A stretch of DNA of 64,000 nt. It comes from an uncultured Candidatus Binatia bacterium (GTDB lineage: Bacteria > Desulfobacterota > Binatia > UBA9968 > JAJDTQ01). Below, piece after piece: positions 1-64,000 of this stretch. Both the position numbers and the translations under genes were made by a program. Numbering within the stretch: position 1 is the first letter of the stretch; every line of letters starts with the position of its first letter. Location of the stretch: contig OZ219754.1 of the NCBI GenBank assembly GCA_964291295.2, positions 363,393 through 427,392 of the forward strand, given 5' to 3'. The notes beneath the pieces are model-generated. The model was not told the origin of the DNA and ran no database searches. It worked only from the letters and a program-made list of their open reading frames with translations.

Positions 1-1
1 C

Positions 2-730
2 CGGGTACCCACCCGTGCCTTGCTCACCGCGGTGCACATGCACGACGAGCGCACCGGCTGGGCCGTCGGACACGATGCGGTGATTCTTCGTACCGACGAC
101 CGCGGCGACACCTGGCGGCTGCTGCACCGCGCACCGGAAGAGGAGCGTCCCTTGCTGGACGTCTGGTTCCGGGACCGGAACGCAGGCTTTGCGGTGGGAG
201 CCTATGGCTACTTCCTGGCCACCGGCGACGGCGGCGAGACCTGGAACTCCCGCACCATCAGCAAGGATGACTTTCACCTGAACGCGATGGTGTCCGCGGG
301 GGGACGCCGGCTCTTCATGGCGGCGGAATCCGGCGTTGCGTACCGCTCCGACGACGGCGGCGGAACTTGGCGCGCGCTTCCCTCCCCCTATGCCGGCTCC
401 TGGTACGGCGCGCTGGCGCTCGCTCGGGACCGGCTCCTGCTGCTGGGGCTCCGGGGACATCTCTTCCGGTCCGAGGATGGCGGCGGACGCTGGACGCGGG
501 TGGCCACCGGCACCACCGCGACCCTCACCAACGCCACCCGCCTGCCGGGCGGAGCGGTGCTCGTCACCGGCCTCGAAGGAATCCTGCTCATGAGCCGGGA
601 CGGGGGCCGGAGCGTCTCCACCACCCGCCTGCCGTTACGCCAGGGCATCACGTCGGCGCTGGCGCTGGCCGACGGCAGTGTGCTGCTGACCGGCGAGTTC
701 GGGGTCCGGCGACTGCCCCGGCCCGAGTAG
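2..730 (+). CDS. BNR/Ycf48-like beta-propeller protein (5' end outside window)
   Basis: Frame is open from the window edge to TAG at 728-730. Five spaced BNR-type motifs are present (DDRGDTW, GDGGETW, SDDGGGTW, SEDGGGRW, SRDGGRS). The gene lies 6 nt upstream of an RND exporter gene. Confidence 0.65.
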   Translation, partial: RVPTRALLTAVHMHDERTGWAVGHDAVILRTDDRGDTWRLLHRAPEEERPLLDVWFRDRNAGFAVGAYGYFLATGDGGETWNSRTISKDDFHLNAMVSAGGRRLFMAAESGVAYRSDDGGGTWRALPSPYAGSWYGALALARDRLLLLGLRGHLFRSEDGGGRWTRVATGTTATLTNATRLPGGAVLVTGLEGILLMSRDGGRSVSTTRLPLRQGITSALALADGSVLLTGEFGVRRLPRPE

Positions 731-736
731 CCGCTC

Positions 737-3130
737 ATGCCCGGCGCATCCGAAGACTCCGCCCCGAACCGTTCGACGGCCTTCATCGAACGCTGCCTGT
801 TCGGCCACCGCGCGCTCGTGCTGGCCGCATTCGCCGTCGCCACGCTGGTCATGGCGTGGTACGCGGCGCAATTGCGGGTGGATGCCGGGTTCTTCAAGCT
901 CGTGCCCCTCAAGCACAGGTACATGGAGACCTTCCTCAAGCACCAGCAGGAGTTCGGCAGCGCCGACCAGGTGGTGATCGCACTCACCGCGCGCGAGGGC
1001 GACATGTTCACCCCGGAGTTCTTCCAGGTGCTGCGCCAGGTCACCGACGCGATGTTCTTCCTCCCCGGGATCGACCGCACCCAAGTCTACTCCATCCTCA
1101 CCCCCAACGTACGCTTCATCGAGGTGGTGGAAGACGGCGTCACCGCCGGCAACGTGTTGCCGGCCGGCTTCAAGCCCACCGCGGACGGGCTTGCCCGGGT
1201 GCGCGAGAACGCCATCAAGGCCGGCGTCGTCGGCAGGCTGGTGGCCAACGACTTCACCGGAGCCATCGTCAGCGGCCGGTTGCAGGAGTTCGACCCCAAT
1301 ACCGGCCAACGCCTGGACTACATCGAGGTGGCCCGTCAACTCGAGGGCATTCGCGCCGGGGCCGAGGCCGGCGCCGCCGTGGACGCGCACGTCATCGGAT
1401 TCGCCAAGCTGGTGGGCGATATCGCCGCGGGCGGTGCCCGGGTGATGGCGTTCTTCGGCATCGCTGTCCTCATCACCGCGCTGTTCGTGTATCTCTACAC
1501 CCGGTCGGTGCGCCTCACCCTGCCGCCGCTGCTGTGCTCGCTGGTGGCGGTGGCATGGCAGCTCGGAACGGTCACCGCCCTGGGCTTCGGCATCGATCCC
1601 ATGTCCATCCTGGTGCCGTTCCTGGTGTTCGCGGTGGGGGTCAGCCACGGCGTGCAGATGGTGAGCGCGGTGCGCGCCGACATGGTGGCGGGCGCCACCG
1701 CTCCGGACGCCGCGCGCGCCGGTTTCCGGCGGCTGCTGCTGCCAGGCACGGCGGCGCTCGCGTCCGATTCGGTGGGCTTCATCACCATCGCGTTCATCGA
1801 GGTGCAGGTGATCCGGGAAACCGCCATCACCGCCAGCCTGGGCATCGTGGCCATCATCCTGACCAACCTGGCGCTGCTGCCGGTGCTGCTCTCGTACTTC
1901 CGCATGAGCGAGGCCGAGCGGCAAGCCGCCGCCCGGCGCGACAGCGTCTTGCGGCCCTTGTGGTCCAGGGTGGCGCGGTTGGCGCGCCGGGGTCCCGCGG
2001 CCGTGACCGTGGTGCTGGCGGCGTTGCTGGTGGCGGCGGGAGCGCACTACGCGGTGCAGGTCAAGGTGGGCGACAGCCACCCGGGAGTGCCGGAACTGCG
2101 GGCGGAGTCCGTCTACAACCGCGACATCGCCGCCATTACCGAGCGCTTCAAGATCGGCGTCGACGTGCTCACGGTGTTCGCGGAGACGGCACCGGACGGC
2201 TGCATCGACTACGACGTGCTCACCACGCTGGACGCCTTCACCTGGCACATGCGCAACGTGGAGGGGGTCCGGTCGGCGGTGAGTCTCGCCAGCATCGCCC
2301 GCAACATCAACACTGGCTGGAACGAAGGCAGTCTCAAGTGGCGCACGCTGCCGCGGAACCGCTACAGCCTGGTGCAGTCCGTCTCCCCGGTGCCCACCGG
2401 CAGCGGCCTCCTCAACAACGATTGCAGCGTGCTGCCGGTGCACATCTACACCACCGATCACAAGGCCGAGACCATCCAGCGCATCGTCGACGCCACCCGG
2501 GACTTCGAGCGCCGCAACACGCTGGAGCGCATCCGCTTCCGGCTGGCCGGCGGCAACGTCGGGGTCATGGCCGCCACCAACGAGGAGGTGGACGCTTCCC
2601 GGTTCCCGATCCTCGGCCATGTCTTCGCCGCGGTCAGCCTGCTGTGTCTGATCTCCTTCCGCTCGGCGGCGGCCACCGTGTGCATCATCGTGCCCCTGGC
2701 CGCGGTATCACTGATGGCCTACGGGCTCATGGCGATACTGGAGATCGGACTCAAGATCTCGACCCTGCCGGTGGTGGCCCTGGGGGTGGGCATCGGCGTG
2801 GACTACGCCATCTACATCTACGGCACGCTCCGCACCCACCTGGAGCAGGGCCTCGACTTCGCCGCGGCCTACGAGCGCACGCTCCACGTCACCGGCGCCG
2901 GGGTGGCGCTCACCGGCCTGACCCTGGCGGCGGGCGTGGCCACCTGGATCGCCGCGCCGCTCAAGTTCCAGGCCGACATGGGCACCGTGCTGATGTTCAT
3001 GTTCCTGGTGAACATGATCGCCGCCGTCGTGCTGTTGCCGGCCCTCGGCGCCTGGCTCGTGCGCCCGGGCCAGCGGGCCGGCGACGCGGCACAGCGCCGG
3101 CCCGCCGCGCCGCCCCTGCCCACTTCCTGA
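737..3130 (+). CDS. RND superfamily exporter (MMPL-type permease)
   Basis: 797-aa ORF with an N-terminal TM segment and two blocks of clustered hydrophobic helices (about res 230-390 and 640-780) separated by large soluble domains, the typical RND/MMPL layout. Its stop codon lies inside direct-repeat copy A. Confidence 0.75.
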   Translation: MPGASEDSAPNRSTAFIERCLFGHRALVLAAFAVATLVMAWYAAQLRVDAGFFKLVPLKHRYMETFLKHQQEFGSADQVVIALTAREGDMFTPEFFQVLRQVTDAMFFLPGIDRTQVYSILTPNVRFIEVVEDGVTAGNVLPAGFKPTADGLARVRENAIKAGVVGRLVANDFTGAIVSGRLQEFDPNTGQRLDYIEVARQLEGIRAGAEAGAAVDAHVIGFAKLVGDIAAGGARVMAFFGIAVLITALFVYLYTRSVRLTLPPLLCSLVAVAWQLGTVTALGFGIDPMSILVPFLVFAVGVSHGVQMVSAVRADMVAGATAPDAARAGFRRLLLPGTAALASDSVGFITIAFIEVQVIRETAITASLGIVAIILTNLALLPVLLSYFRMSEAERQAAARRDSVLRPLWSRVARLARRGPAAVTVVLAALLVAAGAHYAVQVKVGDSHPGVPELRAESVYNRDIAAITERFKIGVDVLTVFAETAPDGCIDYDVLTTLDAFTWHMRNVEGVRSAVSLASIARNINTGWNEGSLKWRTLPRNRYSLVQSVSPVPTGSGLLNNDCSVLPVHIYTTDHKAETIQRIVDATRDFERRNTLERIRFRLAGGNVGVMAATNEEVDASRFPILGHVFAAVSLLCLISFRSAAATVCIIVPLAAVSLMAYGLMAILEIGLKISTLPVVALGVGIGVDYAIYIYGTLRTHLEQGLDFAAAYERTLHVTGAGVALTGLTLAAGVATWIAAPLKFQADMGTVLMFMFLVNMIAAVVLLPALGAWLVRPGQRAGDAAQRRPAAPPLPTS

Positions 3131-3164
3131 CCGCCGTCCGTACCTGGAGATGGCGCCGAAGTCC
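3120..3164. repeat. Direct repeat copy A (45 bp, 42/45 identical to 6407-6451) flanking the 3.3-kb islet
   Basis: ccacttcctgaccgccgtcCgtacctggAgatggcgccgaAgtcc, aligned by eye to copy B. It contains the RND gene stop codon. Its reverse complement encodes a degenerate copy (GDFGAISRY) of the Fic C-terminus (DLGAIARY). Confidence 0.8.
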
Positions 3165-3249
3165 CCGCCAGACGCGCGAAACGCGGCTCCCCGAAGAGAT
3201 GAAACTCGCGCCGCAGCACCATCCGCCTCGCCAGACCCGCCATCCCCAC

Positions 3250-3628
3250 TGGAATGAAGAAGCCATGTGGCGTACCTGCGTCAGGCTCACCGACATCGAA
3301 GCGGTCTTCCGCTCCCTGAAATCCGAACTCGGCCTGCGACCCGTCTACCACCACAAGGCGCTCCGCGCCGAAGGACATCTGTTCATTACCGTACTCGCCT
3401 GCCAACTCGTCCAGGTCATCCGTACTCGCCTGCGTCAAGCGGACGAGAACGCCAGATGGACCACACTACGCCGCGTCCTCCAGGGAAAGCAGCGCGTCAC
3501 CATCACGTGCCGACGGGCGCACCCTGCACGTGCGCAAGGCGACCCGCGCCGAACCAACCCAGCAGGCCATCTACAAAGCCCTGGGCATTGATCCCGCTCC
3601 CGGAGGAACTCGCAAAACCCTGGTGTAA
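3250..3628 (+). pseudogene. IS1634/IS4-like transposase, C-terminal remnant with frameshift
   Basis: Translation gives ...EEAMWRTCVRLTDIEAVFRSLKSELGLRPVYHHKALRAEGHLFITVLACQLVQ..., matching the conserved C-terminal block of IS4/IS1634-type DDE transposases. After ...RVTIT the reading frame shifts by one base near 3510 and continues ADGRTLHVRKATRAEPTQQAIYKALGIDPAPGGTRKTLV* (TAA at 3626-3628). About 80% of the N-terminal part of the gene is absent. Confidence 0.6.
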
Positions 3629-3960
3629 CCAACCTTCAAATACTCACTTGTAGTGCCACTTGCCGCTTCTGCTCATCGTAACTCTATGATATGTAACGAG
3701 ATCTTGCGGAGGGTGGTAAAGCTGGGTCAGTGCGGCGGGCGAGGCCGGCCGGCCTGCGATGTTCGAGAGTCTTCCGTTGTGTGACAAATGATTGGGCCAG
3801 TTCAGCCTCTGGACGCGATGCCGGGCACAGGGCACGTTGTCTGTTCCAACCCGCCACAACGACCTGTCCGACTTTCCGACGCCACCTCACATCCGAGTGG
3901 ACGGCCCGTGAGCGCGAGTTTTGAATGGCCCTGCTGCGGGTGGGGCTTCGCGAGTGTCCA

Positions 3961-4590
3961 TCAGTCCTCTCTGGTGTCGTGGGATACCTCGCATCGGATC
4001 TCGACCCGCGAGTGCTTGCGAGGATCGCTCAGTGCTCGCCTGGCGAATACCGGCACATTGGTCCCAGCCGACTTGCGGACCGATGGGGCCAGCAGTCCGT
4101 CCAGGTCTTCGGCAACAGCTTCAACTCCCAAACGGTTGCAGAACGTGTAGTCGTTCCCGTGCATCAAGCCGGGCCATAGGGTCTGCATGGGGCGCAGATC
4201 TTTCGTATGGCCCCGGAAATCGCAGGTGAACCGCGAGTACCATGCACTTCGGCCGCCGCTTGGCCTGCCGGCGAACTTTTCGCGGAACCGATGGAGAACC
4301 TCGGCCTCTGCCGTCTCCGCCTCAAGGGAGAAGTACCCGACAGGGAAAGAGCCGTCGGAAAAACGCGACTTGGGGTAACCGGAGCCATCAAGACGCCGCT
4401 TCGGCAAGAATGGCGCGTCAAGGAGTTTCTCGAGGGAATCGGACATCCCGCGCGAATGCAGGAACTCCGTCATCTCGGAGACCTGTTCCGGACTCATCTC
4501 CTGGTCGCGCAGAAAGTCGTCATCCGTTTGATGGCTCACGAATCGAACCAGAACCGCCTCGCGGGGTCGAGCGACAACTTCCTCCAGCAC
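3961..4590 (-). CDS. RES-domain toxin (NAD+-targeting toxin family of Xre-RES type II TA systems)
   Basis: The ORF contains a ...SRFSDGSFPVGYFSLEAETAEAEVLHRF... core typical of RES domains. A GTG start at 4590 sits just after the upstream gene's TGA (cgTTGAacGTG). The ORF track extends to 4713 but that overlaps the antitoxin. Confidence 0.75.
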   Translation of the reverse strand: MLEEVVARPREAVLVRFVSHQTDDDFLRDQEMSPEQVSEMTEFLHSRGMSDSLEKLLDAPFLPKRRLDGSGYPKSRFSDGSFPVGYFSLEAETAEAEVLHRFREKFAGRPSGGRSAWYSRFTCDFRGHTKDLRPMQTLWPGLMHGNDYTFCNRLGVEAVAEDLDGLLAPSVRKSAGTNVPVFARRALSDPRKHSRVEIRCEVSHDTRED

Positions 4591-4592
4591 GT

Positions 4593-5243
4593 TCAACGCC
4601 CTGCTGCCGCTTCGACGTACTCCTTCACAAGCAGCAGATTCTCCATCGACCCGTCCAGCATCCGGTCCATGGGCGAGCGCCCATCCAGCATCGTATGCGG
4701 CTCCCGAAGCCACCGATTCTCGACTTTCAGGTCTTGGAACAGTGCCGACAGTATCTTGCGAATCCGGTACAGGTATGCGACGCGATCCTTGGCGTCCCTT
4801 CCCTTGAGAGCGTCTCGCCCGGCCAGCAGATTCCCGGCGAACGATCCGTCATCCGGGTCCATTCCCAGCAGAACGGTGGCGTCCATCAAGTTCAACTCCC
4901 ATGCAGCGAGGAGATTCCTGAGAAATTGAACAGGCCCCGTCAGGCGTGGCTGGTATGGTGAAGTCCTTGCGTCGATTCCCGGCACGACGGTGCCCGCACG
5001 CACCTCTTGACGCAGGAACTCAGGATGCGATCCTTCTTCCCTGATCGTATAGTTTCCCGACATTCCCCGCCGCACGGGATGCACGTCCGGAACAAACCGG
5101 GTGTGCCGGATGCCCCCCGCGCGCCTGATCGGTTGTTTGACCCTTAGCTGGGACTCGAGTCCATCGCTCCCCCGCGAGACATGCCCGACCGTCGGGCTGC
5201 GGCCACCGAGCAGCCCACGTTCGTAAGACGGCTCCCACATCAT
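4593..5243 (-). CDS. DUF2384/Xre-like antitoxin of RES toxin
   Basis: The C-terminal ...WLREPHTMLDGRSPMDRMLDGSMENLLLVKEYVEAAAGR matches the DUF2384 antitoxin domain. A strong SD (cAGGAGGtgaagATGATG) precedes the ATG at 5243. The gene lies immediately upstream of the RES gene. Confidence 0.7.
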   Translation of the reverse strand: MMWEPSYERGLLGGRSPTVGHVSRGSDGLESQLRVKQPIRRAGGIRHTRFVPDVHPVRRGMSGNYTIREEGSHPEFLRQEVRAGTVVPGIDARTSPYQPRLTGPVQFLRNLLAAWELNLMDATVLLGMDPDDGSFAGNLLAGRDALKGRDAKDRVAYLYRIRKILSALFQDLKVENRWLREPHTMLDGRSPMDRMLDGSMENLLLVKEYVEAAAGR

Positions 5244-5269
5244 CTTCACCTCCTGAAAAGCGCCGGATT

Positions 5270-5992
5270 TCATGACGCCACCGAGTTGGTGGGAATGGGC
5301 ACCATCTCGACAGTCAGCCCCCGAAGCAATGCTTCGAGAAGTCGCCGCAGGCGGTCGATGTACTCCGCGTGCGGATGCAACTCCGGGGGTTCCGCGTATG
5401 CCACCCAGCATGAAGCAAAGATTGACGACTTCTCCACCACGCTGTCGTATGCGTGCAAGACTGCACGCCAACCTTCATCGTCGTTCTGGACTTCAAGGTT
5501 GATGCACGGATACAACGCTGCGTTGCCCAAGCCGGTCAAATCCATGTCGATACCCGGTTTCACTACCTGTTGCAGGAAATCGCGCGCGTCAACGGACCCA
5601 TCGCCGAGCCGGAGCGACAGCGTGGATCGAACTGCGACCGTCGCAATCACGACCTGCGGGAACGCTCCTTTCAGTGCCTGCACCACCAACGCGAAGCATT
5701 CGTTGCAGATTGCGAGATCCTGTTCGCTTCTCAGGCCGTTGAACCGCATCGACAGCTTCTCTACCGTCACCTCAATGGTCCCATTCCCTCCAAACATCGT
5801 CACGCGCACGCACACGTCCGAAAGTGCGTTCCCGCCGGATACCTGCAAGTCTGTCGTTCGAAGCGGAAATCGGGGATGGATGAACTGGTGCAATGCTCTC
5901 ATAAGCTCCGTGGTGCGACCCGGCAAGTCGAACAGCGGCACGGAGAATTCCGCCTCGTACGTCATCTCCATCCATTCAAGGCTACCCTTCAC
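5270..5992 (-). CDS. Hypothetical protein, first gene of the RES/antitoxin operon
   Basis: Roughly 240-aa ORF with no recognisable motifs. The GTG at 5992 is preceded by AGGAGAGG-N5. The stop lies 24 nt upstream of the preferred antitoxin start at 5243, and overlaps an alternative in-frame ATG at 5271-5273 (tCATga). Confidence 0.5.
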   Translation of the reverse strand: MKGSLEWMEMTYEAEFSVPLFDLPGRTTELMRALHQFIHPRFPLRTTDLQVSGGNALSDVCVRVTMFGGNGTIEVTVEKLSMRFNGLRSEQDLAICNECFALVVQALKGAFPQVVIATVAVRSTLSLRLGDGSVDARDFLQQVVKPGIDMDLTGLGNAALYPCINLEVQNDDEGWRAVLHAYDSVVEKSSIFASCWVAYAEPPELHPHAEYIDRLRRLLEALLRGLTVEMVPIPTNSVAS

Positions 5993-6406
5993 CGCTGCCT
6001 CTCCTGGTGCATGCCGATACTCGACTTGTCGCTGTGCAGGATCTTCCCCGTAACGTTCATTGCCCGGCACACCCGTCGCGCCACAGTCATGCCCGCTTCC
6101 CACCTTGTATCCCCTGTCTCCGTTTCCTCTGAGTCGTGTACCCGAAGACGGGATGTCCGCCCCACCCAAGTGCACCGGATTCGCCATCCCTTTGCATGGG
6201 CGGTTCCCCCAAAAACCCAGCAGACTGGTTCCCGGATGTTATGCATCGCCGGTCACCTTTGTGCAAGCACCGCGCGAGCCGCAGGCCGCGGCGTCAAACC
6301 GGGACATCGTCGGGATGCGCCACCGTCGAGACCGAAGTGCAGGGCGTAGCGCATGAAGCGCCCGGTTGGACGAACTCGGCCTTGGCGCGCCGATGCGCGC
6401 CCCCGG

Positions 6407-6451
6407 CCACTTCCTGACCGCCGTCAGTACCTGGCGATGGCGCCGAGGTCC
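6407..6451. repeat. Direct repeat copy B (45 bp) flanking the 3.3-kb islet
   Basis: ccacttcctgaccgccgtcAgtacctggCgatggcgccgaGgtcc. It contains the Fic gene stop codon. Its plus-strand reading gives ...PPATS*, a degenerate copy of the RND C-terminus ...PLPTS*. Confidence 0.8.
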
Positions 6452-7608
6452 AGTTCCACGACCCAGTCTCCGACCGATTCATCCTTCGCAAAGAAGATGA
6501 ACCCCAGATCCCTGAGCCTCAGCAACTCTCGATGGAGAGTCCGTCTCGTGACGTTGCGGTACGCGGATTTCACGTATCGGTCCTCAAGCAGTTCCGCCAG
6601 CGCGATGCGCCGGGACGACGCATCCGAGAAGGGATCCACCGGTTCCGTCCCGCTCAGGAGAAAGTCGAGAAGCTGATACTCCCGCTGGTTCAGCAGCCGT
6701 CTGCGAGCGCCCGTTTTCCTGTTGAGGGCCTCCACGAGCATAGTCCGGTACACCAACCGGTTGAGCTTTGCCTTGACGAAGTTGTTGATGCCCTTGAGTT
6801 CGCTCGCGAAGCCTTCAACTCCAAAGCGAACGAAGGCCGTGACATCAAAGGGCTGACGTTCCCGGCATTGTTGCAGGATCGACTTGTACCGACTCTCATG
6901 GCGATAGAAATAGTTGGACAGCCCGTAGAACCCGTGGACGTTGTATCCGAGTTGAAACAGCATTCCCGCTTCGACCAGCCGTGAGACCCTTCCATTGCCG
7001 TCACCAAAAGGATGGACGGTTACCAGGAAAAAATGCGCGAGCAAGGCCCGGACCGCGGGATGAGTCTCCTCGAACCGACGCGAATGGAGAAAGTCGATGT
7101 ACTCCGCCATCAACCGTGGCAGCCCCTCATAAGGCACGCCTCGATGGACCCCTCCCAAGTCGTTTGACCCCACGGTGACAGGAAAACCGCGAAGTTTTCC
7201 CGGAATATTGTTGACGATGTCGGAATCGCGCGTGATCATTTCGTGCAGATTGAAGATATCCGCCAATTGGATGGGAGGCGCGTCAGGGCGAAAGCGATTC
7301 CTCACCCAGGACTGCGCAGCCTCGGCGTTCCTTACCTGCAACTGCTCCCTGGCGGCATTGTCCCGGTTCTTCTCCGAGTCCAGCGACTCGAGCTGTTGAG
7401 CGACTTCGGCCTCGGACAGGGGATTGCCTTCAATGGCTGTCGTTCCGTGAACGGCCCGCACGCGGTTCAGACGATCCAACCGGGCTCGCCAATCTTGTGG
7501 AAACACAAGATTGAGGGCAGCCTCTCTGTACGCTTCGATCTGGACGAGGGCCTGGAAGAGACCCTTCGTATCCAGCTGAAAGTCGAAGGAGAACCGCTTC
7601 CAGTCCAT
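6424..7608 (-). CDS. Fic family protein (AMPylase-type) with N-terminal inhibitory helix and C-terminal wHTH
   Basis: Canonical Fic motif HPFGDGNGRVSR. An N-terminal TTAIEGN matches the autoinhibitory (S/T)xxxE(G/N) motif. An AT-rich promoter-like region lies upstream at 7620-7730. Confidence 0.9.
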   Translation of the reverse strand: MDWKRFSFDFQLDTKGLFQALVQIEAYREAALNLVFPQDWRARLDRLNRVRAVHGTTAIEGNPLSEAEVAQQLESLDSEKNRDNAAREQLQVRNAEAAQSWVRNRFRPDAPPIQLADIFNLHEMITRDSDIVNNIPGKLRGFPVTVGSNDLGGVHRGVPYEGLPRLMAEYIDFLHSRRFEETHPAVRALLAHFFLVTVHPFGDGNGRVSRLVEAGMLFQLGYNVHGFYGLSNYFYRHESRYKSILQQCRERQPFDVTAFVRFGVEGFASELKGINNFVKAKLNRLVYRTMLVEALNRKTGARRRLLNQREYQLLDFLLSGTEPVDPFSDASSRRIALAELLEDRYVKSAYRNVTRRTLHRELLRLRDLGFIFFAKDESVGDWVVELDLGAIARY

Positions 7609-7829
7609 GGATCACCTTATGGTTGTCAGCCTGTCCGACCGCAAAAATGACCGCTCCAACTATTCGAATATACAGGCAATCCATGTGGATCACAATGAAA
7701 ACATCGTCTTGTTTGGCTGACTATATGACTGCTTGTCCGGCACACGGATCAACCTTCTGTGCCATGGTTCGGGAGAGGAAGCGGCCGTATTGAGCGGCCG
7801 CATTGAAACAGTGGCGGGAGTGCGGCGGC

Positions 7830-7868
7830 GGGAGTGCGGCGCCACCGATACGCCGGCGCCGCACTCCC
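7830..7868 (-). terminator. Hairpin downstream of GST gene (putative terminator)
   Basis: Perfect 14-bp inverted repeat, gggagtgcggcgcc (7830-7843) and ggcgccgcactccc (7855-7868), 11 nt past the GST stop. There is no strong U-tract. Confidence 0.4.
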
Positions 7869-7878
7869 GGCCGCGGGA

Positions 7879-8517
7879 TCAGGCGGCGAACGACGCCAGG
7901 GTTTCCTTTTCGAAGGCCAGCAGCTTCCGGACGCTGAGGCGGGTCTGCATGCGCGCGAAATGGGCGCGCGTGTTGGGATAGGGCTCCAGGTCGATGTCGA
8001 ACTGGGTGCTGCGGTGCACGCACCAGAAGAAGTGCGCGTCCGGTGCGGTGAAGTGATCGAAGAAGTACTCGCGCCCCTCCAGCATCCCTTCGGCGATGCC
8101 GTAGGCCTCGGCCAGGAACTCGGAGGCGATACGGGACACACTCTCCTGGCTGGCCGCCAGATCGCACACCTTCGCCGGCGAGTTGATCCGGCTGAGGTAC
8201 GGGTGGACGCCCGACGCGCACCAGGACATCACCGACACCGCCTTGACTTCGTCCCAGGGGTTCGCCGGCAGCAGGTTGGCCTGCGGGTAGCGGCGCGCGA
8301 TCCAGAGCTGGATGGCCGCGTTCTCGGAGAGCGGCTCACCGTCCACCACCAGCAGCGGCACCTTGTGCTTGGGATTGAGCTTCAGGTATTCGTCGGACCG
8401 GTTCTGCCCGGCGCGGAAGTTGAGTGCCTTCACCTCGAAGTCGGCGCCGGCCTCGGTCAGCGTGATGTAGGGCGCCATCGCACAGGTGTGAGGCGCGTAG
8501 TACAACTGGATGCTCAT
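7879..8517 (-). CDS. Glutathione S-transferase
   Basis: MSIQLYYAPHTCAMAPYITL...NPKHKVPLLVVDGEPLSENAAI... shows the typical GST N-terminal thioredoxin-fold motifs. The ATG at 8517 was chosen because the track ORF's upstream extension is the tRNA-Leu shadow. Confidence 0.85.
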   Translation of the reverse strand: MSIQLYYAPHTCAMAPYITLTEAGADFEVKALNFRAGQNRSDEYLKLNPKHKVPLLVVDGEPLSENAAIQLWIARRYPQANLLPANPWDEVKAVSVMSWCASGVHPYLSRINSPAKVCDLAASQESVSRIASEFLAEAYGIAEGMLEGREYFFDHFTAPDAHFFWCVHRSTQFDIDLEPYPNTRAHFARMQTRLSVRKLLAFEKETLASFAA

Positions 8518-8565
8518 GGGAACCTCCACGAAATGATGTTGATGAAACGATGTGATGAAACGTAC

Positions 8566-8652
8566 TGGTGCCGGAGGGGGGACTCGAACCCCCACAGGGT
8601 TGCCCCTACTGGATTTTGAGTCCAGCGCGTCTACCAGTTCCACCACTCCGGC
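8566..8652 (-). tRNA. tRNA-Leu (anticodon CAA), class II with long variable arm, CCA encoded
   Basis: The reverse complement folds by eye as gccggag / D-arm / ctgga-CUCAAAA-tccag / long variable arm / gggggttcgagtccccc / ctccggc-a-cca. Confidence 0.9.
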
Positions 8653-8729
8653 ACGGAGAAGAATGAGAATGGACTAATGGAAATGGCCTAGCTTACGGGT
8701 GAGCGAAGGTCAAGGTCGGGAGCCTCTTC

Positions 8730-8996
8730 TCAGCCGTCGCTGGAAGGGCCTTCCAACGGGATCGCCTGCTCCACCCGCATGACCGGAATGCCGCCGCGGA
8801 TGGCGTAGAGGTATCGGCCGTCCGCGCGCACCAGTCCGCCGCTCATGGGCTCGGTGACCTTCTCCCCGGCGCGGTCGACAAGCTGCCCGGCTTCGATCTT
8901 CCGGTTCAGGTTTTCGACGAGCCCCGGGGCGGCCAGCACCACAGGCTCCCGTGTCTCGGGACAGGCAAGGATGTCGAGCAACTGCCGGTCGATCAC
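8730..8996 (-). CDS. Trm112/UPF0434-family small protein
   Basis: ...LLDILACPETREPVVL...GLVRADGRYLYAIRGGIPVMRVEQAI... fits the Trm112p-like fold pattern. The GTG at 8996 is preceded by GGGAGG-N5. The longer track ORF (to 9161) lacks an SD. Confidence 0.6.
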   Translation of the reverse strand: MIDRQLLDILACPETREPVVLAAPGLVENLNRKIEAGQLVDRAGEKVTEPMSGGLVRADGRYLYAIRGGIPVMRVEQAIPLEGPSSDG

Positions 8997-9253
8997 GTCC
9001 GCCTCCCGTGGTTCCGGTCGAGCGTCGTCTCCATGGAGTCCAATATTCCCCGCCATCCCGCAGGTGTCAATCCGACCGGCCCAAGCCTGCCATCTTCGCA
9101 TCGCCGGTACCATGAGAGAGCGCCGCACCCGATTCGCCCTCGCCGCCGTCGCGGCAAGCATGGACGCGGTATCCCGCGGCCCGTTTGATCCCGCTTGTCC
9201 CGTTTGATGCGCTGCAGGCTCTTGGCTATGTTGCCGTCTGGAGGTGGAGAGCC

Positions 9254-10831
9254 ATGAACGGCACCTTTCGGGAGTACATCGATCTGCTGCGGGCCAATGA
9301 CGAACTGCTGCACATACGCAAGCCGGTGGATCTGAGGGACGTGGCGGCGCTCACGGACCAGAGCGACCGGGCACTGCTGTTCGAGAACCCCGCGGGGTAC
9401 TCCATCCCGGTGGCCTGCGGTCTGCTCCAGAAGCGCGAGCGTCTCGGCCTGGCGATGGACGCCCCCTACCCCGAAATTCACAAGCGTTTCCAGTGGGCCA
9501 TGTCCAACTCCATCGAGCCGGTGCTGGTGGAGGAGGCCCCGGTGAAGGAGTTCGTGCAACTCGGCGCGGACGTGGACCTGTTCAGGCTGCCGGTGCCGAT
9601 CTTCTCCACCCTGGACGGCGCGCCCATGATCACCGCCGCAGTGGTCCTCTCCGAAGACCCCGAGTACGGCATGAACGCCGGTGTCTACCGCCTGATGCTC
9701 AAGGAGCGGAACGTCACCGGCATCGACATCGTGACCCCCAACAACCTTCACAACTTCACCCGGCGGGCGCTGGAGGAGAACCGCCCGCTGCCCATCTCCA
9801 TCTCCATCGGCGTACACCCCCGGGAACTGATGGGGGCGCTTTTCAAGGCTTCGCTGGGAACCAACGAGCTGGGTTTCGCCGGTGGCCTCGGCGGGCGTCC
9901 GGTAGAGTTGACCCCGGGGGTCGCCGGGCCGGTGCCGTTCATCGCGGGCGCCGAGATCGTTCTGGAAGGCGAGATCCCGCCCGAGGGGTGGGTGCATCCC
10001 GAAGGCCCGTTCGGCGAGTTCTCGCGCCTGGTGGGAGGCACCCACCGGAATCCCAACGTCCATGTCAACTCCCTGCTGCACCGGCGCGACCCCATCTACT
10101 ACGCGCTGCACATGCCCTGGGAGAATCTGTGGATGAGCGCCCCGATATACGAAGCCGCCGCCTGGCGGGTGCTGGCCGAGACCGGCGTCCGGGTCGCCGC
10201 CATCAATGTGACCCCGGGCGGCTGCTGCCACTGGCACATCGTGGCGTCCATCCGCAAGAGCCCGGGCGACGGCAAGAACGCCATTGCCGCACTCCTCTCC
10301 ATCGCCGACATCAAGTACGTGGTGGTCACCGACGACGATATCGACATCTTCGATCCCGTGGAGGTGGAGTGGGCCATGGCCACCCGCGTGCAGGCGGACC
10401 GGGACACCGTCATCCTGTCCAATGCCCGCTCCAAGCCCCTGGACCCCTCCATCCCGCCCAGCGCCAACGGTGTCCCCACCACCGCCAAGATGGGCATCGA
10501 CGCCACGATCCCCGAGAATGTGCCGCGCTACCGCTACAACCGCATCGTCTACCACAACCAGGGCAAGGCGCTGCTGGACGACTACCTGGGCGAATCTCCG
10601 GCCACCCCCCTGCCCGCGGCCGCCGCGGACGACGCCGTCGAACAGCTGGCGGAACAGGCCCTGGCAATGTTGGGCGAGAAGCGGCGGACCTTCAGCGAAC
10701 TGCTGGACGCCTTCTCCGACCAGAGCTTCGCCACCGTCATGGCGCTGGTGGGCCGCCTCAACGAACAGAAACGGATCACCCTGGATGAAGAAGGAAAGTA
10801 CATGCCCGCGGAGGAGGACGCACCACGGTAG
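9254..10831 (+). CDS. UbiD-family (prenylated-FMN dependent) decarboxylase
   Basis: 525 aa. It starts MNGTFREYIDLLRANDELLHIRKPVDL..., a typical UbiD N-terminus, and resembles UbiD throughout. The ATG is preceded by GGAGGTGGAG. Confidence 0.85.
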   Translation: MNGTFREYIDLLRANDELLHIRKPVDLRDVAALTDQSDRALLFENPAGYSIPVACGLLQKRERLGLAMDAPYPEIHKRFQWAMSNSIEPVLVEEAPVKEFVQLGADVDLFRLPVPIFSTLDGAPMITAAVVLSEDPEYGMNAGVYRLMLKERNVTGIDIVTPNNLHNFTRRALEENRPLPISISIGVHPRELMGALFKASLGTNELGFAGGLGGRPVELTPGVAGPVPFIAGAEIVLEGEIPPEGWVHPEGPFGEFSRLVGGTHRNPNVHVNSLLHRRDPIYYALHMPWENLWMSAPIYEAAAWRVLAETGVRVAAINVTPGGCCHWHIVASIRKSPGDGKNAIAALLSIADIKYVVVTDDDIDIFDPVEVEWAMATRVQADRDTVILSNARSKPLDPSIPPSANGVPTTAKMGIDATIPENVPRYRYNRIVYHNQGKALLDDYLGESPATPLPAAAADDAVEQLAEQALAMLGEKRRTFSELLDAFSDQSFATVMALVGRLNEQKRITLDEEGKYMPAEEDAPR

Positions 10832-11065
10832 ACCGTCCGGTGGAGAAACGGCTGCGAACACCGGAGGGGCGGCCGGCGAGCCGGTCGGTCGGAGCCACTA
10901 CCCGCCGTGATGTCGAGAGCCTCTTGCATCTTCTTCACCGAGCGTCACGGCTCGATGCCAGGCAACCAGTACAGGTCGTTTCTGCGCTCAGTCTACCGCA
11001 GGCCCTGCGTCGATCAGGACGGATTGCGCAATCCGGTCGAGCAGCACTCGCCGACGGCGGTGCCA

Positions 11066-11839
11066 TCATCCCCGCAGACTCATCCCTCGCTCAGCTCCGG
11101 ACCGGGTCACCAGAACTTCCTGATCAAACCCGTATCGGGCAACCTCGAAGGCGCCATTCGCTTCCAGATCCCTCGGCGACGGCAAGCCGACATCAAATGG
11201 AAACAGGTGAGGGCAACGAAGCAGGGAGGTGGCCGATCGAGATTTGGCATCGTGGACTGCGAACATGGCCGAGATCGCCCAGATGGAGAGAGGCAGGTCA
11301 TCGACCACCCGTTTGGGAGCAAAGCGGTAGAAGCCTTTCTTCTCCCTTTCAAGAAGTACGCCCCAGTCGATGAATGCCCGAAGGATACGCCGTGCGGCGC
11401 GGGCCACTGTTTCGCGTTCGCCCATTTGCTCGCGGAGTCGGCGCTGAACCTGGGCTGCTCCAACGGTTCCCTGAAGCTGAAGCAACCGCCCGGTCGCATC
11501 GGCGACCGCGCCGAAAAAGGGGTAGGCCGCCATGCACATGCACCAGTGCACCAGCATCCGCTGGTCCCCGGACAGGCGTTGAAGCAGATCAAGCCCGTCG
11601 TCGCGGAGCGGTCGAAGCTCTCCCGGAACGGTAACCCAGACTTTCGTCAGGATCGTGATGGCCTTGTCACGGTTTCCCCGCTCGGGTTCGTTCCCGACCG
11701 ACAACTCGGCCCGCAACCTGTCGCCCAGCGCCGCGACGATCTCGCTTCTCCGACTCCCGGCGAGAACCAGATTCGCCGTGAATTCCAGCCACTCAAGTCG
11801 AATACGCTGGCTGAAACCGACCTGCTCGCTACGCGTCAC
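11066..11839 (-). CDS. Hypothetical protein in the BrxA position of a BREX type-3 operon
   Basis: Last gene of the operon. Its GTG start overlaps the pglZ stop (GTGA). No motif was recognised, so the assignment rests on gene order only. Confidence 0.4.
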   Translation of the reverse strand: MTRSEQVGFSQRIRLEWLEFTANLVLAGSRRSEIVAALGDRLRAELSVGNEPERGNRDKAITILTKVWVTVPGELRPLRDDGLDLLQRLSGDQRMLVHWCMCMAAYPFFGAVADATGRLLQLQGTVGAAQVQRRLREQMGERETVARAARRILRAFIDWGVLLEREKKGFYRFAPKRVVDDLPLSIWAISAMFAVHDAKSRSATSLLRCPHLFPFDVGLPSPRDLEANGAFEVARYGFDQEVLVTRSGAERGMSLRG

Positions 11840-13863
11840 GCCGACACCCTCTCGATCTCGACCATCGGGACCACGACCTCTTCGAGCGAGGCACCGCCGT
11901 GGCATACAATGCGTTCGCCTTCGCGCACGAAGGCTGATCGAGCTGGAGCGAGCAGGGGCAAACAGTCTTCGGGGAGCCCGAGGGCCGGCCACACGACCGC
12001 GTCCGGGAAACGATTGTGCACGCGGGATCGCAGGCTCGGATCGGAATAGACCCGCACGCGTTCGCCCCGAAGGGCGGCGGTCATGCCCTCGGAAGGGCGG
12101 CCGATTCCTTCCGCCTCGATATTTCCGTGGTCCGAGGTCAGAAACACGGCGAAACCGCCTTCGAGCAATGTGTTCAGCAATCCCACCATGAACCCTTCAT
12201 CAGCCCATTGTCGGACTTGGTTGTGCATCCCGGCTGCGCCGAGTTCCATGCCGTGCATGATTCTGTCGACCTTGTCGACCACAAGACCGAGGACGCGGAG
12301 ACCGGGCCATGAAAGAAGTTCGCGAACGCTGTCGATGCAGCCGCTCCCCAATCCTCTCGCATATGTCACCTCCCGCACCGTCAGGCCGTGGTCGGTCCAG
12401 AACCGGGTCCACAACGAAGCTTCCCTGTCCGTGGTCCAGAGGCTTGAGGGAAAGTAGAGTGGGGGCGTGCCGGCGAAGATTGCCTGCCGGGAAACCGAAG
12501 TGACCGTCGGTATCCATGCGAAAACAGCTTCTTCACGAAATCGGAATCGCGACTGACGAAGTGCGAGAATGTCCCGGAGTGCGATCCATTGGTCGAGCGC
12601 GAGACCGTCGACAACGACGAGTGCGACCCTGTTTCCACCTGCATTCGAAAGCCGCCGTTCGAGATACCGCGGCAGGTGATGGACCATCACCGGCGGGTCG
12701 GGCGGCTGATTATGAAGCCCCGCATAACGGCACTCGGTCCAGGAGCAAAACGACCGGTCGACATCCCTGCGAAGACCGCGCATCCGCTCATTCATGCCAG
12801 ATCGCGTCGCGTCCGTCGTGTCCGACCAGAGAAGGCCCAACTCCGCCCATCGCCAAGCGAAGGCCGTCCAGTCGTAGTGCCGTGCGCCGGTATCGGGGAT
12901 CGTATTGGCAACGGTATCCATCAGGCTGCGGAGCCGTCGCGATTTGCCAGACTCGTTGTCGTTTCTTATCCCGACCGCCACCCATCTGTCATTGAGGGCG
13001 TCGCTCGACCTGTGATGCACAGGCGAAAGCAGTCCCTCGACGAACAGATTGTCGATGTAGATGCGCACGTCACCATGGTCGAAAGGCAACTCGACGGGGC
13101 CTGCTATCGCCGGATCGAACGCCGCATTCGCATCCCGAACATGATACTCGGTGTCCCACGCGATGCGGTCGAGAAAAGGGGACCAGTGGTCCTGAAGGAA
13201 AGAAAGGAAGGCTTCCCGATCCGGCACGATGGTCTCAAGTGGCCAGGAGTCGAAGGCTGCGTCCTGGCGAAGCTTATGGACCAGGCACTGCTCCAGCGAG
13301 CGCGGAAGCCGCTGACGCCGGTAATGCTTCCGCAACAGAACACGCAGCAAATCCGCACCGTCCCTGATAAGCGCGACAGAGATTCCAAAGACGTGCAGAA
13401 GCACAAAGTCCTTCGTCGCATCGTCGCCGCACTGAATGAATCCGTGTTGCGCCCGTGCCCGATAGAGAGCGTCGAGATTGCTTCTGTCAAGTGAAGCGAC
13501 AACAGGGTAGCTGAGATGGGGAAACAGTTCCTCCAGGCCGAAGGAAAGTTGCCGGCCGACCTGCAAGAGATCGTAGGGAAGGGTGGCGAGATCATGCTTC
13601 CCGGTCTGAAGAACAACCACCAAGTCGCGAACCTCACCCCGGTCCCGGCGGAATCGAAACCCGGTTTCGTAGGCGAAGCGGAACGCGACAGGGTCGTCGA
13701 ATACCAGAACCTCGAAGCCCCTCTCGCGTATCGCGTCGAGGAGGTTCTCTTCGAGCAACAGCGCGTCCGGGTCCGCGGCCAAGGTAAGCCCAGCCACCTT
13801 CGGCGTGAAGTGCCTCAATATCCGATTGCGCCAATCATCGGTCTTCCCGTAGGACACGTTCAC
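11836..13863 (-). CDS. pglZ: PglZ alkaline-phosphatase-superfamily protein (BREX)
   Basis: PglZ-domain hallmarks are present: VALVVVDGLALDQW, IPTVTSVSRQAIFAG and FLTSDHGNIEA. The start overlaps the methyltransferase stop by 4 nt. Confidence 0.85.
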   Translation of the reverse strand: MNVSYGKTDDWRNRILRHFTPKVAGLTLAADPDALLLEENLLDAIRERGFEVLVFDDPVAFRFAYETGFRFRRDRGEVRDLVVVLQTGKHDLATLPYDLLQVGRQLSFGLEELFPHLSYPVVASLDRSNLDALYRARAQHGFIQCGDDATKDFVLLHVFGISVALIRDGADLLRVLLRKHYRRQRLPRSLEQCLVHKLRQDAAFDSWPLETIVPDREAFLSFLQDHWSPFLDRIAWDTEYHVRDANAAFDPAIAGPVELPFDHGDVRIYIDNLFVEGLLSPVHHRSSDALNDRWVAVGIRNDNESGKSRRLRSLMDTVANTIPDTGARHYDWTAFAWRWAELGLLWSDTTDATRSGMNERMRGLRRDVDRSFCSWTECRYAGLHNQPPDPPVMVHHLPRYLERRLSNAGGNRVALVVVDGLALDQWIALRDILALRQSRFRFREEAVFAWIPTVTSVSRQAIFAGTPPLYFPSSLWTTDREASLWTRFWTDHGLTVREVTYARGLGSGCIDSVRELLSWPGLRVLGLVVDKVDRIMHGMELGAAGMHNQVRQWADEGFMVGLLNTLLEGGFAVFLTSDHGNIEAEGIGRPSEGMTAALRGERVRVYSDPSLRSRVHNRFPDAVVWPALGLPEDCLPLLAPARSAFVREGERIVCHGGASLEEVVVPMVEIERVSA

Positions 13864-16800
13864 GCCTTATTCATGCGCGTCAACGCCTGATCGTACCAGA
13901 GCAGGAGTTTCTGGTCCTCCTGGAGAACGGCATCGGGAATCTTCTCGGCGACCTCCACAATGGTGGCGTAGTCCCGATCCTGGTAGGCCCTGAAGAAGCC
14001 CGCGCGAACCGCTTCAAGTCGGAAGAGCTTGAGCCGTCGCGCCGAAGACTGGCGGTAGTCATCGAATTCGCGCAGAAGCGCGCGAGTACGGCGTTTCTCG
14101 ACATCCGCCGCCTTGCTGGGATCGGGCACATACCAGCGATCCTTGGCCTTGCCACGCAAGGCCGTATGGTCCTTCGGCAGGTTGCGCAATTCCTTGAAGT
14201 TGGTGGACAGGTAGGCGTGGATCTGGCTGGGCACTTCACCGACTCCATCAAAGCACAAGAAGTTCTGTTCCAGCATCTCCGACAGCTCGGGTAGCTTTTC
14301 GTGCTTCTGCCAGCCCGTGATCTCCCGGAGAAACTGGGGATGAATTTCCTGAAAATTCTGGGGTTTGTGAGCCAATAGTCTTCTGAGCCAGTCTATCGCG
14401 GAGGATTCGTTGATGACGAAGATCTCCAATTGCGCCACTTCTCCGACTGACAAGCGTTTCTTGTCGTATTCGACAACTTGCTCGGGCAGAAAGATCATGC
14501 CGTCCCGTTCGGGAAAACGCTGGAAGATGCCGGCCAGGAAGCCGCTCACTGAAAGAGGCACCGTCACATTGCGCAGGACATGGAAGGCAACCATGCGATC
14601 GAACAAAACATGGGGCTGGCGCTCGTTGACGATCTCGACCCGACCGTCCTTGAGAACGAACACAGGCAATTGGGCAAGATGGGTGTGGAGGAAGTCCCAC
14701 ATACCTTGCTCGGTTCCCCTTGTCAATGCAAAGCGTTCTTCCAACCCGTCGTTGGGCTTGTACGCCGAGATGACGAGATCCTGCTCCACTGCGGTGCTCG
14801 TGACTTGACGGTAGGACCCCTGTCTCTTGTCCAAGGTACGCACATCGGCGACGACGAAACCGACTGTCAACATGGCTTCCTGAATAGAGGTCCAAACCGC
14901 GTTCTTGGAATTGTGGAAGACGACGGTCATCCAACGCCCGGGCTTTAGGACGCGGCGATACTCCTCGAAACAGCCCTGCATCAGGTACTGATATTCCAGC
15001 AACCTTTTCTTCTTAAATTGATCTATGATGGCTTCCGATACCGCATTGGTCATGATGCCGTGCCAAGATTCAATCAGTAAGTTCAAATCCGCGTAGAAGA
15101 TATTCTCGCCGAATGGCGGATCAGTGAAGATGTAATCGATCGAGTTTTCAGGCAAGGAGGTTTCTGCACAGTCTGCAGTTGAAACAATTGTAGAGTTGGC
15201 GTGTACGCGGGCAAGCATGAAGGCTTTATGTAATTGAGAAAGCTTTCCGGCAAGCCTATACCAAGGGGAAATCTCTGCGATCTGGGAAGGAATGTAGTAG
15301 ACACCACTAAGAATTTGATTTGATTGAGAACCTTGATTTGCTCGAAACCGATTAAGCAGAGACATCGTTGATACGGCCTGCTCGGCGAAGTAGAGCAGCA
15401 TATGGCGAATTCGGATGTCGGGATGGGCTTTGGCCCGTCGCCACATCGCCGCCAAGGCGTTCGCGGAGCGGGGCAAAAAAAAGTGATGCGTGTGGTTGAC
15501 ACCCTTCGGGGCCAGTCGCGAACCGTGATACATGTCGTCGACAGGCAACTGACTGGTTGGAACATCCGCCGGGAGGGGAAGCTTCGAGATGCGGCGGACA
15601 ATTTCAAGATCATCAGCGTCGGGCCGCTTTTCGAATGCCTTGCCGTCGATCGTGTATCGGATCAACGCCGGCCTGAAAGTGATATGTTTTCGAACATCAC
15701 CCGTGGCGGCATCCAGGTCGGACTCAAACACGCGCTCCAACCTCTTCTTGTTCAACTCAGCATCGCAGTCAGGACAAGGGAAAGTGCTCCTGACCCGGCC
15801 GCTCGCCCGATCTAATGCCTCTTCAAGAAACACGATCTCGCTCGTGCATTCAGGACAAGCAAACACCTCGCTCCAGACGGTGTAGTCGATCCGCCCTTTG
15901 GTCTTGCCGTCGATGTGCCGGGTTTCATACATCCAGCCAAGTTCGGCTTCCACCTCGTCAAGCAGCGTACGCCCGGCCTCGGCAAAGGCATCGACATCAA
16001 GGGGCAGGCTGTAGTTGGCGGCAATGAAACCGGCAAGCGGCGAAAGGTCGTTCAAAACCGTGCGCCGAAGCCCCCATTTCGGTGTACCGAAACCATCCCT
16101 GGCCCAAAGTGCTTCAAGCGATTTGCGGTAGCTCTCCGGCGCGGTTTCGCACCACTGGGCCGCCACACCGGTCATGCCCGAGCCGGCAAAGCCGTCCAGG
16201 ACAAGATCACCGGGCTCGGTGTAATGAAGAATCGACGGCACGATGGCCAGATGCGGCACCTTGGTATGGTAGCTGTGCGCCCGGTAGACAGGATGGGTCT
16301 TGCCTTCGCTGACATCGACAGCGAACGGTTTGCGGCGATAGGGCTGCTGCGGGTCGTAAGCCCTTCCATAGATCTCCACGAATGCGCCCAGGAACGGGTT
16401 CGGGCAAGCCGTGTGCCACGGCGGATCGGACAGATCAAGGATATCTTCGATCTTGCCGTGGGGGAATCCGACCTCATCCTTCCAGCGCTGCAGCAAATCC
16501 TTGGACGAGTCGGCATGAAGCATGCGCTCCGCGAGTTCGCGAAGTCGGGCATCCCCACCCATCGGCCAGTGCTCAATGGCTGCCATCCGGGCTACCGCAT
16601 CGTCAACATCGGTGTAAGGCAAACCGCCGAGGGCCGTATGCAGCTCCTCCAGGCCATTCCTCAACCTGTCAAGAAAATGGGACCGCCGGGCCTCGTCATT
16701 CTCGAAGACGATACCGAGGCATTCCATCGGCTGGTCACGCCTGGCCTCCAATTCCTCTTCACGGGGCTTGTTGAACATCTCTCCATGTTCCAACGGCTTC

Positions 16801-16868
16801 CAGAAGAGTCGTCCGGTTCGGCGGTTCCGCCCGCTATGCGTCATCCGTCGATCCCCTGTCGCTCGCAT
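13860..16868 (-). CDS. pglX: BREX type-3 PglXI-like N6-adenine DNA methyltransferase with Zn-ribbon
   Basis: YHTKVPH...DLVLDGFAGSGMTG (AdoMet motif I), CPEC...CPDC zinc ribbon, and DYIFTDPPFG (motif IV). The true start may be the ATG at 16844 or 16778. Confidence 0.8.
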   Translation of the reverse strand: MRATGDRRMTHSGRNRRTGRLFWKPLEHGEMFNKPREEELEARRDQPMECLGIVFENDEARRSHFLDRLRNGLEELHTALGGLPYTDVDDAVARMAAIEHWPMGGDARLRELAERMLHADSSKDLLQRWKDEVGFPHGKIEDILDLSDPPWHTACPNPFLGAFVEIYGRAYDPQQPYRRKPFAVDVSEGKTHPVYRAHSYHTKVPHLAIVPSILHYTEPGDLVLDGFAGSGMTGVAAQWCETAPESYRKSLEALWARDGFGTPKWGLRRTVLNDLSPLAGFIAANYSLPLDVDAFAEAGRTLLDEVEAELGWMYETRHIDGKTKGRIDYTVWSEVFACPECTSEIVFLEEALDRASGRVRSTFPCPDCDAELNKKRLERVFESDLDAATGDVRKHITFRPALIRYTIDGKAFEKRPDADDLEIVRRISKLPLPADVPTSQLPVDDMYHGSRLAPKGVNHTHHFFLPRSANALAAMWRRAKAHPDIRIRHMLLYFAEQAVSTMSLLNRFRANQGSQSNQILSGVYYIPSQIAEISPWYRLAGKLSQLHKAFMLARVHANSTIVSTADCAETSLPENSIDYIFTDPPFGENIFYADLNLLIESWHGIMTNAVSEAIIDQFKKKRLLEYQYLMQGCFEEYRRVLKPGRWMTVVFHNSKNAVWTSIQEAMLTVGFVVADVRTLDKRQGSYRQVTSTAVEQDLVISAYKPNDGLEERFALTRGTEQGMWDFLHTHLAQLPVFVLKDGRVEIVNERQPHVLFDRMVAFHVLRNVTVPLSVSGFLAGIFQRFPERDGMIFLPEQVVEYDKKRLSVGEVAQLEIFVINESSAIDWLRRLLAHKPQNFQEIHPQFLREITGWQKHEKLPELSEMLEQNFLCFDGVGEVPSQIHAYLSTNFKELRNLPKDHTALRGKAKDRWYVPDPSKAADVEKRRTRALLREFDDYRQSSARRLKLFRLEAVRAGFFRAYQDRDYATIVEVAEKIPDAVLQEDQKLLLWYDQALTRMNKA

Positions 16869-18729
16869 CCTTGTCCTTTTTCACGCGGCGGAGTTTGATC
16901 GCAACGCCGACGTCGGTCAGCACATAGGCCTGATGCGGGTGGTTGGGTTGGTCCGGATGGACCATACGGAGAACACCCCCTTGCAAAAGAGGATCAAGAT
17001 GATGCTTCTTGAAAAACCCCCGACTGGTCACTCCGACTTCATCCATGATCTCTGCCAATCGACGGGGCGTGTCGCAAAGCCTGACGATCTTCTCCTGGGT
17101 CGCCGAAAGCTTCCAAAGGGGATCTTGTGCAGTAGACAAGTTGTCCGAATCCGAACCCGGTTGTACAATGGACAAGTCCTCCCGCCTTTTCGAACCTTGG
17201 TCAGTGGCGAGATTCGACGCCCCGGCACCCACCCGCTTACCGGATCGATTCGGTTGACTCAGCCGCTCCTTGAGATATTCGGCGACGACGAAGGCCGACG
17301 ATTCCTCGCGACCCGCCGGCGAAACGAGCCCTTGGACCGTCAGGTGCTCCAGGACTCCATGGACATCAACTCCAGACAGGCCGGTGACGGCATGTACATC
17401 ACGTGGACGCACCCTGCCCTCACGGCACGCGAAGGCGAACGTCCTGGCCTCGGCATCGTCAAGGCGGACGCCGAGGCTTGCATGGAACAGGAGTTGCTTC
17501 TCGGACAGGAGTTCCTCCTTGGCCAGGATCAGTTGAAAGGCCTTGCGCGCTCTGTCGTTGGAGACTGTCGGCGGCACACGTCCGAACTGTCGCCAGTTGC
17601 CGAAGATGGCGCGGATACCTGTCCCGGCCTGCTCGCTCAGGCCGATCCGGCGGAAGGTGGCAACGATCCTCGGGTTACGCACCTCCTTCTCACCGGGATC
17701 AAGCAGTTCGTCTGCGGATGCGAAGGCGTCGCCGGGATTCCAGAATATCGTTCGGTCGTCGAAGAACCGGATCGTCGGCATTCGGGTGTGGTCTGCGTAA
17801 TCCTGATGCATCAGAAGGTTGATCACGGCTTCGCGAAAAGCGATGTAGTCCGGCGGATGGTCTTCGCGCCGCAATGTCTCGGGATTGACAGAGAACGGCT
17901 TCTCGGCACGCTGAAGGTAGCGGTCCACCAGCGTTTTCCACGAGTTCACGAGATTGGTCTCGATCACCAACCGGTCAACCCAGCGTTCGTTGGACCACTC
18001 TTCCGACCAGTCGCCGCGGCTCCACTGCCAGTCCACGACGGGACGCGGAAGTATCTGGCGAAAGGCAGGCGCGGCGCCGAACAGAAGGATCGCAGCGCGG
18101 GTCGGCAACAGCCGACCGCCGGCTTCGACAACCAAGCCCCAATGATGGAGAAACTCCAAGTCCGGCAAAGTCTCGTCGTGACCGGGGTTCCGGCCGTCGA
18201 ACAGCTTGCGGTACCAACGTATGGAGCCATGGTCGAAGCAGCGTTCAGGATCGATGGCGACAACCTCTCCATCGTGGCGCTCGTCAGCCGCGTCCCGCAG
18301 CAGCCGCTCGATTTCGGCTTCCGTGCAGCGCTGGTCGCCCGCGCCCCGACGCAGGAACGATTGCCGGATGTTGCCGTCGAGATAGACCGGCTTGTCCTGT
18401 CTGCGCGCCTCAGGGATATGGAAAACCAGAAGGGCCTTGTCATCGTCCTCAATCAAACGCTCTTTCGCGGTGATGACTCGATTGAGCTTCTGGCCGGAAC
18501 GCAGGGTGCCGAGGAAGTCGTTCTGTACCTTGTCCACCTCCAGAACGCCAACGATCTCGAAGCCGCCGGCGCCGTCACGAACGCCGAACACCAGCCAGCC
18601 ACCCTCGGTGTTGGCAAAGGCCGAGACGGTCTCATAAGCATTTTTTGGAACCGCATGTCGAGCTTCCTTGAACTCGATGTCGGTCCATTCGTAGCCCTTC
18701 AGACGTTCGATGAGCTCCTCTTTCTCCAT
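16834..18729 (-). CDS. AlbA_2 (Schlafen-like) + HATPase_c_4 + wHTH putative DNA-binding protein
   Basis: The N-terminal EWTDIEFKEA...ETVSAFANTEGGWLVFGV is typical of AlbA_2. The central ...FREAVINLLMHQDY...GLSEQAGTGIRAIF is typical of the RecG-like C-terminal HATPase_c_4 region. There is no Walker A and there are no helicase motifs. Confidence 0.7.
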   Translation of the reverse strand: MEKEELIERLKGYEWTDIEFKEARHAVPKNAYETVSAFANTEGGWLVFGVRDGAGGFEIVGVLEVDKVQNDFLGTLRSGQKLNRVITAKERLIEDDDKALLVFHIPEARRQDKPVYLDGNIRQSFLRRGAGDQRCTEAEIERLLRDAADERHDGEVVAIDPERCFDHGSIRWYRKLFDGRNPGHDETLPDLEFLHHWGLVVEAGGRLLPTRAAILLFGAAPAFRQILPRPVVDWQWSRGDWSEEWSNERWVDRLVIETNLVNSWKTLVDRYLQRAEKPFSVNPETLRREDHPPDYIAFREAVINLLMHQDYADHTRMPTIRFFDDRTIFWNPGDAFASADELLDPGEKEVRNPRIVATFRRIGLSEQAGTGIRAIFGNWRQFGRVPPTVSNDRARKAFQLILAKEELLSEKQLLFHASLGVRLDDAEARTFAFACREGRVRPRDVHAVTGLSGVDVHGVLEHLTVQGLVSPAGREESSAFVVAEYLKERLSQPNRSGKRVGAGASNLATDQGSKRREDLSIVQPGSDSDNLSTAQDPLWKLSATQEKIVRLCDTPRRLAEIMDEVGVTSRGFFKKHHLDPLLQGGVLRMVHPDQPNHPHQAYVLTDVGVAIKLRRVKKDKDASDRGSTDDA

Positions 18730-18735
18730 CGGCGT

Positions 18736-21700
18736 CTATTCCAGCACAACCCGTACATTGGCCGGTTCCTGTCCCTTGGTCATTTCATCCAGATGGCTCT
18801 CGAAACGCTTCTTCATCTCGTCGGGTCGTGCGGGCGAACCGCCGGCAAGGAGTGCGGCTTTCAGATCATTGGTCTTCAAGACCACTTTGACCAAACCCGA
18901 CAGAACCTCCTGGAGAGGCTCGATCAATTCGAGATCCAAGGGATCGGGGAGTTCTCCTTTCTTCGTGAAGGCGGTGACCCGTTCCCGTTGAGCCGGCTCA
19001 AGCAGCGAAAGGCTTTCGCGAATGGATGGATCGTCAAGATTGGCGAGCAGCGTTTGCGTCCAGTCGGCGAGCAGCCCGTCAATCTTCTCGTCCAGTCTGG
19101 CAAGGGTTGTTCCGGCGACGCTGGTTGTCTCAAGGGCCGGCCTGAACCCACAGTGCGGGCAGACCGGAGCGGTTTCCGTCTCTTCCTTGGTGAGAGCGAA
19201 ACAAGTCTTCAATTCGTCAAGGCGTTCCTTCAAATCGATCAGATGCTGGACCGGCATGAGGTCAATTGCGGAGAGCGCATGGAGGCGGGCAAGCCTTCCG
19301 TCGCTCATCAGCGTGGTCTTCCTCCTCTCGTTGTTTGCGCCAAGCCGCGCCTTGGCGTGGAGGTCCAGATATATCCCGACGAAGGATTGCTTCAAGTCGT
19401 TAATCTTGCGTAGCGACCGGCGGCGGATCGCCGGCAATTCATGCTCGGCCGAGGATCGCACGATATCTGCCAGCACTTCGTCGCGGACAGCCTTCATTTG
19501 CGTCGCCCATTCATGGGACGGGGGAAGCACTGCCTCCGCCGCGCTGAGGAAAGCCGTCACGGGGGCCAATTCGGAAGCCGTCCCAAGGACGCCCTCCACT
19601 TCTGCCATTGATGCGAGCTCCGCTGCATGGCTGCTCACCTCCTCGGCGTCATGCCGGAGGTTCTTGAGACGGCCCGGCGTGGTATAAGCTTGGAGAGATT
19701 CAAGAAAAGTCTTGGCCCGCTCCAGCGTCGCACTCAAGTTTGTCCCTGCTTCCGATTCAATCAGGTTTCTGCCCCAGCACGGAATCCCGTTCTGAACTGC
19801 TCGTTGGGCGATGAGCAGCCTTTCCACGGTCCGGCCAACGGCCTTCTGAAGCTCCTGTACGGGATCTTGCTCGCCATGGGTGACAAGGGTCGCCATGCCC
19901 GGGGCAAGGCCAAACAAATCGAACAGCGCCTTGAGAGCAGGGATATTCCAGTCCTTGGGCCGCTCGATATGCTTGAAGCGGACGATCTCGTCGAGCGGTA
20001 GGGCGGCGAGAGCGGACAGGTCGGTGGCGTCGAACTTCCGTCCGGGAACAGCGAGCACGAGATCGCCGGAATAGACCAATGTCGCAAGCAACACCACGGC
20101 CCATTCGGGTTCCAGCCGCAAAGTCTGCGGAGCCAAGTATTCGACGCCGAGCAGTTCCTGAATCAGTTCGGCGCGGTTGACGACTTGGCCGCGGCCCTTC
20201 TTGTGCACCTGATCGAGGATTTGGACAGCATATCTTGATCGATGGGGATCGAGCCTGTCGCCGTCCAGGAGATGGAGCGCGTCGAGAATCGCTGTGGCCT
20301 GTCTCGTTTTCGTCGTGCCGGCGATCCACCGCAACGCATCCTGGGTGGCTTGAGCACGGTTGGACGACGTGATCAGCACGGAAAATTTCGGATAGTCCGG
20401 TGCCTGGTCGGCGAAGTGGGCATCAAGGCAGATGCCGGCAATCGCGTTGATCATATCCCGGAAGTTTATGCGCTCGGAGGGAAGCGTCCCGGAGAGTTCA
20501 CGAGGAGAATGCCCCTTGGCCCATTCGAGCAACGCCTTGCGGCGACCTTGATAGCCAATTTCGAAGGCCATGCCCATGTGCTCCTGAAGCCAATTGACCA
20601 GATCGCGGAGGAATCCCGACGCCTTCGATTCGTAAGTTGCCTTGGCGTGCCCGGATGAGGTCGACGCCAAATCGACCGAGGCTGCGTAGCCACACAGGAT
20701 CTCCCGGAATCGGTCGTCTTCGCCGATGAGATGGAAAAAGACCTCGTCCGCCGCCTTCTCGTCCTTGAAACGCGGCGGCTCGTGCGGCTGGATGAAATAC
20801 AGGTAGAAATCGCGCGGAGGCGCTGCGGTGGACCGCTCATTCGGCGCACCGAAGAACAAGTACCCCCGGCGAGCCGCCTTGCGCGCTCGCCATTCGAGTT
20901 CGTGCTCCCAGATATGGTAGCCGGTGACGTAGGTTTCGTCGGTGCACTCCATCACCCGCCGCAGCGCATCGTAGTAGTAGCGGTCCAACCGTGCCGCATC
21001 AAGGCTTTCGGCCCGTTTCTCGATCAACGCGTCGAAATCGTCGGTTTTCTTGAGATCGAGATAGTATTGGCGGTTGTCCGGATTCGACGAAATGAACTGG
21101 CCGCTGACGGTCTTGTGTATCTCGCGGAGCACCGTTTCCACTTGTGACAGGAGATCGTCGGCAGGATCTCCCCCGAGATCCTCGATCCCGGGCTGGTACA
21201 GACACAGCCTGTCCCTCAACTCCTCGGCGGTGGCCCCAAGTGGGGCGTGCATGTCGCCGGTAGTCAGCCGGTGCACCGAAAGCGCATGAATGATTCGTAC
21301 CGCCATGGGCTTGTAGGCAGGTCTCGTGAACGCCTGATCGATCCGGGACTCCAGCACTTGGCTGCAATCGATAATGGCCTTGATGTCCGGGAGGGTCCGG
21401 AAGGACGGGTTCGTTCGCAATGTGGACCAGTAGCCGTCATAGGCGATGAGGCCCGGTCGGTCGGTCGGAAGGTCTCGCCCAATCAGCTGCTTCATTGCCA
21501 ATGACAGGGTTCGGAGGATTTCGCGCTTTTCGACGACGGTCACACGCTCGAAGGTGTCGATGTAATCGGGATGGACCGGGAACAGGTCCACATACTCGTC
21601 CATTCGCTCGTTCATGAGCCCGTAGAACTTGGCGAAGGGCGCCAGGTATTCCCTGATCCGAACCTGCTGCTCGCCGGTTTTTCGGAGCAGTCGTTGCGCC

Positions 21701-22464
21701 ACGACAAACTTCACGTCCCTCCGGGCGATAAGTACTTGCTCGAAGCGATCCTTTACTCGACGGATGCTGTCAGCGACGAAGGCGAAACGCGGGCTGTCGA
21801 AAATGGCCTCCTGCACCCCGGCGATGAAGCGCAGCCGGAGATCCTTGCAGACCTCGCCGATTTCGCGCAGGAAGTTGAGGTCCAGGATCAGTTCCTGGTC
21901 CTTGCGTGATCGCAGATAGTCCAGAAGCTCGTCCACGACCAGCAGCAGGCCGTGATCGGGGTAGGCTCGGTGAAAGGCCGCCATCATCTCCTCGAAGGCA
22001 CGCTTGCTGCCGGAGACCTCTGAAGCGCCCGGAAAGGTAAACGACACACCAAGCGCATCCAGGCGCTCCTCCAGTTCGCCACAGACGATGTCGCGCAGGG
22101 ACATCGTGGTGGCGCCGATCTCGGTTCGAACCACCTTGAACTTGCCGGCCACCGCATTCGTTTCTTGCAAGGCCCTCGGATTGGAAAGTTCCGATGCCAG
22201 TTCGGCGTATTCGGCGATGCCGGAAATGACCGACATCAGGTGCGATTTGCCTGTGCCATAGTTGCCGACGATCAGGACCCCCTTGTTGTCGGCGGGTTTG
22301 TCGTACTGAAGTTGCGAAAACACCACGGCCGACAGCTTCTCGGCCATGTCATCGGAAATGACATAGCTGCTTACGAGATGGCGCGCGGCGGCCGTGTCGT
22401 CGGCATCGCGGAGTTGTACAACGCTCTCAATCGGATCGAACCAGATCAGATTGTCGTACTTCAT
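18736..22464 (-). CDS. brxC: BrxC/PglY-like large P-loop ATPase (BREX)
   Basis: 1242 aa with Walker [10 protein letters not shown] near res 68 and Walker [13 protein letters not shown]. The ATG abuts the upstream gene's TAG. Confidence 0.7.
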
Positions 22465-22938
22465 CTATGTCGCCGCCTGCATGCGCACGGTGAGAATGCC
22501 GTCAATCGGGTAGCACCGGTACTCGGGATGCCCTGGCTGAGAGTAAGAGAGGCACCGGTCTTCAATGGATCCGTTCCAGGCTGCAATCACGGTCATGTGC
22601 CGCGACAGATACTGCAACAGGCGAAGCGGATCCTGCCGTAGCGAGACATCGAAAAGAAGCTCGATACGGTTGAGCAGAACGATATCGCTTTCGGTTTCGG
22701 AAACGATCTGCTCAAGAAGCTGTTGGACATGGAGCGGGCGCTGCCGCTCGGCCAGATCCAACAAGCGGCGGGAGAGTTCGAGGTTGACGTTTACGATGGG
22801 CACACCGATGCACTTGCCGACTGCCTGCAGGCTGTCGGTATTGCCCCCGCTCTGCCCGCCAACGATCAGGACGAGCCGGTTGTAAAGGCCGCGTGCAAGT
22901 CGAACCTTTTCGTTTACCGCCTCGGCCAGACTCTGCAT
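22465..22938 (-). CDS. brxF: BrxF-like small P-loop-fold protein (BREX type 3), Walker A lysine absent
   Basis: Roughly 157 aa immediately upstream of brxC. It has a P-loop-like LVLIVGGQSGGNTDS. The ATG at 22938 overlaps the HTH gene stop (TGATG), and a GTG at 22941 is also possible. Confidence 0.55.
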   Translation of the reverse strand: MQSLAEAVNEKVRLARGLYNRLVLIVGGQSGGNTDSLQAVGKCIGVPIVNVNLELSRRLLDLAERQRPLHVQQLLEQIVSETESDIVLLNRIELLFDVSLRQDPLRLLQYLSRHMTVIAAWNGSIEDRCLSYSQPGHPEYRCYPIDGILTVRMQAAT

Positions 22939-23147
22939 CACGCGTCATCTCCGATGTCCACCATGTCCGTTGCACCGCCTTGACCCAGCCAGCGATCGAT
23001 CGTCTTCTTCTGGAATCGCCAGAGCCCTCCGACTGTCCGGCACGGAACCCTGCCTTCCTGCGCCAGCTTGCAGAGCGTCGGATGCGATCCCCTCAGACAG
23101 TCGGACAACTCGTCGATCGCCAAGACGTTGCCCGGTTCCGTCTCCAC
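22938..23147 (-). CDS. Excisionase/MerR-type helix-turn-helix DNA-binding protein
   Basis: 69 aa. ...LAIDELSDCLRGSHPTLCKLAQEGRVPCRTVGGLWRFQKKTIDRWL... shows the pattern of the excisionase-family HTH. It is the first gene of the BREX operon. Confidence 0.6.
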   Translation of the reverse strand: METEPGNVLAIDELSDCLRGSHPTLCKLAQEGRVPCRTVGGLWRFQKKTIDRWLGQGGATDMVDIGDDA

Positions 23148-23243
23148 GGCGAGTCATCCTCGCCGCACTGCCGACAAGTCCGTGCATCTGACTGCGCGGA
23201 CTCCTGCGATTATCAATAGTTACAGCCGATGCCCATTGTCCCC

Positions 23244-23260
23244 ATCCAATCATTTTGGAT
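23244..23260. promoter_or_regulatory. Palindrome ATCCAA-N5-TTGGAT in AT-rich region upstream of the BREX operon
   Basis: Inverted repeat read directly from the sequence. It sits about 100 nt upstream of the HTH gene start, in the only AT-rich stretch of this intergenic region. Confidence 0.25.
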
Positions 23261-23265
23261 ACAAT

Positions 23266-23481
23266 TGGGGGCACTTTCAAGGCTTCGCCGGGAACCAACG
23301 AGCTGGATTTCGCCGGCGGCTTCGGCGGGCGTCCGGTAGAGTTGACCCCGGGGGTCGCCGGACCGGTGCCCGTTCATCGCGGGCGCCGAGACCGTTCTGG
23401 AAGGAGAGATCCCGCCCGAGGGACAGGTGCATCCCGAAGGCCCGTTCGGCGGGTTCTCGCGCCCGGTGGAGGGCACCCACC
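23266..23481 (+). pseudogene. UbiD-family decarboxylase internal fragment (duplicate of 9831-10046, frameshifted)
   Basis: Hand alignment to the intact gene gives about 15 substitutions plus two 1-nt indels over 216 bp. It encodes ...FKASPGTNELDFAGGFGGRPVELTPGVAGPV..., then goes out of frame. Homology ends at the amidohydrolase stop codon. Confidence 0.8.
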
Positions 23482-24548
23482 TACGGATCCAGCCGGTAGA
23501 AGCGGCGCGCATTGTCCGCGAGGATGGCCGCCTTGTCGTCGTCGGTGAGCGCCGGGTTGCCGGTCACCTCGGCGATCTCGTGGCCGATGTCGCCGGGGCC
23601 GATCTCGTGCGGGAAGTCGCTGGCGAACAGGAACCGCCCGTTGCCGGCCCGCTGGATCTGGTAGTCGAGGCCTTTCTCGCCGCCCTCGCAGCCCACGAAG
23701 ACGTTGTCCAGGAGCCCGTAACGGCTTGGCGGGTGCTCGGGACCGGGACCGTCATAGTTGCCGTGGGAGTTCCACTCGCCGAAAAAGGCATGGGATCGAT
23801 CCATCCGGTCCATCCAGAAGCTCAGCCATCCCGCGCCCCCTTCCAGGAACGCCACCCGCAGATTCGGAAACCGGTCGAAGACGCCGTGGTAGACCATGCC
23901 CGAGAAGGCGATCATCAGGCTGAAAGGGTGTCCCAACCCGGCCACGGGAACGAACGCCCCGAAAGTGTCGAGCCCCATGCCGTGATGGCAGCCGCCGTGC
24001 ACCGCCAGGCCGCAGCCCAGCCGTTCCGCCTCCGCATACACGTCCCAGTAGATCCTGTGGCCCAGATCCATGGGCAGCCCGCGCGAGGGCAGCATGGCCC
24101 CCCGCATGCCCAGCTCCGTCACCGCCCGGCGCAACTCCCGGACCGCCTCCTCCGGTACCTGGAGCGGGAGGAGCGCCATGCCCTTGAGCCGCGGATTGTC
24201 CTTCAGGTACCGGTCATGGAGCCAGCTGTTGTAGGCGTGGGCCACGGCGCAGGCCCAGTCCGGCCCGCTGATGTTGCCCATGGCCAGGCCCCAAGTGGGA
24301 TACAGGACGCTGCACTCGAACCCGGCCTCCTCCACGAACGAGCGCCAGTCCGCGGGCGTCACGGGCTTGCCGCCGCCAAAGGCGTCCTCGCTCAGATACC
24401 TGAGTCCCAGGTGATGGTGGTCCAGAGAGGGAAAGACCCGCGTCAGGATGCGCCGGCTTGCCTGACTGCGATAGGGCTCCTCGATGTAATCGACGATGGA
24501 CTCGTCCTCGATCACATGGCCATCGGCATCGATGACGGGCAGGCGCAC
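23481..24548 (-). CDS. Amidohydrolase-2 (ACMSD-like) family metal-dependent hydrolase/decarboxylase
   Basis: VIDADGHVIE... at the N-terminus and ...FASDFPHE near the C-terminus are typical of PF04909-type amidohydrolases. The GTG at 24548 is preceded by AGGAGG-N8. Confidence 0.7.
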   Translation of the reverse strand: MRLPVIDADGHVIEDESIVDYIEEPYRSQASRRILTRVFPSLDHHHLGLRYLSEDAFGGGKPVTPADWRSFVEEAGFECSVLYPTWGLAMGNISGPDWACAVAHAYNSWLHDRYLKDNPRLKGMALLPLQVPEEAVRELRRAVTELGMRGAMLPSRGLPMDLGHRIYWDVYAEAERLGCGLAVHGGCHHGMGLDTFGAFVPVAGLGHPFSLMIAFSGMVYHGVFDRFPNLRVAFLEGGAGWLSFWMDRMDRSHAFFGEWNSHGNYDGPGPEHPPSRYGLLDNVFVGCEGGEKGLDYQIQRAGNGRFLFASDFPHEIGPGDIGHEIAEVTGNPALTDDDKAAILADNARRFYRLDP

Positions 24549-24589
24549 GGACTCCCCTCCTGATCCCGGTCCCTGCGGAACTCCAGTCC

Positions 24590-25252
24590 CTATTGGATAC
24601 CGGTAATCCTGATGCTGGCGTGCTTCGACTTGTAACGGCGGTTGAGGGCGATGAGCACGCCGGTCAACCCCTCCACCACGTAGGCGTTGCCCGCCGGGCC
24701 GGCATCGAGGCCGGTGGCGCCGATGCGCGCCAGCAGCTCGATGACACGCTCCTTGGCTTCCCTGCTGTCGCCGCACACCAGCACGTCGCCGAGGGGCTCG
24801 TCCGGGGCGCCGAGGTCCAGCGCCGAGATGTTGTGCAATGCGCCGATGACCGGGGTGTCCTGGCCCAGGATATTCTGGGCTTCCAGCAGCGCGGAGCCGG
24901 CCTCGGGCACGAAGGGCCGGCCCTTGCGCAACGGCACCACCGCGTCGATGACGATCTTTCCCCGCAACGCCTCGGCCAGGTCGCGCACCATCTTCTCCTG
25001 GCCTTCATAGGGAACCGAGATGACGGCCAGCTCCGCTTCCCGGACCGCGTCGGCGTTGAGCATCCCCTCCACGAAGTCCGTGCCCAGCCGCTGGTTCAGC
25101 TCCCTGGCCGCGTCCGCGCCGCGCTGCGCGTCGCGTGAACCGATGAGAACCCGCACGCCGGGCCGCGCCAAGCGTCCCGCCAAGCCCATTCCCAGACTTC
25201 CGGTCCCTCCCACGATAGCGATCGAAATGGAATCCTGCATGGGGTGGCTCAT
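24590..25252 (-). CDS. npdG: NADPH-dependent F420 reductase
   Basis: Rossmann motif IAIVGGTGSLGMGLA and NpdG/FNO-like sequence throughout (...VCGDSREAKERV...). It lies directly downstream of cofE. Confidence 0.8.
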   Translation of the reverse strand: MSHPMQDSISIAIVGGTGSLGMGLAGRLARPGVRVLIGSRDAQRGADAARELNQRLGTDFVEGMLNADAVREAELAVISVPYEGQEKMVRDLAEALRGKIVIDAVVPLRKGRPFVPEAGSALLEAQNILGQDTPVIGALHNISALDLGAPDEPLGDVLVCGDSREAKERVIELLARIGATGLDAGPAGNAYVVEGLTGVLIALNRRYKSKHASIRITGIQ

Positions 25253-25271
25253 AACATTTTCGCCTCAGGTC

Positions 25272-26072
25272 CTACAAATGGCGGGTCGGCGCGGGAACGG
25301 GTCCGACCTCGCGCTCCTGGCCGCGGAAGAGATCATCCGACGCCGGCCGGATCAATTCCCGCGCCGATCCGTCACCTGGCGGCAACTCGCAGCCCCGGAC
25401 AATGGCGGCGGGCACGCGGCGGGTCTTTCCCATGACCAGTTCAGCGGCCCCCGCGACCTGGTCAGCCACCGCCGTGACCGACGCTCTGAGCTGATATCCA
25501 TGGGAGTCGACCTGTCCGCGGTGGTCGATCAGGGGACCGAAGCCCGCCACGCCGATGGCCACGTCGGTGGTGCCCAGGCGCCAGGGGCGGCCGAACGTGT
25601 CGGTGATGACGACGCCGGCCGTGGTCCCGGTGAGCCGCCGCACCTCGTCGCGGACGCGCCGGGCGGAAGCGTCGGAGTCCTCCGGCAACAGCAGCGCGCG
25701 GTCCGCGCCGACGTTCGACAGGTCGATGCCCGCGTTGGCGCATACGAAGCCGTGATGGGTCTCGACGACGATGGTGCTGCGCCCTTTCGCGACGATGCGG
25801 CGGCTCTCCCGCAGGATGAGCTCCAGCAGACGGGGATCCTTGCCGTCGAGCTCGGCGGAGAGCCTCGACGCCTCCGCGGAGGGGACAACGCTGCCCAGAG
25901 CCACGGCGCGGCCCTCGGACTTGGAGACGATCTTCTGCGCCAGCACCAGCACGTCGCCGTCCCGCAAGGCGGTACCCTGGCGCGCGCAGACCTCCACCAC
26001 CCGCCGCCCCAGCGGGTCGCCGGACACGATCTCGCCCAACCCCTCCACGGCGATGACCTCGAGGCGCCGCAT
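25272..26072 (-). CDS. cofE: Coenzyme F420-0:L-glutamate ligase
   Basis: ...LVLAQKIVSKSEGR...HGFVCANAGIDLSNV...ITDTFGRPWRLG... are CofE hallmarks. Confidence 0.85.
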   Translation of the reverse strand: MRRLEVIAVEGLGEIVSGDPLGRRVVEVCARQGTALRDGDVLVLAQKIVSKSEGRAVALGSVVPSAEASRLSAELDGKDPRLLELILRESRRIVAKGRSTIVVETHHGFVCANAGIDLSNVGADRALLLPEDSDASARRVRDEVRRLTGTTAGVVITDTFGRPWRLGTTDVAIGVAGFGPLIDHRGQVDSHGYQLRASVTAVADQVAGAAELVMGKTRRVPAAIVRGCELPPGDGSARELIRPASDDLFRGQEREVGPVPAPTRHL

Positions 26073-26078
26073 GGACGG

Positions 26079-26768
26079 CTAACCCGCTTCGGCGCAGAAG
26101 CGGCCGCCGCGGTCCTTCATGGCGGCGAGCCGATCACGGGTGCGGCCGCCTTGCAGCCGGCGGACGACCTGCTGGAGGTCGGCGGGCTCGTCCACATCCA
26201 GCGCGATGCGGGCGTTCTCGACGACTTTGACGACGGCGCCGCGGGTTGCCGCCTGGTTGAGGTGATGGCGGAAGCTGTCGTGGCCGAAACGGAGCCGCAG
26301 TACGTCCGGCGGCGCCAGCAGCAGCGCGTTGGTGCCCATGCGGTCATGGGAGGGCGTGAGCACGACAAAGGGCTGGTGGGGATGCTTGCCAGGACGGGCC
26401 GGCGCGGCGCGGAGCACCGACTCCACATCCTCGGCGCGCACCAGCGGGATATCGCCCGGCAACACCAGCACGGCTTCCATGCCCGCCTCCTTCATCACGT
26501 CGAGGGCGAGGTGGACCGCGGCGGTCTCACCCGTCTCCTCCTGTTCCCGGATGACCGCCACGCGCATGGCCGAGACCCAGTCCACCACCGCGGCGGAGCC
26601 GGTGACCACGCAGGTCTCGTGGACGCCCCGCGCACGGGTCACCTCGGTCAGCACGTCGTGCACCATGGCCTTCATCAATTCCGAGCGGTCGTGCGCGCCG
26701 AGTTGAGGGGAAAGCCGCTGCTTGGCGCCGTGAAATCCCTTGACAGGTATGAGCGCACCGATCTTCAT
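26079..26768 (-). CDS. cofC: 2-phospho-L-lactate (or PEP) guanylyltransferase
   Basis: MKIGALIPVKGFHGAKQRL... is a typical CofC/FbiD N-terminus. Alternative ATG starts lie at 26792 and 26855. Confidence 0.75.
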   Translation of the reverse strand: MKIGALIPVKGFHGAKQRLSPQLGAHDRSELMKAMVHDVLTEVTRARGVHETCVVTGSAAVVDWVSAMRVAVIREQEETGETAAVHLALDVMKEAGMEAVLVLPGDIPLVRAEDVESVLRAAPARPGKHPHQPFVVLTPSHDRMGTNALLLAPPDVLRLRFGHDSFRHHLNQAATRGAVVKVVENARIALDVDEPADLQQVVRRLQGGRTRDRLAAMKDRGGRFCAEAG

Positions 26769-26884
26769 CCCCGAATTCACTACCGAGTTCATCACTGAAC
26801 CGGAATCCCTGGCACCGGCCCGAAGACTCTGGAATCCTGCCGGGGCGCGGGCCATCCGCTCCGGGACCGGCGGCGAACCGCCCC

Positions 26885-27805
26885 TCAGGAGAGTTGCAGC
26901 AGCTCCCGGGCCAGCCGCTTCTTGTCGTCCAGGGTATCCATGCGGATGGAGGCGGCGCGCACCTCCAGGCCCAGCTTCTCGATGGCGGGCCGCTGATGCC
27001 GGTCTTTCTCGTCAATGACCAGCACGTTCACGAAATCCCGGTAGGCCCGGGCCAGTCCTTCCACCGACGCCTCCACACCGAGGGTGGCCATCAGCTTGTG
27101 AGCCGGGCCGCTGAAGGAACATCCCCGCACCATCGGGCTTACGGCCGCCACCGTGGCGGGCGTCTGCCCCAGCGCCTCCCGGACGCCGGGCACCGCAAGG
27201 ATGGGGCCGATGCTGGTGGCCGGGTTGCTCGGACAGACCACCACCATGGCGGCGCCGTGGATGGCTTCCAGCAGCCCCGGCGCCGGACGGCAACCCTCGA
27301 TGCCCTGGTAGCGCAGGCTCAGGACAGACGGCTGCCAGCGCGCCTTCACGAAGTACTCCTGAAAGGATATCTCCCCCTCCGAGGTGGAAAGCCGGGTCTC
27401 CACCCGCTGGTCGGACATGGGCAGCACGGTGGACCGGACCCCCAGAGCGCGGCACAGCGCGGCGGTGACGCAGGACAGGGACTGCCCCCGGGCCAGCAGG
27501 CGGGTGCGAGTCAGATGGAGGGCGATGTCCCGATCGCCCAGTTGAAACCAAGTCTCGTTGCCAAGCCGCCGGAGCTGTTCCAGTACGGCGAAGGTATCGT
27601 CCCGGATACCCCAGCCCCGGACCGGGTCGATGAGGCCCGCCAAGGTATAGGCGATGGTATCGACGTCGGGGGATACGTGGAGACCGTGCATCACCGAGTC
27701 GTCGGCGGTGTTGCACACCACCACCAGGTCTCCGGGGGCGGTCTCCTCATGGAAGCCCAAGACCAGCTTGGCGCCGCCGGTGCCTCCGGTGAGGAGGACG
27801 ATCAT
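26885..27805 (-). CDS. cofD: 2-phospho-L-lactate transferase
   Basis: MIVLLTGGTGGAKLV... is a CofD N-terminal signature, and the sequence resembles CofD throughout. Confidence 0.85.
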   Translation of the reverse strand: MIVLLTGGTGGAKLVLGFHEETAPGDLVVVCNTADDSVMHGLHVSPDVDTIAYTLAGLIDPVRGWGIRDDTFAVLEQLRRLGNETWFQLGDRDIALHLTRTRLLARGQSLSCVTAALCRALGVRSTVLPMSDQRVETRLSTSEGEISFQEYFVKARWQPSVLSLRYQGIEGCRPAPGLLEAIHGAAMVVVCPSNPATSIGPILAVPGVREALGQTPATVAAVSPMVRGCSFSGPAHKLMATLGVEASVEGLARAYRDFVNVLVIDEKDRHQRPAIEKLGLEVRAASIRMDTLDDKKRLARELLQLS

Positions 27806-27809
27806 GGTG

Positions 27810-29054
27810 CTACAGGCCGGCCGCCGGCTGGTATGCGGCGCTGGCGGATGCCGCGAATTCACCCGCGGGGAACTCGGGCTCGTCTCCCCAGGTCCTCAGT
27901 ATCTCGTAGCCGGTGGAGCGCTCGGCCGGGATGCGGCCGATCTGGCGGATCAGCGAGCGGAACTCGTGAGGCCAGATCATCTGCCCCTCGGTGGAGCCCG
28001 CCAGCCGCGAGATGCTCTCCTCCATCAACGTGCCGCCGAAATCGTTGGCGCCGGACCTGAGGCAGAGCTGGGACATGCGCCGGCCCATCTTCACCCAGGA
28101 GACCTGGACGTTGGGAATGGTATCGTTCAACAGCACGCGCGCCAGCGCGTGGACCCGGATGTCCTCCTCCTCGGTCGGGCCGGGCCGCGCCAGCCCCTGG
28201 GCGTAGAGTGCGGTGTTCTCGTGCACGAAACCCAGCGGCACGAACTCGGTGAAGCCGCCCGTCTCCTTCTGGATGTTCCGCAAGAGCAGCATGTGATCGA
28301 CCCAATGGCTGCCATTCTCCCGGTGACCGTACATCATGGTGGAGGTGGTGAAGATGCCCGCTTCATGGGCGGTGCGGATCACCCGGATCCACTGCTCGGT
28401 GCTGACCTTGTTCTTGGACAACACCATCCGCACCTCGTCGTCGAGGATTTCCGCGGCCGTGCCCGGCACGCTGTCGAGGCCGGCATCCCGCAACATCCGC
28501 AAATAGTCGCCCAGCGGCATGCCGGTGAGCTCCACCCCGTAGGTGATCTCCATGGGGGAGTAGGCGTGGATGTGGATTCCGGGAACGCGGGAGCGGATGG
28601 CCTGCAAAAGGTCACGGTAGTAGAATGGGGTCATGCCGCGCGGCAGCCCGCCCTGCATGCAGACCTCGGTGGCGCCCCGGTTCCAGGCCTCCTCCGCCTT
28701 GTCCGCCACCTCCGCCAGCGAGTTGTCCCAGCTTCCGGGCTTGTGGGGACCCGTGTGGAAGGCGCAGAACTTGCAGCCCACGTAGCAGACATTGGTGAAG
28801 TTGATGTTGCGGCATACGACGTAGGTGAGGCGGTCGCCCACCTTGGCCTGCCGCATCAGGTCGGCGGTGACCGCGAGGGCGGCGAGTTCGTCGCCGCTCA
28901 CCTCCGACAGCGCCAGCCCTTCCTCCCGCGTGACCTCGCGGCCCGCAAGCGCCCCCTCCAGGATTCGTGCGACCCGAGCCTCGATGCGGGGCAACAGCCC
29001 GTTCAGCCGTCGTGCCCCGTCGTCATGCTCGAACATCGCTTCGATGTGGCTCAT
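27810..29054 (-). CDS. cofH: FO synthase subunit 2 (radical SAM)
   Basis: Radical-SAM cluster motif CYVGCKFCAF in a CofH-like context. Confidence 0.85.
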   Translation of the reverse strand: MSHIEAMFEHDDGARRLNGLLPRIEARVARILEGALAGREVTREEGLALSEVSGDELAALAVTADLMRQAKVGDRLTYVVCRNINFTNVCYVGCKFCAFHTGPHKPGSWDNSLAEVADKAEEAWNRGATEVCMQGGLPRGMTPFYYRDLLQAIRSRVPGIHIHAYSPMEITYGVELTGMPLGDYLRMLRDAGLDSVPGTAAEILDDEVRMVLSKNKVSTEQWIRVIRTAHEAGIFTTSTMMYGHRENGSHWVDHMLLLRNIQKETGGFTEFVPLGFVHENTALYAQGLARPGPTEEEDIRVHALARVLLNDTIPNVQVSWVKMGRRMSQLCLRSGANDFGGTLMEESISRLAGSTEGQMIWPHEFRSLIRQIGRIPAERSTGYEILRTWGDEPEFPAGEFAASASAAYQPAAGL

Positions 29055-30261
29055 GATCTCCTCCAGCGGCGGCGAGGCCGTCCTCGCCGCACAACCGCTC
29101 CACGTAGGGAATCAACTCGGGCGCGATGAACCGCTCCGCCCGGGCGATGTATTCCGGATAGACCGGGAGCCGGGGCCGCAGCGTGAAACCCGCGCTCGCG
29201 GTACGCTCCTCCAGCTCCACCCGTTCGGGCCAGGGTGCCTCCGGGTTGATGAAGTCGCAGGTCGCCGGCGACACCCCGCCCCAGTCGTTGATACCCGCGT
29301 CGAGATATCGCTCATAGGATTCCGGCGTGAGATTGGGCGGCGCCTGGATGTTCATGTCGCCCCCCAGGATCAACCGCGCCAAGGCAATGGTCCGGGCCTC
29401 CTCGTCATAGTCGGCGTCGGGGTGCCCGCGCATGGGGATCCCGGGCTTCACGCGGAAGTTCTGCACGATCACTTCCTGGATGTGGCCGTGGCGGCGATGC
29501 AGTTCGCCCACCGCGTAAAGCGACGCGATGCGCTCCTCCCGGGTCTCGCCAATGCCGATGAGGATCCCGGTGGTGAAGGGAATGCGCAACCGGCCCGCCT
29601 CCGCCAGCGTCCGGATCCGCGCCGACGGCTTCTTGTCGGGCGCGCCGGCGTGGGGGCCGCCGGGTTCCATGAGGCGCTCGCTGACATTTTCCAGCATCAG
29701 CCCCATGCTCACGTTGACCCGCCTCAGCCGCTCCAGGTCGGTCCGCGCCATGAGCCCGGGATTGGCGTGGGGCAGCAATCCGGTCTGCTCCAGCACCGCT
29801 CTGCAGGCGTCGTACAGATATTCCAGCGTTCTGCGGTAGCGCCGCCGCCTCAGGAACTCCCGCATCTCCGGGTAGATGGCCTCCGGCTTGTCTCCCAGGC
29901 TGAACAGCGCCTCGGTGCAGCCCATGTTCCCGGCCCGCCGCGCCATCTCCAGCACCTCGTCCAGGGACAGGGTCCGGGCGCCCTCCTCTCCGGGAGCCTT
30001 GCGGAACGTGCAGTAGCCGCAAAAGTCGCGGCAGAGATTGGTCAGCGGTATGAAGACCTTGGGGGAAAAGGTGACGGTCCGGCCCTTGTGGCGGTCGCGC
30101 AACTCGGCCGCCGTTCGGAGCAGCGCCGTGAATTCGTCTCCCTCGACACCGGCCAGCAGCAGGGCGTCTTGCGACGCCAAGGCCCCGCCGTCCAGACACT
30201 CCCGCAGCAGTCGTGGGATCCGGCGCGTTGTCATTGGCCAAACGCTCAAGTGGGTTTCCAT
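29023..30261 (-). CDS. cofG: FO synthase subunit 1 (radical SAM)
   Basis: Radical-SAM motif CRDFCGYCTF in a CofG-like context. It overlaps the cofH start. Confidence 0.85.
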   Translation of the reverse strand: METHLSVWPMTTRRIPRLLRECLDGGALASQDALLLAGVEGDEFTALLRTAAELRDRHKGRTVTFSPKVFIPLTNLCRDFCGYCTFRKAPGEEGARTLSLDEVLEMARRAGNMGCTEALFSLGDKPEAIYPEMREFLRRRRYRRTLEYLYDACRAVLEQTGLLPHANPGLMARTDLERLRRVNVSMGLMLENVSERLMEPGGPHAGAPDKKPSARIRTLAEAGRLRIPFTTGILIGIGETREERIASLYAVGELHRRHGHIQEVIVQNFRVKPGIPMRGHPDADYDEEARTIALARLILGGDMNIQAPPNLTPESYERYLDAGINDWGGVSPATCDFINPEAPWPERVELEERTASAGFTLRPRLPVYPEYIARAERFIAPELIPYVERLCGEDGLAAAGGDHEPHRSDVRA

Positions 30262-30654
30262 AACGGATAAGGATGTTCAGGTCAACTGACCCCGGGGCCG
30301 GCCGCCGGCCATGGAACCGGCTTGCATTTTCGCGGCGGATGGAGGAAATTCCTGTCGAAAGTCAACGCCGTCTCTGCGCCGTCATCCGGTGTCGCGGAGA
30401 CAAGGAGCGCATCCATGTCCGCATCCATGTCAGACGACCCTCACGACCCCCACGACGACGGCAACCCGCCGCCGCCCATGCCCAAGTCTCCCATCGTCCT
30501 GTTCCACCTCCTCGAATTCCCTGTTGCTCCACCGGCACCCCTGTGCCTCTAGACCGGACCGAGCGTCCACGGGAATTTCCCGCACCCGGACAACCCGGGA
30601 CGGAATGCTCCCGTGCCGCCTTGCGTCCCGGCATTCCGGAGCGGAGATCGATTC

Positions 30655-31977
30655 ATGCTTGACAACATCTGGTTGGGTGCAACCGTCATCTTTCTGTTGA
30701 TCCTCGCCAACGGCTTTTTCGCCGCCGCGGAGATCGCCGTGATCGCCACCCGCGGAACGCGCACGGACCCGGCCGGCCGCCGGGGCGCCCGCTCCACCGC
30801 GGCCCTGGCCCGGCTCAAGAACGAGCCGGATCGGTTTCTGGCCACGGTCCAGATCGGCATCACCTTCGTCGGCACCCTGGCCTCCGCCATCGGCGGCGCC
30901 GGCGCCACCCAGCTCCTCAAGCCGCACCTCCAGTCGCTGCCGATCCCTTACGCCGAGACCTGGGGCAACTACGCGGCCATCCTCATCGCCGTCCTGCCCA
31001 TCGTCTACCTGAGCCTGGTGCTGGGGGAACTCGTGCCCAAGTCTCTGGCACTGCGCTATTCCGAACGCATCGCGTTCTTCGTGGCGCTTCCCATCGACAC
31101 CATCTCCAGGAGCACGTCCTTCCTGGTGACGATCCTGACCCGCTCCAGCAACACGGTGCTTCGGCTCTTCGGCGGCAAGGAAACCGGCACCGCCAGCTTC
31201 GTCTCCGAGGAGGAAGTCAAGGCGCTGATCCGCGAAGGTACCGCCAAGGGGATCTTCGACGAGACCGAGAAGGAGCTGATCCACAGCGTCTTCGACTTCG
31301 TGGACACGCCGGTGAGGGCGGTGATGGTCCCCCGCACCGAGATTCACGCCATCGACATCCGGACGGAGCCGGCCGACATCCTGCTGAACTTCGTCGACAG
31401 CGGCTTCTCCCGCCTGCCGGTGTACGAAAACGACCTGGATCAGATCATGGGCATCGTCTACAACAAGGACATCCTCCGTGCGATGCAGGCCAACGAGCCC
31501 ATCGACTTGCCCGGCATGATGCATCCGCCCTTCTTCGTGCCCAGCTCGCTGCCCATCAGCCAGCTTCTGAAGGATCTGCAGCGGCGCCGCATGGCGCTGG
31601 CCATGGTGGTGAACGAGTACGGCGAAGTGGAAGGGCTGGCGACCCTGGAGGACATCATCGAGGAGATCGTCGGCGAGATCCGCGACGAGTACGACGCCGA
31701 GGAGCGGGGACCGGTGGAACGGCTGCCCGACGGCTCACTGGTGGTGTCGGGCTCGGCCCTGCTGAAGGACCTCCAGTCGGACTACGAACTGCCCTTCGAG
31801 GAATCGGTGGACTACCATACGCTGGCGGGGTTCGTGCTGGCCAAGCTGAAGCGGATTCCCCGGGGCGGCGAGAAGATCGAGACCGACGGCCACCGGCTCA
31901 CCATCGTCGATGTGGAGGGACGGAGGATCGTCAAGATCCGGGTGGAGGAGAACCAGCGCCTCAACGCCGCCGTGTAG
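30655..31977 (+). CDS. Hemolysin/CNNM-family protein (DUF21-CBS pair-CorC_HlyC)
   Basis: N-terminal TM region with ANGFFAAAEIAV, CBS-pair region, and C-terminal ...TLAGFVLAKLKRIPRGGEKIE... Confidence 0.8.
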   Translation: MLDNIWLGATVIFLLILANGFFAAAEIAVIATRGTRTDPAGRRGARSTAALARLKNEPDRFLATVQIGITFVGTLASAIGGAGATQLLKPHLQSLPIPYAETWGNYAAILIAVLPIVYLSLVLGELVPKSLALRYSERIAFFVALPIDTISRSTSFLVTILTRSSNTVLRLFGGKETGTASFVSEEEVKALIREGTAKGIFDETEKELIHSVFDFVDTPVRAVMVPRTEIHAIDIRTEPADILLNFVDSGFSRLPVYENDLDQIMGIVYNKDILRAMQANEPIDLPGMMHPPFFVPSSLPISQLLKDLQRRRMALAMVVNEYGEVEGLATLEDIIEEIVGEIRDEYDAEERGPVERLPDGSLVVSGSALLKDLQSDYELPFEESVDYHTLAGFVLAKLKRIPRGGEKIETDGHRLTIVDVEGRRIVKIRVEENQRLNAAV

Positions 31978-31980
31978 CAC

Positions 31981-33090
31981 TCATGCGGGGGCGGCGCCCC
32001 CGGCCGGCCGCTGGCACCCCTTGCCGACCGGTGCGCCGATCCGCAGCAGCGCTTCCGTTTCCCTGAGCAGCGCCTGGATCTCCCGGGGCCTTCCCACGGT
32101 CACCCGGATCATGTTCCGCAGTTCGGGGCGGTCGAAGAAGCGCACCAGAATCCCCCGGTCGCCGAGCCCCTCGTACAGCCACCGGATGCTGTCGCTCCCC
32201 AGCTTCGCCATCGCGAAGTTCGCCTGGGAGGCGTGCACCTCGAATCCCAACCTGCGCAGGCCGCGGATCAGCGTCTTGCGTGTCCGCTGAATCCGCCCGA
32301 CGTTCCGGCGCATCCACTCCACGTCCTCCAGCGCCGCCGCCGCCGCCGCCAGACTCAGCCGGCAGAGATTGTAGGAGTCCTTGACCTTGAGCAGGTTGCG
32401 CACGATCGCTTCGCTCCCGAACGCCAGCCCCACGCGCATGCCGGCCAGCGAGAAGGCCTTGGAAAAGGTGCGCAGCACCACCAGATTCGGAAAACGGCTG
32501 ATCAGCGCGATGGCGGTTTCGTCACTGTCCGCGAAGTCGATGTAGGCCTCGTCCACGATCAGGAGGCCGGCCACCGAGCGGGCCAGGCGGGCGATCTCGC
32601 TCACCGGCGCCAGGGTGCCCGAAGGGGCGTTGGGGTTGCACAGGATGGTCACCTTGCTGGACTGGGAATAGAGCGGCGCCGGTATGGCGAAATCATCCGG
32701 ATAGGGAATCTTGAGGCTCCGTCCGTCCTGTATGGCGATCAGCGTTTCATAGAGGCTGTAGGTGGGGGCCGGGTAGGCCACGCAGTCTTCCCCGCCCACG
32801 TAGCAGCGCATCAGGATGGACAGCAGTTCGTCCGAACCGTTGCCCGCCATGACGTTGGCCGGCCGAACATTGTAGAGGGCGGCGGCGCGCTGGCGCAATT
32901 CCCGCGCCGCGGGATCGGGGTAAAGGCGCAACGATGCGTTGAGTTCCCGGCGCACCGCAGCCAGGACTCTGGGGGACGGCGGATAAGGGTTCTCGTTGGT
33001 GTTGAGCTTGATGACGCCGGTCTGCCGGGGCTGCGCTCCAGGTGTGTAACCTTCCAGATCTTCGATGTTTTTTCTGAGGAGGGACTGCAT
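31981..33090 (-). CDS. hisC: Histidinol-phosphate aminotransferase
   Basis: LNTNENPYPPSP motif and PLP-lysine context FSKAFSLAGMRVG. Confidence 0.85.
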   Translation of the reverse strand: MQSLLRKNIEDLEGYTPGAQPRQTGVIKLNTNENPYPPSPRVLAAVRRELNASLRLYPDPAARELRQRAAALYNVRPANVMAGNGSDELLSILMRCYVGGEDCVAYPAPTYSLYETLIAIQDGRSLKIPYPDDFAIPAPLYSQSSKVTILCNPNAPSGTLAPVSEIARLARSVAGLLIVDEAYIDFADSDETAIALISRFPNLVVLRTFSKAFSLAGMRVGLAFGSEAIVRNLLKVKDSYNLCRLSLAAAAAALEDVEWMRRNVGRIQRTRKTLIRGLRRLGFEVHASQANFAMAKLGSDSIRWLYEGLGDRGILVRFFDRPELRNMIRVTVGRPREIQALLRETEALLRIGAPVGKGCQRPAGGAAPA

Positions 33091-33213
33091 CCGGCGATTC
33101 TAGCCAGCCGTCGCCGCCATTGCAAACGACACGCCGTCCCGGCCTTCGCCGGAACCATGGAGAGACGCCGGAGAGACGCCGGGAGGACGGTTGAGGGCAA
33201 CCCGTGCGGCCGC

Positions 33214-35838
<2,625 letters not shown>

Positions 35839-35905
35839 GAGATTCCTCCGGTGTCCCCCCGGTGTCCTTCGGTGTACCGGCCCCGCGGCACCGAACCCTT
35901 GTGAA

Positions 35906-35933
35906 AATCTAGGTACGGATTCGGCAAAGTCAA
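35906..35933 (-). promoter_or_regulatory. Putative clpB promoter (TTGACT-N16-TAGATT)
   Basis: Read on the minus strand, about 70 nt upstream of the clpB ATG. It also loosely resembles a sigma-32 promoter. Confidence 0.35.
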
Positions 35934-36074
35934 CGCGACCGGCACCCTGCCGGCCCTCCGGAACCAACGGCTGCGGCACACCCGGGACTTGACCCGGGCG
36001 GCCGCGGTTTCCTGGTTCGGCCGCACCATTTCTGCTATCTATCCAGCTATCCGCCCGATTACCCGATCGGATCC

Positions 36075-37232
<1,158 letters not shown>

Positions 37233-37238
37233 CACGTC

Positions 37239-37274
37239 CGCCAAGGGGGCAGGGAACGCCAAGGGGGCAAGGAA
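37239..37274. repeat. 18-bp tandem repeat x2 (cgccaagggggcaRggaa) in the bioF-bioA spacer
   Basis: Read directly from the sequence, 17/18 identity. A third partial unit (cgcc) follows. Confidence 0.7.
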
Positions 37275-37308
37275 CGCCCGCCGGGGGATAACCGAACATC
37301 GCCGGACC

Positions 37309-38673
37309 ATGAGCACACACAACCGATACGGCACGCTGAAACGCCTGGACCACACCCACCTGTGGCATCCTTTCACCCAGATGCGGGAATGGATGGGAGA
37401 AGACCCCTGCATCATCGCCGAGGGCGAGGGCAGCTACCTCATCGACGTCGACGGCAACCGCTACCTTGACGGGGTCTCCTCGCTATGGTGCAACCTCTTC
37501 GGCCACCGCCGCCCGGAGCTGGACCATGCCCTCAAGGCCCAGACCGACCGCATCGCGCACTCCACCTTTCTGGGGCTGAGCCACATACCGGGCATCGAAC
37601 TGGCCGCCCGGCTTGCGGCCCTGGTGCCGCGGGGCCTCACACGCGTTTTCTATTCGGACAGCGGTGCCACCGCCGTGGAGGTGGCGCTCAAGCTGGCGGT
37701 CCAGTACGGGCAGCTGCGCGGCCGCACCGGCAGGAATCTGTTCGCGCGGCTGGAGGAGTCCTATCACGGGGACACCGTGGGAGCCATGAGCGTGGGCTAC
37801 AGCGACCTGTTCCACCATTTCCACCGCGCCCTGCTGTTTCCCTCCCTGGCGGTGAAGCCTCCCTACGCCTACCAGCGCGAGCAGGGGCTGAGCGAGACCG
37901 AGGCACTGGCGCGTTCCGTGGCGGCGGCCCGCGACGTGGTCGGCCACAACAAGGACCGTCTGGCCGCGTTCATCATGGAACCCGTCATGCAGGGGGCGGC
38001 GGGCATGTGGCCCCAGCCCGCCGGTTACGTCAGGGCGATCCGGAACCTCTGCCGGGACAACGACATCCTGTTCATCGCCGACGAGGTGGCCACCGGCTTC
38101 GGCCATACCGGGCGGATGTGGGCGTGCGAGCACGACGGCGTCAGCCCCGACCTCATGTGCGTCGGCAAGGGCATCACCGGCGGTTACCTGCCATTGGCCG
38201 CGACCTTCGCCACCGAGGAGATATTTTCGGCCTTTCTCGGCGACTACGGGGAGTTCCGGAGCTTCTTCCACGGTCACACCTACACCGGCAACCCGCTGGG
38301 CTGCGCGGTGGCGCTGGCGGGACTCGACATCTTCGAGCGGGACGCGCTGATGGAGAAGGTGCCGCTCAAGACCGCCTGGCTGGAGGAACGGCTCCGGAAG
38401 GAGATCCTCACCCTGCCCCACGTGGCCGAGATACGCCAGCGCGGCTTCATGGTGGGCATGGAACTGGTGGAGGACAAGGCGAGCGGCCGGCGCTACGACC
38501 CGGGCGCGCGGGTCGCCAACCAGGTGGTGCTGGAAGCCCGGCACCGGGGCGTCATCGTGCGTCCGCTGGGAGACACGCTCATCGTGCTGCCGCCCCTCAC
38601 CATCAGCGACAGCGAACTGGAGACCCTGGTGGACACGGTCCGGGACTCCATCCGCCAAGTCACGGGGACCTGA
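37309..38673 (+). CDS. bioA: Adenosylmethionine-8-amino-7-oxononanoate aminotransferase
   Basis: HLWHPFTQM, DEVATGFGHTGRMWA and CVGKGITGGYLP motifs. Confidence 0.9.
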   Translation: MSTHNRYGTLKRLDHTHLWHPFTQMREWMGEDPCIIAEGEGSYLIDVDGNRYLDGVSSLWCNLFGHRRPELDHALKAQTDRIAHSTFLGLSHIPGIELAARLAALVPRGLTRVFYSDSGATAVEVALKLAVQYGQLRGRTGRNLFARLEESYHGDTVGAMSVGYSDLFHHFHRALLFPSLAVKPPYAYQREQGLSETEALARSVAAARDVVGHNKDRLAAFIMEPVMQGAAGMWPQPAGYVRAIRNLCRDNDILFIADEVATGFGHTGRMWACEHDGVSPDLMCVGKGITGGYLPLAATFATEEIFSAFLGDYGEFRSFFHGHTYTGNPLGCAVALAGLDIFERDALMEKVPLKTAWLEERLRKEILTLPHVAEIRQRGFMVGMELVEDKASGRRYDPGARVANQVVLEARHRGVIVRPLGDTLIVLPPLTISDSELETLVDTVRDSIRQVTGT

Positions 38674-39503
38674 TGAGCCGAGGCTTCTTCATCACCGGCA
38701 CCGACACCGGCGTGGGCAAGACCCTGGTGGCCTGCGGCCTTGCCGCCGCATTCAGGGACGCCGGATTCAAGGTGGGGGTGATGAAGCCGGCGGAGTCCGG
38801 ATGCCACAACGAGCACGGGCGCATGGTGCCCCGGGACGCGCACCTGCTCAAGGCCGCGGCCGGCAGCGACCAGCCCATCGAGCGCATCTGTCCTTACCGG
38901 CTGGGCCTCCCCGCGGCCCCCAGCGTTGCCGCGGCCCACGCCGCCACCCGGATCCGGCCGGACTTCCTGGTGCGGCTGTACCGCGACATGGACGCCGTCC
39001 ACGACCTGATGCTGGTGGAAGGCGCCGGCGGCCTGCTGGTGCCGCTGCACTCCAGCTACACCTTCGCGGACCTGGCCCGGGAACTGGAGCTCCCGGTGCT
39101 GGTGGTGGTGGGCAACCGGCTCGGCGCCATCAACCAGGCCCTCCTGACCTTCGAACACGCCGCCTGCCTCAATCTGAAGGTGTACGGCTATTTCCTGAAC
39201 GATATCGAGGAGGGAGAAACGCCCGCTACGTCCACCAACGCGGCGACACTCCAGGAAATGACCCGAGTTCCGTGCGCCGGCAGGATCCCGTTCCTGCAAC
39301 CGCAGGGCTCGGGCGCACCGCCGGAGACGCGCTCCGACCTGGGCCGCCTGTTCCAGCGCCACACCCGGCTCGACCACCTGAAACAGTCCATTGAGTCGGC
39401 GGGCGTTCCCGTGGAGCGAGGTTCCGTGGAGCGGGAGCGGCCCGCCCGCGCCGCGGCGAAGCCCCGCCGCGATTCCGGCATGGCTATCCCGCGGCGCCGA
39501 TGA
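38673..39503 (+). CDS. bioD: Dethiobiotin synthase
   Basis: FFITGTDTGVGKT P-loop. The ATG overlaps the bioA TGA. The C-terminus is longer than usual (276 aa) and the 3' end overlaps the larC 3' end by 20 nt. Confidence 0.85.
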   Translation: MSRGFFITGTDTGVGKTLVACGLAAAFRDAGFKVGVMKPAESGCHNEHGRMVPRDAHLLKAAAGSDQPIERICPYRLGLPAAPSVAAAHAATRIRPDFLVRLYRDMDAVHDLMLVEGAGGLLVPLHSSYTFADLARELELPVLVVVGNRLGAINQALLTFEHAACLNLKVYGYFLNDIEEGETPATSTNAATLQEMTRVPCAGRIPFLQPQGSGAPPETRSDLGRLFQRHTRLDHLKQSIESAGVPVERGSVERERPARAAAKPRRDSGMAIPRRR

Positions 39504-40656
39504 AGCAGCGGGTCACCTCGTCGTACACCGCCTTCAACGGCACCTTCTTCGACACCGCCACCTTTCGCGCCTCGTCGTACTCCGGAGTGGCCCTGTGCCC
39601 GCCCCCGGGCTCCTCCGCCACCTTGACCGTGAGGGTGCCGAACCGCGTCTTCAGCCTCAGCGTCCTGCGCGCCAACACCAGCCGCTCCACCATGTAGCAA
39701 CGCACCCCCAAGGTGGAAGTCTCCCGGAGCACGACTTCGGCCAGCGCGTCCCGGAGTTCCGGTGCGGCGACGATGCGCAACAGCGTACCGGGCCGGTTCT
39801 TCTTCATCTGCACCGGCGAAAGCGCCACGTCCCGGGCGCCGGCGGCGAACAGACGTTCCAGCACGTAGTCGTAGATCTCCGGGTTCATGTCGTCGATGTG
39901 GGTCTCCATCACCAGCATGCGGTCGCGGCCCAGGGCGGGCGCGCCCTCGCCCAGCACGATCCGCAGGAGATTGGGCCGGTCCGGGAACTCCAGCGTGCCC
40001 GCCCCGTAGCCCGCGCCCTTGATGCGCATGGCCGGGACCTCTCCCTTCCGCGTGACCAGCGCCGAGAGGATCGCCGCGCCAGTGGGGGTGACGTTCTCCG
40101 CTTCGAGCCCCGCGTCCTCCACCGGGAACCCCTTGAGCAGTTCCAGGGTTGCCGGTGCCGGCACCGGCAGCACCCCGTGCAGCGAGCGGGTCAGGCCCCG
40201 GCCCAGCGGCACCACCGAACAGGCAAAAACGTCGATGGCCAGATGACAGGTGGCGATGGCCGCCGCCACGATGTCCACGATGGAGTCCACCGCCCCCACT
40301 TCGTGGAAGCGAACCTCCTCCGGCGGGATCCCGTGGACCCTGCCCTCGGCATCGGCCAGCCTGGAAAAAATTTCGATCGAACGCGCCTTCACCTCCGCGG
40401 TCAGCCCGCTCTCCTCGATCAGCCGTCGAATCCCGCTCCAACTCCGACTTGGCCGCTCCTTGCCCGCGATGACCTGGAACCGGACCGCTCGAATCCCGCT
40501 GGCGGTCTTGCTCCCCGCCCGGAGCCGGAAGTCAACGCCCGAAAGCTTGCCCAACTCCTCCCGGAGCCGCTTGCGCGGCAACCCCAGGTCCAGCAGCGCA
40601 GCCACCGTCATGTCACCGCTGATACCGGAGATGAGATCGAAGTAGGCGATCCTCAT
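39484..40656 (-). CDS. larC: LarC-family nickel insertion protein (DUF111)
   Basis: MRIAYFDLISGISGDMTVAALLDLG is a canonical LarC/DUF111 N-terminus. Confidence 0.8.
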   Translation of the reverse strand: MRIAYFDLISGISGDMTVAALLDLGLPRKRLREELGKLSGVDFRLRAGSKTASGIRAVRFQVIAGKERPSRSWSGIRRLIEESGLTAEVKARSIEIFSRLADAEGRVHGIPPEEVRFHEVGAVDSIVDIVAAAIATCHLAIDVFACSVVPLGRGLTRSLHGVLPVPAPATLELLKGFPVEDAGLEAENVTPTGAAILSALVTRKGEVPAMRIKGAGYGAGTLEFPDRPNLLRIVLGEGAPALGRDRMLVMETHIDDMNPEIYDYVLERLFAAGARDVALSPVQMKKNRPGTLLRIVAAPELRDALAEVVLRETSTLGVRCYMVERLVLARRTLRLKTRFGTLTVKVAEEPGGGHRATPEYDEARKVAVSKKVPLKAVYDEVTRCFIGAAG

Positions 40657-40713
40657 GTGCGGGGGCCTGAAGCTGCGGGCAAGGCGTGGTCCTCTCGCCG
40701 GCGGTTCCTTCGG

Positions 40714-41970
40714 TCAGAACAGATCGGTCAGGTCGGAGTTGCCCGAGACGGGTCGCGGCGAGTCGGAGACCGTTGGCGGCGAGACCGAGCCTCGCGCCCC
40801 GGGCCGCTGGATCGTCAACTGGCGCCGACCTGCCAACTCCTCGAACCGTTCGCGGAACAGGCACTTGTGCTCCCTCGCGCTGAAGTAAAGCCATCGGACG
40901 GCGCGGGAGATGCCGACGAACAGCCATCGTTCCCATAACGCGGGCGGACGGCGCGAGAAGGTCTCCGCCTCCAGGCGAGGCATCAATACCGTATCGAAAG
41001 TCAAGCCCTTGGCGCTGGGGTAGGCCATCGCCTTGGGACGAAGCGTACCGAAGTCGATGGTCGGCAGTGTGGATCGATTCCGCCTTCCCGGCCACGCGGG
41101 TACTTCAACCTCCACACCGGCCTCGTTCAGCCTCTGCGCATAGCCAAACACGTGCCGGCGCGTGGGGAACAGCAGGGCGATGCGCTCGCCCTTGTCGATG
41201 CGCGCGCGAACCACTTCGACGAGCTGCTCGCGTTCGTCCTCAAGGTCACCTGCGAGGTACAGCAGCGGCGGCTGGCGCTCGCCCTTGTCGATGGGTGGGT
41301 TCTGGCGGATGAACCAGCGACGCTCGGTCTCGTCGGAAATGAAAGCGGCCGCGGTCCGGACAACATGGGGTGAACAGCGGTAGGCGTCGAGCAGGGTCGA
41401 CGTGCGCCGGTGCAACCGCAGGCGGGTCAACAGGTCATGCTCTTCGATGCCGTTTTCGTAGATCTGCTGCTTGTGATCCATGAACACGGTGACGTGAGCG
41501 GCAACCGTGGTCAGAATGGCATAGGCCCGGGCATCAAGATCCTGCCCCTCATCCACCATGACAAAGTCGTACAGCGGCATCAGGCGGGACCGCGAACGCA
41601 CCTCCGTCCAGACAGCCTCACGGACCGCATCGAAGTCAGGCCCCTCCTCGCCCCGCGGCAATGTCCGCCGGACATATTGCCTGTAGAATTCCTGACACCA
41701 GGCGTCGAAGGTCATGATGCAGCCGGCAGGCAGGTCGAGGTCGTCGAGGGCCGTGCTGATATAGGCCTTCAGGGAGTTGGTGAAGACCAGCAGCCGGTAA
41801 CGCGCCGGCGGGATATCGCCCTCATCGACCAGGTGTCTGGCACGGTGCAGCAGCACCAGCGTCTTGCCGGCACCCGGCGAACCCAGCACCAGGTGATGCT
41901 GCTTCGCATTCATCTCTACCGCACGAATCTGTGCGGACGTCAGTTCATTGCGGGGAACGAGCCAACCCAT
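40714..41970 (-). CDS. Minimal UvrD-like superfamily-1 helicase
   Basis: Walker A GSPGAGKT, motif II MVDEGQDL, LLDAYRCSP, and motif VI-like VGISRAVRWLY. 418 aa with no additional domains. Confidence 0.7.
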   Translation of the reverse strand: MGWLVPRNELTSAQIRAVEMNAKQHHLVLGSPGAGKTLVLLHRARHLVDEGDIPPARYRLLVFTNSLKAYISTALDDLDLPAGCIMTFDAWCQEFYRQYVRRTLPRGEEGPDFDAVREAVWTEVRSRSRLMPLYDFVMVDEGQDLDARAYAILTTVAAHVTVFMDHKQQIYENGIEEHDLLTRLRLHRRTSTLLDAYRCSPHVVRTAAAFISDETERRWFIRQNPPIDKGERQPPLLYLAGDLEDEREQLVEVVRARIDKGERIALLFPTRRHVFGYAQRLNEAGVEVEVPAWPGRRNRSTLPTIDFGTLRPKAMAYPSAKGLTFDTVLMPRLEAETFSRRPPALWERWLFVGISRAVRWLYFSAREHKCLFRERFEELAGRRQLTIQRPGARGSVSPPTVSDSPRPVSGNSDLTDLF

Positions 41971-42158
41971 GGGAACTCGGCTTTCCAGGAGCCTGTGTCG
42001 CAGGACGCTTCGGGATGTGACCGGTGGGAGAGCATGACCAGATTTTCGTCCAAAATGCCAGAAACGTGTAGCCTTGTCCCATTATTGGACATGAATTGGG
42101 TGCCAAGTGGGACTCTGATGGATCTCTGTCCCACGAAAATTTTTTGCGGCGCAGGCTC

Positions 42159-44579
42159 CTAGGTCTCGACCGGCCGGCCGCCGGCAGCGCCCTCCGGCAA
42201 TTCACCCCCAAGGGCCTCCTCGGGTTTCTTGGGATCCTCCCCGGCCGCGATCAATGCTTCCCACGCCTCCTCCGCTTCCTTTGTTCGGCCCTCGTCGCCC
42301 TGAAGCTCTGCGCCATGCAAGTACCAGGCCAACATCCATTTATCGAGCGTGGACGGTGGACCAAATCTGGCGAACGCCTGGTCCAGCAGCGCATCCCGCG
42401 TCGTCACGGGCTGCTTCAGCTTCTGACTCAGCCGGGCCTTGAGCACGAGATACGGGGGGCGAGGATCGGTCGTTTCCTCAAGGGTGTGCATCGCCTCGGT
42501 GAACTTTCCCCGACGTTCCTGCGCCAGCGCCAGATTGAACAACGGCCCGTCCCAACCCGGCGACAGCCTCGCGGCCTCTCGATAAAGCTTCTCCTCACGC
42601 TCGTGGTCGGCCATCTCACCGCAGATCATGGCCATCCGGTTGAGCCGCTCCGCTGCCGGGGCGTCCCGGTTGACCGCGGCCAGCAGGTGAAGCGCCTTTT
42701 CCCGGTTGCCCAACTCCGCCTCCAGCCTGGCGACCCTGTCCACGGTCCTTCGTTTCTGCACCTCCGTCAACGACTCGGTCCGCAAGCGTTCTTCCAGCTC
42801 GAGGATTTCGTCTCGCCTGGCGTTGGGATTCACGACGCTGGTCAGGGGATTCTCGATGGAAGCCTCGAAACCGCCGCGCTCGGGATCATCCGCCAAGGCA
42901 AGGTCGAGATGCAGTACCTGATTGGCATCCATGCGATAGCGCAGGCGCAGCCCGTCACCTTTCTCGACAATCGGACGAATGGTCCAGAGTCTGCGCATCA
43001 GAAGCTTGCCGTTGCCGCCGCGCAGTTCGACGCGCAACGTCACGGCTTCGGTCAGACCGGTCACGGGCACCTTCAAGCCGGTGTTCTCCGCCCAGGCGCC
43101 GTTGGCGGGAAAGGGGAGCTCGGCTCCTTCCTTGATCAGCGGCACCCGACCGTCCCGGGTCTCGATATCGATGCTGTCCGAAGACACCGGCCCGACCATG
43201 CCGCGACCGCACAGAGCCAAGGCCATGGCATGCCATGCCGCGCCTTGAGCCACGGCCGTCTGCGTACTCTCGCGGTCGTCGAAATGCAGCACCTGCGCGT
43301 TGGGGAAGAAGTGCTCGACCGCCGCCACCACCTGCGGGATCAGACTGCTGCCGCCCACCAGCAGGCAGTCGTCGACCTCACCCGGCTCCATGCGTGCCCG
43401 CTCCAGCACGTCCCGCAGCGGTGCAAAGATGGAACAGAGCGACTGGTACTCCGTGTCCCGGGGGTGGAGCATGTCACGGTCGAGAAACGGTTGCAGCACA
43501 CGTTCGAACTGGTCCGCGCTCAGCGTCGGCGACTGAAGTTTCAGTGTCGTGCCGTCCCGCAGGGAACAGGGATAGACGTTCGGGGTCCGCTGCACCAGGA
43601 CGGACCGCCGCTCCTGGTAGCGACCAAGCTGCTGGAGCCGGGTGATTTCCCGGCACAGATTCGTCTTCAAGGCCTCCGCGGCGCCCAGGAGTGACGGGAT
43701 CACGGACCGGGCCTTGTCGTCGTAGTCCAGGCGGTGGGGATCAAGATCATTCTGCTTGATCAACTGAGGGAGCAGAACCTCCAGCACGATGGCGCGGTCG
43801 ATGTCACCGCCGCCCAGCCGATGGTAGCGGGAAACCGCAAGCGGCGCGGCCCCCACCGGCGCACCGGGGGCGTCGGGCGGCAGCAGACGAAACAGGGCAA
43901 CGTCGCAGGTGCCTCCGCCAAAGTCGAACACCAACAGCCGCTGCGGCGACGATGCCGTGAACACCTCTTTTCCATGTGCCACCAGGTAGGCGACAAAAGC
44001 CGCGATGGGCTCGTCCAGGAGGGCGCCCTCCGCCAGTTCGATTCCCGCCAGCCTGGACGCCTCGAATGTGTCGCGCCGCTGAGCGGCCTGAAACGCCGCC
44101 GGAATGGTGACCACGGTGGCCGCAACCGGCGTGTCGGACTCGCTCATCGCCGCGTCCATCAGGAACTTCAAGAGATGGCCGCCCACCTCGCTGGCTGAAC
44201 GGAATCCTGCCGGAGCCTTGTGGTAAGTCCGGCGAACGCCGATGTCGTTCTTGCACTCCCAGAACAGGTTTCGATTCTGCTCCAGGCCGTATTCGGCCGG
44301 ACGGGCGCGCAGCCCCTTTGCGCCCTCGCCCACCAGAAGCCGTCCTTCGTGCAGTGCAAGAACCGATGGCACGACGGCGTGGATGAAAGGGCCTTGGAGG
44401 GTCTCCTGCTCGACTTCGAGACAGCGCACCTCGGGCAACTCCATGGAGCCCGGAACCGCGACAATTTCGGCGATCTCCGAATTGGTCGTGCCCAAGTCCA
44501 TGCCGACGACACGGACCGGTTCGACCGGCAGCCGGATCCGAGCATCGCGCGGCATGATCAGCGTCAGTGACTTGCTCAC
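42159..44579 (-). CDS. Hsp70-family ATPase with C-terminal TPR-like repeat region
   Basis: GMDLGTTNS, TIPAAFQAAQRR..LLDEPIAAF, FDFGGGTCDVALF and LLVGGSSLIPQV. The C-terminal ~220 aa are helical and TPR-like. The start is GTG at 44579, or alternatively ATG at 44555. Confidence 0.8.
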   Translation of the reverse strand: MSKSLTLIMPRDARIRLPVEPVRVVGMDLGTTNSEIAEIVAVPGSMELPEVRCLEVEQETLQGPFIHAVVPSVLALHEGRLLVGEGAKGLRARPAEYGLEQNRNLFWECKNDIGVRRTYHKAPAGFRSASEVGGHLLKFLMDAAMSESDTPVAATVVTIPAAFQAAQRRDTFEASRLAGIELAEGALLDEPIAAFVAYLVAHGKEVFTASSPQRLLVFDFGGGTCDVALFRLLPPDAPGAPVGAAPLAVSRYHRLGGGDIDRAIVLEVLLPQLIKQNDLDPHRLDYDDKARSVIPSLLGAAEALKTNLCREITRLQQLGRYQERRSVLVQRTPNVYPCSLRDGTTLKLQSPTLSADQFERVLQPFLDRDMLHPRDTEYQSLCSIFAPLRDVLERARMEPGEVDDCLLVGGSSLIPQVVAAVEHFFPNAQVLHFDDRESTQTAVAQGAAWHAMALALCGRGMVGPVSSDSIDIETRDGRVPLIKEGAELPFPANGAWAENTGLKVPVTGLTEAVTLRVELRGGNGKLLMRRLWTIRPIVEKGDGLRLRYRMDANQVLHLDLALADDPERGGFEASIENPLTSVVNPNARRDEILELEERLRTESLTEVQKRRTVDRVARLEAELGNREKALHLLAAVNRDAPAAERLNRMAMICGEMADHEREEKLYREAARLSPGWDGPLFNLALAQERRGKFTEAMHTLEETTDPRPPYLVLKARLSQKLKQPVTTRDALLDQAFARFGPPSTLDKWMLAWYLHGAELQGDEGRTKEAEEAWEALIAAGEDPKKPEEALGGELPEGAAGGRPVET

Positions 44580-44660
44580 GGGTATATTGTCCCGGTTCTG
44601 TGGTTATCCCGCCGTATCGGCCCGCCATCTGCAACACGGGAAGTCGGGCGTTCTACGGTT

Positions 44661-44693
44661 GGACACGGTACTCGTCGAGGACAAGGTACTCGT
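44661..44693. repeat. 15-bp direct repeat x2 (ggacaMggtactcgt, 18-bp period) upstream of the Hsp70-like gene
   Basis: Read directly from the sequence, 14/15 identity, 82-114 nt upstream of the GTG start. Confidence 0.6.
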
Positions 44694-44912
44694 TGCGTGT
44701 CTGGCAGTCCAGCGAGGTACGGAGTTGTTGACGAAAAGTTCATGGTTGGCGAGGCCCGGGGCCAAGGCGAGACGGTGAGGGGTACGTCGTCGAAGTGGTA
44801 TTGGAATCGCTTCGCGTTTTCAGGCTCACTCTCAGGCTCACTTTGCATTGGACAAGACGGGACGTTTACTTGAGGTTCGGGGAATGCTAACCTGTAAAGA
44901 CTGCAACAGAGT

Positions 44913-44988
44913 GGGGCCGTAGCTCAGCTGGGAGAGCGCTAGGTTCGCAATCTAGAGGTCGTGGGTTCGATCCCCATCGGCTCCACCA
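44913..44988 (+). tRNA. tRNA-Ala (anticodon CGC), CCA encoded
   Basis: ggggccgtagctcagctgggagagcgc... with the G3:U70 identity pair, anticodon loop TTCGCAA, and T-arm gtgggttcgatcccc. Confidence 0.9.
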
Positions 44989-45060
44989 TCGCCTTCTTCC
45001 TCGAACCCCCCTTCCCCGAGACTCTTTATACTCAGACCCTTCTTCCTGAGAATCGAAGGC

Positions 45061-45094
45061 TGCCAATCGGTGGTGACTGCCAATCGGTGGTGAT
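45061..45094. repeat. 17-bp tandem repeat x2 (tgccaatcggtggtgaY)
   Basis: Read directly from the sequence, 16/17 identity, 73 nt downstream of tRNA-Ala. Confidence 0.7.
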
Positions 45095-45237
45095 TTTTCG
45101 GGGCGTGACCGGTGTGTGTAGCCGAAGACGTGACGCCTGCAGATTCACGCCTGGCTGACCGCCGCCCCGGTGCCGCACGCCCCGCCGCCGGCACTTCGCT
45201 CATTCCGACCCGCGGGAATGGCGGGCGAGCGGCGGGG

Positions 45238-45924
45238 CTAACGCGACGCTTCGGTGAGGGTCCGGATCAGTTCGTCCGCCTGCGGGTTCCTGTACTTTCT
45301 CCGCAGCAGGATATCCCTGGGCGAGACATCGGGCTGTCCGTAGTAGATCTGATTGTCGCTCCGGCTGATGGAGACGATGCCGCCCTCGATGGCCACCCCC
45401 GCGAACAGCCCCTTGATGCGGGAGAACGAGAAGATGTCGAAAATCTCGGCCTTGGCGCCGACCCCTTCGGGTCCCACGCTGATGCTCGCGTCCGCGCCGA
45501 GCTTGAACTTGTCCTTCAGGAACCGCCTCAAGCCTCCCTCGGTCATGATCATGAGAATGACCTGACTACCCGCCGCCCCGAACTGAAGACCAAAGGAGGC
45601 GGAACCCACATCGTAGAAGGCCGGATTGCTCCACGTACCCGCGGCGTCCTGGGCCAGCAGCACCCCCTTGCCTCCCGAACCGCCGATGAAGAAGCCCCCC
45701 TTGAACAGGAGCGGCATGATGAGAAGTCCCTTGGCATAACGCACGTTTTGCCGGAACCACGTCATCCGGACATCCCTCTGGAAGTCCCGAAACGTGAACC
45801 GGGCCTTGGTCACCCGCTGGGCGAGATCCTCCTCGGTGAGTTGCGAGCCCGTCGGCTGCGCACCCGACGGGGCCGCGGACAACACCGCGAACAGCACGGC
45901 AAACGCTGCCAGGAACTTGTGCAT
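45238..45924 (-). CDS. SYLF (DUF500/Ysc84) lipid-binding domain protein with signal peptide
   Basis: MHKFLAAFAVLFAVLSAAPSGA signal sequence. ...GGFFIGGSGGKGVLLA...GLQFGAAGSQVILMIM...GADASISVGPEGVG... shows the SYLF pattern. Confidence 0.75.
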   Translation of the reverse strand: MHKFLAAFAVLFAVLSAAPSGAQPTGSQLTEEDLAQRVTKARFTFRDFQRDVRMTWFRQNVRYAKGLLIMPLLFKGGFFIGGSGGKGVLLAQDAAGTWSNPAFYDVGSASFGLQFGAAGSQVILMIMTEGGLRRFLKDKFKLGADASISVGPEGVGAKAEIFDIFSFSRIKGLFAGVAIEGGIVSISRSDNQIYYGQPDVSPRDILLRRKYRNPQADELIRTLTEASR

Positions 45925-46231
45925 GGGACATCTCTTTCCGGTCGGCGAGCGGTCGGTCATCAAGATCATCGTCTCGGCTCCCCTTCTCAACTCCCCATCT
46001 CCCCTGCCCCCGTTATCGCTCCGCAACCGGACCCCGCCTTGGGGGACCATCTCCATCTCCGCTTCAAGATTAACATGCCGGGCCGGGATGGGAAACGAGA
46101 CCGGCCTCTCCGACGGTGCCTTCACCGGGGCCGGCAAGGTGCTCGCGGGCAAGAGCGGGAGGGGTGCGGGCAAGCCGAACTCCGGTTCCGGCACCACCCC
46201 CGGGCGTCAACGTCGCACTCCCGAACCCTGC

Positions 46232-46260
46232 TTGAAACTTTACGACTTTCCACGCATAAA
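46232..46260 (+). promoter_or_regulatory. Putative sigma-70 promoter (TTGAAA-N17-CATAAA) for the lipoprotein gene
   Basis: Read directly from the sequence. It would give a ~185-nt leader before AAGGAGG-N7-ATG at 46451. Confidence 0.3.
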
Positions 46261-46450
46261 GGAAGCGCGACAGTCGCCGTAGGTGCCCGTATGTCGGGTT
46301 ACCTGCTGAATACAAAAGCTCCCTGTACCCGGCAAGGGGTAGCTCCCCAAGCCCGAGTGAATAGGCAGGACTCTCACCGTACCTACGTGTGACTGTCGCA
46401 ACGGCCCGGCAATCCCGCCAGGCCGCGGTCCTTGTACAAGGAGGATTCGC

Positions 46451-47356
46451 ATGTTGCGTTCTGTGTGCACGCTTGGTGTCGTACTGTTTCTTGCGGCCTG
46501 CGGAGGTGGCGGCGGCTCGGCACCGCTGCCCACAGTGGACCTAACCACGCCGCGTCTCACCGGCCTCCAGCCGCCGAGCTTCTCCGATGCTCAGATCCTG
46601 CCCATGGCCAATGCCGTCCTCGCAAGGTCGGACTCGGTGACCGTCAGTGATCTCGCCAGTGCTCAAGGAGGGGGGGAGGCATTCTACCCAACCTTGTGCA
46701 GCAGCAAGACGACTTGTGTCACCAACCTTGGCAGCGGGACAAGCGTTACCTGGGACATCCGTGACGCCAGAGATATCGGCTTGGACAGCAATCTCAATTA
46801 CTCGGGAGTGGGCGAGAAGCATGGCGTTTCCCTCGCTCAGTCCCAGGGAAGAACCACCCTTTTCAGCTTTCCCGCCGACAGTACGGCCTATGCCGGGTTG
46901 CTTGATCACAGCATGTTCGGCGTCAGTCTTGATAGGATTGTCAGCGGCACATTCCAAGGCGTGAACCTGAGCGGAATAGAGGTGGCCTACAGCGTCTCCG
47001 GCGGCAACGACACCGGCTCAAGGCCCGTTGGAAGCGCGACATGGCAAGGCATCATGGTGGGCGGCACCGGGGGTTTCGACAATCCGCAGTGGATCCAGGG
47101 GGATGCGAACGTCACCTGGCACCTTGACCAGAGTACCGTGGACGTGGCCTTCACCGACGTCCACAACCTGGCTACCAGGGCGCGTATCACCGACATGCGG
47201 TGGTCCGGTGTTCCGGTAGGATCGGATGGCTCGTTCAGGCAGGAGACGGCCGCACGGGATATCGAAGGCCGGTTCTACGGCCCAGGCCATGCGGAGGTCG
47301 GTGGAATCTTTGCCCATCCCAATGCCATCGGGGCTTTCGGGGCCAAGAAGCAGTAG
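46451..47356 (+). CDS. Lipoprotein with TbpB/fHbp-like C-terminal beta-barrel domain
   Basis: Lipobox LAAC followed by a Gly-rich linker. The C-terminus ...IEGRFYGPGHAEVGGIFAHPNAIGAFGAKKQ* is typical of the TbpB_B_D-type surface lipoprotein barrel. Confidence 0.6.
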   Translation: MLRSVCTLGVVLFLAACGGGGGSAPLPTVDLTTPRLTGLQPPSFSDAQILPMANAVLARSDSVTVSDLASAQGGGEAFYPTLCSSKTTCVTNLGSGTSVTWDIRDARDIGLDSNLNYSGVGEKHGVSLAQSQGRTTLFSFPADSTAYAGLLDHSMFGVSLDRIVSGTFQGVNLSGIEVAYSVSGGNDTGSRPVGSATWQGIMVGGTGGFDNPQWIQGDANVTWHLDQSTVDVAFTDVHNLATRARITDMRWSGVPVGSDGSFRQETAARDIEGRFYGPGHAEVGGIFAHPNAIGAFGAKKQ

Positions 47357-47376
47357 CTGCCGTGGGGTTCCGAGAA

Positions 47377-47419
47377 CGGAGGTGGGGCGGCAGGCTGGAA
47401 CCCGGCTGCCCCACCTCCG
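47377..47419. terminator. Strong GC hairpin between convergent genes (putative bidirectional terminator)
   Basis: cggaggtggggcggcag (47377-47393) pairs with ctgccccacctccg (47406-47419) with one bulge. It lies 21 nt after the lipoprotein stop. Confidence 0.45.
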
Positions 47420-47544
47420 TTGAAGAGCCGGAAGAACGGGTGGTCCAACCGCGACGCCAATCCCTTCTCCACGGCGTCGGCGGCCGCCGCCGTCCCGGAA
47501 ACGATCCGGTCCGGGACTGGACGAACGCGCGGCCGCCCGCGGCC

Positions 47545-48393
47545 CTATGAATGCGCCCGGGTGAACTCCAGCGTGCGTTCGCACACGTTCGCGGTAGTCT
47601 GTTCCGGCGGCATGACGTTCCAGAACTCCCGTTTGGGCAGACATTCGCGCAGGTAGTGGGCTCCCGAGGTGGCGTGGGACGGATCGTCACCCGGCATGAT
47701 GACGGCCGGGGCCTTGATGCCCATGATCTCTTCGGGCATGGCACCGGTGGCCGTGTCGCGGTCGAACAGGCCGGGGCCGCTGGCGGCGATGATGCCCATG
47801 TAACGCTCCGGATCCTGGGCCGCGAACTGCTCGGCAAACCCGCTGTCCCGGGCGATGACCGAGGCCCAAGGGCCGGACTCCGGGTCGGTCCAGAAAGTCG
47901 TCCCCCGGGACGCCCGCTCCACCACGCCCTGGAGACCGTTCTCGCGCACGAAGTTCAGGTGGGTGGCGAAGCGCGCCTGGCTCGCCGTCTTCCAGCGGTA
48001 TCCACCCACCGGCCAGTGCAGGATCATGCCGCGCGTGGCCTCCGGGAAGTTGACGCCGAAAGAGAGCGCCACGGAACAGCCCATGCACCCCCCCATGACA
48101 AAGGCCGAATCGATTCCCAGATGGTCCAGAAGCTGTTTGCCCTGGCGCGCATAGGCGGTCCACGTGAGGCGTTCCACCCGTCCGCCGGACCGCCCCGCCT
48201 CGCGCCGGTCGTAGGCGATGACCTGATGCTCCGAGCCCAGCCTGGCCAAGGCGTCGATGCCGGTCCAGGCGCTGGCGACGCGCCATTTCTCGATGGTGGA
48301 ATCGAACCCGCCCGGGGCCAACATCAACAACGGCGTCCCGGAGCCAGCAGTCTCGTAATGGATCTCGATACCGTCAATGACCGCAGTCGCCAT
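47545..48393 (-). CDS. Alpha/beta-fold hydrolase
   Basis: ...IHYETAGSGTPLLMLAPGG... at the N-terminus and a nucleophile-elbow-like MGGCMGCS. The start is the ATG at 48393. Confidence 0.7.
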   Translation of the reverse strand: MATAVIDGIEIHYETAGSGTPLLMLAPGGFDSTIEKWRVASAWTGIDALARLGSEHQVIAYDRREAGRSGGRVERLTWTAYARQGKQLLDHLGIDSAFVMGGCMGCSVALSFGVNFPEATRGMILHWPVGGYRWKTASQARFATHLNFVRENGLQGVVERASRGTTFWTDPESGPWASVIARDSGFAEQFAAQDPERYMGIIAASGPGLFDRDTATGAMPEEIMGIKAPAVIMPGDDPSHATSGAHYLRECLPKREFWNVMPPEQTTANVCERTLEFTRAHS

Positions 48394-48857
48394 GAATATT
48401 CCCCCGAATACTCCCCGCGACAATCCCCCGCGACCCTTGAGCGCGCGCGGAGCACTCGTTGGCCCGCCTGTTCACGATCCTGCCTCAGGATTAGCCCAAC
48501 TGCGGAAACCAGTCAAATAGATGCCGTTCGCTGCGTCCTGCCTCTTTCGAGACCTTCGCGCAGTCCCGCCGCCTCGGAACTTCCGCCGTCGACCGGGTTC
48601 CAGAGCATGTCTTCACGGGAACCACGAGTCACGGGCTGTCCACGAACCCGGAGCCGTCGTTGATCGAGGGATAATCAATAGTCTCCATAGTCGCGGGCAG
48701 GGATACGGGAGAGGAAGATGGTGCAGGGGGTGAGGGCTTTCGTGGGAGTCGGTTCCGGATTCGTTGTCGACAAGGTGATCGTGTCGGCGCCATCCCCCAC
48801 CACACACAACCCCGTCCCTCACCCTGATCACCAGACGACAAAAACCGGCCGTGGTCG

Positions 48858-48887
48858 TTGACCCTGCTGCGTACCCGGGCCTATAAT
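48858..48887 (+). promoter_or_regulatory. Putative sigma-70 promoter (TTGACC-N18-TATAAT)
   Basis: Read directly from the sequence, 42 nt upstream of the ATG at 48929. Confidence 0.45.
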
Positions 48888-48928
48888 CCCGTCCGAGGGC
48901 GCCGTCGCCGGTGCCACGGAGGGAATCC

Positions 48929-49858
48929 ATGCTGATCGACTGGCATTCGCACCACACCGCGCCGGAACTGGCAAACGCATTTCGGCTGAAGACGGGCAAG
49001 ACGCCGAAGGTCGACGCTTGCGATTCAGACAACTTCGAGAAGCGGCTCGGCGAACTGGACGAAGCGGGCATCGACTTCCAGCTGGTTTGCCAGGGTGCCG
49101 CCGAGGATGCGGACCAGCTTGATGCGGCGGACGCCATGGAGATGGCGCGGCTGTCCAACGATGTCCTCGCCCGGCGCATCGCCGGGCACACCGACCGGTT
49201 TGGCGGCATCACCGCCCTGTCCCTCAAGAATGTGGCGGATTCGGTGGCGGAGATCGAACGCATGGCATCCCGGGGCTTCAAGGCGGTGCTCCTCTACCCG
49301 CGGGTGGACGGCGAGATGAAGGTCGACCTGCCGGAGCTCGATCCCGTGTTTGCCAAGGCGGCCGAACTGGACCTGCCGCTCTTCCTCCATGGCAGCGGCG
49401 GCGCCAAGGACCCCACGCTCCAGCGGCTGGAGGACGGCGGTGCCGGAGTCGCCTACAGCGTATTGTCGGACGCCAGCGTCAACGAATGCGTCATGCGCAT
49501 GATCGCCAGCGGTCTCTTCGACCGCCATCCGGGTCTGAGGGTGGTGATACGCAGCGGCGGCGGCGGCATCCCGCTGCTGGTTCAGCGAATGTCCTGGATG
49601 CACAAGGGCCCGCACGGCCAGAAGCGTTACGCCGACATCTTCCTCGAACACTTCCGCATCGACACGGCCAGCGTCAAGCCCGAGGCCGTGCCCTTCCTCA
49701 CCCGCGTCATGGGCTCCGGCGGCATGGTCTTCGGCTCGGACTACTGCGGCGGGCTGGGCCCCCTCAAAAGGGCGCTGGCAGTGGTGGACACGCAGGAGAA
49801 CGCGCGCGAATTCCGCTCCTGGACAGAGCGAAACTCCCGCGAACTGCTGCATCTCTGA
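48929..49858 (+). CDS. Amidohydrolase-2 (ACMSD-like) family protein
   Basis: MLIDWHSHH... metal-binding HxH at the N-terminus and ...VFGSDYCG near the C-terminus. It is a paralogue type of 23481-24548. Confidence 0.7.
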   Translation: MLIDWHSHHTAPELANAFRLKTGKTPKVDACDSDNFEKRLGELDEAGIDFQLVCQGAAEDADQLDAADAMEMARLSNDVLARRIAGHTDRFGGITALSLKNVADSVAEIERMASRGFKAVLLYPRVDGEMKVDLPELDPVFAKAAELDLPLFLHGSGGAKDPTLQRLEDGGAGVAYSVLSDASVNECVMRMIASGLFDRHPGLRVVIRSGGGGIPLLVQRMSWMHKGPHGQKRYADIFLEHFRIDTASVKPEAVPFLTRVMGSGGMVFGSDYCGGLGPLKRALAVVDTQENAREFRSWTERNSRELLHL

Positions 49859-49898
49859 GAGTCTCCGAGAGAGGGACGCTGCGGACACCGCCCCCGCC

Positions 49899-50285
49899 CT
49901 ACTCCTTCCGGGTGGTCAACTCGATCTTGTAGCCGTCGGGGTCCTCGACGAATGCGATGACGCCGCCGCCGTGTTTCATGGGGCCGGCGTCGCGCGTAAT
50001 CCGGACCCCCTTCCGGCGCAGGTCGTCGCAGGTGGCGTACACGTCGGGCACCCCGATGGCGATGTGTCCGAAGCCGTCGCCGATATTGTACTCGTGGGTG
50101 TCCCAGTTGCAGGTCAGCTCGATGACCGCCGTATCGTCCTCGGAGCCGTACCCCACGAAAGTATTGGTGAAGCGGCCGGACTCGTAGTCCTTTCTCTTCA
50201 GCACCCGCATCCCCAGTCCGTCGCAATAGAACTTGAGGCTCTCGTCCAGATGGCCGACCCGAAGCATGGTGTGCACGATTCTCAT
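49899..50285 (-). CDS. gloA: Lactoylglutathione lyase (glyoxalase I)
   Basis: MRIVHTMLRVGHLDESLKFY...GFGHIAIGVPD...AFVEDPDGYKIEL is canonical GloA. Confidence 0.9.
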   Translation of the reverse strand: MRIVHTMLRVGHLDESLKFYCDGLGMRVLKRKDYESGRFTNTFVGYGSEDDTAVIELTCNWDTHEYNIGDGFGHIAIGVPDVYATCDDLRRKGVRITRDAGPMKHGGGVIAFVEDPDGYKIELTTRKE

Positions 50286-50962
50286 CCCATTCTCCTCTCC
50301 CGGTCTCCTTTCTCGGGACCGACATCCCCACCCCCGGGGCGCACGGCCTGGTGGCGAAACGGCGCGGGGCGGGCCACCGCCTCCCGAATCTCCCAGCCCC
50401 CGGATGGGGTGAAGCACAGGTGGCTGAAGTCGCAGGGCTTCAGGTGAAAGGTCCGGTACTGGTTCAACGGCGTCCGGCTGATGCGGCACAGCGTGGCAAG
50501 AATCGGGAAACTGTGGCTGACCACGACGATGGCGTCCTCGCCGTCGTGATTCTCCACGATGCGGTTGAGGGCGGACCAGACCCGGCGGTCCACGTCCATC
50601 AGCCGCTCTCCTCCCGGCAGCCGGACAGCCGCGGGTTCCGAGCGCCAGCGCTCGATGAACCCCTCGAACTTCTCCCGCACCTCGATGAACGTCAGGCCCT
50701 CCATCTCGCCGTGGTCGAGCTCGCGGAGGTCGGGCTCGATGTTCACGGGCGCCTCATGGGGCCGGCCGACGATCTCGGCGGTTTGCCGGGCGCGCCGCAG
50801 GTCGCTGGAGTAGACCGCATGGATACGGCGGCGGCTCAGATGCGCGGCGACCTCGCCGGCCTGCCGGTGGCCGGTCTCGTTGAGATCGATGTCCGAGCTC
50901 CCCTGGCATCGACCCTGCCGATTCCAGTCGGTCTCGCCGTGGCGTAGCAGGAAGATCTGCAT
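50282..50962 (-). CDS. Histidine phosphatase (phosphoglycerate mutase) family protein
   Basis: LLRHGETDWN catalytic motif. The stop overlaps the gloA start (ATGA). Confidence 0.8.
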   Translation of the reverse strand: MQIFLLRHGETDWNRQGRCQGSSDIDLNETGHRQAGEVAAHLSRRRIHAVYSSDLRRARQTAEIVGRPHEAPVNIEPDLRELDHGEMEGLTFIEVREKFEGFIERWRSEPAAVRLPGGERLMDVDRRVWSALNRIVENHDGEDAIVVVSHSFPILATLCRISRTPLNQYRTFHLKPCDFSHLCFTPSGGWEIREAVARPAPFRHQAVRPGGGDVGPEKGDRERRMG

Positions 50963-50970
50963 GCGGCGCG

Positions 50971-52869
50971 TCAGATGAACTCCGGATGGATCTCTATCCG
51001 CGCGTTGGCCTTCAGGTTCTCCACCAGCCGTCTCAACGCCCGTTGCCGTTTCTCATCGCGCAGTTGCTGCGTCAGGTCCTCCTTCTCCTTGTCCAGATTG
51101 TCCAGATCCGCCTCGACGGTCTTCCTCAGCGCCATGACGTAGACCGCGTCGTTCTGGAGGTAGGCGGTCTCCACCACCGGCTTCCGCTCGGACACCGTGA
51201 GCCGTCCCAGGGGCAGCGGAAGGATGCCTATCTCGGGAATCTCCGTCCGAGCGCGCGGGAACAGGCCGGTGTCCTCCACCTGGAGCCCGTGGGCCGCCGC
51301 CACCTTTGCCAGATCCCGCTCCGCCTTGAGTTCCGCCAGCAGCGCGTCTCCCTTCTCCTGCGCCCGCTCCCGCGCCTTCCTCCGGACCAGAGTCTCCCGA
51401 ATCCTCTCCTTCACCTCTTCCAACGGCGGAACCACGGGTTCGATGCGCTGGACCACGTCCATCAGATAGAGCGCGTCGGGCGCCAGGATGACGGGACCCG
51501 CCGCACCGGGCTTGAGCGACAGGGCCGCGCGGTAAAAATCCTCCACGCCGCCAATCTCGTCCAGCGTCTCGCCCTCGCTGAAAAGGGCCGTCTCCGACAA
51601 CGCGATCCCCCGCTTCAAAGCCACGTCCGCCAACGGCACACCGTCCAGGATCCTTTCGCGGTCTTCTTCCGCCGCCCGTGCCGCCGCAGAGGCGCCGCGC
51701 TCACTCCTGAGGGTCTCGACGATCTGTTCCCTCACTTCCTCAAGCGCCATCACCTCGTCCGCCCGCTTCTCCACCGCTTTCAAAAGGTACACACCGGACG
51801 CGCTTTCGACCACCTCGCTCACCTCGCCCTCCTCCAGCGCGAAGAGAGCCGTGTCCAGCTCCGACATCAGTTGGCCCCGGCCCACGAAGCCCATGTCGCC
51901 GCCCTGGGCGGCGCTGGCGTCCCCGGAGTGCTGCCTGGCCAGTTCGGCGAAGTCCGCCCCCGCACGGACGTCCCGAAGGATCGCTTCCAGCTGCCCGCGC
52001 GCCGCCTCCTTGTCCTCCGACGTGGTTCCTTCCGGCACCGGGATATGGATCTGGCTGAACTTCACCGCCTCCTGCCGGCGGAACCGGCGGTCACTGTAGA
52101 CGTCGTAGTAGGACCGGACATCCTCGTCCGAAACCTCGACGCCGGAGGAGAAGTCCTCCACGCGATACGCCATGTACCGTGCCTTGGCCTTGAGGGGTTC
52201 CCGCAGGAGCGCGCCGTTGCCGTCGTAATAGGTCTTGATCTCTTCGTCGGAAACCTCGACGCCCTCGACGAAATCATCGGTCTTGAGCCTGACGAAATCC
52301 AGCGCGATCTCCTCCTTGTCCACACGGTAGCGTTCTTCGACCTCGGCAGCCGTAACCGGAATGGAGTGTTGGACAATATCCTGGAGCTTCTGGATGGTCA
52401 GGGACTCGCGCTGCCGGGCCTCGAACTCTTCGGGCGTCAATCCCTGTACCCGGAGTGTGTACTCGTAGACGTTCTTGTCGAATCGGCCTCCGGACTGGAA
52501 CGCCGGGTTGCGCGCAATCCCCTCCGCCAGCTCCTCGTCGGTCACCTGCAGGCCCAGTTCGTGGGCCGCCTGCAGCAACAGCCGCTGCTGGATCAGATCC
52601 TCCAGCAGTTGGCCCCTGAGATTGAGCGCCTCGATCTCGGCGGGCGAGAGCCTTCCCCCGGACATCTGCCGGTACATCTGAAGCATTCTGTAGTATTGCC
52701 GTTCGAGTTCCGTGTAGGTGATCTTCTGCCCGTTCACTTCGGCGATGGTGACCACCCGATCCTGTCCTCCCTGGGGGCCGACGCCCACCATGACGAAGGC
52801 CAGCACGCCGATGCCGAGCAACAGGAGCACTATCCACGACCGTTTTCTCTTTCGCAGCACGTCAAGCAT
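50971..52869 (-). CDS. ppiD: Periplasmic chaperone/peptidyl-prolyl isomerase PpiD-like
   Basis: N-terminal TM anchor, SurA_N-like region, and a parvulin-like segment (...FAELARQHSGDASAAQGGDMGFVGRGQL...). Confidence 0.8.
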   Translation of the reverse strand: MLDVLRKRKRSWIVLLLLGIGVLAFVMVGVGPQGGQDRVVTIAEVNGQKITYTELERQYYRMLQMYRQMSGGRLSPAEIEALNLRGQLLEDLIQQRLLLQAAHELGLQVTDEELAEGIARNPAFQSGGRFDKNVYEYTLRVQGLTPEEFEARQRESLTIQKLQDIVQHSIPVTAAEVEERYRVDKEEIALDFVRLKTDDFVEGVEVSDEEIKTYYDGNGALLREPLKAKARYMAYRVEDFSSGVEVSDEDVRSYYDVYSDRRFRRQEAVKFSQIHIPVPEGTTSEDKEAARGQLEAILRDVRAGADFAELARQHSGDASAAQGGDMGFVGRGQLMSELDTALFALEEGEVSEVVESASGVYLLKAVEKRADEVMALEEVREQIVETLRSERGASAAARAAEEDRERILDGVPLADVALKRGIALSETALFSEGETLDEIGGVEDFYRAALSLKPGAAGPVILAPDALYLMDVVQRIEPVVPPLEEVKERIRETLVRRKARERAQEKGDALLAELKAERDLAKVAAAHGLQVEDTGLFPRARTEIPEIGILPLPLGRLTVSERKPVVETAYLQNDAVYVMALRKTVEADLDNLDKEKEDLTQQLRDEKRQRALRRLVENLKANARIEIHPEFI

Positions 52870-53057
52870 GTTCGCAACGCTCCAGAAAAGTTCGCAACAC
52901 TCCTCGGATCAAGGCCGGTGCGCCCGCGGGCCGGCCGGTCAGGCCGGGAACAGGCCCTTGTGACAGGGCTCTCATTATAGGCAGCCCGCGTGCTCAAGGG
53001 AAGGGCGGGGACGGTGGTTCCCTTTGTTGTAGGACGGGTGCGGTTCTGATATCTTGA

Positions 53058-54131
<1,074 letters not shown>

Positions 54132-54146
54132 ACACCGAGTCTATCC

Positions 54147-55130
54147 GTGCCCGCAGCCAGGACAGGAAACACTGCGGATTCACGCAGGTCGTCTGAGCAC
54201 CTCGCCGACCCCCGAGAGCAGGACACTCGATTCGGCAAGGCCCGTCTTCTCACCCTCAACCTGCTGCGCCGGCACCGGATTCCCATCCACGGCCTGCTGG
54301 CCCTGGCCCTGGCCTTCTACGTCGTCACCGTTTCGTCCACCCATTCCGACAAGGGCGAACCCGTCACCCGGCTCCTGTCGCAGGCCATGATACCGCTCAA
54401 GAAGTCGCTCCACGCGGTGGGCGCCGCGGTCCACCACCTGCAGCGCAACTACGTGGACCTGAAGGATCTGTGGAACGAGAACCGGGCCCTCAAGGAACAG
54501 ATCGCCACCCTTGAGGCCGAACGCAACCGGCTCTTCGAAGCCAAGCTCGCGAACGACCGCCTGACCGAACTGCTGGAGATCCGGACACGGATACTGAGGG
54601 AATCCGTCGCCGCCACGGTGATCAGCCACAGTCCGAGCAGCTGGTTCCGCACCGTCACGGTGGACAAGGGAAGTCATGCGGGTATTCATCGCGGCATGGC
54701 GGTCATCACGCCCCGGGGCGTGGTCGGCAAGGTCGTGTCCGTGGAGGGCGACACCGCCAAGGTCATGTTGCTGACGGACCACATGAGCGGGCTCGACGTC
54801 ATCACGCAGCGGACCCGGGTGCGCGGCATCGTCTCCGGATCGGTGGACGGCGGGCCCATCGTGAAGTACATGGGCCGCAACGAGGATGTCCGTCCCGGCG
54901 ACCGGCTCATCACATCGGGGCTCGACGGGACCTTCCCCAAGGGACTTCTGGTGGGCACCATCGTCGACATCGCGGACGACGAGCCCGGACTCTTCCGTCG
55001 GGTGAGGGTCTCGCTGGCCGTGGACCCGCTGGTGATGGAGGAGGTGCTGTTCGTTTCCGACAAACCCAGGCCAGCGGTCTCCTCCGCACCGGAGAGGGGC
55101 CGGGAACAGGCACGGTCGGCGACCCCGTGA
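54147..55130 (+). CDS. mreC: Rod shape-determining protein MreC
   Basis: TM anchor, coiled coil (...ENRALKEQIATLEAE...), and beta domains (...GMAVITPRGVVGKV...ITSGLDGTFPKGLLVG). The GTG start is uncertain. Confidence 0.8.
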   Translation: MPAARTGNTADSRRSSEHLADPREQDTRFGKARLLTLNLLRRHRIPIHGLLALALAFYVVTVSSTHSDKGEPVTRLLSQAMIPLKKSLHAVGAAVHHLQRNYVDLKDLWNENRALKEQIATLEAERNRLFEAKLANDRLTELLEIRTRILRESVAATVISHSPSSWFRTVTVDKGSHAGIHRGMAVITPRGVVGKVVSVEGDTAKVMLLTDHMSGLDVITQRTRVRGIVSGSVDGGPIVKYMGRNEDVRPGDRLITSGLDGTFPKGLLVGTIVDIADDEPGLFRRVRVSLAVDPLVMEEVLFVSDKPRPAVSSAPERGREQARSATP

Positions 55131-55651
55131 ACGTGTCGCTGGTCTTTTTCGGCATCGGCCTGGTCTTCGTCCTCCTGCAGGCCACGGTGCTGCACCTGGC
55201 GAGCTGGACGCCCACCATTCCCGACCTGACCCTGATCCTCTGCGTCTACTGGACCCTCAACCGCCCTCGGGCCGAGGCCGTCTGGGCCACGTTCCTGTTG
55301 GGATACGCCATCGACATCCTGTCGAGTCCCCAACCGGGCGCCAACGCCCTGGCCTTCACCGTGGTCTTCCTGGCGGCATACGCGGTCTTCCGCTACATCT
55401 GGACCAGCGGCGTTCTGATCCACGCCGCCACCGTGTTCCTGGCCGTCTGGCTGAAGGTCGGTACGCTGATCGTCGTTTCGCCGCTGTTCGAGTTGTCCGC
55501 GGGCGGTTGGGTGGTGGTCGCCGAATCCATCTTCCGGGAAGCCTTCTTCTCCGCTTGTATCGCCCCACTGCTGTTCGTACCGCTCCGCTCCATCCAGACC
55601 CGCATGGACACCGTGGGAAGACCGTCCTTCCTTGCCAATGCCGCCGGTTAG
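55127..55651 (+). CDS. mreD: Rod shape-determining protein MreD
   Basis: Polytopic 174-aa membrane protein. Its GTG overlaps the mreC stop (GTGA), and it occupies the mreD position in the operon. Confidence 0.7.
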   Translation: MNVSLVFFGIGLVFVLLQATVLHLASWTPTIPDLTLILCVYWTLNRPRAEAVWATFLLGYAIDILSSPQPGANALAFTVVFLAAYAVFRYIWTSGVLIHAATVFLAVWLKVGTLIVVSPLFELSAGGWVVVAESIFREAFFSACIAPLLFVPLRSIQTRMDTVGRPSFLANAAG

Positions 55652-57530
55652 GCCCACCTCCCGGACCTGGATCGAGTTTCGCGGCCGGATACGCCTCTTC
55701 GGGCTGTTGATCCTGCTGGTTTTCGCTTTCATCTCCTACCGCCTGTGGACCCTCCAGATCCTGCAGGGCAAGCGTTACACGGTCATGTCCGAACACAACC
55801 GGATCCGCCTGGTGCGCGTTCCCGCGGTTCGCGGCATGGTGTTCGACCGCAAGCATCGGCTGCTGATCGACAGCCGGCCTTCCTTCGACGTGCGCTACGT
55901 GCCCGAGGACCCGGAGCACCGGGAAACCACCCTGCGGCGACTCGCGCGCATGATCGATGGCGACAGCGCGCGCTTCCTGGAAGCCGTCCGCCACGCCCAA
56001 GAGGGCTCCAGGACGGGCGTCACGCTCGTTCGCGACGTGGATTGGCCGTCCGTGGTGGCGGTGGATGCGCATCGGCTGGAGCTTCCGGGAGTGTACGTGA
56101 GCGTCAAGGCCCGCCGCAGCTATCGGACCAACGGGATGGCCTCCCACCTGTTCGGCTACATGGGGGAGATCAACACCGGGCAGTTGCATCGACTCCGCAG
56201 ACAGGGCTACCGGCGCGGAGACGAAATCGGGCAGGCCGGCCTCGAAAAGAAATGGCAGCAGCATCTGGCCGGGCGCAGCGGAGGGGAAAAGGTGGAGGTC
56301 GACGCCACGGGCCGAAAGGTCCGCGTGATCGACCGGCACAAGGCGACGCCGGGGCACAACATCGTGCTGACTCTCGACCGGGACACCCAGCGAGCCGCCT
56401 ACGACGCACTGAAGGGGAAGGAGGGCGCCATCGTCGTCCTCGACGTGAATACCGGCGCGGTGCGGGCCATGGTGAGCACTCCCGCCTTCGACCCCAACGC
56501 GTTCGCCCGCGGCATGACGATCGCGGAGTGGCGTCGGATGATGGCCGACGACGAGACCCCGCTGCACAACAGGGCGTTGCAGGGGCATTTCCCGCCCGGC
56601 TCGACGTTCAAGATCGTCACCGCGTTGGCCGCCTTGCAGGAAGGCGTGATCTCACCGGACCAACGGCTGTTCTGCGACGGCACCTACAAGGTGGGCAACC
56701 GCGTGCTCCGGGACTGGAAGCGTGACGGACACGGCCCCATCGCCATGCGCCAAGCCCTGGCGCAGTCGTGCGACGTCTACTTCTACCAGTTGGGGCAGCG
56801 GCTCGGCGTCGACAAGATAGCCGCGTACGCGCGCCGCTTCGGACTCGGCGCACCCACCGGCATCGACCTTGAGGGCGAAAACCCCGGACTGGTTCCCGAC
56901 CGGGCATGGAAACGGAAGCGTTACGGGGAGCCGTGGTTTCCCGGAGAGACGCCCTTGGTGGCCATCGGCCAAGGTTACATCGGGGTGACCCCGCTGCAGA
57001 TGGCCAGCATGATGGCCACCTTGGCCAACGGTGGAACGGTGTACCGTCCATGGTTCGTGAAACAGGTCCGGTCCGCGGACGGCACGGTGATGAAAGAATA
57101 CGGTCCGGTCCGCACCGGCAGCGTGGCCCTGAAGGAAGCGAACATGGCCATCGTGCGCCGGGCGCTGTTCGAAGTGGTCCATGGAAGGCGCGGCACGGGC
57201 AGGCGGGCGCGCTCGAAGACCGTCGACATCGCGGGAAAGACCGGGACCGCCCAAGTGGTGGAGATGCGCGGCAAGGTCGTCAAGAGCGAGGACCTGCCCT
57301 ACGAGGTCCGGGATCACGCGTGGTTCGTGGCCTATGCCCCGGCCGAGGATGCCGAGATAGCGGTGGCGACCCTGGTGGAGCACGGCGGACACGGCGGCGC
57401 CACGGCCGCGCCCATCACCCGAAAGGTCATGGAGGCCTGGTTCGGCAACCAGGGTGAGGATCTGGAGAATCCGGAAGCGCCGGCCGGTGTCACCGGCCGC
57501 GCCCCCCCCCGGCAGGATCATGCAAATTGA
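55638..57530 (+). CDS. mrdA: Penicillin-binding protein 2 (elongasome transpeptidase)
   Basis: Transpeptidase motifs STFK and KTGTA. It begins with an N-terminal TM segment and RGMVFDR... Confidence 0.9.
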   Translation: MPPVRPTSRTWIEFRGRIRLFGLLILLVFAFISYRLWTLQILQGKRYTVMSEHNRIRLVRVPAVRGMVFDRKHRLLIDSRPSFDVRYVPEDPEHRETTLRRLARMIDGDSARFLEAVRHAQEGSRTGVTLVRDVDWPSVVAVDAHRLELPGVYVSVKARRSYRTNGMASHLFGYMGEINTGQLHRLRRQGYRRGDEIGQAGLEKKWQQHLAGRSGGEKVEVDATGRKVRVIDRHKATPGHNIVLTLDRDTQRAAYDALKGKEGAIVVLDVNTGAVRAMVSTPAFDPNAFARGMTIAEWRRMMADDETPLHNRALQGHFPPGSTFKIVTALAALQEGVISPDQRLFCDGTYKVGNRVLRDWKRDGHGPIAMRQALAQSCDVYFYQLGQRLGVDKIAAYARRFGLGAPTGIDLEGENPGLVPDRAWKRKRYGEPWFPGETPLVAIGQGYIGVTPLQMASMMATLANGGTVYRPWFVKQVRSADGTVMKEYGPVRTGSVALKEANMAIVRRALFEVVHGRRGTGRRARSKTVDIAGKTGTAQVVEMRGKVVKSEDLPYEVRDHAWFVAYAPAEDAEIAVATLVEHGGHGGATAAPITRKVMEAWFGNQGEDLENPEAPAGVTGRAPPRQDHAN

Positions 57531-58638
57531 CCGCCGGCTGGTGGTCAGCTTCGACTGGCCCTTGTTGCTCCTGACCGTGGGGTTGGCCCTGCTGGGCATC
57601 TTGACCATCTACAGCGCCACGTGCGGCGTCGACGAGGAGTGCCCGCGCCATCTGGCCACCCGGCAGTCCTACTGGCTCGTCATCGGCCTTGTGCTGATGG
57701 TGGCGAGCTTCTCCGTGGACTATCAGTACCTGAACCGCTGGGCGTTCCCGCTCTACATCGCGGTGGTCATCCTCCTGGCCCTGGTACTGGTGGTCGGTGT
57801 CACCAGCGGAGGCTCGCAACGATGGCTGGACATGAAGTTCTTCTCGCTCCAGCCCTCGGAGCTTGCCAAGCTGGTGCTGGTGCTGGTGCTGGCCAAGACG
57901 CTGTGCTACCACGAGCCCGGATATCCGCTCATCGTCCTGGGGATCCCGCTGATGCTGTGCGCACCGGTGCTTGCCTTGGTGCTGCTGCAGCCGGACCTGG
58001 GCACCGCCGTGCTGCTCTTTCTCATCGCCGTGGCCGTCGTGGTCATGGCCGGACTGCGCCTGCGGTCGCTGTTGTACTCCGGCCTCGCGGTCATCGCCCT
58101 GCTGCCGACAGCGTGGCAGTTTCTGAAGCCGTACCAGAAGACCCGCATCTGGACCTTCATGAATCCGGAGTCGGACCCCTTGGGCGCCGGCTATCACGTG
58201 GTCCAGTCCAAGATCGCCATCGGTTCGGGCCGTCTCTGGGGCAAGGGCTATCTTCAGGGCAGTCAGAGCCGGCTGGAGTTTCTCCCCGAGCAGCACACGG
58301 ATTTCATCTTCGCCGTGTTCGCCGAGGAGTGGGGATTCTCGGGTTGCCTGCTGCTGCTGGCGGCGTACGCGTTGCTGTTCCTGCTCGCGCTCCGGGTCGT
58401 CCGGCGCGCCAAGGACCGCTTCGGCGTGCTGCTGGCCGTCGGCATGACCGCCATCCTGTTCTGGCAGTTCACCATCAACATCGGCATGGTCACGGGCCTC
58501 CTGCCGGTGGTGGGCATTCCGTTGCCGCTCATCAGCTACGGCGGATCCTCGCTGGTGACGACCCTGGTGGCCGTGGGGGTGCTCATCAGCATCAGCATGA
58601 GGCGCCACACGCGCCAGCCCGGCACCCCGGCAACATGA
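57520..58638 (+). CDS. rodA: Rod shape-determining protein RodA (SEDS family)
   Basis: FDWPLLLL..., QPSELAKL..., PEQHTDFIFAV... and PLISYGGSS motifs. Confidence 0.9.
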   Translation: MQIDRRLVVSFDWPLLLLTVGLALLGILTIYSATCGVDEECPRHLATRQSYWLVIGLVLMVASFSVDYQYLNRWAFPLYIAVVILLALVLVVGVTSGGSQRWLDMKFFSLQPSELAKLVLVLVLAKTLCYHEPGYPLIVLGIPLMLCAPVLALVLLQPDLGTAVLLFLIAVAVVVMAGLRLRSLLYSGLAVIALLPTAWQFLKPYQKTRIWTFMNPESDPLGAGYHVVQSKIAIGSGRLWGKGYLQGSQSRLEFLPEQHTDFIFAVFAEEWGFSGCLLLLAAYALLFLLALRVVRRAKDRFGVLLAVGMTAILFWQFTINIGMVTGLLPVVGIPLPLISYGGSSLVTTLVAVGVLISISMRRHTRQPGTPAT

Positions 58639-59493
58639 GCGGTCCACCGGTGGGACCGGACCGGGCGGTGTCTGGTTCAAGGACGCTGGAGCAACCGGGT
58701 CGAGCATTTCCCGCATCGCGGAATTCCGGACGAACACCGAACAGGTCATTCCACGTATGCCCGCGGCTTCGCCGAGAGTATTGACGAACTCCCTCCTCGA
58801 AGCCGCACGGAGAAACGGGCTCACCGTCCTCGAAGAACAGGCTCCGTGCTTCGATCGCGTTGAGAACGATATCTGCGAAAGTGTCGCCGGCCTGCGACTC
58901 TGCTATCTGGCGGCCCTTTTTCGATCTGGAAGGCATGGCGACGTAACGGACGGCATTTCACCATGTCCGGCGCGGTGCACCGGGACGGCCGGTGCGGAAC
59001 GCCGCTGGCACCACCGGGCTCATTCACCCATTCCGGCACGATTCCCTGTATCGGCGCGCGCCTCCGGCTTTCGGGTAGCGGTGCGGCCTGGGCCGGGTTT
59101 GCGGCGTTTCTGGCGGCCTCGCCGGCCGCCATGGCACAGACCCGCAATCCCGCCGGCACGGGCACCTTGCCGGCAGCCACCTGTGACGCCGCCTCCTACG
59201 CCAACGGCATCAGCTGCACGGGCATGAGAGGTGGCCTGACGCTGACCGTCGCGGCGCCGGACGGCGGAACCACGGTTACGGGCGAAGCGCACGGAATCCA
59301 GGCCAAGGACACCAACCGCGCACCGGGAGCGATCCCGGTTCGTCGAACGCGAGGCTTGCGAGCGCAGCGGCCGGTCGCAGGGGCAACCGGGGTCGCGGTC
59401 TCGTGGCGGTCTTCGCCGCTGCGCCAGGCTGAAAAACGTTACGCGATCGGGTACGCGAGCGGAGAGAATGGCCGTCGGGCGAAGCGGATCGTC

Positions 59494-59817
59494 CTAACCC
59501 AGGGCCTTGTCGATCTCGCTCACCAGTCGGGCCTTGGGGGCCGCACCCACGATCTGGCCCGAGAGGCTCCCTTCCTTGAAGATCATCAGGTTCGGAATTC
59601 CCCTCACGCCGTATCGGCCGGGCGTTTCGGGGTTTTCATCAACGTTGATCTTCACCACCTTGAGCCTGCCGTCGTACTCCCGCGCCAGTTCCTCCAGCAC
59701 CGGAGCAATGGACTTGCACGGGCCGCACCAGGGAGCCCAGAAATCCACCAGCACGGGCGTGGACGCGCGAATGACTTCCGCGTCGAACTCGTTGTCCGCT
59801 ACATGCGATATTTCCAT
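59494..59817 (-). CDS. trxA: Thioredoxin
   Basis: 107 aa with the WCGPC active site. Confidence 0.9.
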   Translation of the reverse strand: MEISHVADNEFDAEVIRASTPVLVDFWAPWCGPCKSIAPVLEELAREYDGRLKVVKINVDENPETPGRYGVRGIPNLMIFKEGSLSGQIVGAAPKARLVSEIDKALG

Positions 59818-59840
59818 GGAGAGGTGCCTCCCTTTCCCGT

Positions 59841-61319
59841 CTAGATTTCGGAGAGAAGATTCAACAGGGTCCGCACGCCGAACCCGGTGCCCCCTTTCGG
59901 GCACGTGACATGACCCTTGGCCGCAAATGCCGGTCCGGCGATGTCGAGATGCGCCCAAGGCGTCTCCCCCACGAATTCCTGCAGGAACAGGGCGGCCGTA
60001 ATGGCGCCGGCCGAACCCCCGCCGACATTCCGGATATCCGCGACCTGGCTCTTGATGTCCTCGCGGTACTCGGCCGCCAGCGGCAATCGCCAGAGGCCCT
60101 CGCCGGCGTCGCGGCCGCACTGCGCGAGCTTGCCGGCAAGCTCGTCGTCGTTGCTGAAGAGGCCCGCCAACTCATGACCCAGGGCCACGATGCAAGCGCC
60201 CGTGAGGGTCGCGAGATCGATCATGCAGTGGGGCTTTTCCCTGCTGGCCAGCGCCAGGGCATCGGCGAGGATCAGCCGGCCCTCGGCGTCGGTGTTCACC
60301 ACCTCGACTGTCTTGCCGTTCCGGTAGCGGATCACGTCCCCCGGTTTCTGCGCACCGCCGTCCGGCAGATTGTCGGTGGCCGGCACCAGGCCGAGCACCT
60401 CGATGCCGGGCGCGAGCTCAGGCAGCACGCTCATGACGCCGATAACCACGGCCGCCCCCGCCATGTCCAGTTTCATGGTCTCCATCGACCGTGCCGGCTT
60501 GAGGGAAAGGCCGCCGGAATCGAAAGTGATCCCCTTGCCCAGGAGCACCACCTTCTTCCGCGGCGAGCCTTTGGGCTTGTAACGCATGTGGATGAAGCGC
60601 GGCTCCTCCCGGCTCCCCTGGTTGACCGCCAGCAAGCCCGCCAGCCTCATCTGCTGGATCTTTCTCTTGCCCCACACATCCACCTTCAGGCCGTCGCCAC
60701 GGCAATGGGCCACAGCCTGCTCCGACAGGTAACTGGCGGTGGCGGTGGACGGCGGCTCGTTGACCAGATCCCGCGCCAGACACACCGCCGACGCCGACAG
60801 CCTGGCCCGACGCACCGCGCGGGACAGCCCGCCGGGCCTTCCCGACGCGGCCCGTCCGAGAACGAGGGTCCGCAACCCGCCCTGCGGCTTGCCGTTGGAG
60901 CGATATTTGGTGAAGCGGTAGGCGTTGAGCAGAGCTCCCTCGGCGACCGCTGCCACCACCGTTTCCGTCTGTTGATCCGGAGGCAGCATGAAGGTCGCCT
61001 CGTCGGCCCAGACCCGTGCGGCCTCCCTGGCAGCCGTGGCACCGGCCACGCGCCAGGTATGGACCCCCTCGTCTTCATGCCTGCCCAGTCCCACCAGCAG
61101 CACATGCCCGGCCGGCATCGCACCGTCGGTCGCCACCCGCAGCGAGGTTCCCCGTCTGGCGGTGAACCCGCTCCTTTTCACCAACGCGCCGAGCCGGCCC
61201 TTGAGCTGGCGGTCGAGGCGGCGCGCCAGACCGTCGTCGAGGCCCTTGTCGGTAACCGGCACCGCCAGCAGCGCGGTGCGGATCCGGGAAGGGGCGACCT
61301 CTTTCAGCCTGATCTCCAT
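59841..61319 (-). CDS. pepA: Leucyl aminopeptidase (M17)
   Basis: NTDAEGRLILADAL signature. Confidence 0.9.
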   Translation of the reverse strand: MEIRLKEVAPSRIRTALLAVPVTDKGLDDGLARRLDRQLKGRLGALVKRSGFTARRGTSLRVATDGAMPAGHVLLVGLGRHEDEGVHTWRVAGATAAREAARVWADEATFMLPPDQQTETVVAAVAEGALLNAYRFTKYRSNGKPQGGLRTLVLGRAASGRPGGLSRAVRRARLSASAVCLARDLVNEPPSTATASYLSEQAVAHCRGDGLKVDVWGKRKIQQMRLAGLLAVNQGSREEPRFIHMRYKPKGSPRKKVVLLGKGITFDSGGLSLKPARSMETMKLDMAGAAVVIGVMSVLPELAPGIEVLGLVPATDNLPDGGAQKPGDVIRYRNGKTVEVVNTDAEGRLILADALALASREKPHCMIDLATLTGACIVALGHELAGLFSNDDELAGKLAQCGRDAGEGLWRLPLAAEYREDIKSQVADIRNVGGGSAGAITAALFLQEFVGETPWAHLDIAGPAFAAKGHVTCPKGGTGFGVRTLLNLLSEI

Positions 61320-61328
61320 GGACGTCGG

Positions 61329-61946
61329 TCAGGAGCCGCGACCCCGGATGAGGTTCATGAACTCGGCGCGAGTCTTCTCCTGCGTGCGGAAGGCCCCCAA
61401 CAGGGAACTGGTGACCACGGTGGAATTCTGTTTCTGGACGCCGCGCATGCGCATGCACATGTGCTCGGCCTCCATGACCACCGCCGCTCCCAAGGGGTTG
61501 ATGCGGTCCATGATGGTGCTGGCGATCTGGTTCGTCAGACGCTCCTGGACCTGCAGCCGGCGGGCGTAGGTGTCCACCAGCCGCGCCAGCTTGGAGATGC
61601 CGATGATCTTCTTGCGCGGGATGTAGGCGACGTGGGCCTTGCCGAGAAAAGGCAGCATGTGATGTTCACAGAGAGAATAAAAGTCGATATCCTTCTCGAC
61701 GATCATCTCCTGGTAGTCCTCGGTAAACAGCGCGCCGTTGATGATGGCGTCCGGGTTCTCGCGGTAGCCTCCGGTCAGGAATCTCCAGGCCGCCGTCACC
61801 CGCTCCGGCGTCTTCCTGAGCCCTTCCCGGTCGGGATCCTCTCCGATGGCCGCCAGGACGGCTCTCACATGTGCTTCCAGGGAATCTGTCGGTGGCTCCG
61901 TGTCTGGCGGTGGCTCCGCGTGGTCGGCAAGCCTCTGAAATGGCAT
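61329..61946 (-). CDS. folE: GTP cyclohydrolase I
   Basis: ...[22 protein letters not shown]... signature. The start is the ATG at 61946. Confidence 0.9.
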
Positions 61947-62184
61947 TGAGGCAACGTAACATCTGCCCCGGAACGGGTCAAATCGGCCTCCGCGGCACCG
62001 TCCGGGAGTCATGACCGAACCCCGGGCGGTCTGCCGGCGCGCCTTGCCGGCAACGTGAAATCCTGCGAATATCTGTGGACGAAGCCGGTTGCAGGGCAAC
62101 TGCGCAGGGCAACGGTTCAAGACAACGGTTCAGGGCCGCGGTTCAGGGCCGCGGGAATCCGGCCGGCGACGTCCGGATCAAGTC

Positions 62185-64000
62185 ATGACGCGAGCATCCG
62201 ACACCTCGGAAGACGGCGCCTCCTACCTCGTCACCCTGGAAGAGATCGGCCGTTTCGTCGGCGAAGCCGAGAACCTGCAGGGATGCCTCAACAGCATCGC
62301 GGGTATCGTGGCCAAGCGGATGCAGACCGAGGTCTGCTCGGTCTACCTCCTTGATGCCGAGAACGGGCGGCTCACGTTGAGCGCCACCCGGGGCCTGGAT
62401 CCGGCGGCGGTGGGACGCGTCTCCATGGTCGCCGGCGAGGGCCTCGCGGGGCTGGTGGTGGAAACGGAAGAACCCGTGATGGTCGTGGACGCCCCTTCGC
62501 ATCCGCGCTTTCTGTATTTCCCGGAGACCGGCGAGGAACGGTACCACTCCTTCTTCGGCGTTCCCGTCACCGCTCAGAAAACTCCCATCGGCGTCCTGGT
62601 GGTGCAGACCTCCCGTCCGCGCGAGTTCACCCACGAGGAGGCCCGCCTTCTCAAGGCCATTTCCGCTCAGGTCTCCACCATCATCGTGCACGCCCGGCTG
62701 GTGGATTCCCTCAAGGACAAGGAGCGCGAGCGCAAGCGGTCCCGGCGGCGCATGGTCAACGCGCTGCGGCGGCTCCGCTCCTACGAGGGAAGGGGAAAGG
62801 AGCGCACCAGCGAGCGCCCGCGGAAGTTTCGCAGCCGCCTCACCGGGCTCGCGGCCTGCCCCGGCTTCGCCCATGGCAAGGCCCACATCCTGCAGCGGCG
62901 CGTGGATCTGGGCTCCATCCAGAAGACGCACACCGGCGACCCCCGGCGCGAACTGGAGCGCTTTCGTACCGCGGCGCAACAGGCCGTGGCCCAGGTGGAA
63001 GGGATCAAGACCCGCATGATCGCCCTCATCTCCGATGAGGCGGGAGCGATCTTCGAAGTGCACCGGATGTTGTTGAACGACCCGGTGCTGAAAGGCCAGA
63101 TCGAGAAACGCATCGCCGAGGAACACCTCACCGCCTACTATGCCGTCAGCAGCATCTTTCGCAGACACATGAAGACGGTGAGCGAGGTCGGCGACCGGTA
63201 CCTGAAGGAACGCACCGTGGACATCCGCGACGTGGCCCAAAGGCTGCTGGACAATCTCTCGGGCTCCGAGGAGCGCCGGCTCGTGGTTCCGGACGGAAGC
63301 GCCATCCTGGTGGCCGAAGACCTTTCTCCCGCGGACCTGGCGCTGGTCGAGGGCGACCGCTTTCAAGGTATCGTGCTGGCCACCGGCGGCGTCACCTCCC
63401 ACGCGTCGCTCCTGGCCAAGTCCTTCGAGATCCCCACGGTGGTGGCGGCGGAGGGAGTGCTGGAAAGTGTCCGGAAAGAGGACTCGTTGATCGTGGACGG
63501 CAACTCCGGAGTCGTGTTCATCAATCCCAACAACGATATCGTCGGAGAGTACGAGCGGTTGGAGCGCCACTATCTCGCCGTCAACCGCGAACTCGACGAA
63601 TTGCGCGACCTGCCGGCCGAAACCACCGACGGCCACCGCGTGCGCCTGTTCGCCAACATGGGCCTGCTGACGGATATGCGGTTCGCGCAGAATCACGGCG
63701 CCGAGGGCATCGGCCTGTACCGGACCGAGATCCCGTTCCTCGCCTATCATGACTTCCCCACCGAGGCGCAGCAGTTCGCCCTCTATCAGAAGGTGGTGGA
63801 AGGCATGGGCGGCAAGCCCGTCACCATCCGTACCCTCGATATCGGGGCGGACAAGTATCCGCCCTACGTGAGCATCGCCCGTTCCGAGCCCAATCCCTTT
63901 CTCGGATGGCGTTCCATCCGTGTATCGCTGGAGGCGTCCGAAACCTTCAAGATGCAGCTTCGCGCCATTCTGCGCGCGGGGGCGGCGGGACCGGTGCGCA
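62185..64000 (+). CDS. ptsP: Phosphoenolpyruvate-protein phosphotransferase with N-terminal GAF domain (EI-Ntr), 3' end outside window
   Basis: Hand translation from the ATG at 62185 shows a GAF-like N-terminus, then GGVTSHASLLAKS (phospho-His) and GIGLYRTEIPFL. The frame is open to the window end. Confidence 0.85.
   Translation, partial: MTRASDTSEDGASYLVTLEEIGRFVGEAENLQGCLNSIAGIVAKRMQTEVCSVYLLDAENGRLTLSATRGLDPAAVGRVSMVAGEGLAGLVVETEEPVMVVDAPSHPRFLYFPETGEERYHSFFGVPVTAQKTPIGVLVVQTSRPREFTHEEARLLKAISAQVSTIIVHARLVDSLKDKERERKRSRRRMVNALRRLRSYEGRGKERTSERPRKFRSRLTGLAACPGFAHGKAHILQRRVDLGSIQKTHTGDPRRELERFRTAAQQAVAQVEGIKTRMIALISDEAGAIFEVHRMLLNDPVLKGQIEKRIAEEHLTAYYAVSSIFRRHMKTVSEVGDRYLKERTVDIRDVAQRLLDNLSGSEERRLVVPDGSAILVAEDLSPADLALVEGDRFQGIVLATGGVTSHASLLAKSFEIPTVVAAEGVLESVRKEDSLIVDGNSGVVFINPNNDIVGEYERLERHYLAVNRELDELRDLPAETTDGHRVRLFANMGLLTDMRFAQNHGAEGIGLYRTEIPFLAYHDFPTEAQQFALYQKVVEGMGGKPVTIRTLDIGADKYPPYVSIARSEPNPFLGWRSIRVSLEASETFKMQLRAILRAGAAGPVR

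Follow-up and report, generated by a model that had tools for sequence, protein, structure and literature searches.

The operon at positions 11066-23147 of the window (the whole 64-kb stretch of uncultured Candidatus Binatia DNA analysed here) resembles a type 3 BREX system, encodes no BrxHII helicase, and carries an additional gene between brxC and pglXI. This raises the question of whether the locus is a complete BREX system, a subtype of its own or a remnant, and what role the additional gene plays.

Gene content and organization of the operon

Seven tightly packed open reading frames lie on the minus strand in the co-directional order HTH-brxF-brxC-Schlafen-pglXI-pglZ-brxA, which keeps the canonical type 3 order for the BREX genes. 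The stop codon (TGA) of the HTH gene and the brxF start overlap in GTGATG, the brxF stop directly abuts the brxC start (TAGATG), a 6-nt spacer separates brxC from the Schlafen gene, and 4-nt overlaps (GTGA) join pglXI to pglZ and pglZ to brxA. The Schlafen gene stop lies 35 nt within the longest pglXI reading frame; an alternative pglXI start at M31 (16778) would leave a 55-nt gap in place of this overlap. The operon genes are translationally coupled. All genes of the locus are full length in comparison with their profiles, with no frameshifts and with their overlaps preserved. The original prediction had described seven packed minus-strand genes with overlaps and abutments, and the reading frames and junctions confirm this; each motif that it listed (GNYGTGKSH, LDGFAGSGMTG, a Zn-ribbon, TDPPFG, TVTSVSR and SDHGN) was found in the proteins.

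Features of the BREX island and its border, with the profile matches that identify them.
Feature	Coordinates	Strand	Product and evidence
HTH_17 gene	22938..23147	-	69 aa; PF12728 match
brxF	22465..22941	-	158 aa; NF033453 and PADLOC BrxF
brxC/pglY, type 3 (DUF6079) kind	18736..22464	-	1242 aa; PF19557 and PADLOC BrxC
Schlafen (AlbA_2)-GHKL ATPase-wHTH gene	16834..18729	-	631 aa; PF04326, PF13749, PF21247
pglXI (BrxXI)	13860..16868	-	1002 aa from first ATG; PADLOC PglXI and PF01555
pglZ, BREX-3 type	11836..13863	-	675 aa; NF033449, PADLOC PglZ, PF08665
brxA, type 3 kind	11066..11839	-	257 aa, GTG start; PADLOC BrxA
UbiD-type gene fragment	23265..23486	+	~220 bp, frameshifted; repeat families D1/D2 and pairwise alignment

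Searches with the PADLOC and NCBI BREX-3 models, a check proposed along with the original prediction, placed BrxF, BrxC, PglXI, PglZ and BrxA in BREX families. BrxF scored 171 bits against NF033453 (BREX_3_BrxF; cut-off 50) and matched the 158-position PADLOC BrxF profile over residues 1-156 (E = 1.5e-55); it is a small STAND-like protein specific to BREX-3. BrxC, an AAA+ ATPase with the Walker motif GNYGTGKSH at residue 67 and with D178 and E179 invariant (alignment A1), matched PF19557 end to end with 1745 bits and PADLOC BrxC with 1922 bits. PglXI matched PF01555 as well as profile positions 9-918 of 919 of PADLOC PglXI (1308 bits). Its motifs, LDGFAGSGMTG (FAGSG) at 224, CPEC at 338, CPDC at 365 and TDPPFG (DPPF) at 582, give a layout of motif I, then an inserted target-recognition domain with a 4-Cys zinc finger, then DPPF, and by these features PglXI is predicted to methylate DNA at N6 of adenine. 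PglZ, an alkaline-phosphatase-fold protein with TVTSVSR at 453 and SDHGN at 577, scored 782 bits against the BREX-3 model NF033449 (cut-off 250) and matched PADLOC PglZ (E = 1.9e-275) and PF08665, while the BREX-2 and BREX-4 PglZ models fell far under their cut-offs. BrxA, at the 3' end of the operon, matched positions 2-248 of the 251-position PADLOC profile (E = 7.5e-77). Judged by profile scores, these family assignments are far beyond chance. Of the features tested for type 3 membership, BrxF, BrxC, PglXI, PglZ, BrxA and the gene order are present, and BrxHII is absent; the earlier identification of the operon as type 3 BREX is borne out by the type-3-specific models and by the order of the genes.

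The protein encoded at the head of the operon scored 31.8 bits against PF12728 (cut-off 27) and fell under the cut-off of TIGR01764. It also stayed under the cut-off of the equivalog model NF047737 for MAD1 of the MADS system (37.4 bits, cut-off 80), and is only a generic excisionase/HTH_17 relative. A homologous gene lies directly 5' of brxF in 34 of 78 BREX-3 loci. This small HTH_17 (excisionase/MerR-type) DNA-binding protein is likely to regulate the operon. A candidate sigma-70-like promoter (23252..23280, minus strand; TTGAAA-17-CAAAAT, 9/12 positions) precedes the start of the HTH gene by about 105 nt; the promoter scan overall did not exceed chance (5 sites, 3.0 expected), and we regard the candidate as weak.

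The island was horizontally acquired. Its genes have a GC content of 0.565-0.624 and a GC3 of 0.68-0.76, against 0.66-0.69 and 0.88-0.93 for the neighbouring UbiD and MMPL genes, in agreement with the earlier impression that the island is AT-richer than its flanks; the GC minimum (0.526) falls at 15001-16000, within pglXI. Two UbiD copies bracket the island: the UbiD-type fragment is ~92% identical to positions 9831-10050 of an intact UbiD gene that spans 9185-10831. Genes in the flanks encode UbiD, tRNA-Leu, GST, Fic, RES-Xre, MMPL and an amidohydrolase. Although tRNA-Leu (8566-8652) lies nearby, we found neither an integrase nor an att-like tRNA repeat, and a tRNA-targeting integrase island was rejected.

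Absence of BrxHII and recurrence of the architecture

None of the seven proteins matched a Pfam helicase family at E <= 0.01, and a tblastn search with a PADLOC-verified BrxHII (1535 bits) as query detected no BrxHII-like sequence in the whole 64-kb window at E <= 1e-3. With pglXI and pglZ overlapping, the canonical brxHII slot holds no gene. Because the search covered 64 kb, brxHII could be located elsewhere in the source genome. The claim that no helicase is encoded here is therefore upheld for the seven proteins and the window.

Loss of brxHII is frequent among type 3 loci. A published census that covered 919 type 3 taxa found BrxHII in 702 (77%), and the 23% without it are still counted as type 3 (PMC12839542, NAR 2026). 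We made the comparison with other BREX-3 loci that the original prediction called for on a sample anchored on BrxC and drawn from species-representative genomes; of its 45 loci assessable for BrxHII, 21 are without it. Relics of brxHII deletion adjoin pglZ in five loci (L011, L035, L047, L053, L057), and BrxHII has been lost in seven loci without any Schlafen gene (L029, L035, L038, L047, L053, L055, L057). A reduced or variant BREX subtype had been suggested for this locus, on the understanding that common and already catalogued helicase-less type 3 loci would speak against it; because such loci are both, the claim to novelty fails.

The order brxF-brxC-Schlafen-pglXI-pglZ-brxA with an empty pglXI-pglZ slot was found in at least six other loci, including L002 (Syntrophobacterales), L003 and L004 (Binatia), L048 (Thermoanaerobaculia), L082 and L085. 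Their BrxC proteins are 62-85% identical to that of the window, and recurrence at such distances indicates that the architecture has been maintained over the long term without BrxHII.

The Schlafen-GHKL-wHTH gene and its relation to BREX

The protein encoded between brxC and pglXI matched PF04326 (AlbA_2) over residues 14-135 (57 bits, cut-off 25.3), PF13749 (HATPase_c_4, a GHKL-type ATPase domain) over residues 318-400 (47 bits, cut-off 26) and PF21247 (Fic-like wHTH) over residues 555-605 (37 bits, cut-off 27), and its C-terminus matched the Fic C-terminal domain of PDB 4rgl. The catalytic-type motif Ex4ExK (E14-WTDI-E19-F-K21) is invariant in 28 homologues (alignment A3), as are the GHKL residues N304, NPGD 331-334 and GTG 369-371 in the family alignment. 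The only matches in a profile-versus-PDB search were AlbA_2, SLFN5/8/14, 3lmm and Fic C-terminal domains; helicases were absent from them. The AlphaFold2 model built on the 28-sequence alignment was poor (mean pLDDT 47, pTM 0.23). All three domains of the so-called Schlatpase-HTH architecture (HisKinase-HTH class) are present, and the gene is assigned to it on domain content. Schlafen-histidine-kinase-wHTH proteins have been linked to BREX and related (BR) loci in at least 1017 taxa (2026 census, PMC12839542). For other prokaryotic Schlafens (pSlfns), tRNase and abortive-infection activity has been reported, and two of seven tested pSlfns, both with other architectures, defended; ATP/GHKL-driven activation is reported for SLFN-pAgo, and related Schlafen-GHKL modules were shown to be tRNases. 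We found no experimental data in the literature on the HisKinase-HTH class of prokaryotic Schlafens, nor on any type 3 BREX system.

No other cargo is as common in the brxC-pglXI slot as the Schlafen gene, which has close orthologues in 24 of 80 loci and further distant members; other known defence cargo in the two BREX-3 inter-gene slots includes HEC-01/02/03-like genes, PDC-S02, PDC-S19, Ppl and GmrSD. Its position is fixed 6-10 nt after brxC and it often overlaps pglXI, as also seen in L082, L085 and L086. The original prediction had a non-helicase gene sitting between brxC and pglXI "instead" of the helicase. The position holds, but the gene does not fill the helicase slot, because brxHII canonically lies between pglXI and pglZ. 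Every close homologue examined traces to a BREX-3 context or its remnants. Apparently stand-alone homologues do not speak for a non-BREX origin, as L001 and L084 have BrxC/BrxF relics directly upstream. The gene looks autonomous because it persists alone in these two decayed loci and with pglXI only in L086, although its overlap with pglXI could reflect functional integration rather than autonomy.

One could propose that the Schlafen protein replaced BrxHII as an integral part of BREX-3, an ATPase-driven nuclease taking an effector or translocase role, so that in the window's clade it is a wired-in component compensating for BrxHII loss. Such a protein could be activated via PglXI or BrxC on sensing unmethylated DNA, coupling BREX recognition to tRNA cleavage. 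Besides the fixed position and the consistent BREX-3 contexts, this idea draws on the distribution of BrxHII, which is absent from 14 and present in 3 loci with close Schlafen orthologues, against 9 without and 23 with it among the other assessable loci (naive Fisher p = 7e-4, with L082, L085, L087 and L088 added to the survey). However, the association comes largely from a single clade of the BrxC tree (the window, L002-L007, L023 and L048) and amounts to about four independent lineages, and p rises to 0.047 once distant proteins of the same architecture are included. Orthologues coexist with BrxHII in L039, L087 and L088, as do distant proteins of the same architecture and slot in L009, L012, L018, L019 and L062, which rules out strict mutual exclusivity. 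Together with the position outside the helicase slot, the loss of BrxHII from loci that have no Schlafen gene and the persistence of the gene after BREX decay, these observations make both the replacement and its wired-in form in the window's clade unlikely.

Inactivation of exclusion by the loss of brxHII would leave a degenerating remnant that retains no more than an orphan methyltransferase and a lone Schlafen gene. Decay of this kind is seen in relatives, with an IS66 disruption in L083, frameshifts in brxC and pglZ in L085, the Schlafen gene alone in L084 and L001, and Schlafen and pglXI only in L086. The window genes, in contrast, are full length and unframeshifted with preserved overlaps, and operons of this build that lack the helicase are conserved in several phyla at 62-85% BrxC identity; such conservation requires that BrxC, PglZ and BrxA remained under purifying selection after brxHII was lost. 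We consider a remnant quite improbable. It is more doubtful still that the Schlafen protein mainly binds DNA to regulate transcription of the operon, as the old COG2865 name "predicted transcriptional regulator" has it, and is not a nuclease effector. Its location within the operon and its C-terminal wHTH domain (PF21247, with faint MarR-like matches in homologues) would suit such a role, but a simple repressor would have no need of the invariant Ex4ExK and GHKL ATP-binding residues, the operon already begins with a small HTH gene of its own, and the related modules with demonstrated activity are tRNases.

We consider it probable that the locus is a complete type 3 BREX system that was acquired horizontally, belongs to a recurrent lineage without BrxHII and has a Schlafen-GHKL-wHTH gene embedded in its brxC-pglXI slot. 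By analogy with type 1 BREX and from domain content, PglXI would methylate a specific motif at N6 of adenine and so mark the host DNA, and the BREX core would exclude phages in this lineage without the Snf2/RapA-like BrxHII translocase. The Schlafen protein would most likely serve as an autonomous second-layer (back-up) effector that cleaves tRNA once triggered. A functional methylation-based BREX-3 core with an embedded, probably autonomous, tRNA-cleaving effector is, by these analogies, the best reading of the locus.

Comparison with known systems

As a compact and intact helicase-less locus, the operon shows that the system can be retained over the long term without BrxHII, which is useful for the choice of a minimal construct. 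Its Schlafen gene belongs to the most abundant class of bacterial Schlafens, and the window locus is a reasonable test bed. Plasmid-borne loci of this kind in the culturable Roseomonas mucosa and Roseicitreum antarcticum are also reasonable test beds.

With BREX type 3 (Goldfarb et al., 2015; PMC12839542) the locus shares BrxF, a DUF6079 BrxC, PglXI with a nested target-recognition domain and 4-Cys zinc finger, a BREX-3 PglZ, BrxA and the canonical order, and its proteins score above the cut-offs of the type-3-specific NCBIfam and PADLOC models. It differs in lacking BrxHII, one of the six genes by which type 3 was defined in 2015, and in carrying the Schlafen gene between brxC and pglXI and the HTH_17 gene 5' of brxF; each of these three differences is itself common in type 3 loci. 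The Schlafen gene shares SLFN_AlbA_2 with Ex4ExK, PF13749, the wHTH and the BREX association with the HisKinase-HTH or "Schlatpase" Schlafens (bioRxiv 10.1101/2025.07.24.666596; 10.64898/2026.05.29.728809; PMC13462974, Nat Commun 2026, BREX-associated cluster 2), whereas the sensor domains of the characterised examples are different ones (Ig-like, DUF262, pAgo core, Csx15). The lack of BrxHII and the extra Schlafen gene are both common and have been described in published surveys, so the locus represents a known variant in well-preserved form. An extra gene at a fixed slot of a multi-gene system is likewise found in BxaP and in the PADLOC HEC ("Hma-embedded candidate") families. BxaP works without BREX, and experiments on it set a precedent for a gene that is embedded in BREX-3 yet acts autonomously (PMC10799925). 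It differs from the Schlafen gene in its position between pglXI and brxHII, in its rarity (0.29% of BREX-carrying MAGs) and in its sequence, which is unrelated.

Gene content of the operon

Positions 11066-23147 of the window are occupied by seven open reading frames, all on the minus strand. The junctions given in the original prediction were borne out in the sequence, and every motif it quoted was found. The HTH stop overlaps the brxF start (GTGATG), brxF abuts brxC (TAGATG), a 6-nt spacer separates brxC from the Schlafen gene, and GTGA overlaps occur at pglXI/pglZ and pglZ/brxA. The Schlafen stop lies 35 nt within the longest pglXI ORF, or 55 nt ahead of M31. These data demonstrate the identities, intactness and coupling of the operon genes.

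Features of the window and of comparison loci (L numbers, loci from other genomes), each in its own coordinates
Locus	Feature	Coordinates	Strand	Details
Window	HTH gene	22938-23147	-	69 aa; HTH_17, PF12728, 31.8 bits
Window	brxF	22465-22941	-	158 aa; NF033453 BREX_3_BrxF, 171 bits (cut-off 50)
Window	brxC	18736-22464	-	1242 aa; PF19557 DUF6079, 1745 bits end to end; PADLOC BrxC, 1922 bits
Window	Schlafen gene	16834-18729	-	631 aa; SLFN_AlbA_2 14-135, HATPase_c_4 318-400, Fic-like_C wHTH 555-605
Window	pglXI	13860-16868	-	1002 aa; PADLOC PglXI, 1308 bits
Window	pglZ	11836-13863	-	675 aa; NF033449 BREX-3 PglZ, 782 bits (cut-off 250)
Window	brxA	11066-11839	-	257 aa; PADLOC BrxA, E = 7.5e-77
Window	UbiD gene	9185-10831	+	intact
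Window	UbiD fragment, two copies	9831-10050, 23265-23486		second copy frameshifted
Window	54-nt direct repeat	3111-3164, 6398-6451		91% identical
Window	genes of the 3000-9000 stretch	3961-4713, 4593-5471, 6424-7608
Window	tRNA-Leu	8566-8652
L011	brxHII relic	20258-20443		N-terminal Tudor region; directly upstream of pglZ
L035	brxHII relic	19227-19349		N-terminal Tudor region; directly upstream of pglZ
L047	brxHII relic	19569-19934		N-terminal Tudor region
L057	brxHII relic	19586-19711		N-terminal Tudor region
L053	brxHII relic	20223-20366		C-terminal; directly upstream of pglZ
L082	HTH_17 gene	9289-9528
L083	HTH_17 gene	9322-9531
L085	HTH_17 gene	5566-5775
L083	IS66-family element	13539-15921		TnpB and transposase
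L016	UvrD/REP-type helicase gene	13747-15843		698 aa
L057	two-gene cargo	16601-19568
L001	Schlafen homologue	9788-11887		intact, beside BrxC/BrxF relics; 83% identical
L084	Schlafen homologue	9292-12019		intact, beside BrxC/BrxF relics; 75% identical
L086	Schlafen + PglXI pair	10001-14981		overlapping

As originally predicted, no helicase is encoded: none of the seven proteins (0/7) matches any helicase family. A BrxHII query from related locus L012 (PADLOC BrxHI|BrxHII, 1535 bits; SNF2/Helicase_C) gave no tblastn match in the entire 64-kb window, demonstrating the absence of this helicase.

The Schlafen protein carries the catalytic-type motif Ex4ExK (E14, E19, K21), which is invariant across an alignment of 28 homologues, as are the GHKL residues N304, NPGD 331-334 and GTG 369-371. 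Searched against the PDB by sequence and by profile, it matched only an AlbA_2 domain (2kyy), 3lmm, a Fic C-terminal wHTH (4rgl) and mammalian SLFN5, SLFN8 and SLFN14, and no helicase. Its AF2 model (pLDDT 47) was too poor for use.

Gene order in related loci

With a BrxC homologue alignment as the query against one genome per species, BrxC relatives were found to be encoded in at least 538 species genomes. The best 80 of these loci (L002-L081) were retrieved in order of likeness to the window BrxC, and survey frequencies are therefore biased to the window's relatives. Window proteins and BrxHII were placed on the loci by tblastn, and ORFs in the gaps between genes were extracted and clustered. 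The window's exact gene order, with an empty pglXI-pglZ gap, is present in six other loci, demonstrating its recurrence: L002 (Syntrophobacterales), L003 and L004 (Candidatus Binatia), L048 (Thermoanaerobaculia), L082 (BrxC 85% identical, HTH included) and L085, which carries frameshifts. Neighbour joining of BrxC sequences places the window with L002-L007, L023 and L048, all Schlafen-positive and helicase-negative. In 34 of 78 loci (about 44%), brxF is immediately preceded by an HTH_17 (excisionase-type) gene of 65-70 aa, and the two often overlap; L087 has a WYL-domain gene in this position. In L083, the second-closest relative of the window (BrxC 84%), an IS66-family element has taken the place of the 3' end of brxC, the Schlafen gene and the ~575 codons at the start of pglXI.

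Canonical loci encode brxHII (about 950 aa) directly upstream of pglZ. Where the pglXI-pglZ interval could be assessed (45 loci, window counted), BrxHII is present in 24 and missing from 21. Five helicase-less loci (L011, L035, L047, L053 and L057) retain short brxHII relics directly upstream of pglZ, and these show that the helicase was lost repeatedly by internal deletion.

The brxC-pglXI and pglXI-pglZ slots are cargo hot spots, holding HEC-01/02/03-like ATPase modules, PDC-S02 (DUF1016), PDC-S19 (DUF3644), Ppl, GmrSD and a UvrD-like helicase among the surveyed loci. The UvrD/REP-type gene of L016 occupies the brxC-pglXI slot of a locus that retains BrxHII. A two-gene cargo recurs between pglXI and brxHII/pglZ (L013, L029, L036, L043, L044, L047, L051, L055, L057, L063). 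One gene encodes a ~640-aa AAA_15/AAA_21/DUF3696 ATPase (PADLOC NsnB/HEC-03B-like); the ~350-aa product of the other has no match in Pfam or PADLOC.

The Schlafen gene and helicase loss

A close Schlafen orthologue directly follows brxC in 24 of 80 loci; in others, the brxC-pglXI slot holds more distantly related proteins with this domain architecture. The original prediction placed this gene "instead" of the helicase; the two genes hold different slots, and substitution for BrxHII is the less favoured explanation. Close-orthologue loci do tend to lack BrxHII (14 without, 3 with; other assessable loci, 9 without, 23 with; naive Fisher p = 7e-4), although the bulk of this signal comes from one clade, with only about four independent lineages. 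Schlafen orthologue and BrxHII occur together in Methanosarcina (L039) and on two annotated plasmids, Roseicitreum antarcticum pRA04 and one from Roseomonas mucosa AD1, where PGAP names them "RNA-binding domain-containing protein" and "helicase-related protein", respectively. Distant proteins of the same architecture also accompany BrxHII (L009, L012, L018, L019, L062), and counting them gives p = 0.047. The enrichment is thus not robust, and BrxHII has also been lost where there is no Schlafen gene at all (L029, L035, L038, L047, L053, L055, L057).

In the decayed loci L001 and L084, an intact Schlafen homologue has only BrxC/BrxF/HTH relics upstream. Only the Schlafen and PglXI genes are left in L086, among housekeeping genes, and these two could make up a separate module. 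Because the Schlafen gene outlives BREX and the coexistence pattern opposes replacement, the evidence favours an autonomous, separately selected module rather than an obligate BREX subunit.

Island borders and comparison with known systems

The island is GC-poorer than its neighbours, as had been judged by eye, with gene GC of 0.565-0.624 and GC3 of 0.68-0.76, against GC3 of 0.88-0.93 for the adjacent UbiD and MMPL genes. It lies between the UbiD gene and an amidohydrolase gene. An internal UbiD-gene fragment of ~220 bp is duplicated (about 92% identity, two 1-nt indels), its second copy lying just upstream of the operon and touching the amidohydrolase stop, such that the two copies enclose the low-GC island. 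Neither integrase nor transposase is among the island contents. The BREX locus is compositionally foreign and demonstrably of horizontal origin. Elsewhere in the window, a RES-toxin / Xre-MbcA-ParS antitoxin pair is enclosed by a 54-nt direct repeat, which abuts a Fic-domain gene; tRNA-Leu adjoins. Since GC is below that of the flanks throughout 3000-9000, this stretch is possibly another small islet, mobile or defensive.

By extension from type 1 BREX and domain content, PglXI would methylate self DNA, and BrxC, BrxF, BrxA and PglZ would exclude unmethylated DNA. By analogy, the Schlafen-GHKL-wHTH protein may act as an ATP-regulated tRNase, a second layer. The locus is chiefly useful as a compact candidate for first experiments on type 3 BREX and HisKinase-HTH Schlafens.

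The original prediction suggested a possible reduced or variant BREX subtype. It is not an undescribed one, because published work already records helicase-less type 3 loci as common: BrxHII occurs in 702 of 919 type 3 taxa (77%; PMC12839542, NAR 2026). The same study ties Schlafen-HK-wHTH proteins to BREX or kindred loci in at least 1017 taxa and reads them as back-up effectors, and a Schlafen, ATPase and DNA-binding protein cluster is described as "tightly associated" with BREX (PMC13462974, Nat Commun 2026). BxaP, a different gene embedded in type 3 BREX, defends alone, via abortive infection (PMC10799925). The brxHII relics, the HTH_17 gene and its frequency, the clade-level skew to helicase loss and the persistence of the Schlafen gene where BREX has decayed were not found in the texts of these three papers, and are incremental observations. 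The Schlafen protein has the architecture called "pSlfn-HisKinase-HTH", a class to which 19.2% of a set of 5,930 prokaryotic Schlafens belong (bioRxiv 10.1101/2025.07.24.666596), and which is also the "Schlatpase" supradomain (bioRxiv 10.64898/2026.05.29.728809). We conclude that the locus is best filed with the BrxHII-less type 3 BREX systems that surveys already cover, its embedded accessory gene likewise belonging to a known class.

What the first reader, a model, noticed from the sequence alone, without database searches (positions are those of the whole stretch)
40714..44579. Hsp70-NBD/TPR protein plus minimal UvrD-like helicase: candidate undescribed two-gene conflict module beside tRNA-Ala
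Seen directly:
- ORF 42159-44579 (806 aa) carries the full set of Hsp70/actin-fold nucleotide-binding motifs: GMDLGTTNS, TIPAAFQAAQRR...LLDEPIAAF, FDFGGGTCDVALF and LLVGGSSLIPQV.
- After about res 480 it has only a short beta-rich segment, then about 220 aa of TPR-like helical repeats, instead of a DnaK lid and tail.
- No dnaJ or grpE gene is nearby.
- 188 nt downstream on the same strand, ORF 40714-41970 (418 aa) is a stripped-down SF1 helicase (GSPGAGKT, MVDEGQDL, VGISRAVRWLY) with no nuclease or other accessory domain.
- The pair is wedged between housekeeping genes (bioFAD, larC) and a tRNA-Ala gene, a classic accessory-insertion position.

Inference: an NTP-driven, repeat-bearing sensor ATPase coupled to a helicase resembles the logic of known defence systems such as helicase-containing Gabija/Hachiman and repeat-bearing STAND/Avs. 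I know of no named system with Hsp70 plus SF1 helicase composition.
Basis: partly seen in the sequence, partly recalled or inferred. Interest (0 to 1): 0.75.

Follow-up and report, generated by a model that had tools for sequence, protein, structure and literature searches.

The report
Lidless Hsp70-TPR plus mini-helicase cassette
Two adjacent genes, an Hsp70-type chaperone whose lid is replaced by TPR repeats and a stripped-down UvrD-type helicase, form a rare pair that is almost always found together across many bacterial phyla, often inside phage-defence gene clusters, and that no defence catalogue or paper I could search describes.

Summary
Window 42159-44579(-) encodes an 806-aa Hsp70 with a complete nucleotide-binding domain, a complete SBD-beta (not just a "short beta segment") and about 5.5 TPR-like repeats in place of the lid. 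Window 40714-41970(-) encodes a 418-aa UvrD/PcrA-type SF1A core without accessory domains.

The pair is nearly obligate in both directions. The helicase follows the Hsp70-TPR gene in 70 of 76 informative genomes. The Hsp70-TPR gene precedes the helicase in 39 of 41 informative metagenome loci. The genes usually overlap by 4 nt.

The pair is rare (336 of 185,579 species genomes) and scattered over at least 15 phyla. It often sits inside or next to DISARM-like, split Type ISP-like, Zorya, Hachiman, Druantia/GmrSD, Type III R-M and Dnd loci. PADLOC has no model for the Hsp70-TPR protein, and I found no paper describing the pair. The closest known relative is CnuD of CoCoNuT systems.

In this window the pair stands alone among housekeeping genes, with lower GC3, no integrase and no att repeat.

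Most likely it is an undescribed chaperone-plus-helicase defence cassette. The helicase's conserved acidic, hydrophobic-ended C-terminal tail may tether it to the chaperone. The mechanism and the protective phenotype are untested.

The parts
42159..44579 (-). Gene for the 806-aa Hsp70-TPR protein (GTG start; stop at 42159-42161)
   Evidence: ORF and translation. Pfam HSP70 at 3.5e-28. More than 1900 homologues of about 800 aa. AF2 model with pLDDT 84.3 and pTM 0.76.
43209..44516 (-). Nucleotide-binding domain (residues 22-457), actin/Hsp70 fold
   Evidence: D28, K110, E190, D219, T224, D226 and G409-G410 are invariant in 20 diverse homologues. They sit in the motifs that carry DnaK D8, K70, E171, D194, T199 and D201. 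K110 was placed by motif inspection, because BLAST misaligns that stretch. Foldseek matches DnaK at 1e-27 to 1e-30.
42822..43196 (-). SBD-beta-like peptide-binding beta-sandwich (residues 462-586)
   Evidence: Eight or more strands in the AF2 model. The Foldseek alignment to DnaK lacking SBD-alpha (5obu) spans 606 columns, so it includes SBD-beta. The conserved motif RLRYRMDxNQVLHL resembles DnaK's FDIDADGILHV (read from the sequence).
42243..42821 (-). TPR-like helical repeat domain (residues 587-779, 11 helices) in place of the Hsp70 alpha-lid
   Evidence: DSSP on the AF2 model. Weak TPR_8 hit here, and many TPR Pfam hits in homologues. The SBD-beta plus TPR module is found only in proteins of about 800 aa of this family: 548 representatives at E<=1e-3 among 1.84 billion.
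42162..42242 (-). Low-confidence C-terminal tail of the Hsp70-TPR protein, with the conserved G-x-L-P motif (L794-P795 at 42195-42200)
   Evidence: P795 is invariant and L794 nearly invariant. A hydrophobic-Pro motif occurs in the tail of 61 of 61 full-length homologues from paired loci. pLDDT is below 50 for residues 780-789 and 800-806.
41971..42158 (.). 188-nt intergenic spacer between the two genes, atypical for the family
   Evidence: GC 0.54. No copy elsewhere in the window or in related loci. Relatives have a 4-nt overlap (34 of 65) or a gap of no more than 25 nt. No Rfam hit and no promoter or terminator signal above background.
40714..41970 (-). Gene for the 418-aa minimal UvrD/PcrA-type SF1A helicase (stop at 40714-40716)
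   Evidence: Pfam UvrD-helicase at 2e-16, plus AAA_19 and UvrD_C. Profile search of PDB finds PcrA at 2.8e-19 and UvrD at 2e-18. AF2 model with pLDDT 84 and pTM 0.82. Foldseek best hits are PcrA, UvrD and Rep; the query is about 200-300 residues shorter, so it lacks the 1B and 2B accessory domains.
41860..41883 (-). Helicase Walker A motif (GSPGAGKT, residues 30-37)
   Evidence: G30, P32, G33, G35, K36 and T37 are invariant. Also invariant are D140-E141-G142 and D144 (motif II) and R356 (motif VI).
40717..40734 (-). Extreme C-terminal motif of the helicase (DLTDLF-COOH, residues 413-418), after a disordered linker of about 25 aa
   Evidence: Residues 394-418 have pLDDT below 50. Among full-length helicases from paired loci, 57 of 60 end in two hydrophobic residues and 46 of 60 end in D-hydrophobic-hydrophobic. 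The acidic fraction upstream of the tip is 0.34. A distant sister helicase ends in EDEDFDF.
44913..44988 (+). tRNA-Ala(CGC): a flanking landmark, not shown to be part of the module or an integration site
   Evidence: ARAGORN and Rfam. No direct repeat of its 3' end within 38-50 kb and no integrase nearby.

Best explanation
The two genes form a self-contained, horizontally mobile cassette of the kind that bacteria use against phages and other mobile DNA. It has not been described before.

**Shown**
- One product is a true Hsp70: an ATPase domain with all catalytic residues, an interdomain linker and a peptide-binding SBD-beta. Its alpha-helical lid and tail are replaced by about 5.5 TPR repeats.
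- The other product is a bare UvrD/PcrA-type motor (domains 1A and 2A only) with intact ATPase and helicase motifs.
- The two genes are co-inherited almost without exception. They are usually translationally coupled.
- The pair is rare, scattered across phyla, and often embedded in restriction or defence operons.

**Inferred**
- The proteins work as a complex.
- The helicase's conserved tail (a disordered acidic linker ending in D-L-x-D-L-F-COOH) docks onto the partner's TPR groove or SBD-beta cleft. This would resemble EEVD tails binding TPR clamps, or the chaperone-addiction tails of toxin-antitoxin-chaperone (TAC) systems binding their chaperone.
- The Hsp70 ATP cycle controls that contact. 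Binding of a phage-derived peptide or protein to SBD-beta/TPR, or a disturbance of proteostasis, then releases or activates the helicase on nucleic acid. The helicase could displace proteins, disrupt replication, or burn ATP.
- No nuclease is encoded, so the executing step is the least certain part.

**My probabilities:** conflict or defence role about 0.7; physical complex about 0.75; tail-docking and client-competition switch about 0.3.
For: **Architecture**
- Pfam, AF2 and Foldseek results for both proteins.
- Catalytic residues are invariant in both proteins.

**Coupling**
- The helicase lies immediately downstream on the same strand in 70 of 80 genome loci. Four of the ten misses are contig ends.
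- Reciprocal test: 39 of 41 informative loci.
- 34 of 65 pairs overlap by 4 nt, and 57 of 65 lie no more than 25 nt apart.

**Distribution**
- 336 of 185,579 species genomes, in at least 15 phyla.
- Protein identity does not track taxonomy.
- GC3 of the pair is 0.79, against 0.85-0.91 for its neighbours.
- Other signs of turnover: two tandem, diverged copies in one locus, an IS disruption, and a split helicase.

**Defence context**
- Named systems next to the pair.
- Seed-based lower bound of 29 of 80 loci, and 16 of 41 long loci.

**Tail motifs and variants**
- Conserved tail motifs in both proteins.
- Signalling-domain fusions: an N-terminal Ser/Thr kinase and a C-terminal REC domain.
- A distant sister pair sits in an operon with a reverse transcriptase.

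**Precedents for chaperones as phage sensors**
- HigC, a SecB-like chaperone that binds both the antitoxin's chaperone-addiction (ChAD) tail and phage lambda protein gpV (10.1101/2024.02.24.581848).
- DnaJ-dependent sensing by bNACHT25 (PMC12169576).
Against: - There is no phenotype data of any kind.
- No nuclease, toxin or membrane effector is encoded in the pair.
- In this window, and in a syntenic group of relatives (L005, L088, L090), the pair sits among housekeeping genes with no known defence gene within about 10 kb.
- The defence-context counts are lower bounds, made without a formal background control.
- Six Hsp70-TPR homologues with room downstream lack the helicase, so the TPR and tail cannot serve only to hold the helicase.
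- Covariation between helicase tail type and Hsp70-TPR columns showed no enrichment in any domain, so the docking site is unsupported by data.
- Almost all homologues come from uncultured MAGs. Only one true orthologue was found among 2.9 million viral contigs, and none on plasmids or phages.
Confidence: 0.6

Rival explanations
1. The pair is not an autonomous system. It is an accessory or regulatory module of DNA-translocating restriction systems (split Type ISP-like PLD-SNF2 helicase plus methyltransferase, or DISARM-like). It might load, recycle or license the large translocase-nuclease, or remove it from self DNA. The copy in this window would then be an orphan.
For: - The closest relatives of the window protein carry the pair between the PLD-SNF2 gene and the Type ISP methyltransferase gene (L002 at 62% identity; L089/P0004 at 69%).
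- 15 of 80 loci have an HKD/PLD-SNF2 helicase and 12 have a Type IIG/ISP methyltransferase next to the pair.
- One locus sits inside a DISARM-like operon.
Against: - Most loci, including the window, lack these genes within 10 kb.
- The partner systems are heterogeneous: Zorya, Hachiman, Type III R-M, a reverse transcriptase.
- The position relative to the R and M genes varies: between them, or after both.
- Both points fit defence-island clustering of independent cassettes better than a fixed accessory role.
Confidence: 0.15
2. The pair is a genome-maintenance or transcription-rescue module. A UvrD-like translocase (in the manner of UvrD, Rep, PcrA or HelD) clears protein roadblocks or stalled RNA polymerase, and a dedicated Hsp70 remodels the displaced proteins.
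For: - The window and the L088/L090/L005 loci are in housekeeping contexts.
- There is weak similarity to the RNA-polymerase recycling motors HelD and HelR.
- No toxin or nuclease is encoded.
- The helicase tail resembles the acidic, aromatic-ended SSB C-terminal tip that recruits repair proteins (this resemblance is from my own knowledge and was not tested).
Against: - The pair is present in only about 0.2% of species genomes, with a patchy, HGT-like spread.
- Its composition is atypical for its surroundings.
- Neighbourhoods vary greatly, with frequent restriction and defence genes, integrases, toxin-antitoxin genes and IS elements.
- There are tandem diverged duplicates.
- None of these features is typical of housekeeping repair genes.
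Confidence: 0.12
3. The pair is a selfish function of a mobile element, such as anti-restriction or anti-defence, or replication or maintenance of an integrative element, rather than host defence.
For: Some loci carry integrases, ParB, RadC, Prim-Pol, transposases and DprA-like genes nearby.
Against: - It is essentially absent from sequenced plasmids and phages, with one orthologue in 2.9 million viral contigs.
- The window copy has no element hallmarks.
- Several loci are co-oriented and tightly packed with restriction genes in one operon.
Confidence: 0.05
4. The pair is a degenerate remnant of a Type III-B/C CoCoNuT (McrBC-derived) system. Its CnuD-like Hsp70 protein survived while the McrB/McrC homologues were lost.
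For: - CnuD has the same overall layout: Hsp70-like NBD/SBD plus helical repeats, in the company of an SF1 helicase (PMC11090510).
- Two related locus types carry a UPF1-like helicase fused to a Vsr-like (DUF559) or PLD nuclease just downstream, as in CnuH and CnuE.
Against: - No McrB-like GTPase or DUF2357 protein was seen in the window or in any Pfam-labelled related locus.
- The helicase is UvrD-type, not UPF1-type.
- The ATPase motifs are intact, whereas CnuD Walker A-like motifs are described as degenerate.
- The pair is too uniform and too widespread to be a decay product.
Confidence: 0.03

Closest known systems
CnuD / CnuCD of Type III CoCoNuT systems (Bell, Makarova, Wolf, Koonin; eLife 2024; PMC11090510); computationally predicted, not tested
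   Same: - An Hsp70-like NBD plus SBD followed by alpha-helical repeats instead of a lid.
- Encoded in restriction-type conflict loci together with an SF1 helicase.
- Often found in superoperons with R-M, BREX, DISARM or Druantia-type genes.
   Different: - No McrB-like GTPase (CnuB) or McrC-like CnuC partner.
- The helicase is a minimal UvrD/PcrA-type SF1A, not a UPF1-like CnuH with OB, SmpB-like or RNase-like domains.
- No HEPN, PLD or Vsr effector in the core pair.
- The Hsp70 catalytic motifs are invariant here, whereas CnuD motifs are reported as degenerate.
- The repeats score as TPR rather than HEAT-like.
- The Hsp70-TPR protein is acidic overall (NBD about -10, SBD about -5), which does not favour the RNA-binding role proposed for CnuD.
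- Direct sequence comparison was not possible, because the CnuD sequences in the supplement were truncated.
Canonical DnaK/Hsp70 (and HscA, HscC, YegD)
   Same: The fold and every catalytic residue of the NBD, a hydrophobic interdomain linker, and an SBD-beta sandwich.
   Different: - The alpha-lid and C-terminal tail are replaced by TPR repeats.
- About 25% identity to DnaK.
- NCBIfam scores of 26-103 bits, against cut-offs of 331-1019.
- No J-domain protein in the window or in 92 related loci. No GrpE family appeared in any neighbourhood that carried Pfam labels.
- Obligate helicase partner, and a rare, patchy distribution.
Gabija (GajA OLD-family nuclease plus GajB UvrD-like helicase)
   Same: A UvrD-family helicase is one of two proteins in a defence-type cassette. 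PADLOC GajB models hit the helicase at up to 8.6e-16, and Foldseek finds GajB (8sm3_B) at 1.9e-9.
   Different: - No GajA or OLD nuclease; the partner is an Hsp70.
- GajB is about 500-650 aa with accessory domains, whereas this helicase is 418 aa and matches GajB models only in fragments.
Toxin-antitoxin-chaperone (TAC) defence systems such as HigBAC (10.1101/2024.02.24.581848)
   Same: The proposed logic is shared: a dedicated chaperone binds a conserved C-terminal tail of its operon partner, and a phage protein that resembles that tail competes for the chaperone and triggers the system.
   Different: - The chaperone there is SecB-like and ATP-independent. The partners are a toxin and an antitoxin.
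- Here the chaperone is an ATP-driven Hsp70 and the partner is a helicase.
- The analogy is inferred, not tested.
STAND/Avs and other repeat-bearing NTPase sensors
   Same: An NTPase switch fused to a TPR-type repeat domain that could act as a ligand sensor, in a defence-island context.
   Different: The NTPase has the actin/Hsp70 fold, not a P-loop STAND (NACHT or NB-ARC). There is no fused effector, and there is an additional peptide-binding SBD-beta.

Membership tests
Canonical Hsp70 chaperone (DnaK/HscA type) | Actin-fold NBD with catalytic Asp, Lys, Glu, Asp and Thr residues | tested here: met
   D28, K110, E190, D219, T224 and D226 are invariant in 20 homologues. All but K110 pair directly with DnaK residues in the BLAST alignment; K110 was placed by motif inspection. 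Pfam HSP70 at 3.5e-28.
Canonical Hsp70 chaperone (DnaK/HscA type) | SBD-beta peptide-binding sandwich after a short linker | tested here: met
   AF2 strands at residues 462-583. Foldseek alignments to DnaK run beyond the NBD.
Canonical Hsp70 chaperone (DnaK/HscA type) | Alpha-helical lid (SBD-alpha) and a score above the family cut-off | tested here: not met
   Residues 587-779 are TPR-like repeats. NCBIfam DnaK and HscA score 49-103 bits, against cut-offs of 620-1019.
Canonical Hsp70 chaperone (DnaK/HscA type) | Works with J-domain and GrpE co-chaperones (often adjacent) | tested here: not met
   No J domain in the 64-kb window or in loci L001-L092. No DnaJ or GrpE Pfam family in the annotated neighbourhoods. 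Use of unlinked host co-chaperones cannot be excluded.
HscC/YegD-type atypical Hsp70 | Match to the family model above its cut-off | tested here: not met
   NF008673 (PRK11678) scores 26.4 bits, against a cut-off of 331.
CoCoNuT Type III (CnuD) | Hsp70-like NBD/SBD followed by helical repeats | tested here: met
   Definition taken from PMC11090510.
CoCoNuT Type III (CnuD) | Encoded with an McrB-like NxD GTPase (CnuB) and a DUF2357 McrC homologue (CnuC) | tested here: not met
   None in the window neighbours, nor in 9 Pfam-labelled related loci.
CoCoNuT Type III (CnuD) | UPF1-like SF1 helicase CnuH with a nuclease effector | tested here: not met
   The helicase is UvrD/PcrA-type. A UPF1-like helicase-nuclease occurs as an extra neighbour in only two locus types.
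CoCoNuT Type III (CnuD) | Direct sequence or profile homology of the SBD-repeat module to CnuD | not testable with these tools
   CnuD sequences are in supplement sheets that were truncated in the held copy.
Gabija | GajB-type UvrD helicase | tested here: inconclusive
   PADLOC GajB models hit at 8.6e-16 to 5e-5, but only over fragments of profiles 430-670 positions long.
Gabija | Adjacent GajA (OLD-family ATPase-TOPRIM nuclease) | tested here: not met
   The neighbours are LarC and the Hsp70-TPR gene.
PADLOC candidate NERD+UvrD (C3a187) and RT-associated helicase (RTasHel) | NERD nuclease domain, or an adjacent reverse transcriptase | tested here: not met
   The hits cover only the helicase core (residues 23-378 against profile positions 210-555). 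There is no NERD domain and no RT in the window. A distant sister pair does sit beside an RT.
STAND/Avs sensors | P-loop STAND NTPase (NACHT or NB-ARC) core | tested here: not met
   The ATPase of the repeat-bearing protein has the Hsp70/actin fold.
Anti-phage defence system (operational definition) | Preferential location next to known defence genes | tested here: met
   6 of 9 Pfam-labelled contexts are defence contexts. The lower bound is 16 of 41 long loci by seed BLAST, with further strong PADLOC hits among the remaining loci. No formal background control was run.
Anti-phage defence system (operational definition) | Protection against phage or plasmid when expressed | not testable with these tools
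   This needs an experiment.

The most novel reading that the evidence does not exclude
The pair is an autonomous immune system of a new type, in which a bona fide Hsp70 machine is the infection sensor. Its SBD-beta/TPR would normally hold the helicase's C-terminal tail or its own G-x-L-P tail. A phage protein, or a burst of non-native phage polypeptides, would compete for that site. ATP-driven release would then unleash a minimal UvrD-type motor that aborts replication of the invader. This would make protein-folding surveillance by a dedicated Hsp70 a direct trigger of nucleic-acid-level immunity. It would also define a modular chaperone-helicase unit that plugs into R-M, DISARM and reverse-transcriptase systems.
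Probability: 0.3. Interest if true: 0.85.

Novelty: new variant of a known kind. Interest (0 to 1): 0.7.

Why it matters
- Hsp70 is among the best-studied molecular machines, yet a dedicated, J-protein-independent Hsp70 hard-wired to a helicase has not been described.
- If the cassette defends against phages, it would add a chaperone-based sensor to the known repertoire of bacterial immunity. So far that repertoire holds only SecB-like TAC chaperones and DnaJ-dependent bNACHT25.
- It would give an experimental handle on the untested prediction that Hsp70-like proteins act in restriction-type systems (CnuD).
- It would explain a recurrent "Hsp70 family protein / AAA family ATPase" gene pair in hundreds of environmental genomes.
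- The small size (two genes, 3.9 kb) and the clear mutational targets make it directly testable. The targets are the Hsp70 ATPase residues, the helicase Walker A motif and the six-residue tail.
- The recurrent insertion between the R and M genes of split Type ISP-like systems, and the sister clade linked to a reverse transcriptase, suggest a reusable module. Its logic could apply across several defence families.

Tried and rejected
- **Integration site at tRNA-Ala.** I searched 38-50 kb for direct and inverted repeats and found no att-like copy of the tRNA 3' end and no integrase. The "classic insertion site" argument is not supported.
- **RNA element or promoter in the 188-nt spacer or upstream region.** Rfam finds only the tRNA. 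Promoter and terminator scans are at background level. The spacer is unique.
- **Covariation.** I compared helicase tail type (xF, FL or LL) with Hsp70-TPR alignment columns in 57 pairs. The top 40 columns split NBD 19, TPR 11, SBD 9, roughly in proportion to domain size. This is uninformative and probably reflects phylogeny.
- **Carriage on plasmids or phages.** No orthologue among 72,556 plasmids or 50,697 phages. One was found among 2.9 million IMG/VR contigs.
- **Source organism.** The exact-sequence look-ups gave no record name. I did not pursue this further.
- **CnuD sequences for a direct comparison.** The supplement sheets are truncated.
- **Conserved third gene.** ORF clustering over 80 loci found none above 14 loci. 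The 90-aa ORF at 44576-44848(-) has no conserved counterpart. A DprA-like 209-aa gene recurs in only 4 loci.
- **P0287 as a Rosetta-stone fusion.** It joins the Hsp70-TPR tail to residues 194-371 of the helicase, so the Walker A half is missing. It is more likely a deletion product than evidence for a functional fusion.

Full report
**1. Observation**

The minus-strand ORFs at 42159-44579 (806 aa, GTG start) and 40714-41970 (418 aa) exist as described and contain every quoted motif.
- Pfam assigns HSP70 (3.5e-28) with a weak TPR_8 hit to the first protein.
- Pfam assigns UvrD-helicase (2e-16), AAA_19, UvrD_C and UvrD_C_2 to the second.
- tRNA-Ala(CGC) lies at 44913-44988(+).

The neighbours are housekeeping genes:
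- on one side, a CNNM/CorC transporter, an aminotransferase, a ClpB-type AAA+ protein, BioF, BioA, BioD and LarC;
- on the other side, a Ysc84-domain protein, a putative lipoprotein, an alpha/beta hydrolase, an amidohydrolase, a phosphoglycerate-mutase-like protein and a SurA-like PPIase.

None of these hits a PADLOC model, apart from generic AAA+ hits to ClpB. GC3 of the two genes is 0.79, against 0.85-0.91 for most neighbours, and regional GC falls from about 0.68 to 0.62-0.65.

**2. Anatomy of the Hsp70-TPR protein**

An AF2 model built on 20 diverse homologues (pLDDT 84.3, pTM 0.76) shows four parts:
- an NBD (residues 22-457);
- a beta-sandwich (462-586);
- eleven helices (587-779);
- a low-confidence tail.

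Foldseek against the PDB returns DnaK, BiP and Hsc70 at 1e-25 to 1e-30. The alignments extend through SBD-beta; for example, DnaK lacking SBD-alpha (5obu) aligns over 606 columns.

The residues equivalent to DnaK D8, K70, E171, D194, T199 and D201 are D28, K110, E190, D219, T224 and D226, and all are invariant in the family. BLAST pairs all of them directly with DnaK except K110, which I placed by motif inspection.

NCBIfam scores for DnaK, HscA and YegD are 26-103 bits, against cut-offs of 331-1019, so this is none of the named chaperones.

The protein is acidic: NBD about -10, SBD about -5, TPR about 0.

Its tail carries a G-x-L-P motif that is invariant or nearly so. P795 is invariant, and the motif is present in 61 of 61 full-length homologues from paired loci.

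**3. Anatomy of the helicase**

The AF2 model (pLDDT 84.1, pTM 0.82) matches PcrA, UvrD and Rep best (Foldseek 2e-15; PDB profile search, PcrA at 2.8e-19). The protein is about 200-300 residues shorter than those enzymes, so it is the 1A/2A motor without the 1B and 2B domains.

Walker A, motif II (DEGQD) and the motif VI arginine are invariant. The core is basic, at about +4.7.

Residues 394-418 are predicted to be disordered. Across the family this region is a variable, acid-rich linker that ends in a conserved extreme C-terminal motif, [DE][DE]-L-x-D-L-F-COOH, with variants LDFL, DLIDLL and DILDIL. Among full-length helicases from paired loci, 57 of 60 end in two hydrophobic residues and 46 of 60 in D-hydrophobic-hydrophobic.

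**4. Is the pair conserved?**

Yes, in both directions.
- Seeding from the Hsp70-TPR alignment in one genome per GTDB species gave 336 positive genomes out of 185,579.
- In the best 80 loci, a helicase homologue lies immediately downstream on the same strand in 70.
- Four of the ten exceptions are contig ends.
- Seeding from the helicase alignment in a different collection (JGI metagenomes) gave 55 family-level helicases. Of these, 41 have at least 600 nt upstream, and 39 of those have the Hsp70-TPR gene directly upstream.
- In 34 of 65 pairs the genes overlap by 4 nt, and in 57 of 65 the gap is no more than 25 nt. This points to translational coupling.
- The 188-nt, GC-poor, unique spacer in this window is therefore an oddity of this copy.

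The SBD-beta plus TPR module occurs only in this family of proteins of about 800 aa: 548 representatives at E<=1e-3 and 121 at E<=1e-30, among 1.84 billion.

**5. Distribution**

Homologues at 42-69% identity occur in many phyla:
- Acidobacteriota; Gamma-, Beta- and Alphaproteobacteria; Desulfobacterota; Bacillota;
- Nitrospirota; Verrucomicrobiota and other PVC members; Planctomycetota; Poribacteria;
- Ignavibacteriota; Chloroflexota; Armatimonadota; Dependentiae; Bdellovibrionota and others.

Identity does not follow taxonomy. Almost all are MAGs. No orthologue is on sequenced plasmids or phages, and only one is in IMG/VR.

**6. Neighbourhoods**

Clustering of all flanking ORFs found no third universally conserved gene. 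The recurrent neighbours are restriction or defence genes:
- an HKD/PLD-SNF2 helicase in 15 of 80 loci;
- Type ISP/IIG N6-adenine methyltransferases in 12 of 80 loci.

In the closest relatives of the window protein (L002, and L089/P0004 at 69% identity), the pair sits between the PLD-helicase gene and the methyltransferase gene of such a split Type ISP-like system.

Pfam-labelled metagenome loci show the following:
- a DISARM-like operon with a DEAD/MZB helicase, an SNF2 helicase, a DrmMI-like methyltransferase and an SMC-like protein, then the pair, then a UPF1-like helicase fused to PLD;
- an island with DruA, DUF87, GmrSD, a Type ISP methyltransferase, a UPF1-like helicase fused to DUF559, and an integrase;
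- PLD-SNF2 plus Eco57I-type methyltransferase, with toxin-antitoxin and HTH genes;
- Zorya ZorA to ZorD;
- Hachiman HamA and HamB with integrases.

Other neighbours include VIT-vWA proteins, WYL regulators and PLD-ResIII-DUF3427 helicases with HIT or ParE N-termini. One locus has an IS element inserted into the TPR region.

By seed BLAST, 29 of 80 loci (16 of 41 loci of at least 15 kb) have such a neighbour, and this is a lower bound. Among the four nearest genes of 25 loci without a seed hit, PADLOC still finds strong matches:
- SngC at 1e-262;
- DpdF at 5e-248;
- Type III methyltransferase at 6e-214;
- BrxHI, PsyrT and DndD.

A minority of loci, including this window and the syntenic L005/L088/L090 group, are in housekeeping surroundings. 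L090 carries two tandem, diverged copies of the pair.

**7. Variants**
- An N-terminal Ser/Thr kinase fusion, with the helicase retained downstream.
- A C-terminal receiver-domain fusion.
- A probable deletion product that joins the Hsp70-TPR tail to the 2A half of the helicase.
- A distant sister pair on a human-gut metagenome contig (29% and 22% identity). It lies in a tight operon of a NusG-like gene, a reverse transcriptase, the Hsp70-TPR, the mini-helicase and an unknown gene. That helicase also ends in an acidic, aromatic tip, EDEDFDF.

**8. Known systems**

PADLOC-DB v2 has no model that hits the Hsp70-TPR protein. The helicase hits only generic UvrD-type models (NERD+UvrD, RT-associated helicase, GajB), and the defining partners of those systems are absent.

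Seven full-text searches bearing on the pair (of nine run) found no description of an Hsp70 plus UvrD-like pair. Hsp70-like proteins have been predicted in three conflict-system settings:
- GTPase/tubulin systems (PMC7159879);
- fusions to EACC1 proteases (PMC12642450);
- CnuD/CnuCD of Type III CoCoNuTs (PMC11090510). This is the closest case.

CnuD has an Hsp70-like NBD/SBD plus HEAT-like repeats and works with McrBC homologues, a UPF1-like helicase and nuclease effectors. The present pair shares the protein layout and the restriction-island habitat. It lacks McrB and McrC, uses a different helicase clade, and keeps intact ATPase motifs. I therefore do not file it as a CoCoNuT.

**9. Mechanism**

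The following points are shown:
- two ATP-driven machines with intact active sites;
- near-obligate co-inheritance and translational coupling;
- conserved short linear motifs at both C-termini;
- no J-protein encoded nearby and no GrpE family in the Pfam-labelled neighbourhoods;
- a defence-island habitat.

The rest is inferred. The proteins probably form a complex. The helicase tip may bind the TPR groove or the SBD-beta cleft. Three comparisons motivate this:
- EEVD tails binding TPR clamps (from established Hsp70/Hsp90 biology, not tested here);
- SSB C-terminal tips binding partner proteins (also from established knowledge, not tested here);
- the chaperone-addiction tail of TAC antitoxins, which the HigC chaperone binds through the same pattern as phage lambda gpV, so that the phage protein triggers the system.

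By analogy, a phage client would displace the tail, and the Hsp70 ATP cycle would release or activate the motor on nucleic acid. The lack of any nuclease leaves the executing step open: protein displacement, interference with replication, ATP depletion, or cooperation with neighbouring restriction enzymes. The covariation test was uninformative, and no multimer prediction was possible.

**10. Verdict**

The tRNA-insertion argument and the domain description needed correction.

I rate it as a new variant of a known kind: an Hsp70-like repeat protein in a restriction-type conflict system. The mechanism is plausible but untested, and no phenotype data exist.

Noticed in passing
L232 and L235 (L235: 236-7213): A distant sister of the pair on metagenome contigs, one of them from human gut. 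It is a tight operon: NusG-like gene, RVT_1 reverse transcriptase (980-2611), Hsp70-TPR of 798 aa (2608-5004), minimal UvrD-like helicase of 401 aa (5001-6206, ending in EDEDFDF), and an unknown 333-aa gene. The UG/Abi reverse-transcriptase survey (PMC9226505) does not mention Hsp70 or TPR partners.
   Followed up: partly
L002:6795-17227; L089:6814-16659: A split Type ISP-like restriction system (PLD-SNF2 helicase gene plus N6_Mtase/Type_ISP_C methyltransferase gene) with the Hsp70-TPR/helicase pair inserted between the R and M genes. In other loci (L009, L010, L012, L027, L086) the pair follows both genes.
   Followed up: partly
L090:3068-6753 and 10001-13671: Two tandem copies of the whole pair on one contig. 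Each Hsp70-TPR copy is 55-57% identical to the window protein. The copies are separated by a metallo-beta-lactamase-fold gene, in otherwise housekeeping surroundings.
   Followed up: no
L030:9833-14749: An IS element (rve-family transposase, 11923-12969) is inserted into the TPR-coding part of the Hsp70-TPR gene and splits it into 678-aa and 184-aa pieces. L091 has a helicase split by a frameshift. Both are signs of decay in some genomes.
   Followed up: partly
P0040 / L085:659-3970; P0256; P0287: Domain-fusion variants of the Hsp70-TPR protein: an N-terminal Ser/Thr kinase (1103 aa), a C-terminal response-regulator receiver domain (931 aa), and a fusion to helicase residues 194-371 that lacks the Walker A half (985 aa, probably a deletion).
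   Followed up: partly
window 45060-45093: A perfect 17-nt tandem repeat (CTGCCAATCGGTGGTGA, two copies) lies about 70 nt downstream of tRNA-Ala. It overlaps a terminator-like hairpin followed by a T-run. Its function is unknown.
   Followed up: no
window 41971-42158: The 188-nt spacer between the two genes is GC-poor (0.54) and unique. Relatives have overlapping genes at this position. It contains short hairpins (GGGAC...GTCCC). There is no Rfam hit and no copy elsewhere.
   Followed up: partly
window 33214-35979 (-): A ClpB-type double-AAA+ disaggregase gene (Clp_N, AAA, AAA_2, ClpB_D2-small) lies about 5 kb from the Hsp70-like gene. Its PADLOC hits (PDC-M37B, DolB) cover only the AAA+ core, so it is probably the housekeeping ClpB.
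   Followed up: partly
window 45112-46392 (+) versus 45238-46197 (-): The long plus-strand ORF next to the tRNA has no family hit. The overlapping minus-strand ORF has high GC3 (0.83) and a Ysc84 domain (6e-29), so the minus-strand ORF is the likely gene.
   Followed up: partly
L086:13627-14256; L087; L092:9295-9924; L057:2747-3265: A DprA-like (DNA_processg_A) gene of about 209 aa lies directly next to the pair in four loci, either upstream or downstream. It may be an occasional third component.
   Followed up: partly
L078:1210-3588; L079; L037:3102-5519; L066: A VIT-vWA protein of about 800 aa is encoded next to or near the Hsp70-TPR gene in four loci. It is directly upstream in L078, and two of the four (L078, L079) lack the helicase. 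vWA proteins are core parts of the ternary conflict systems described in PMC7159879.
   Followed up: no
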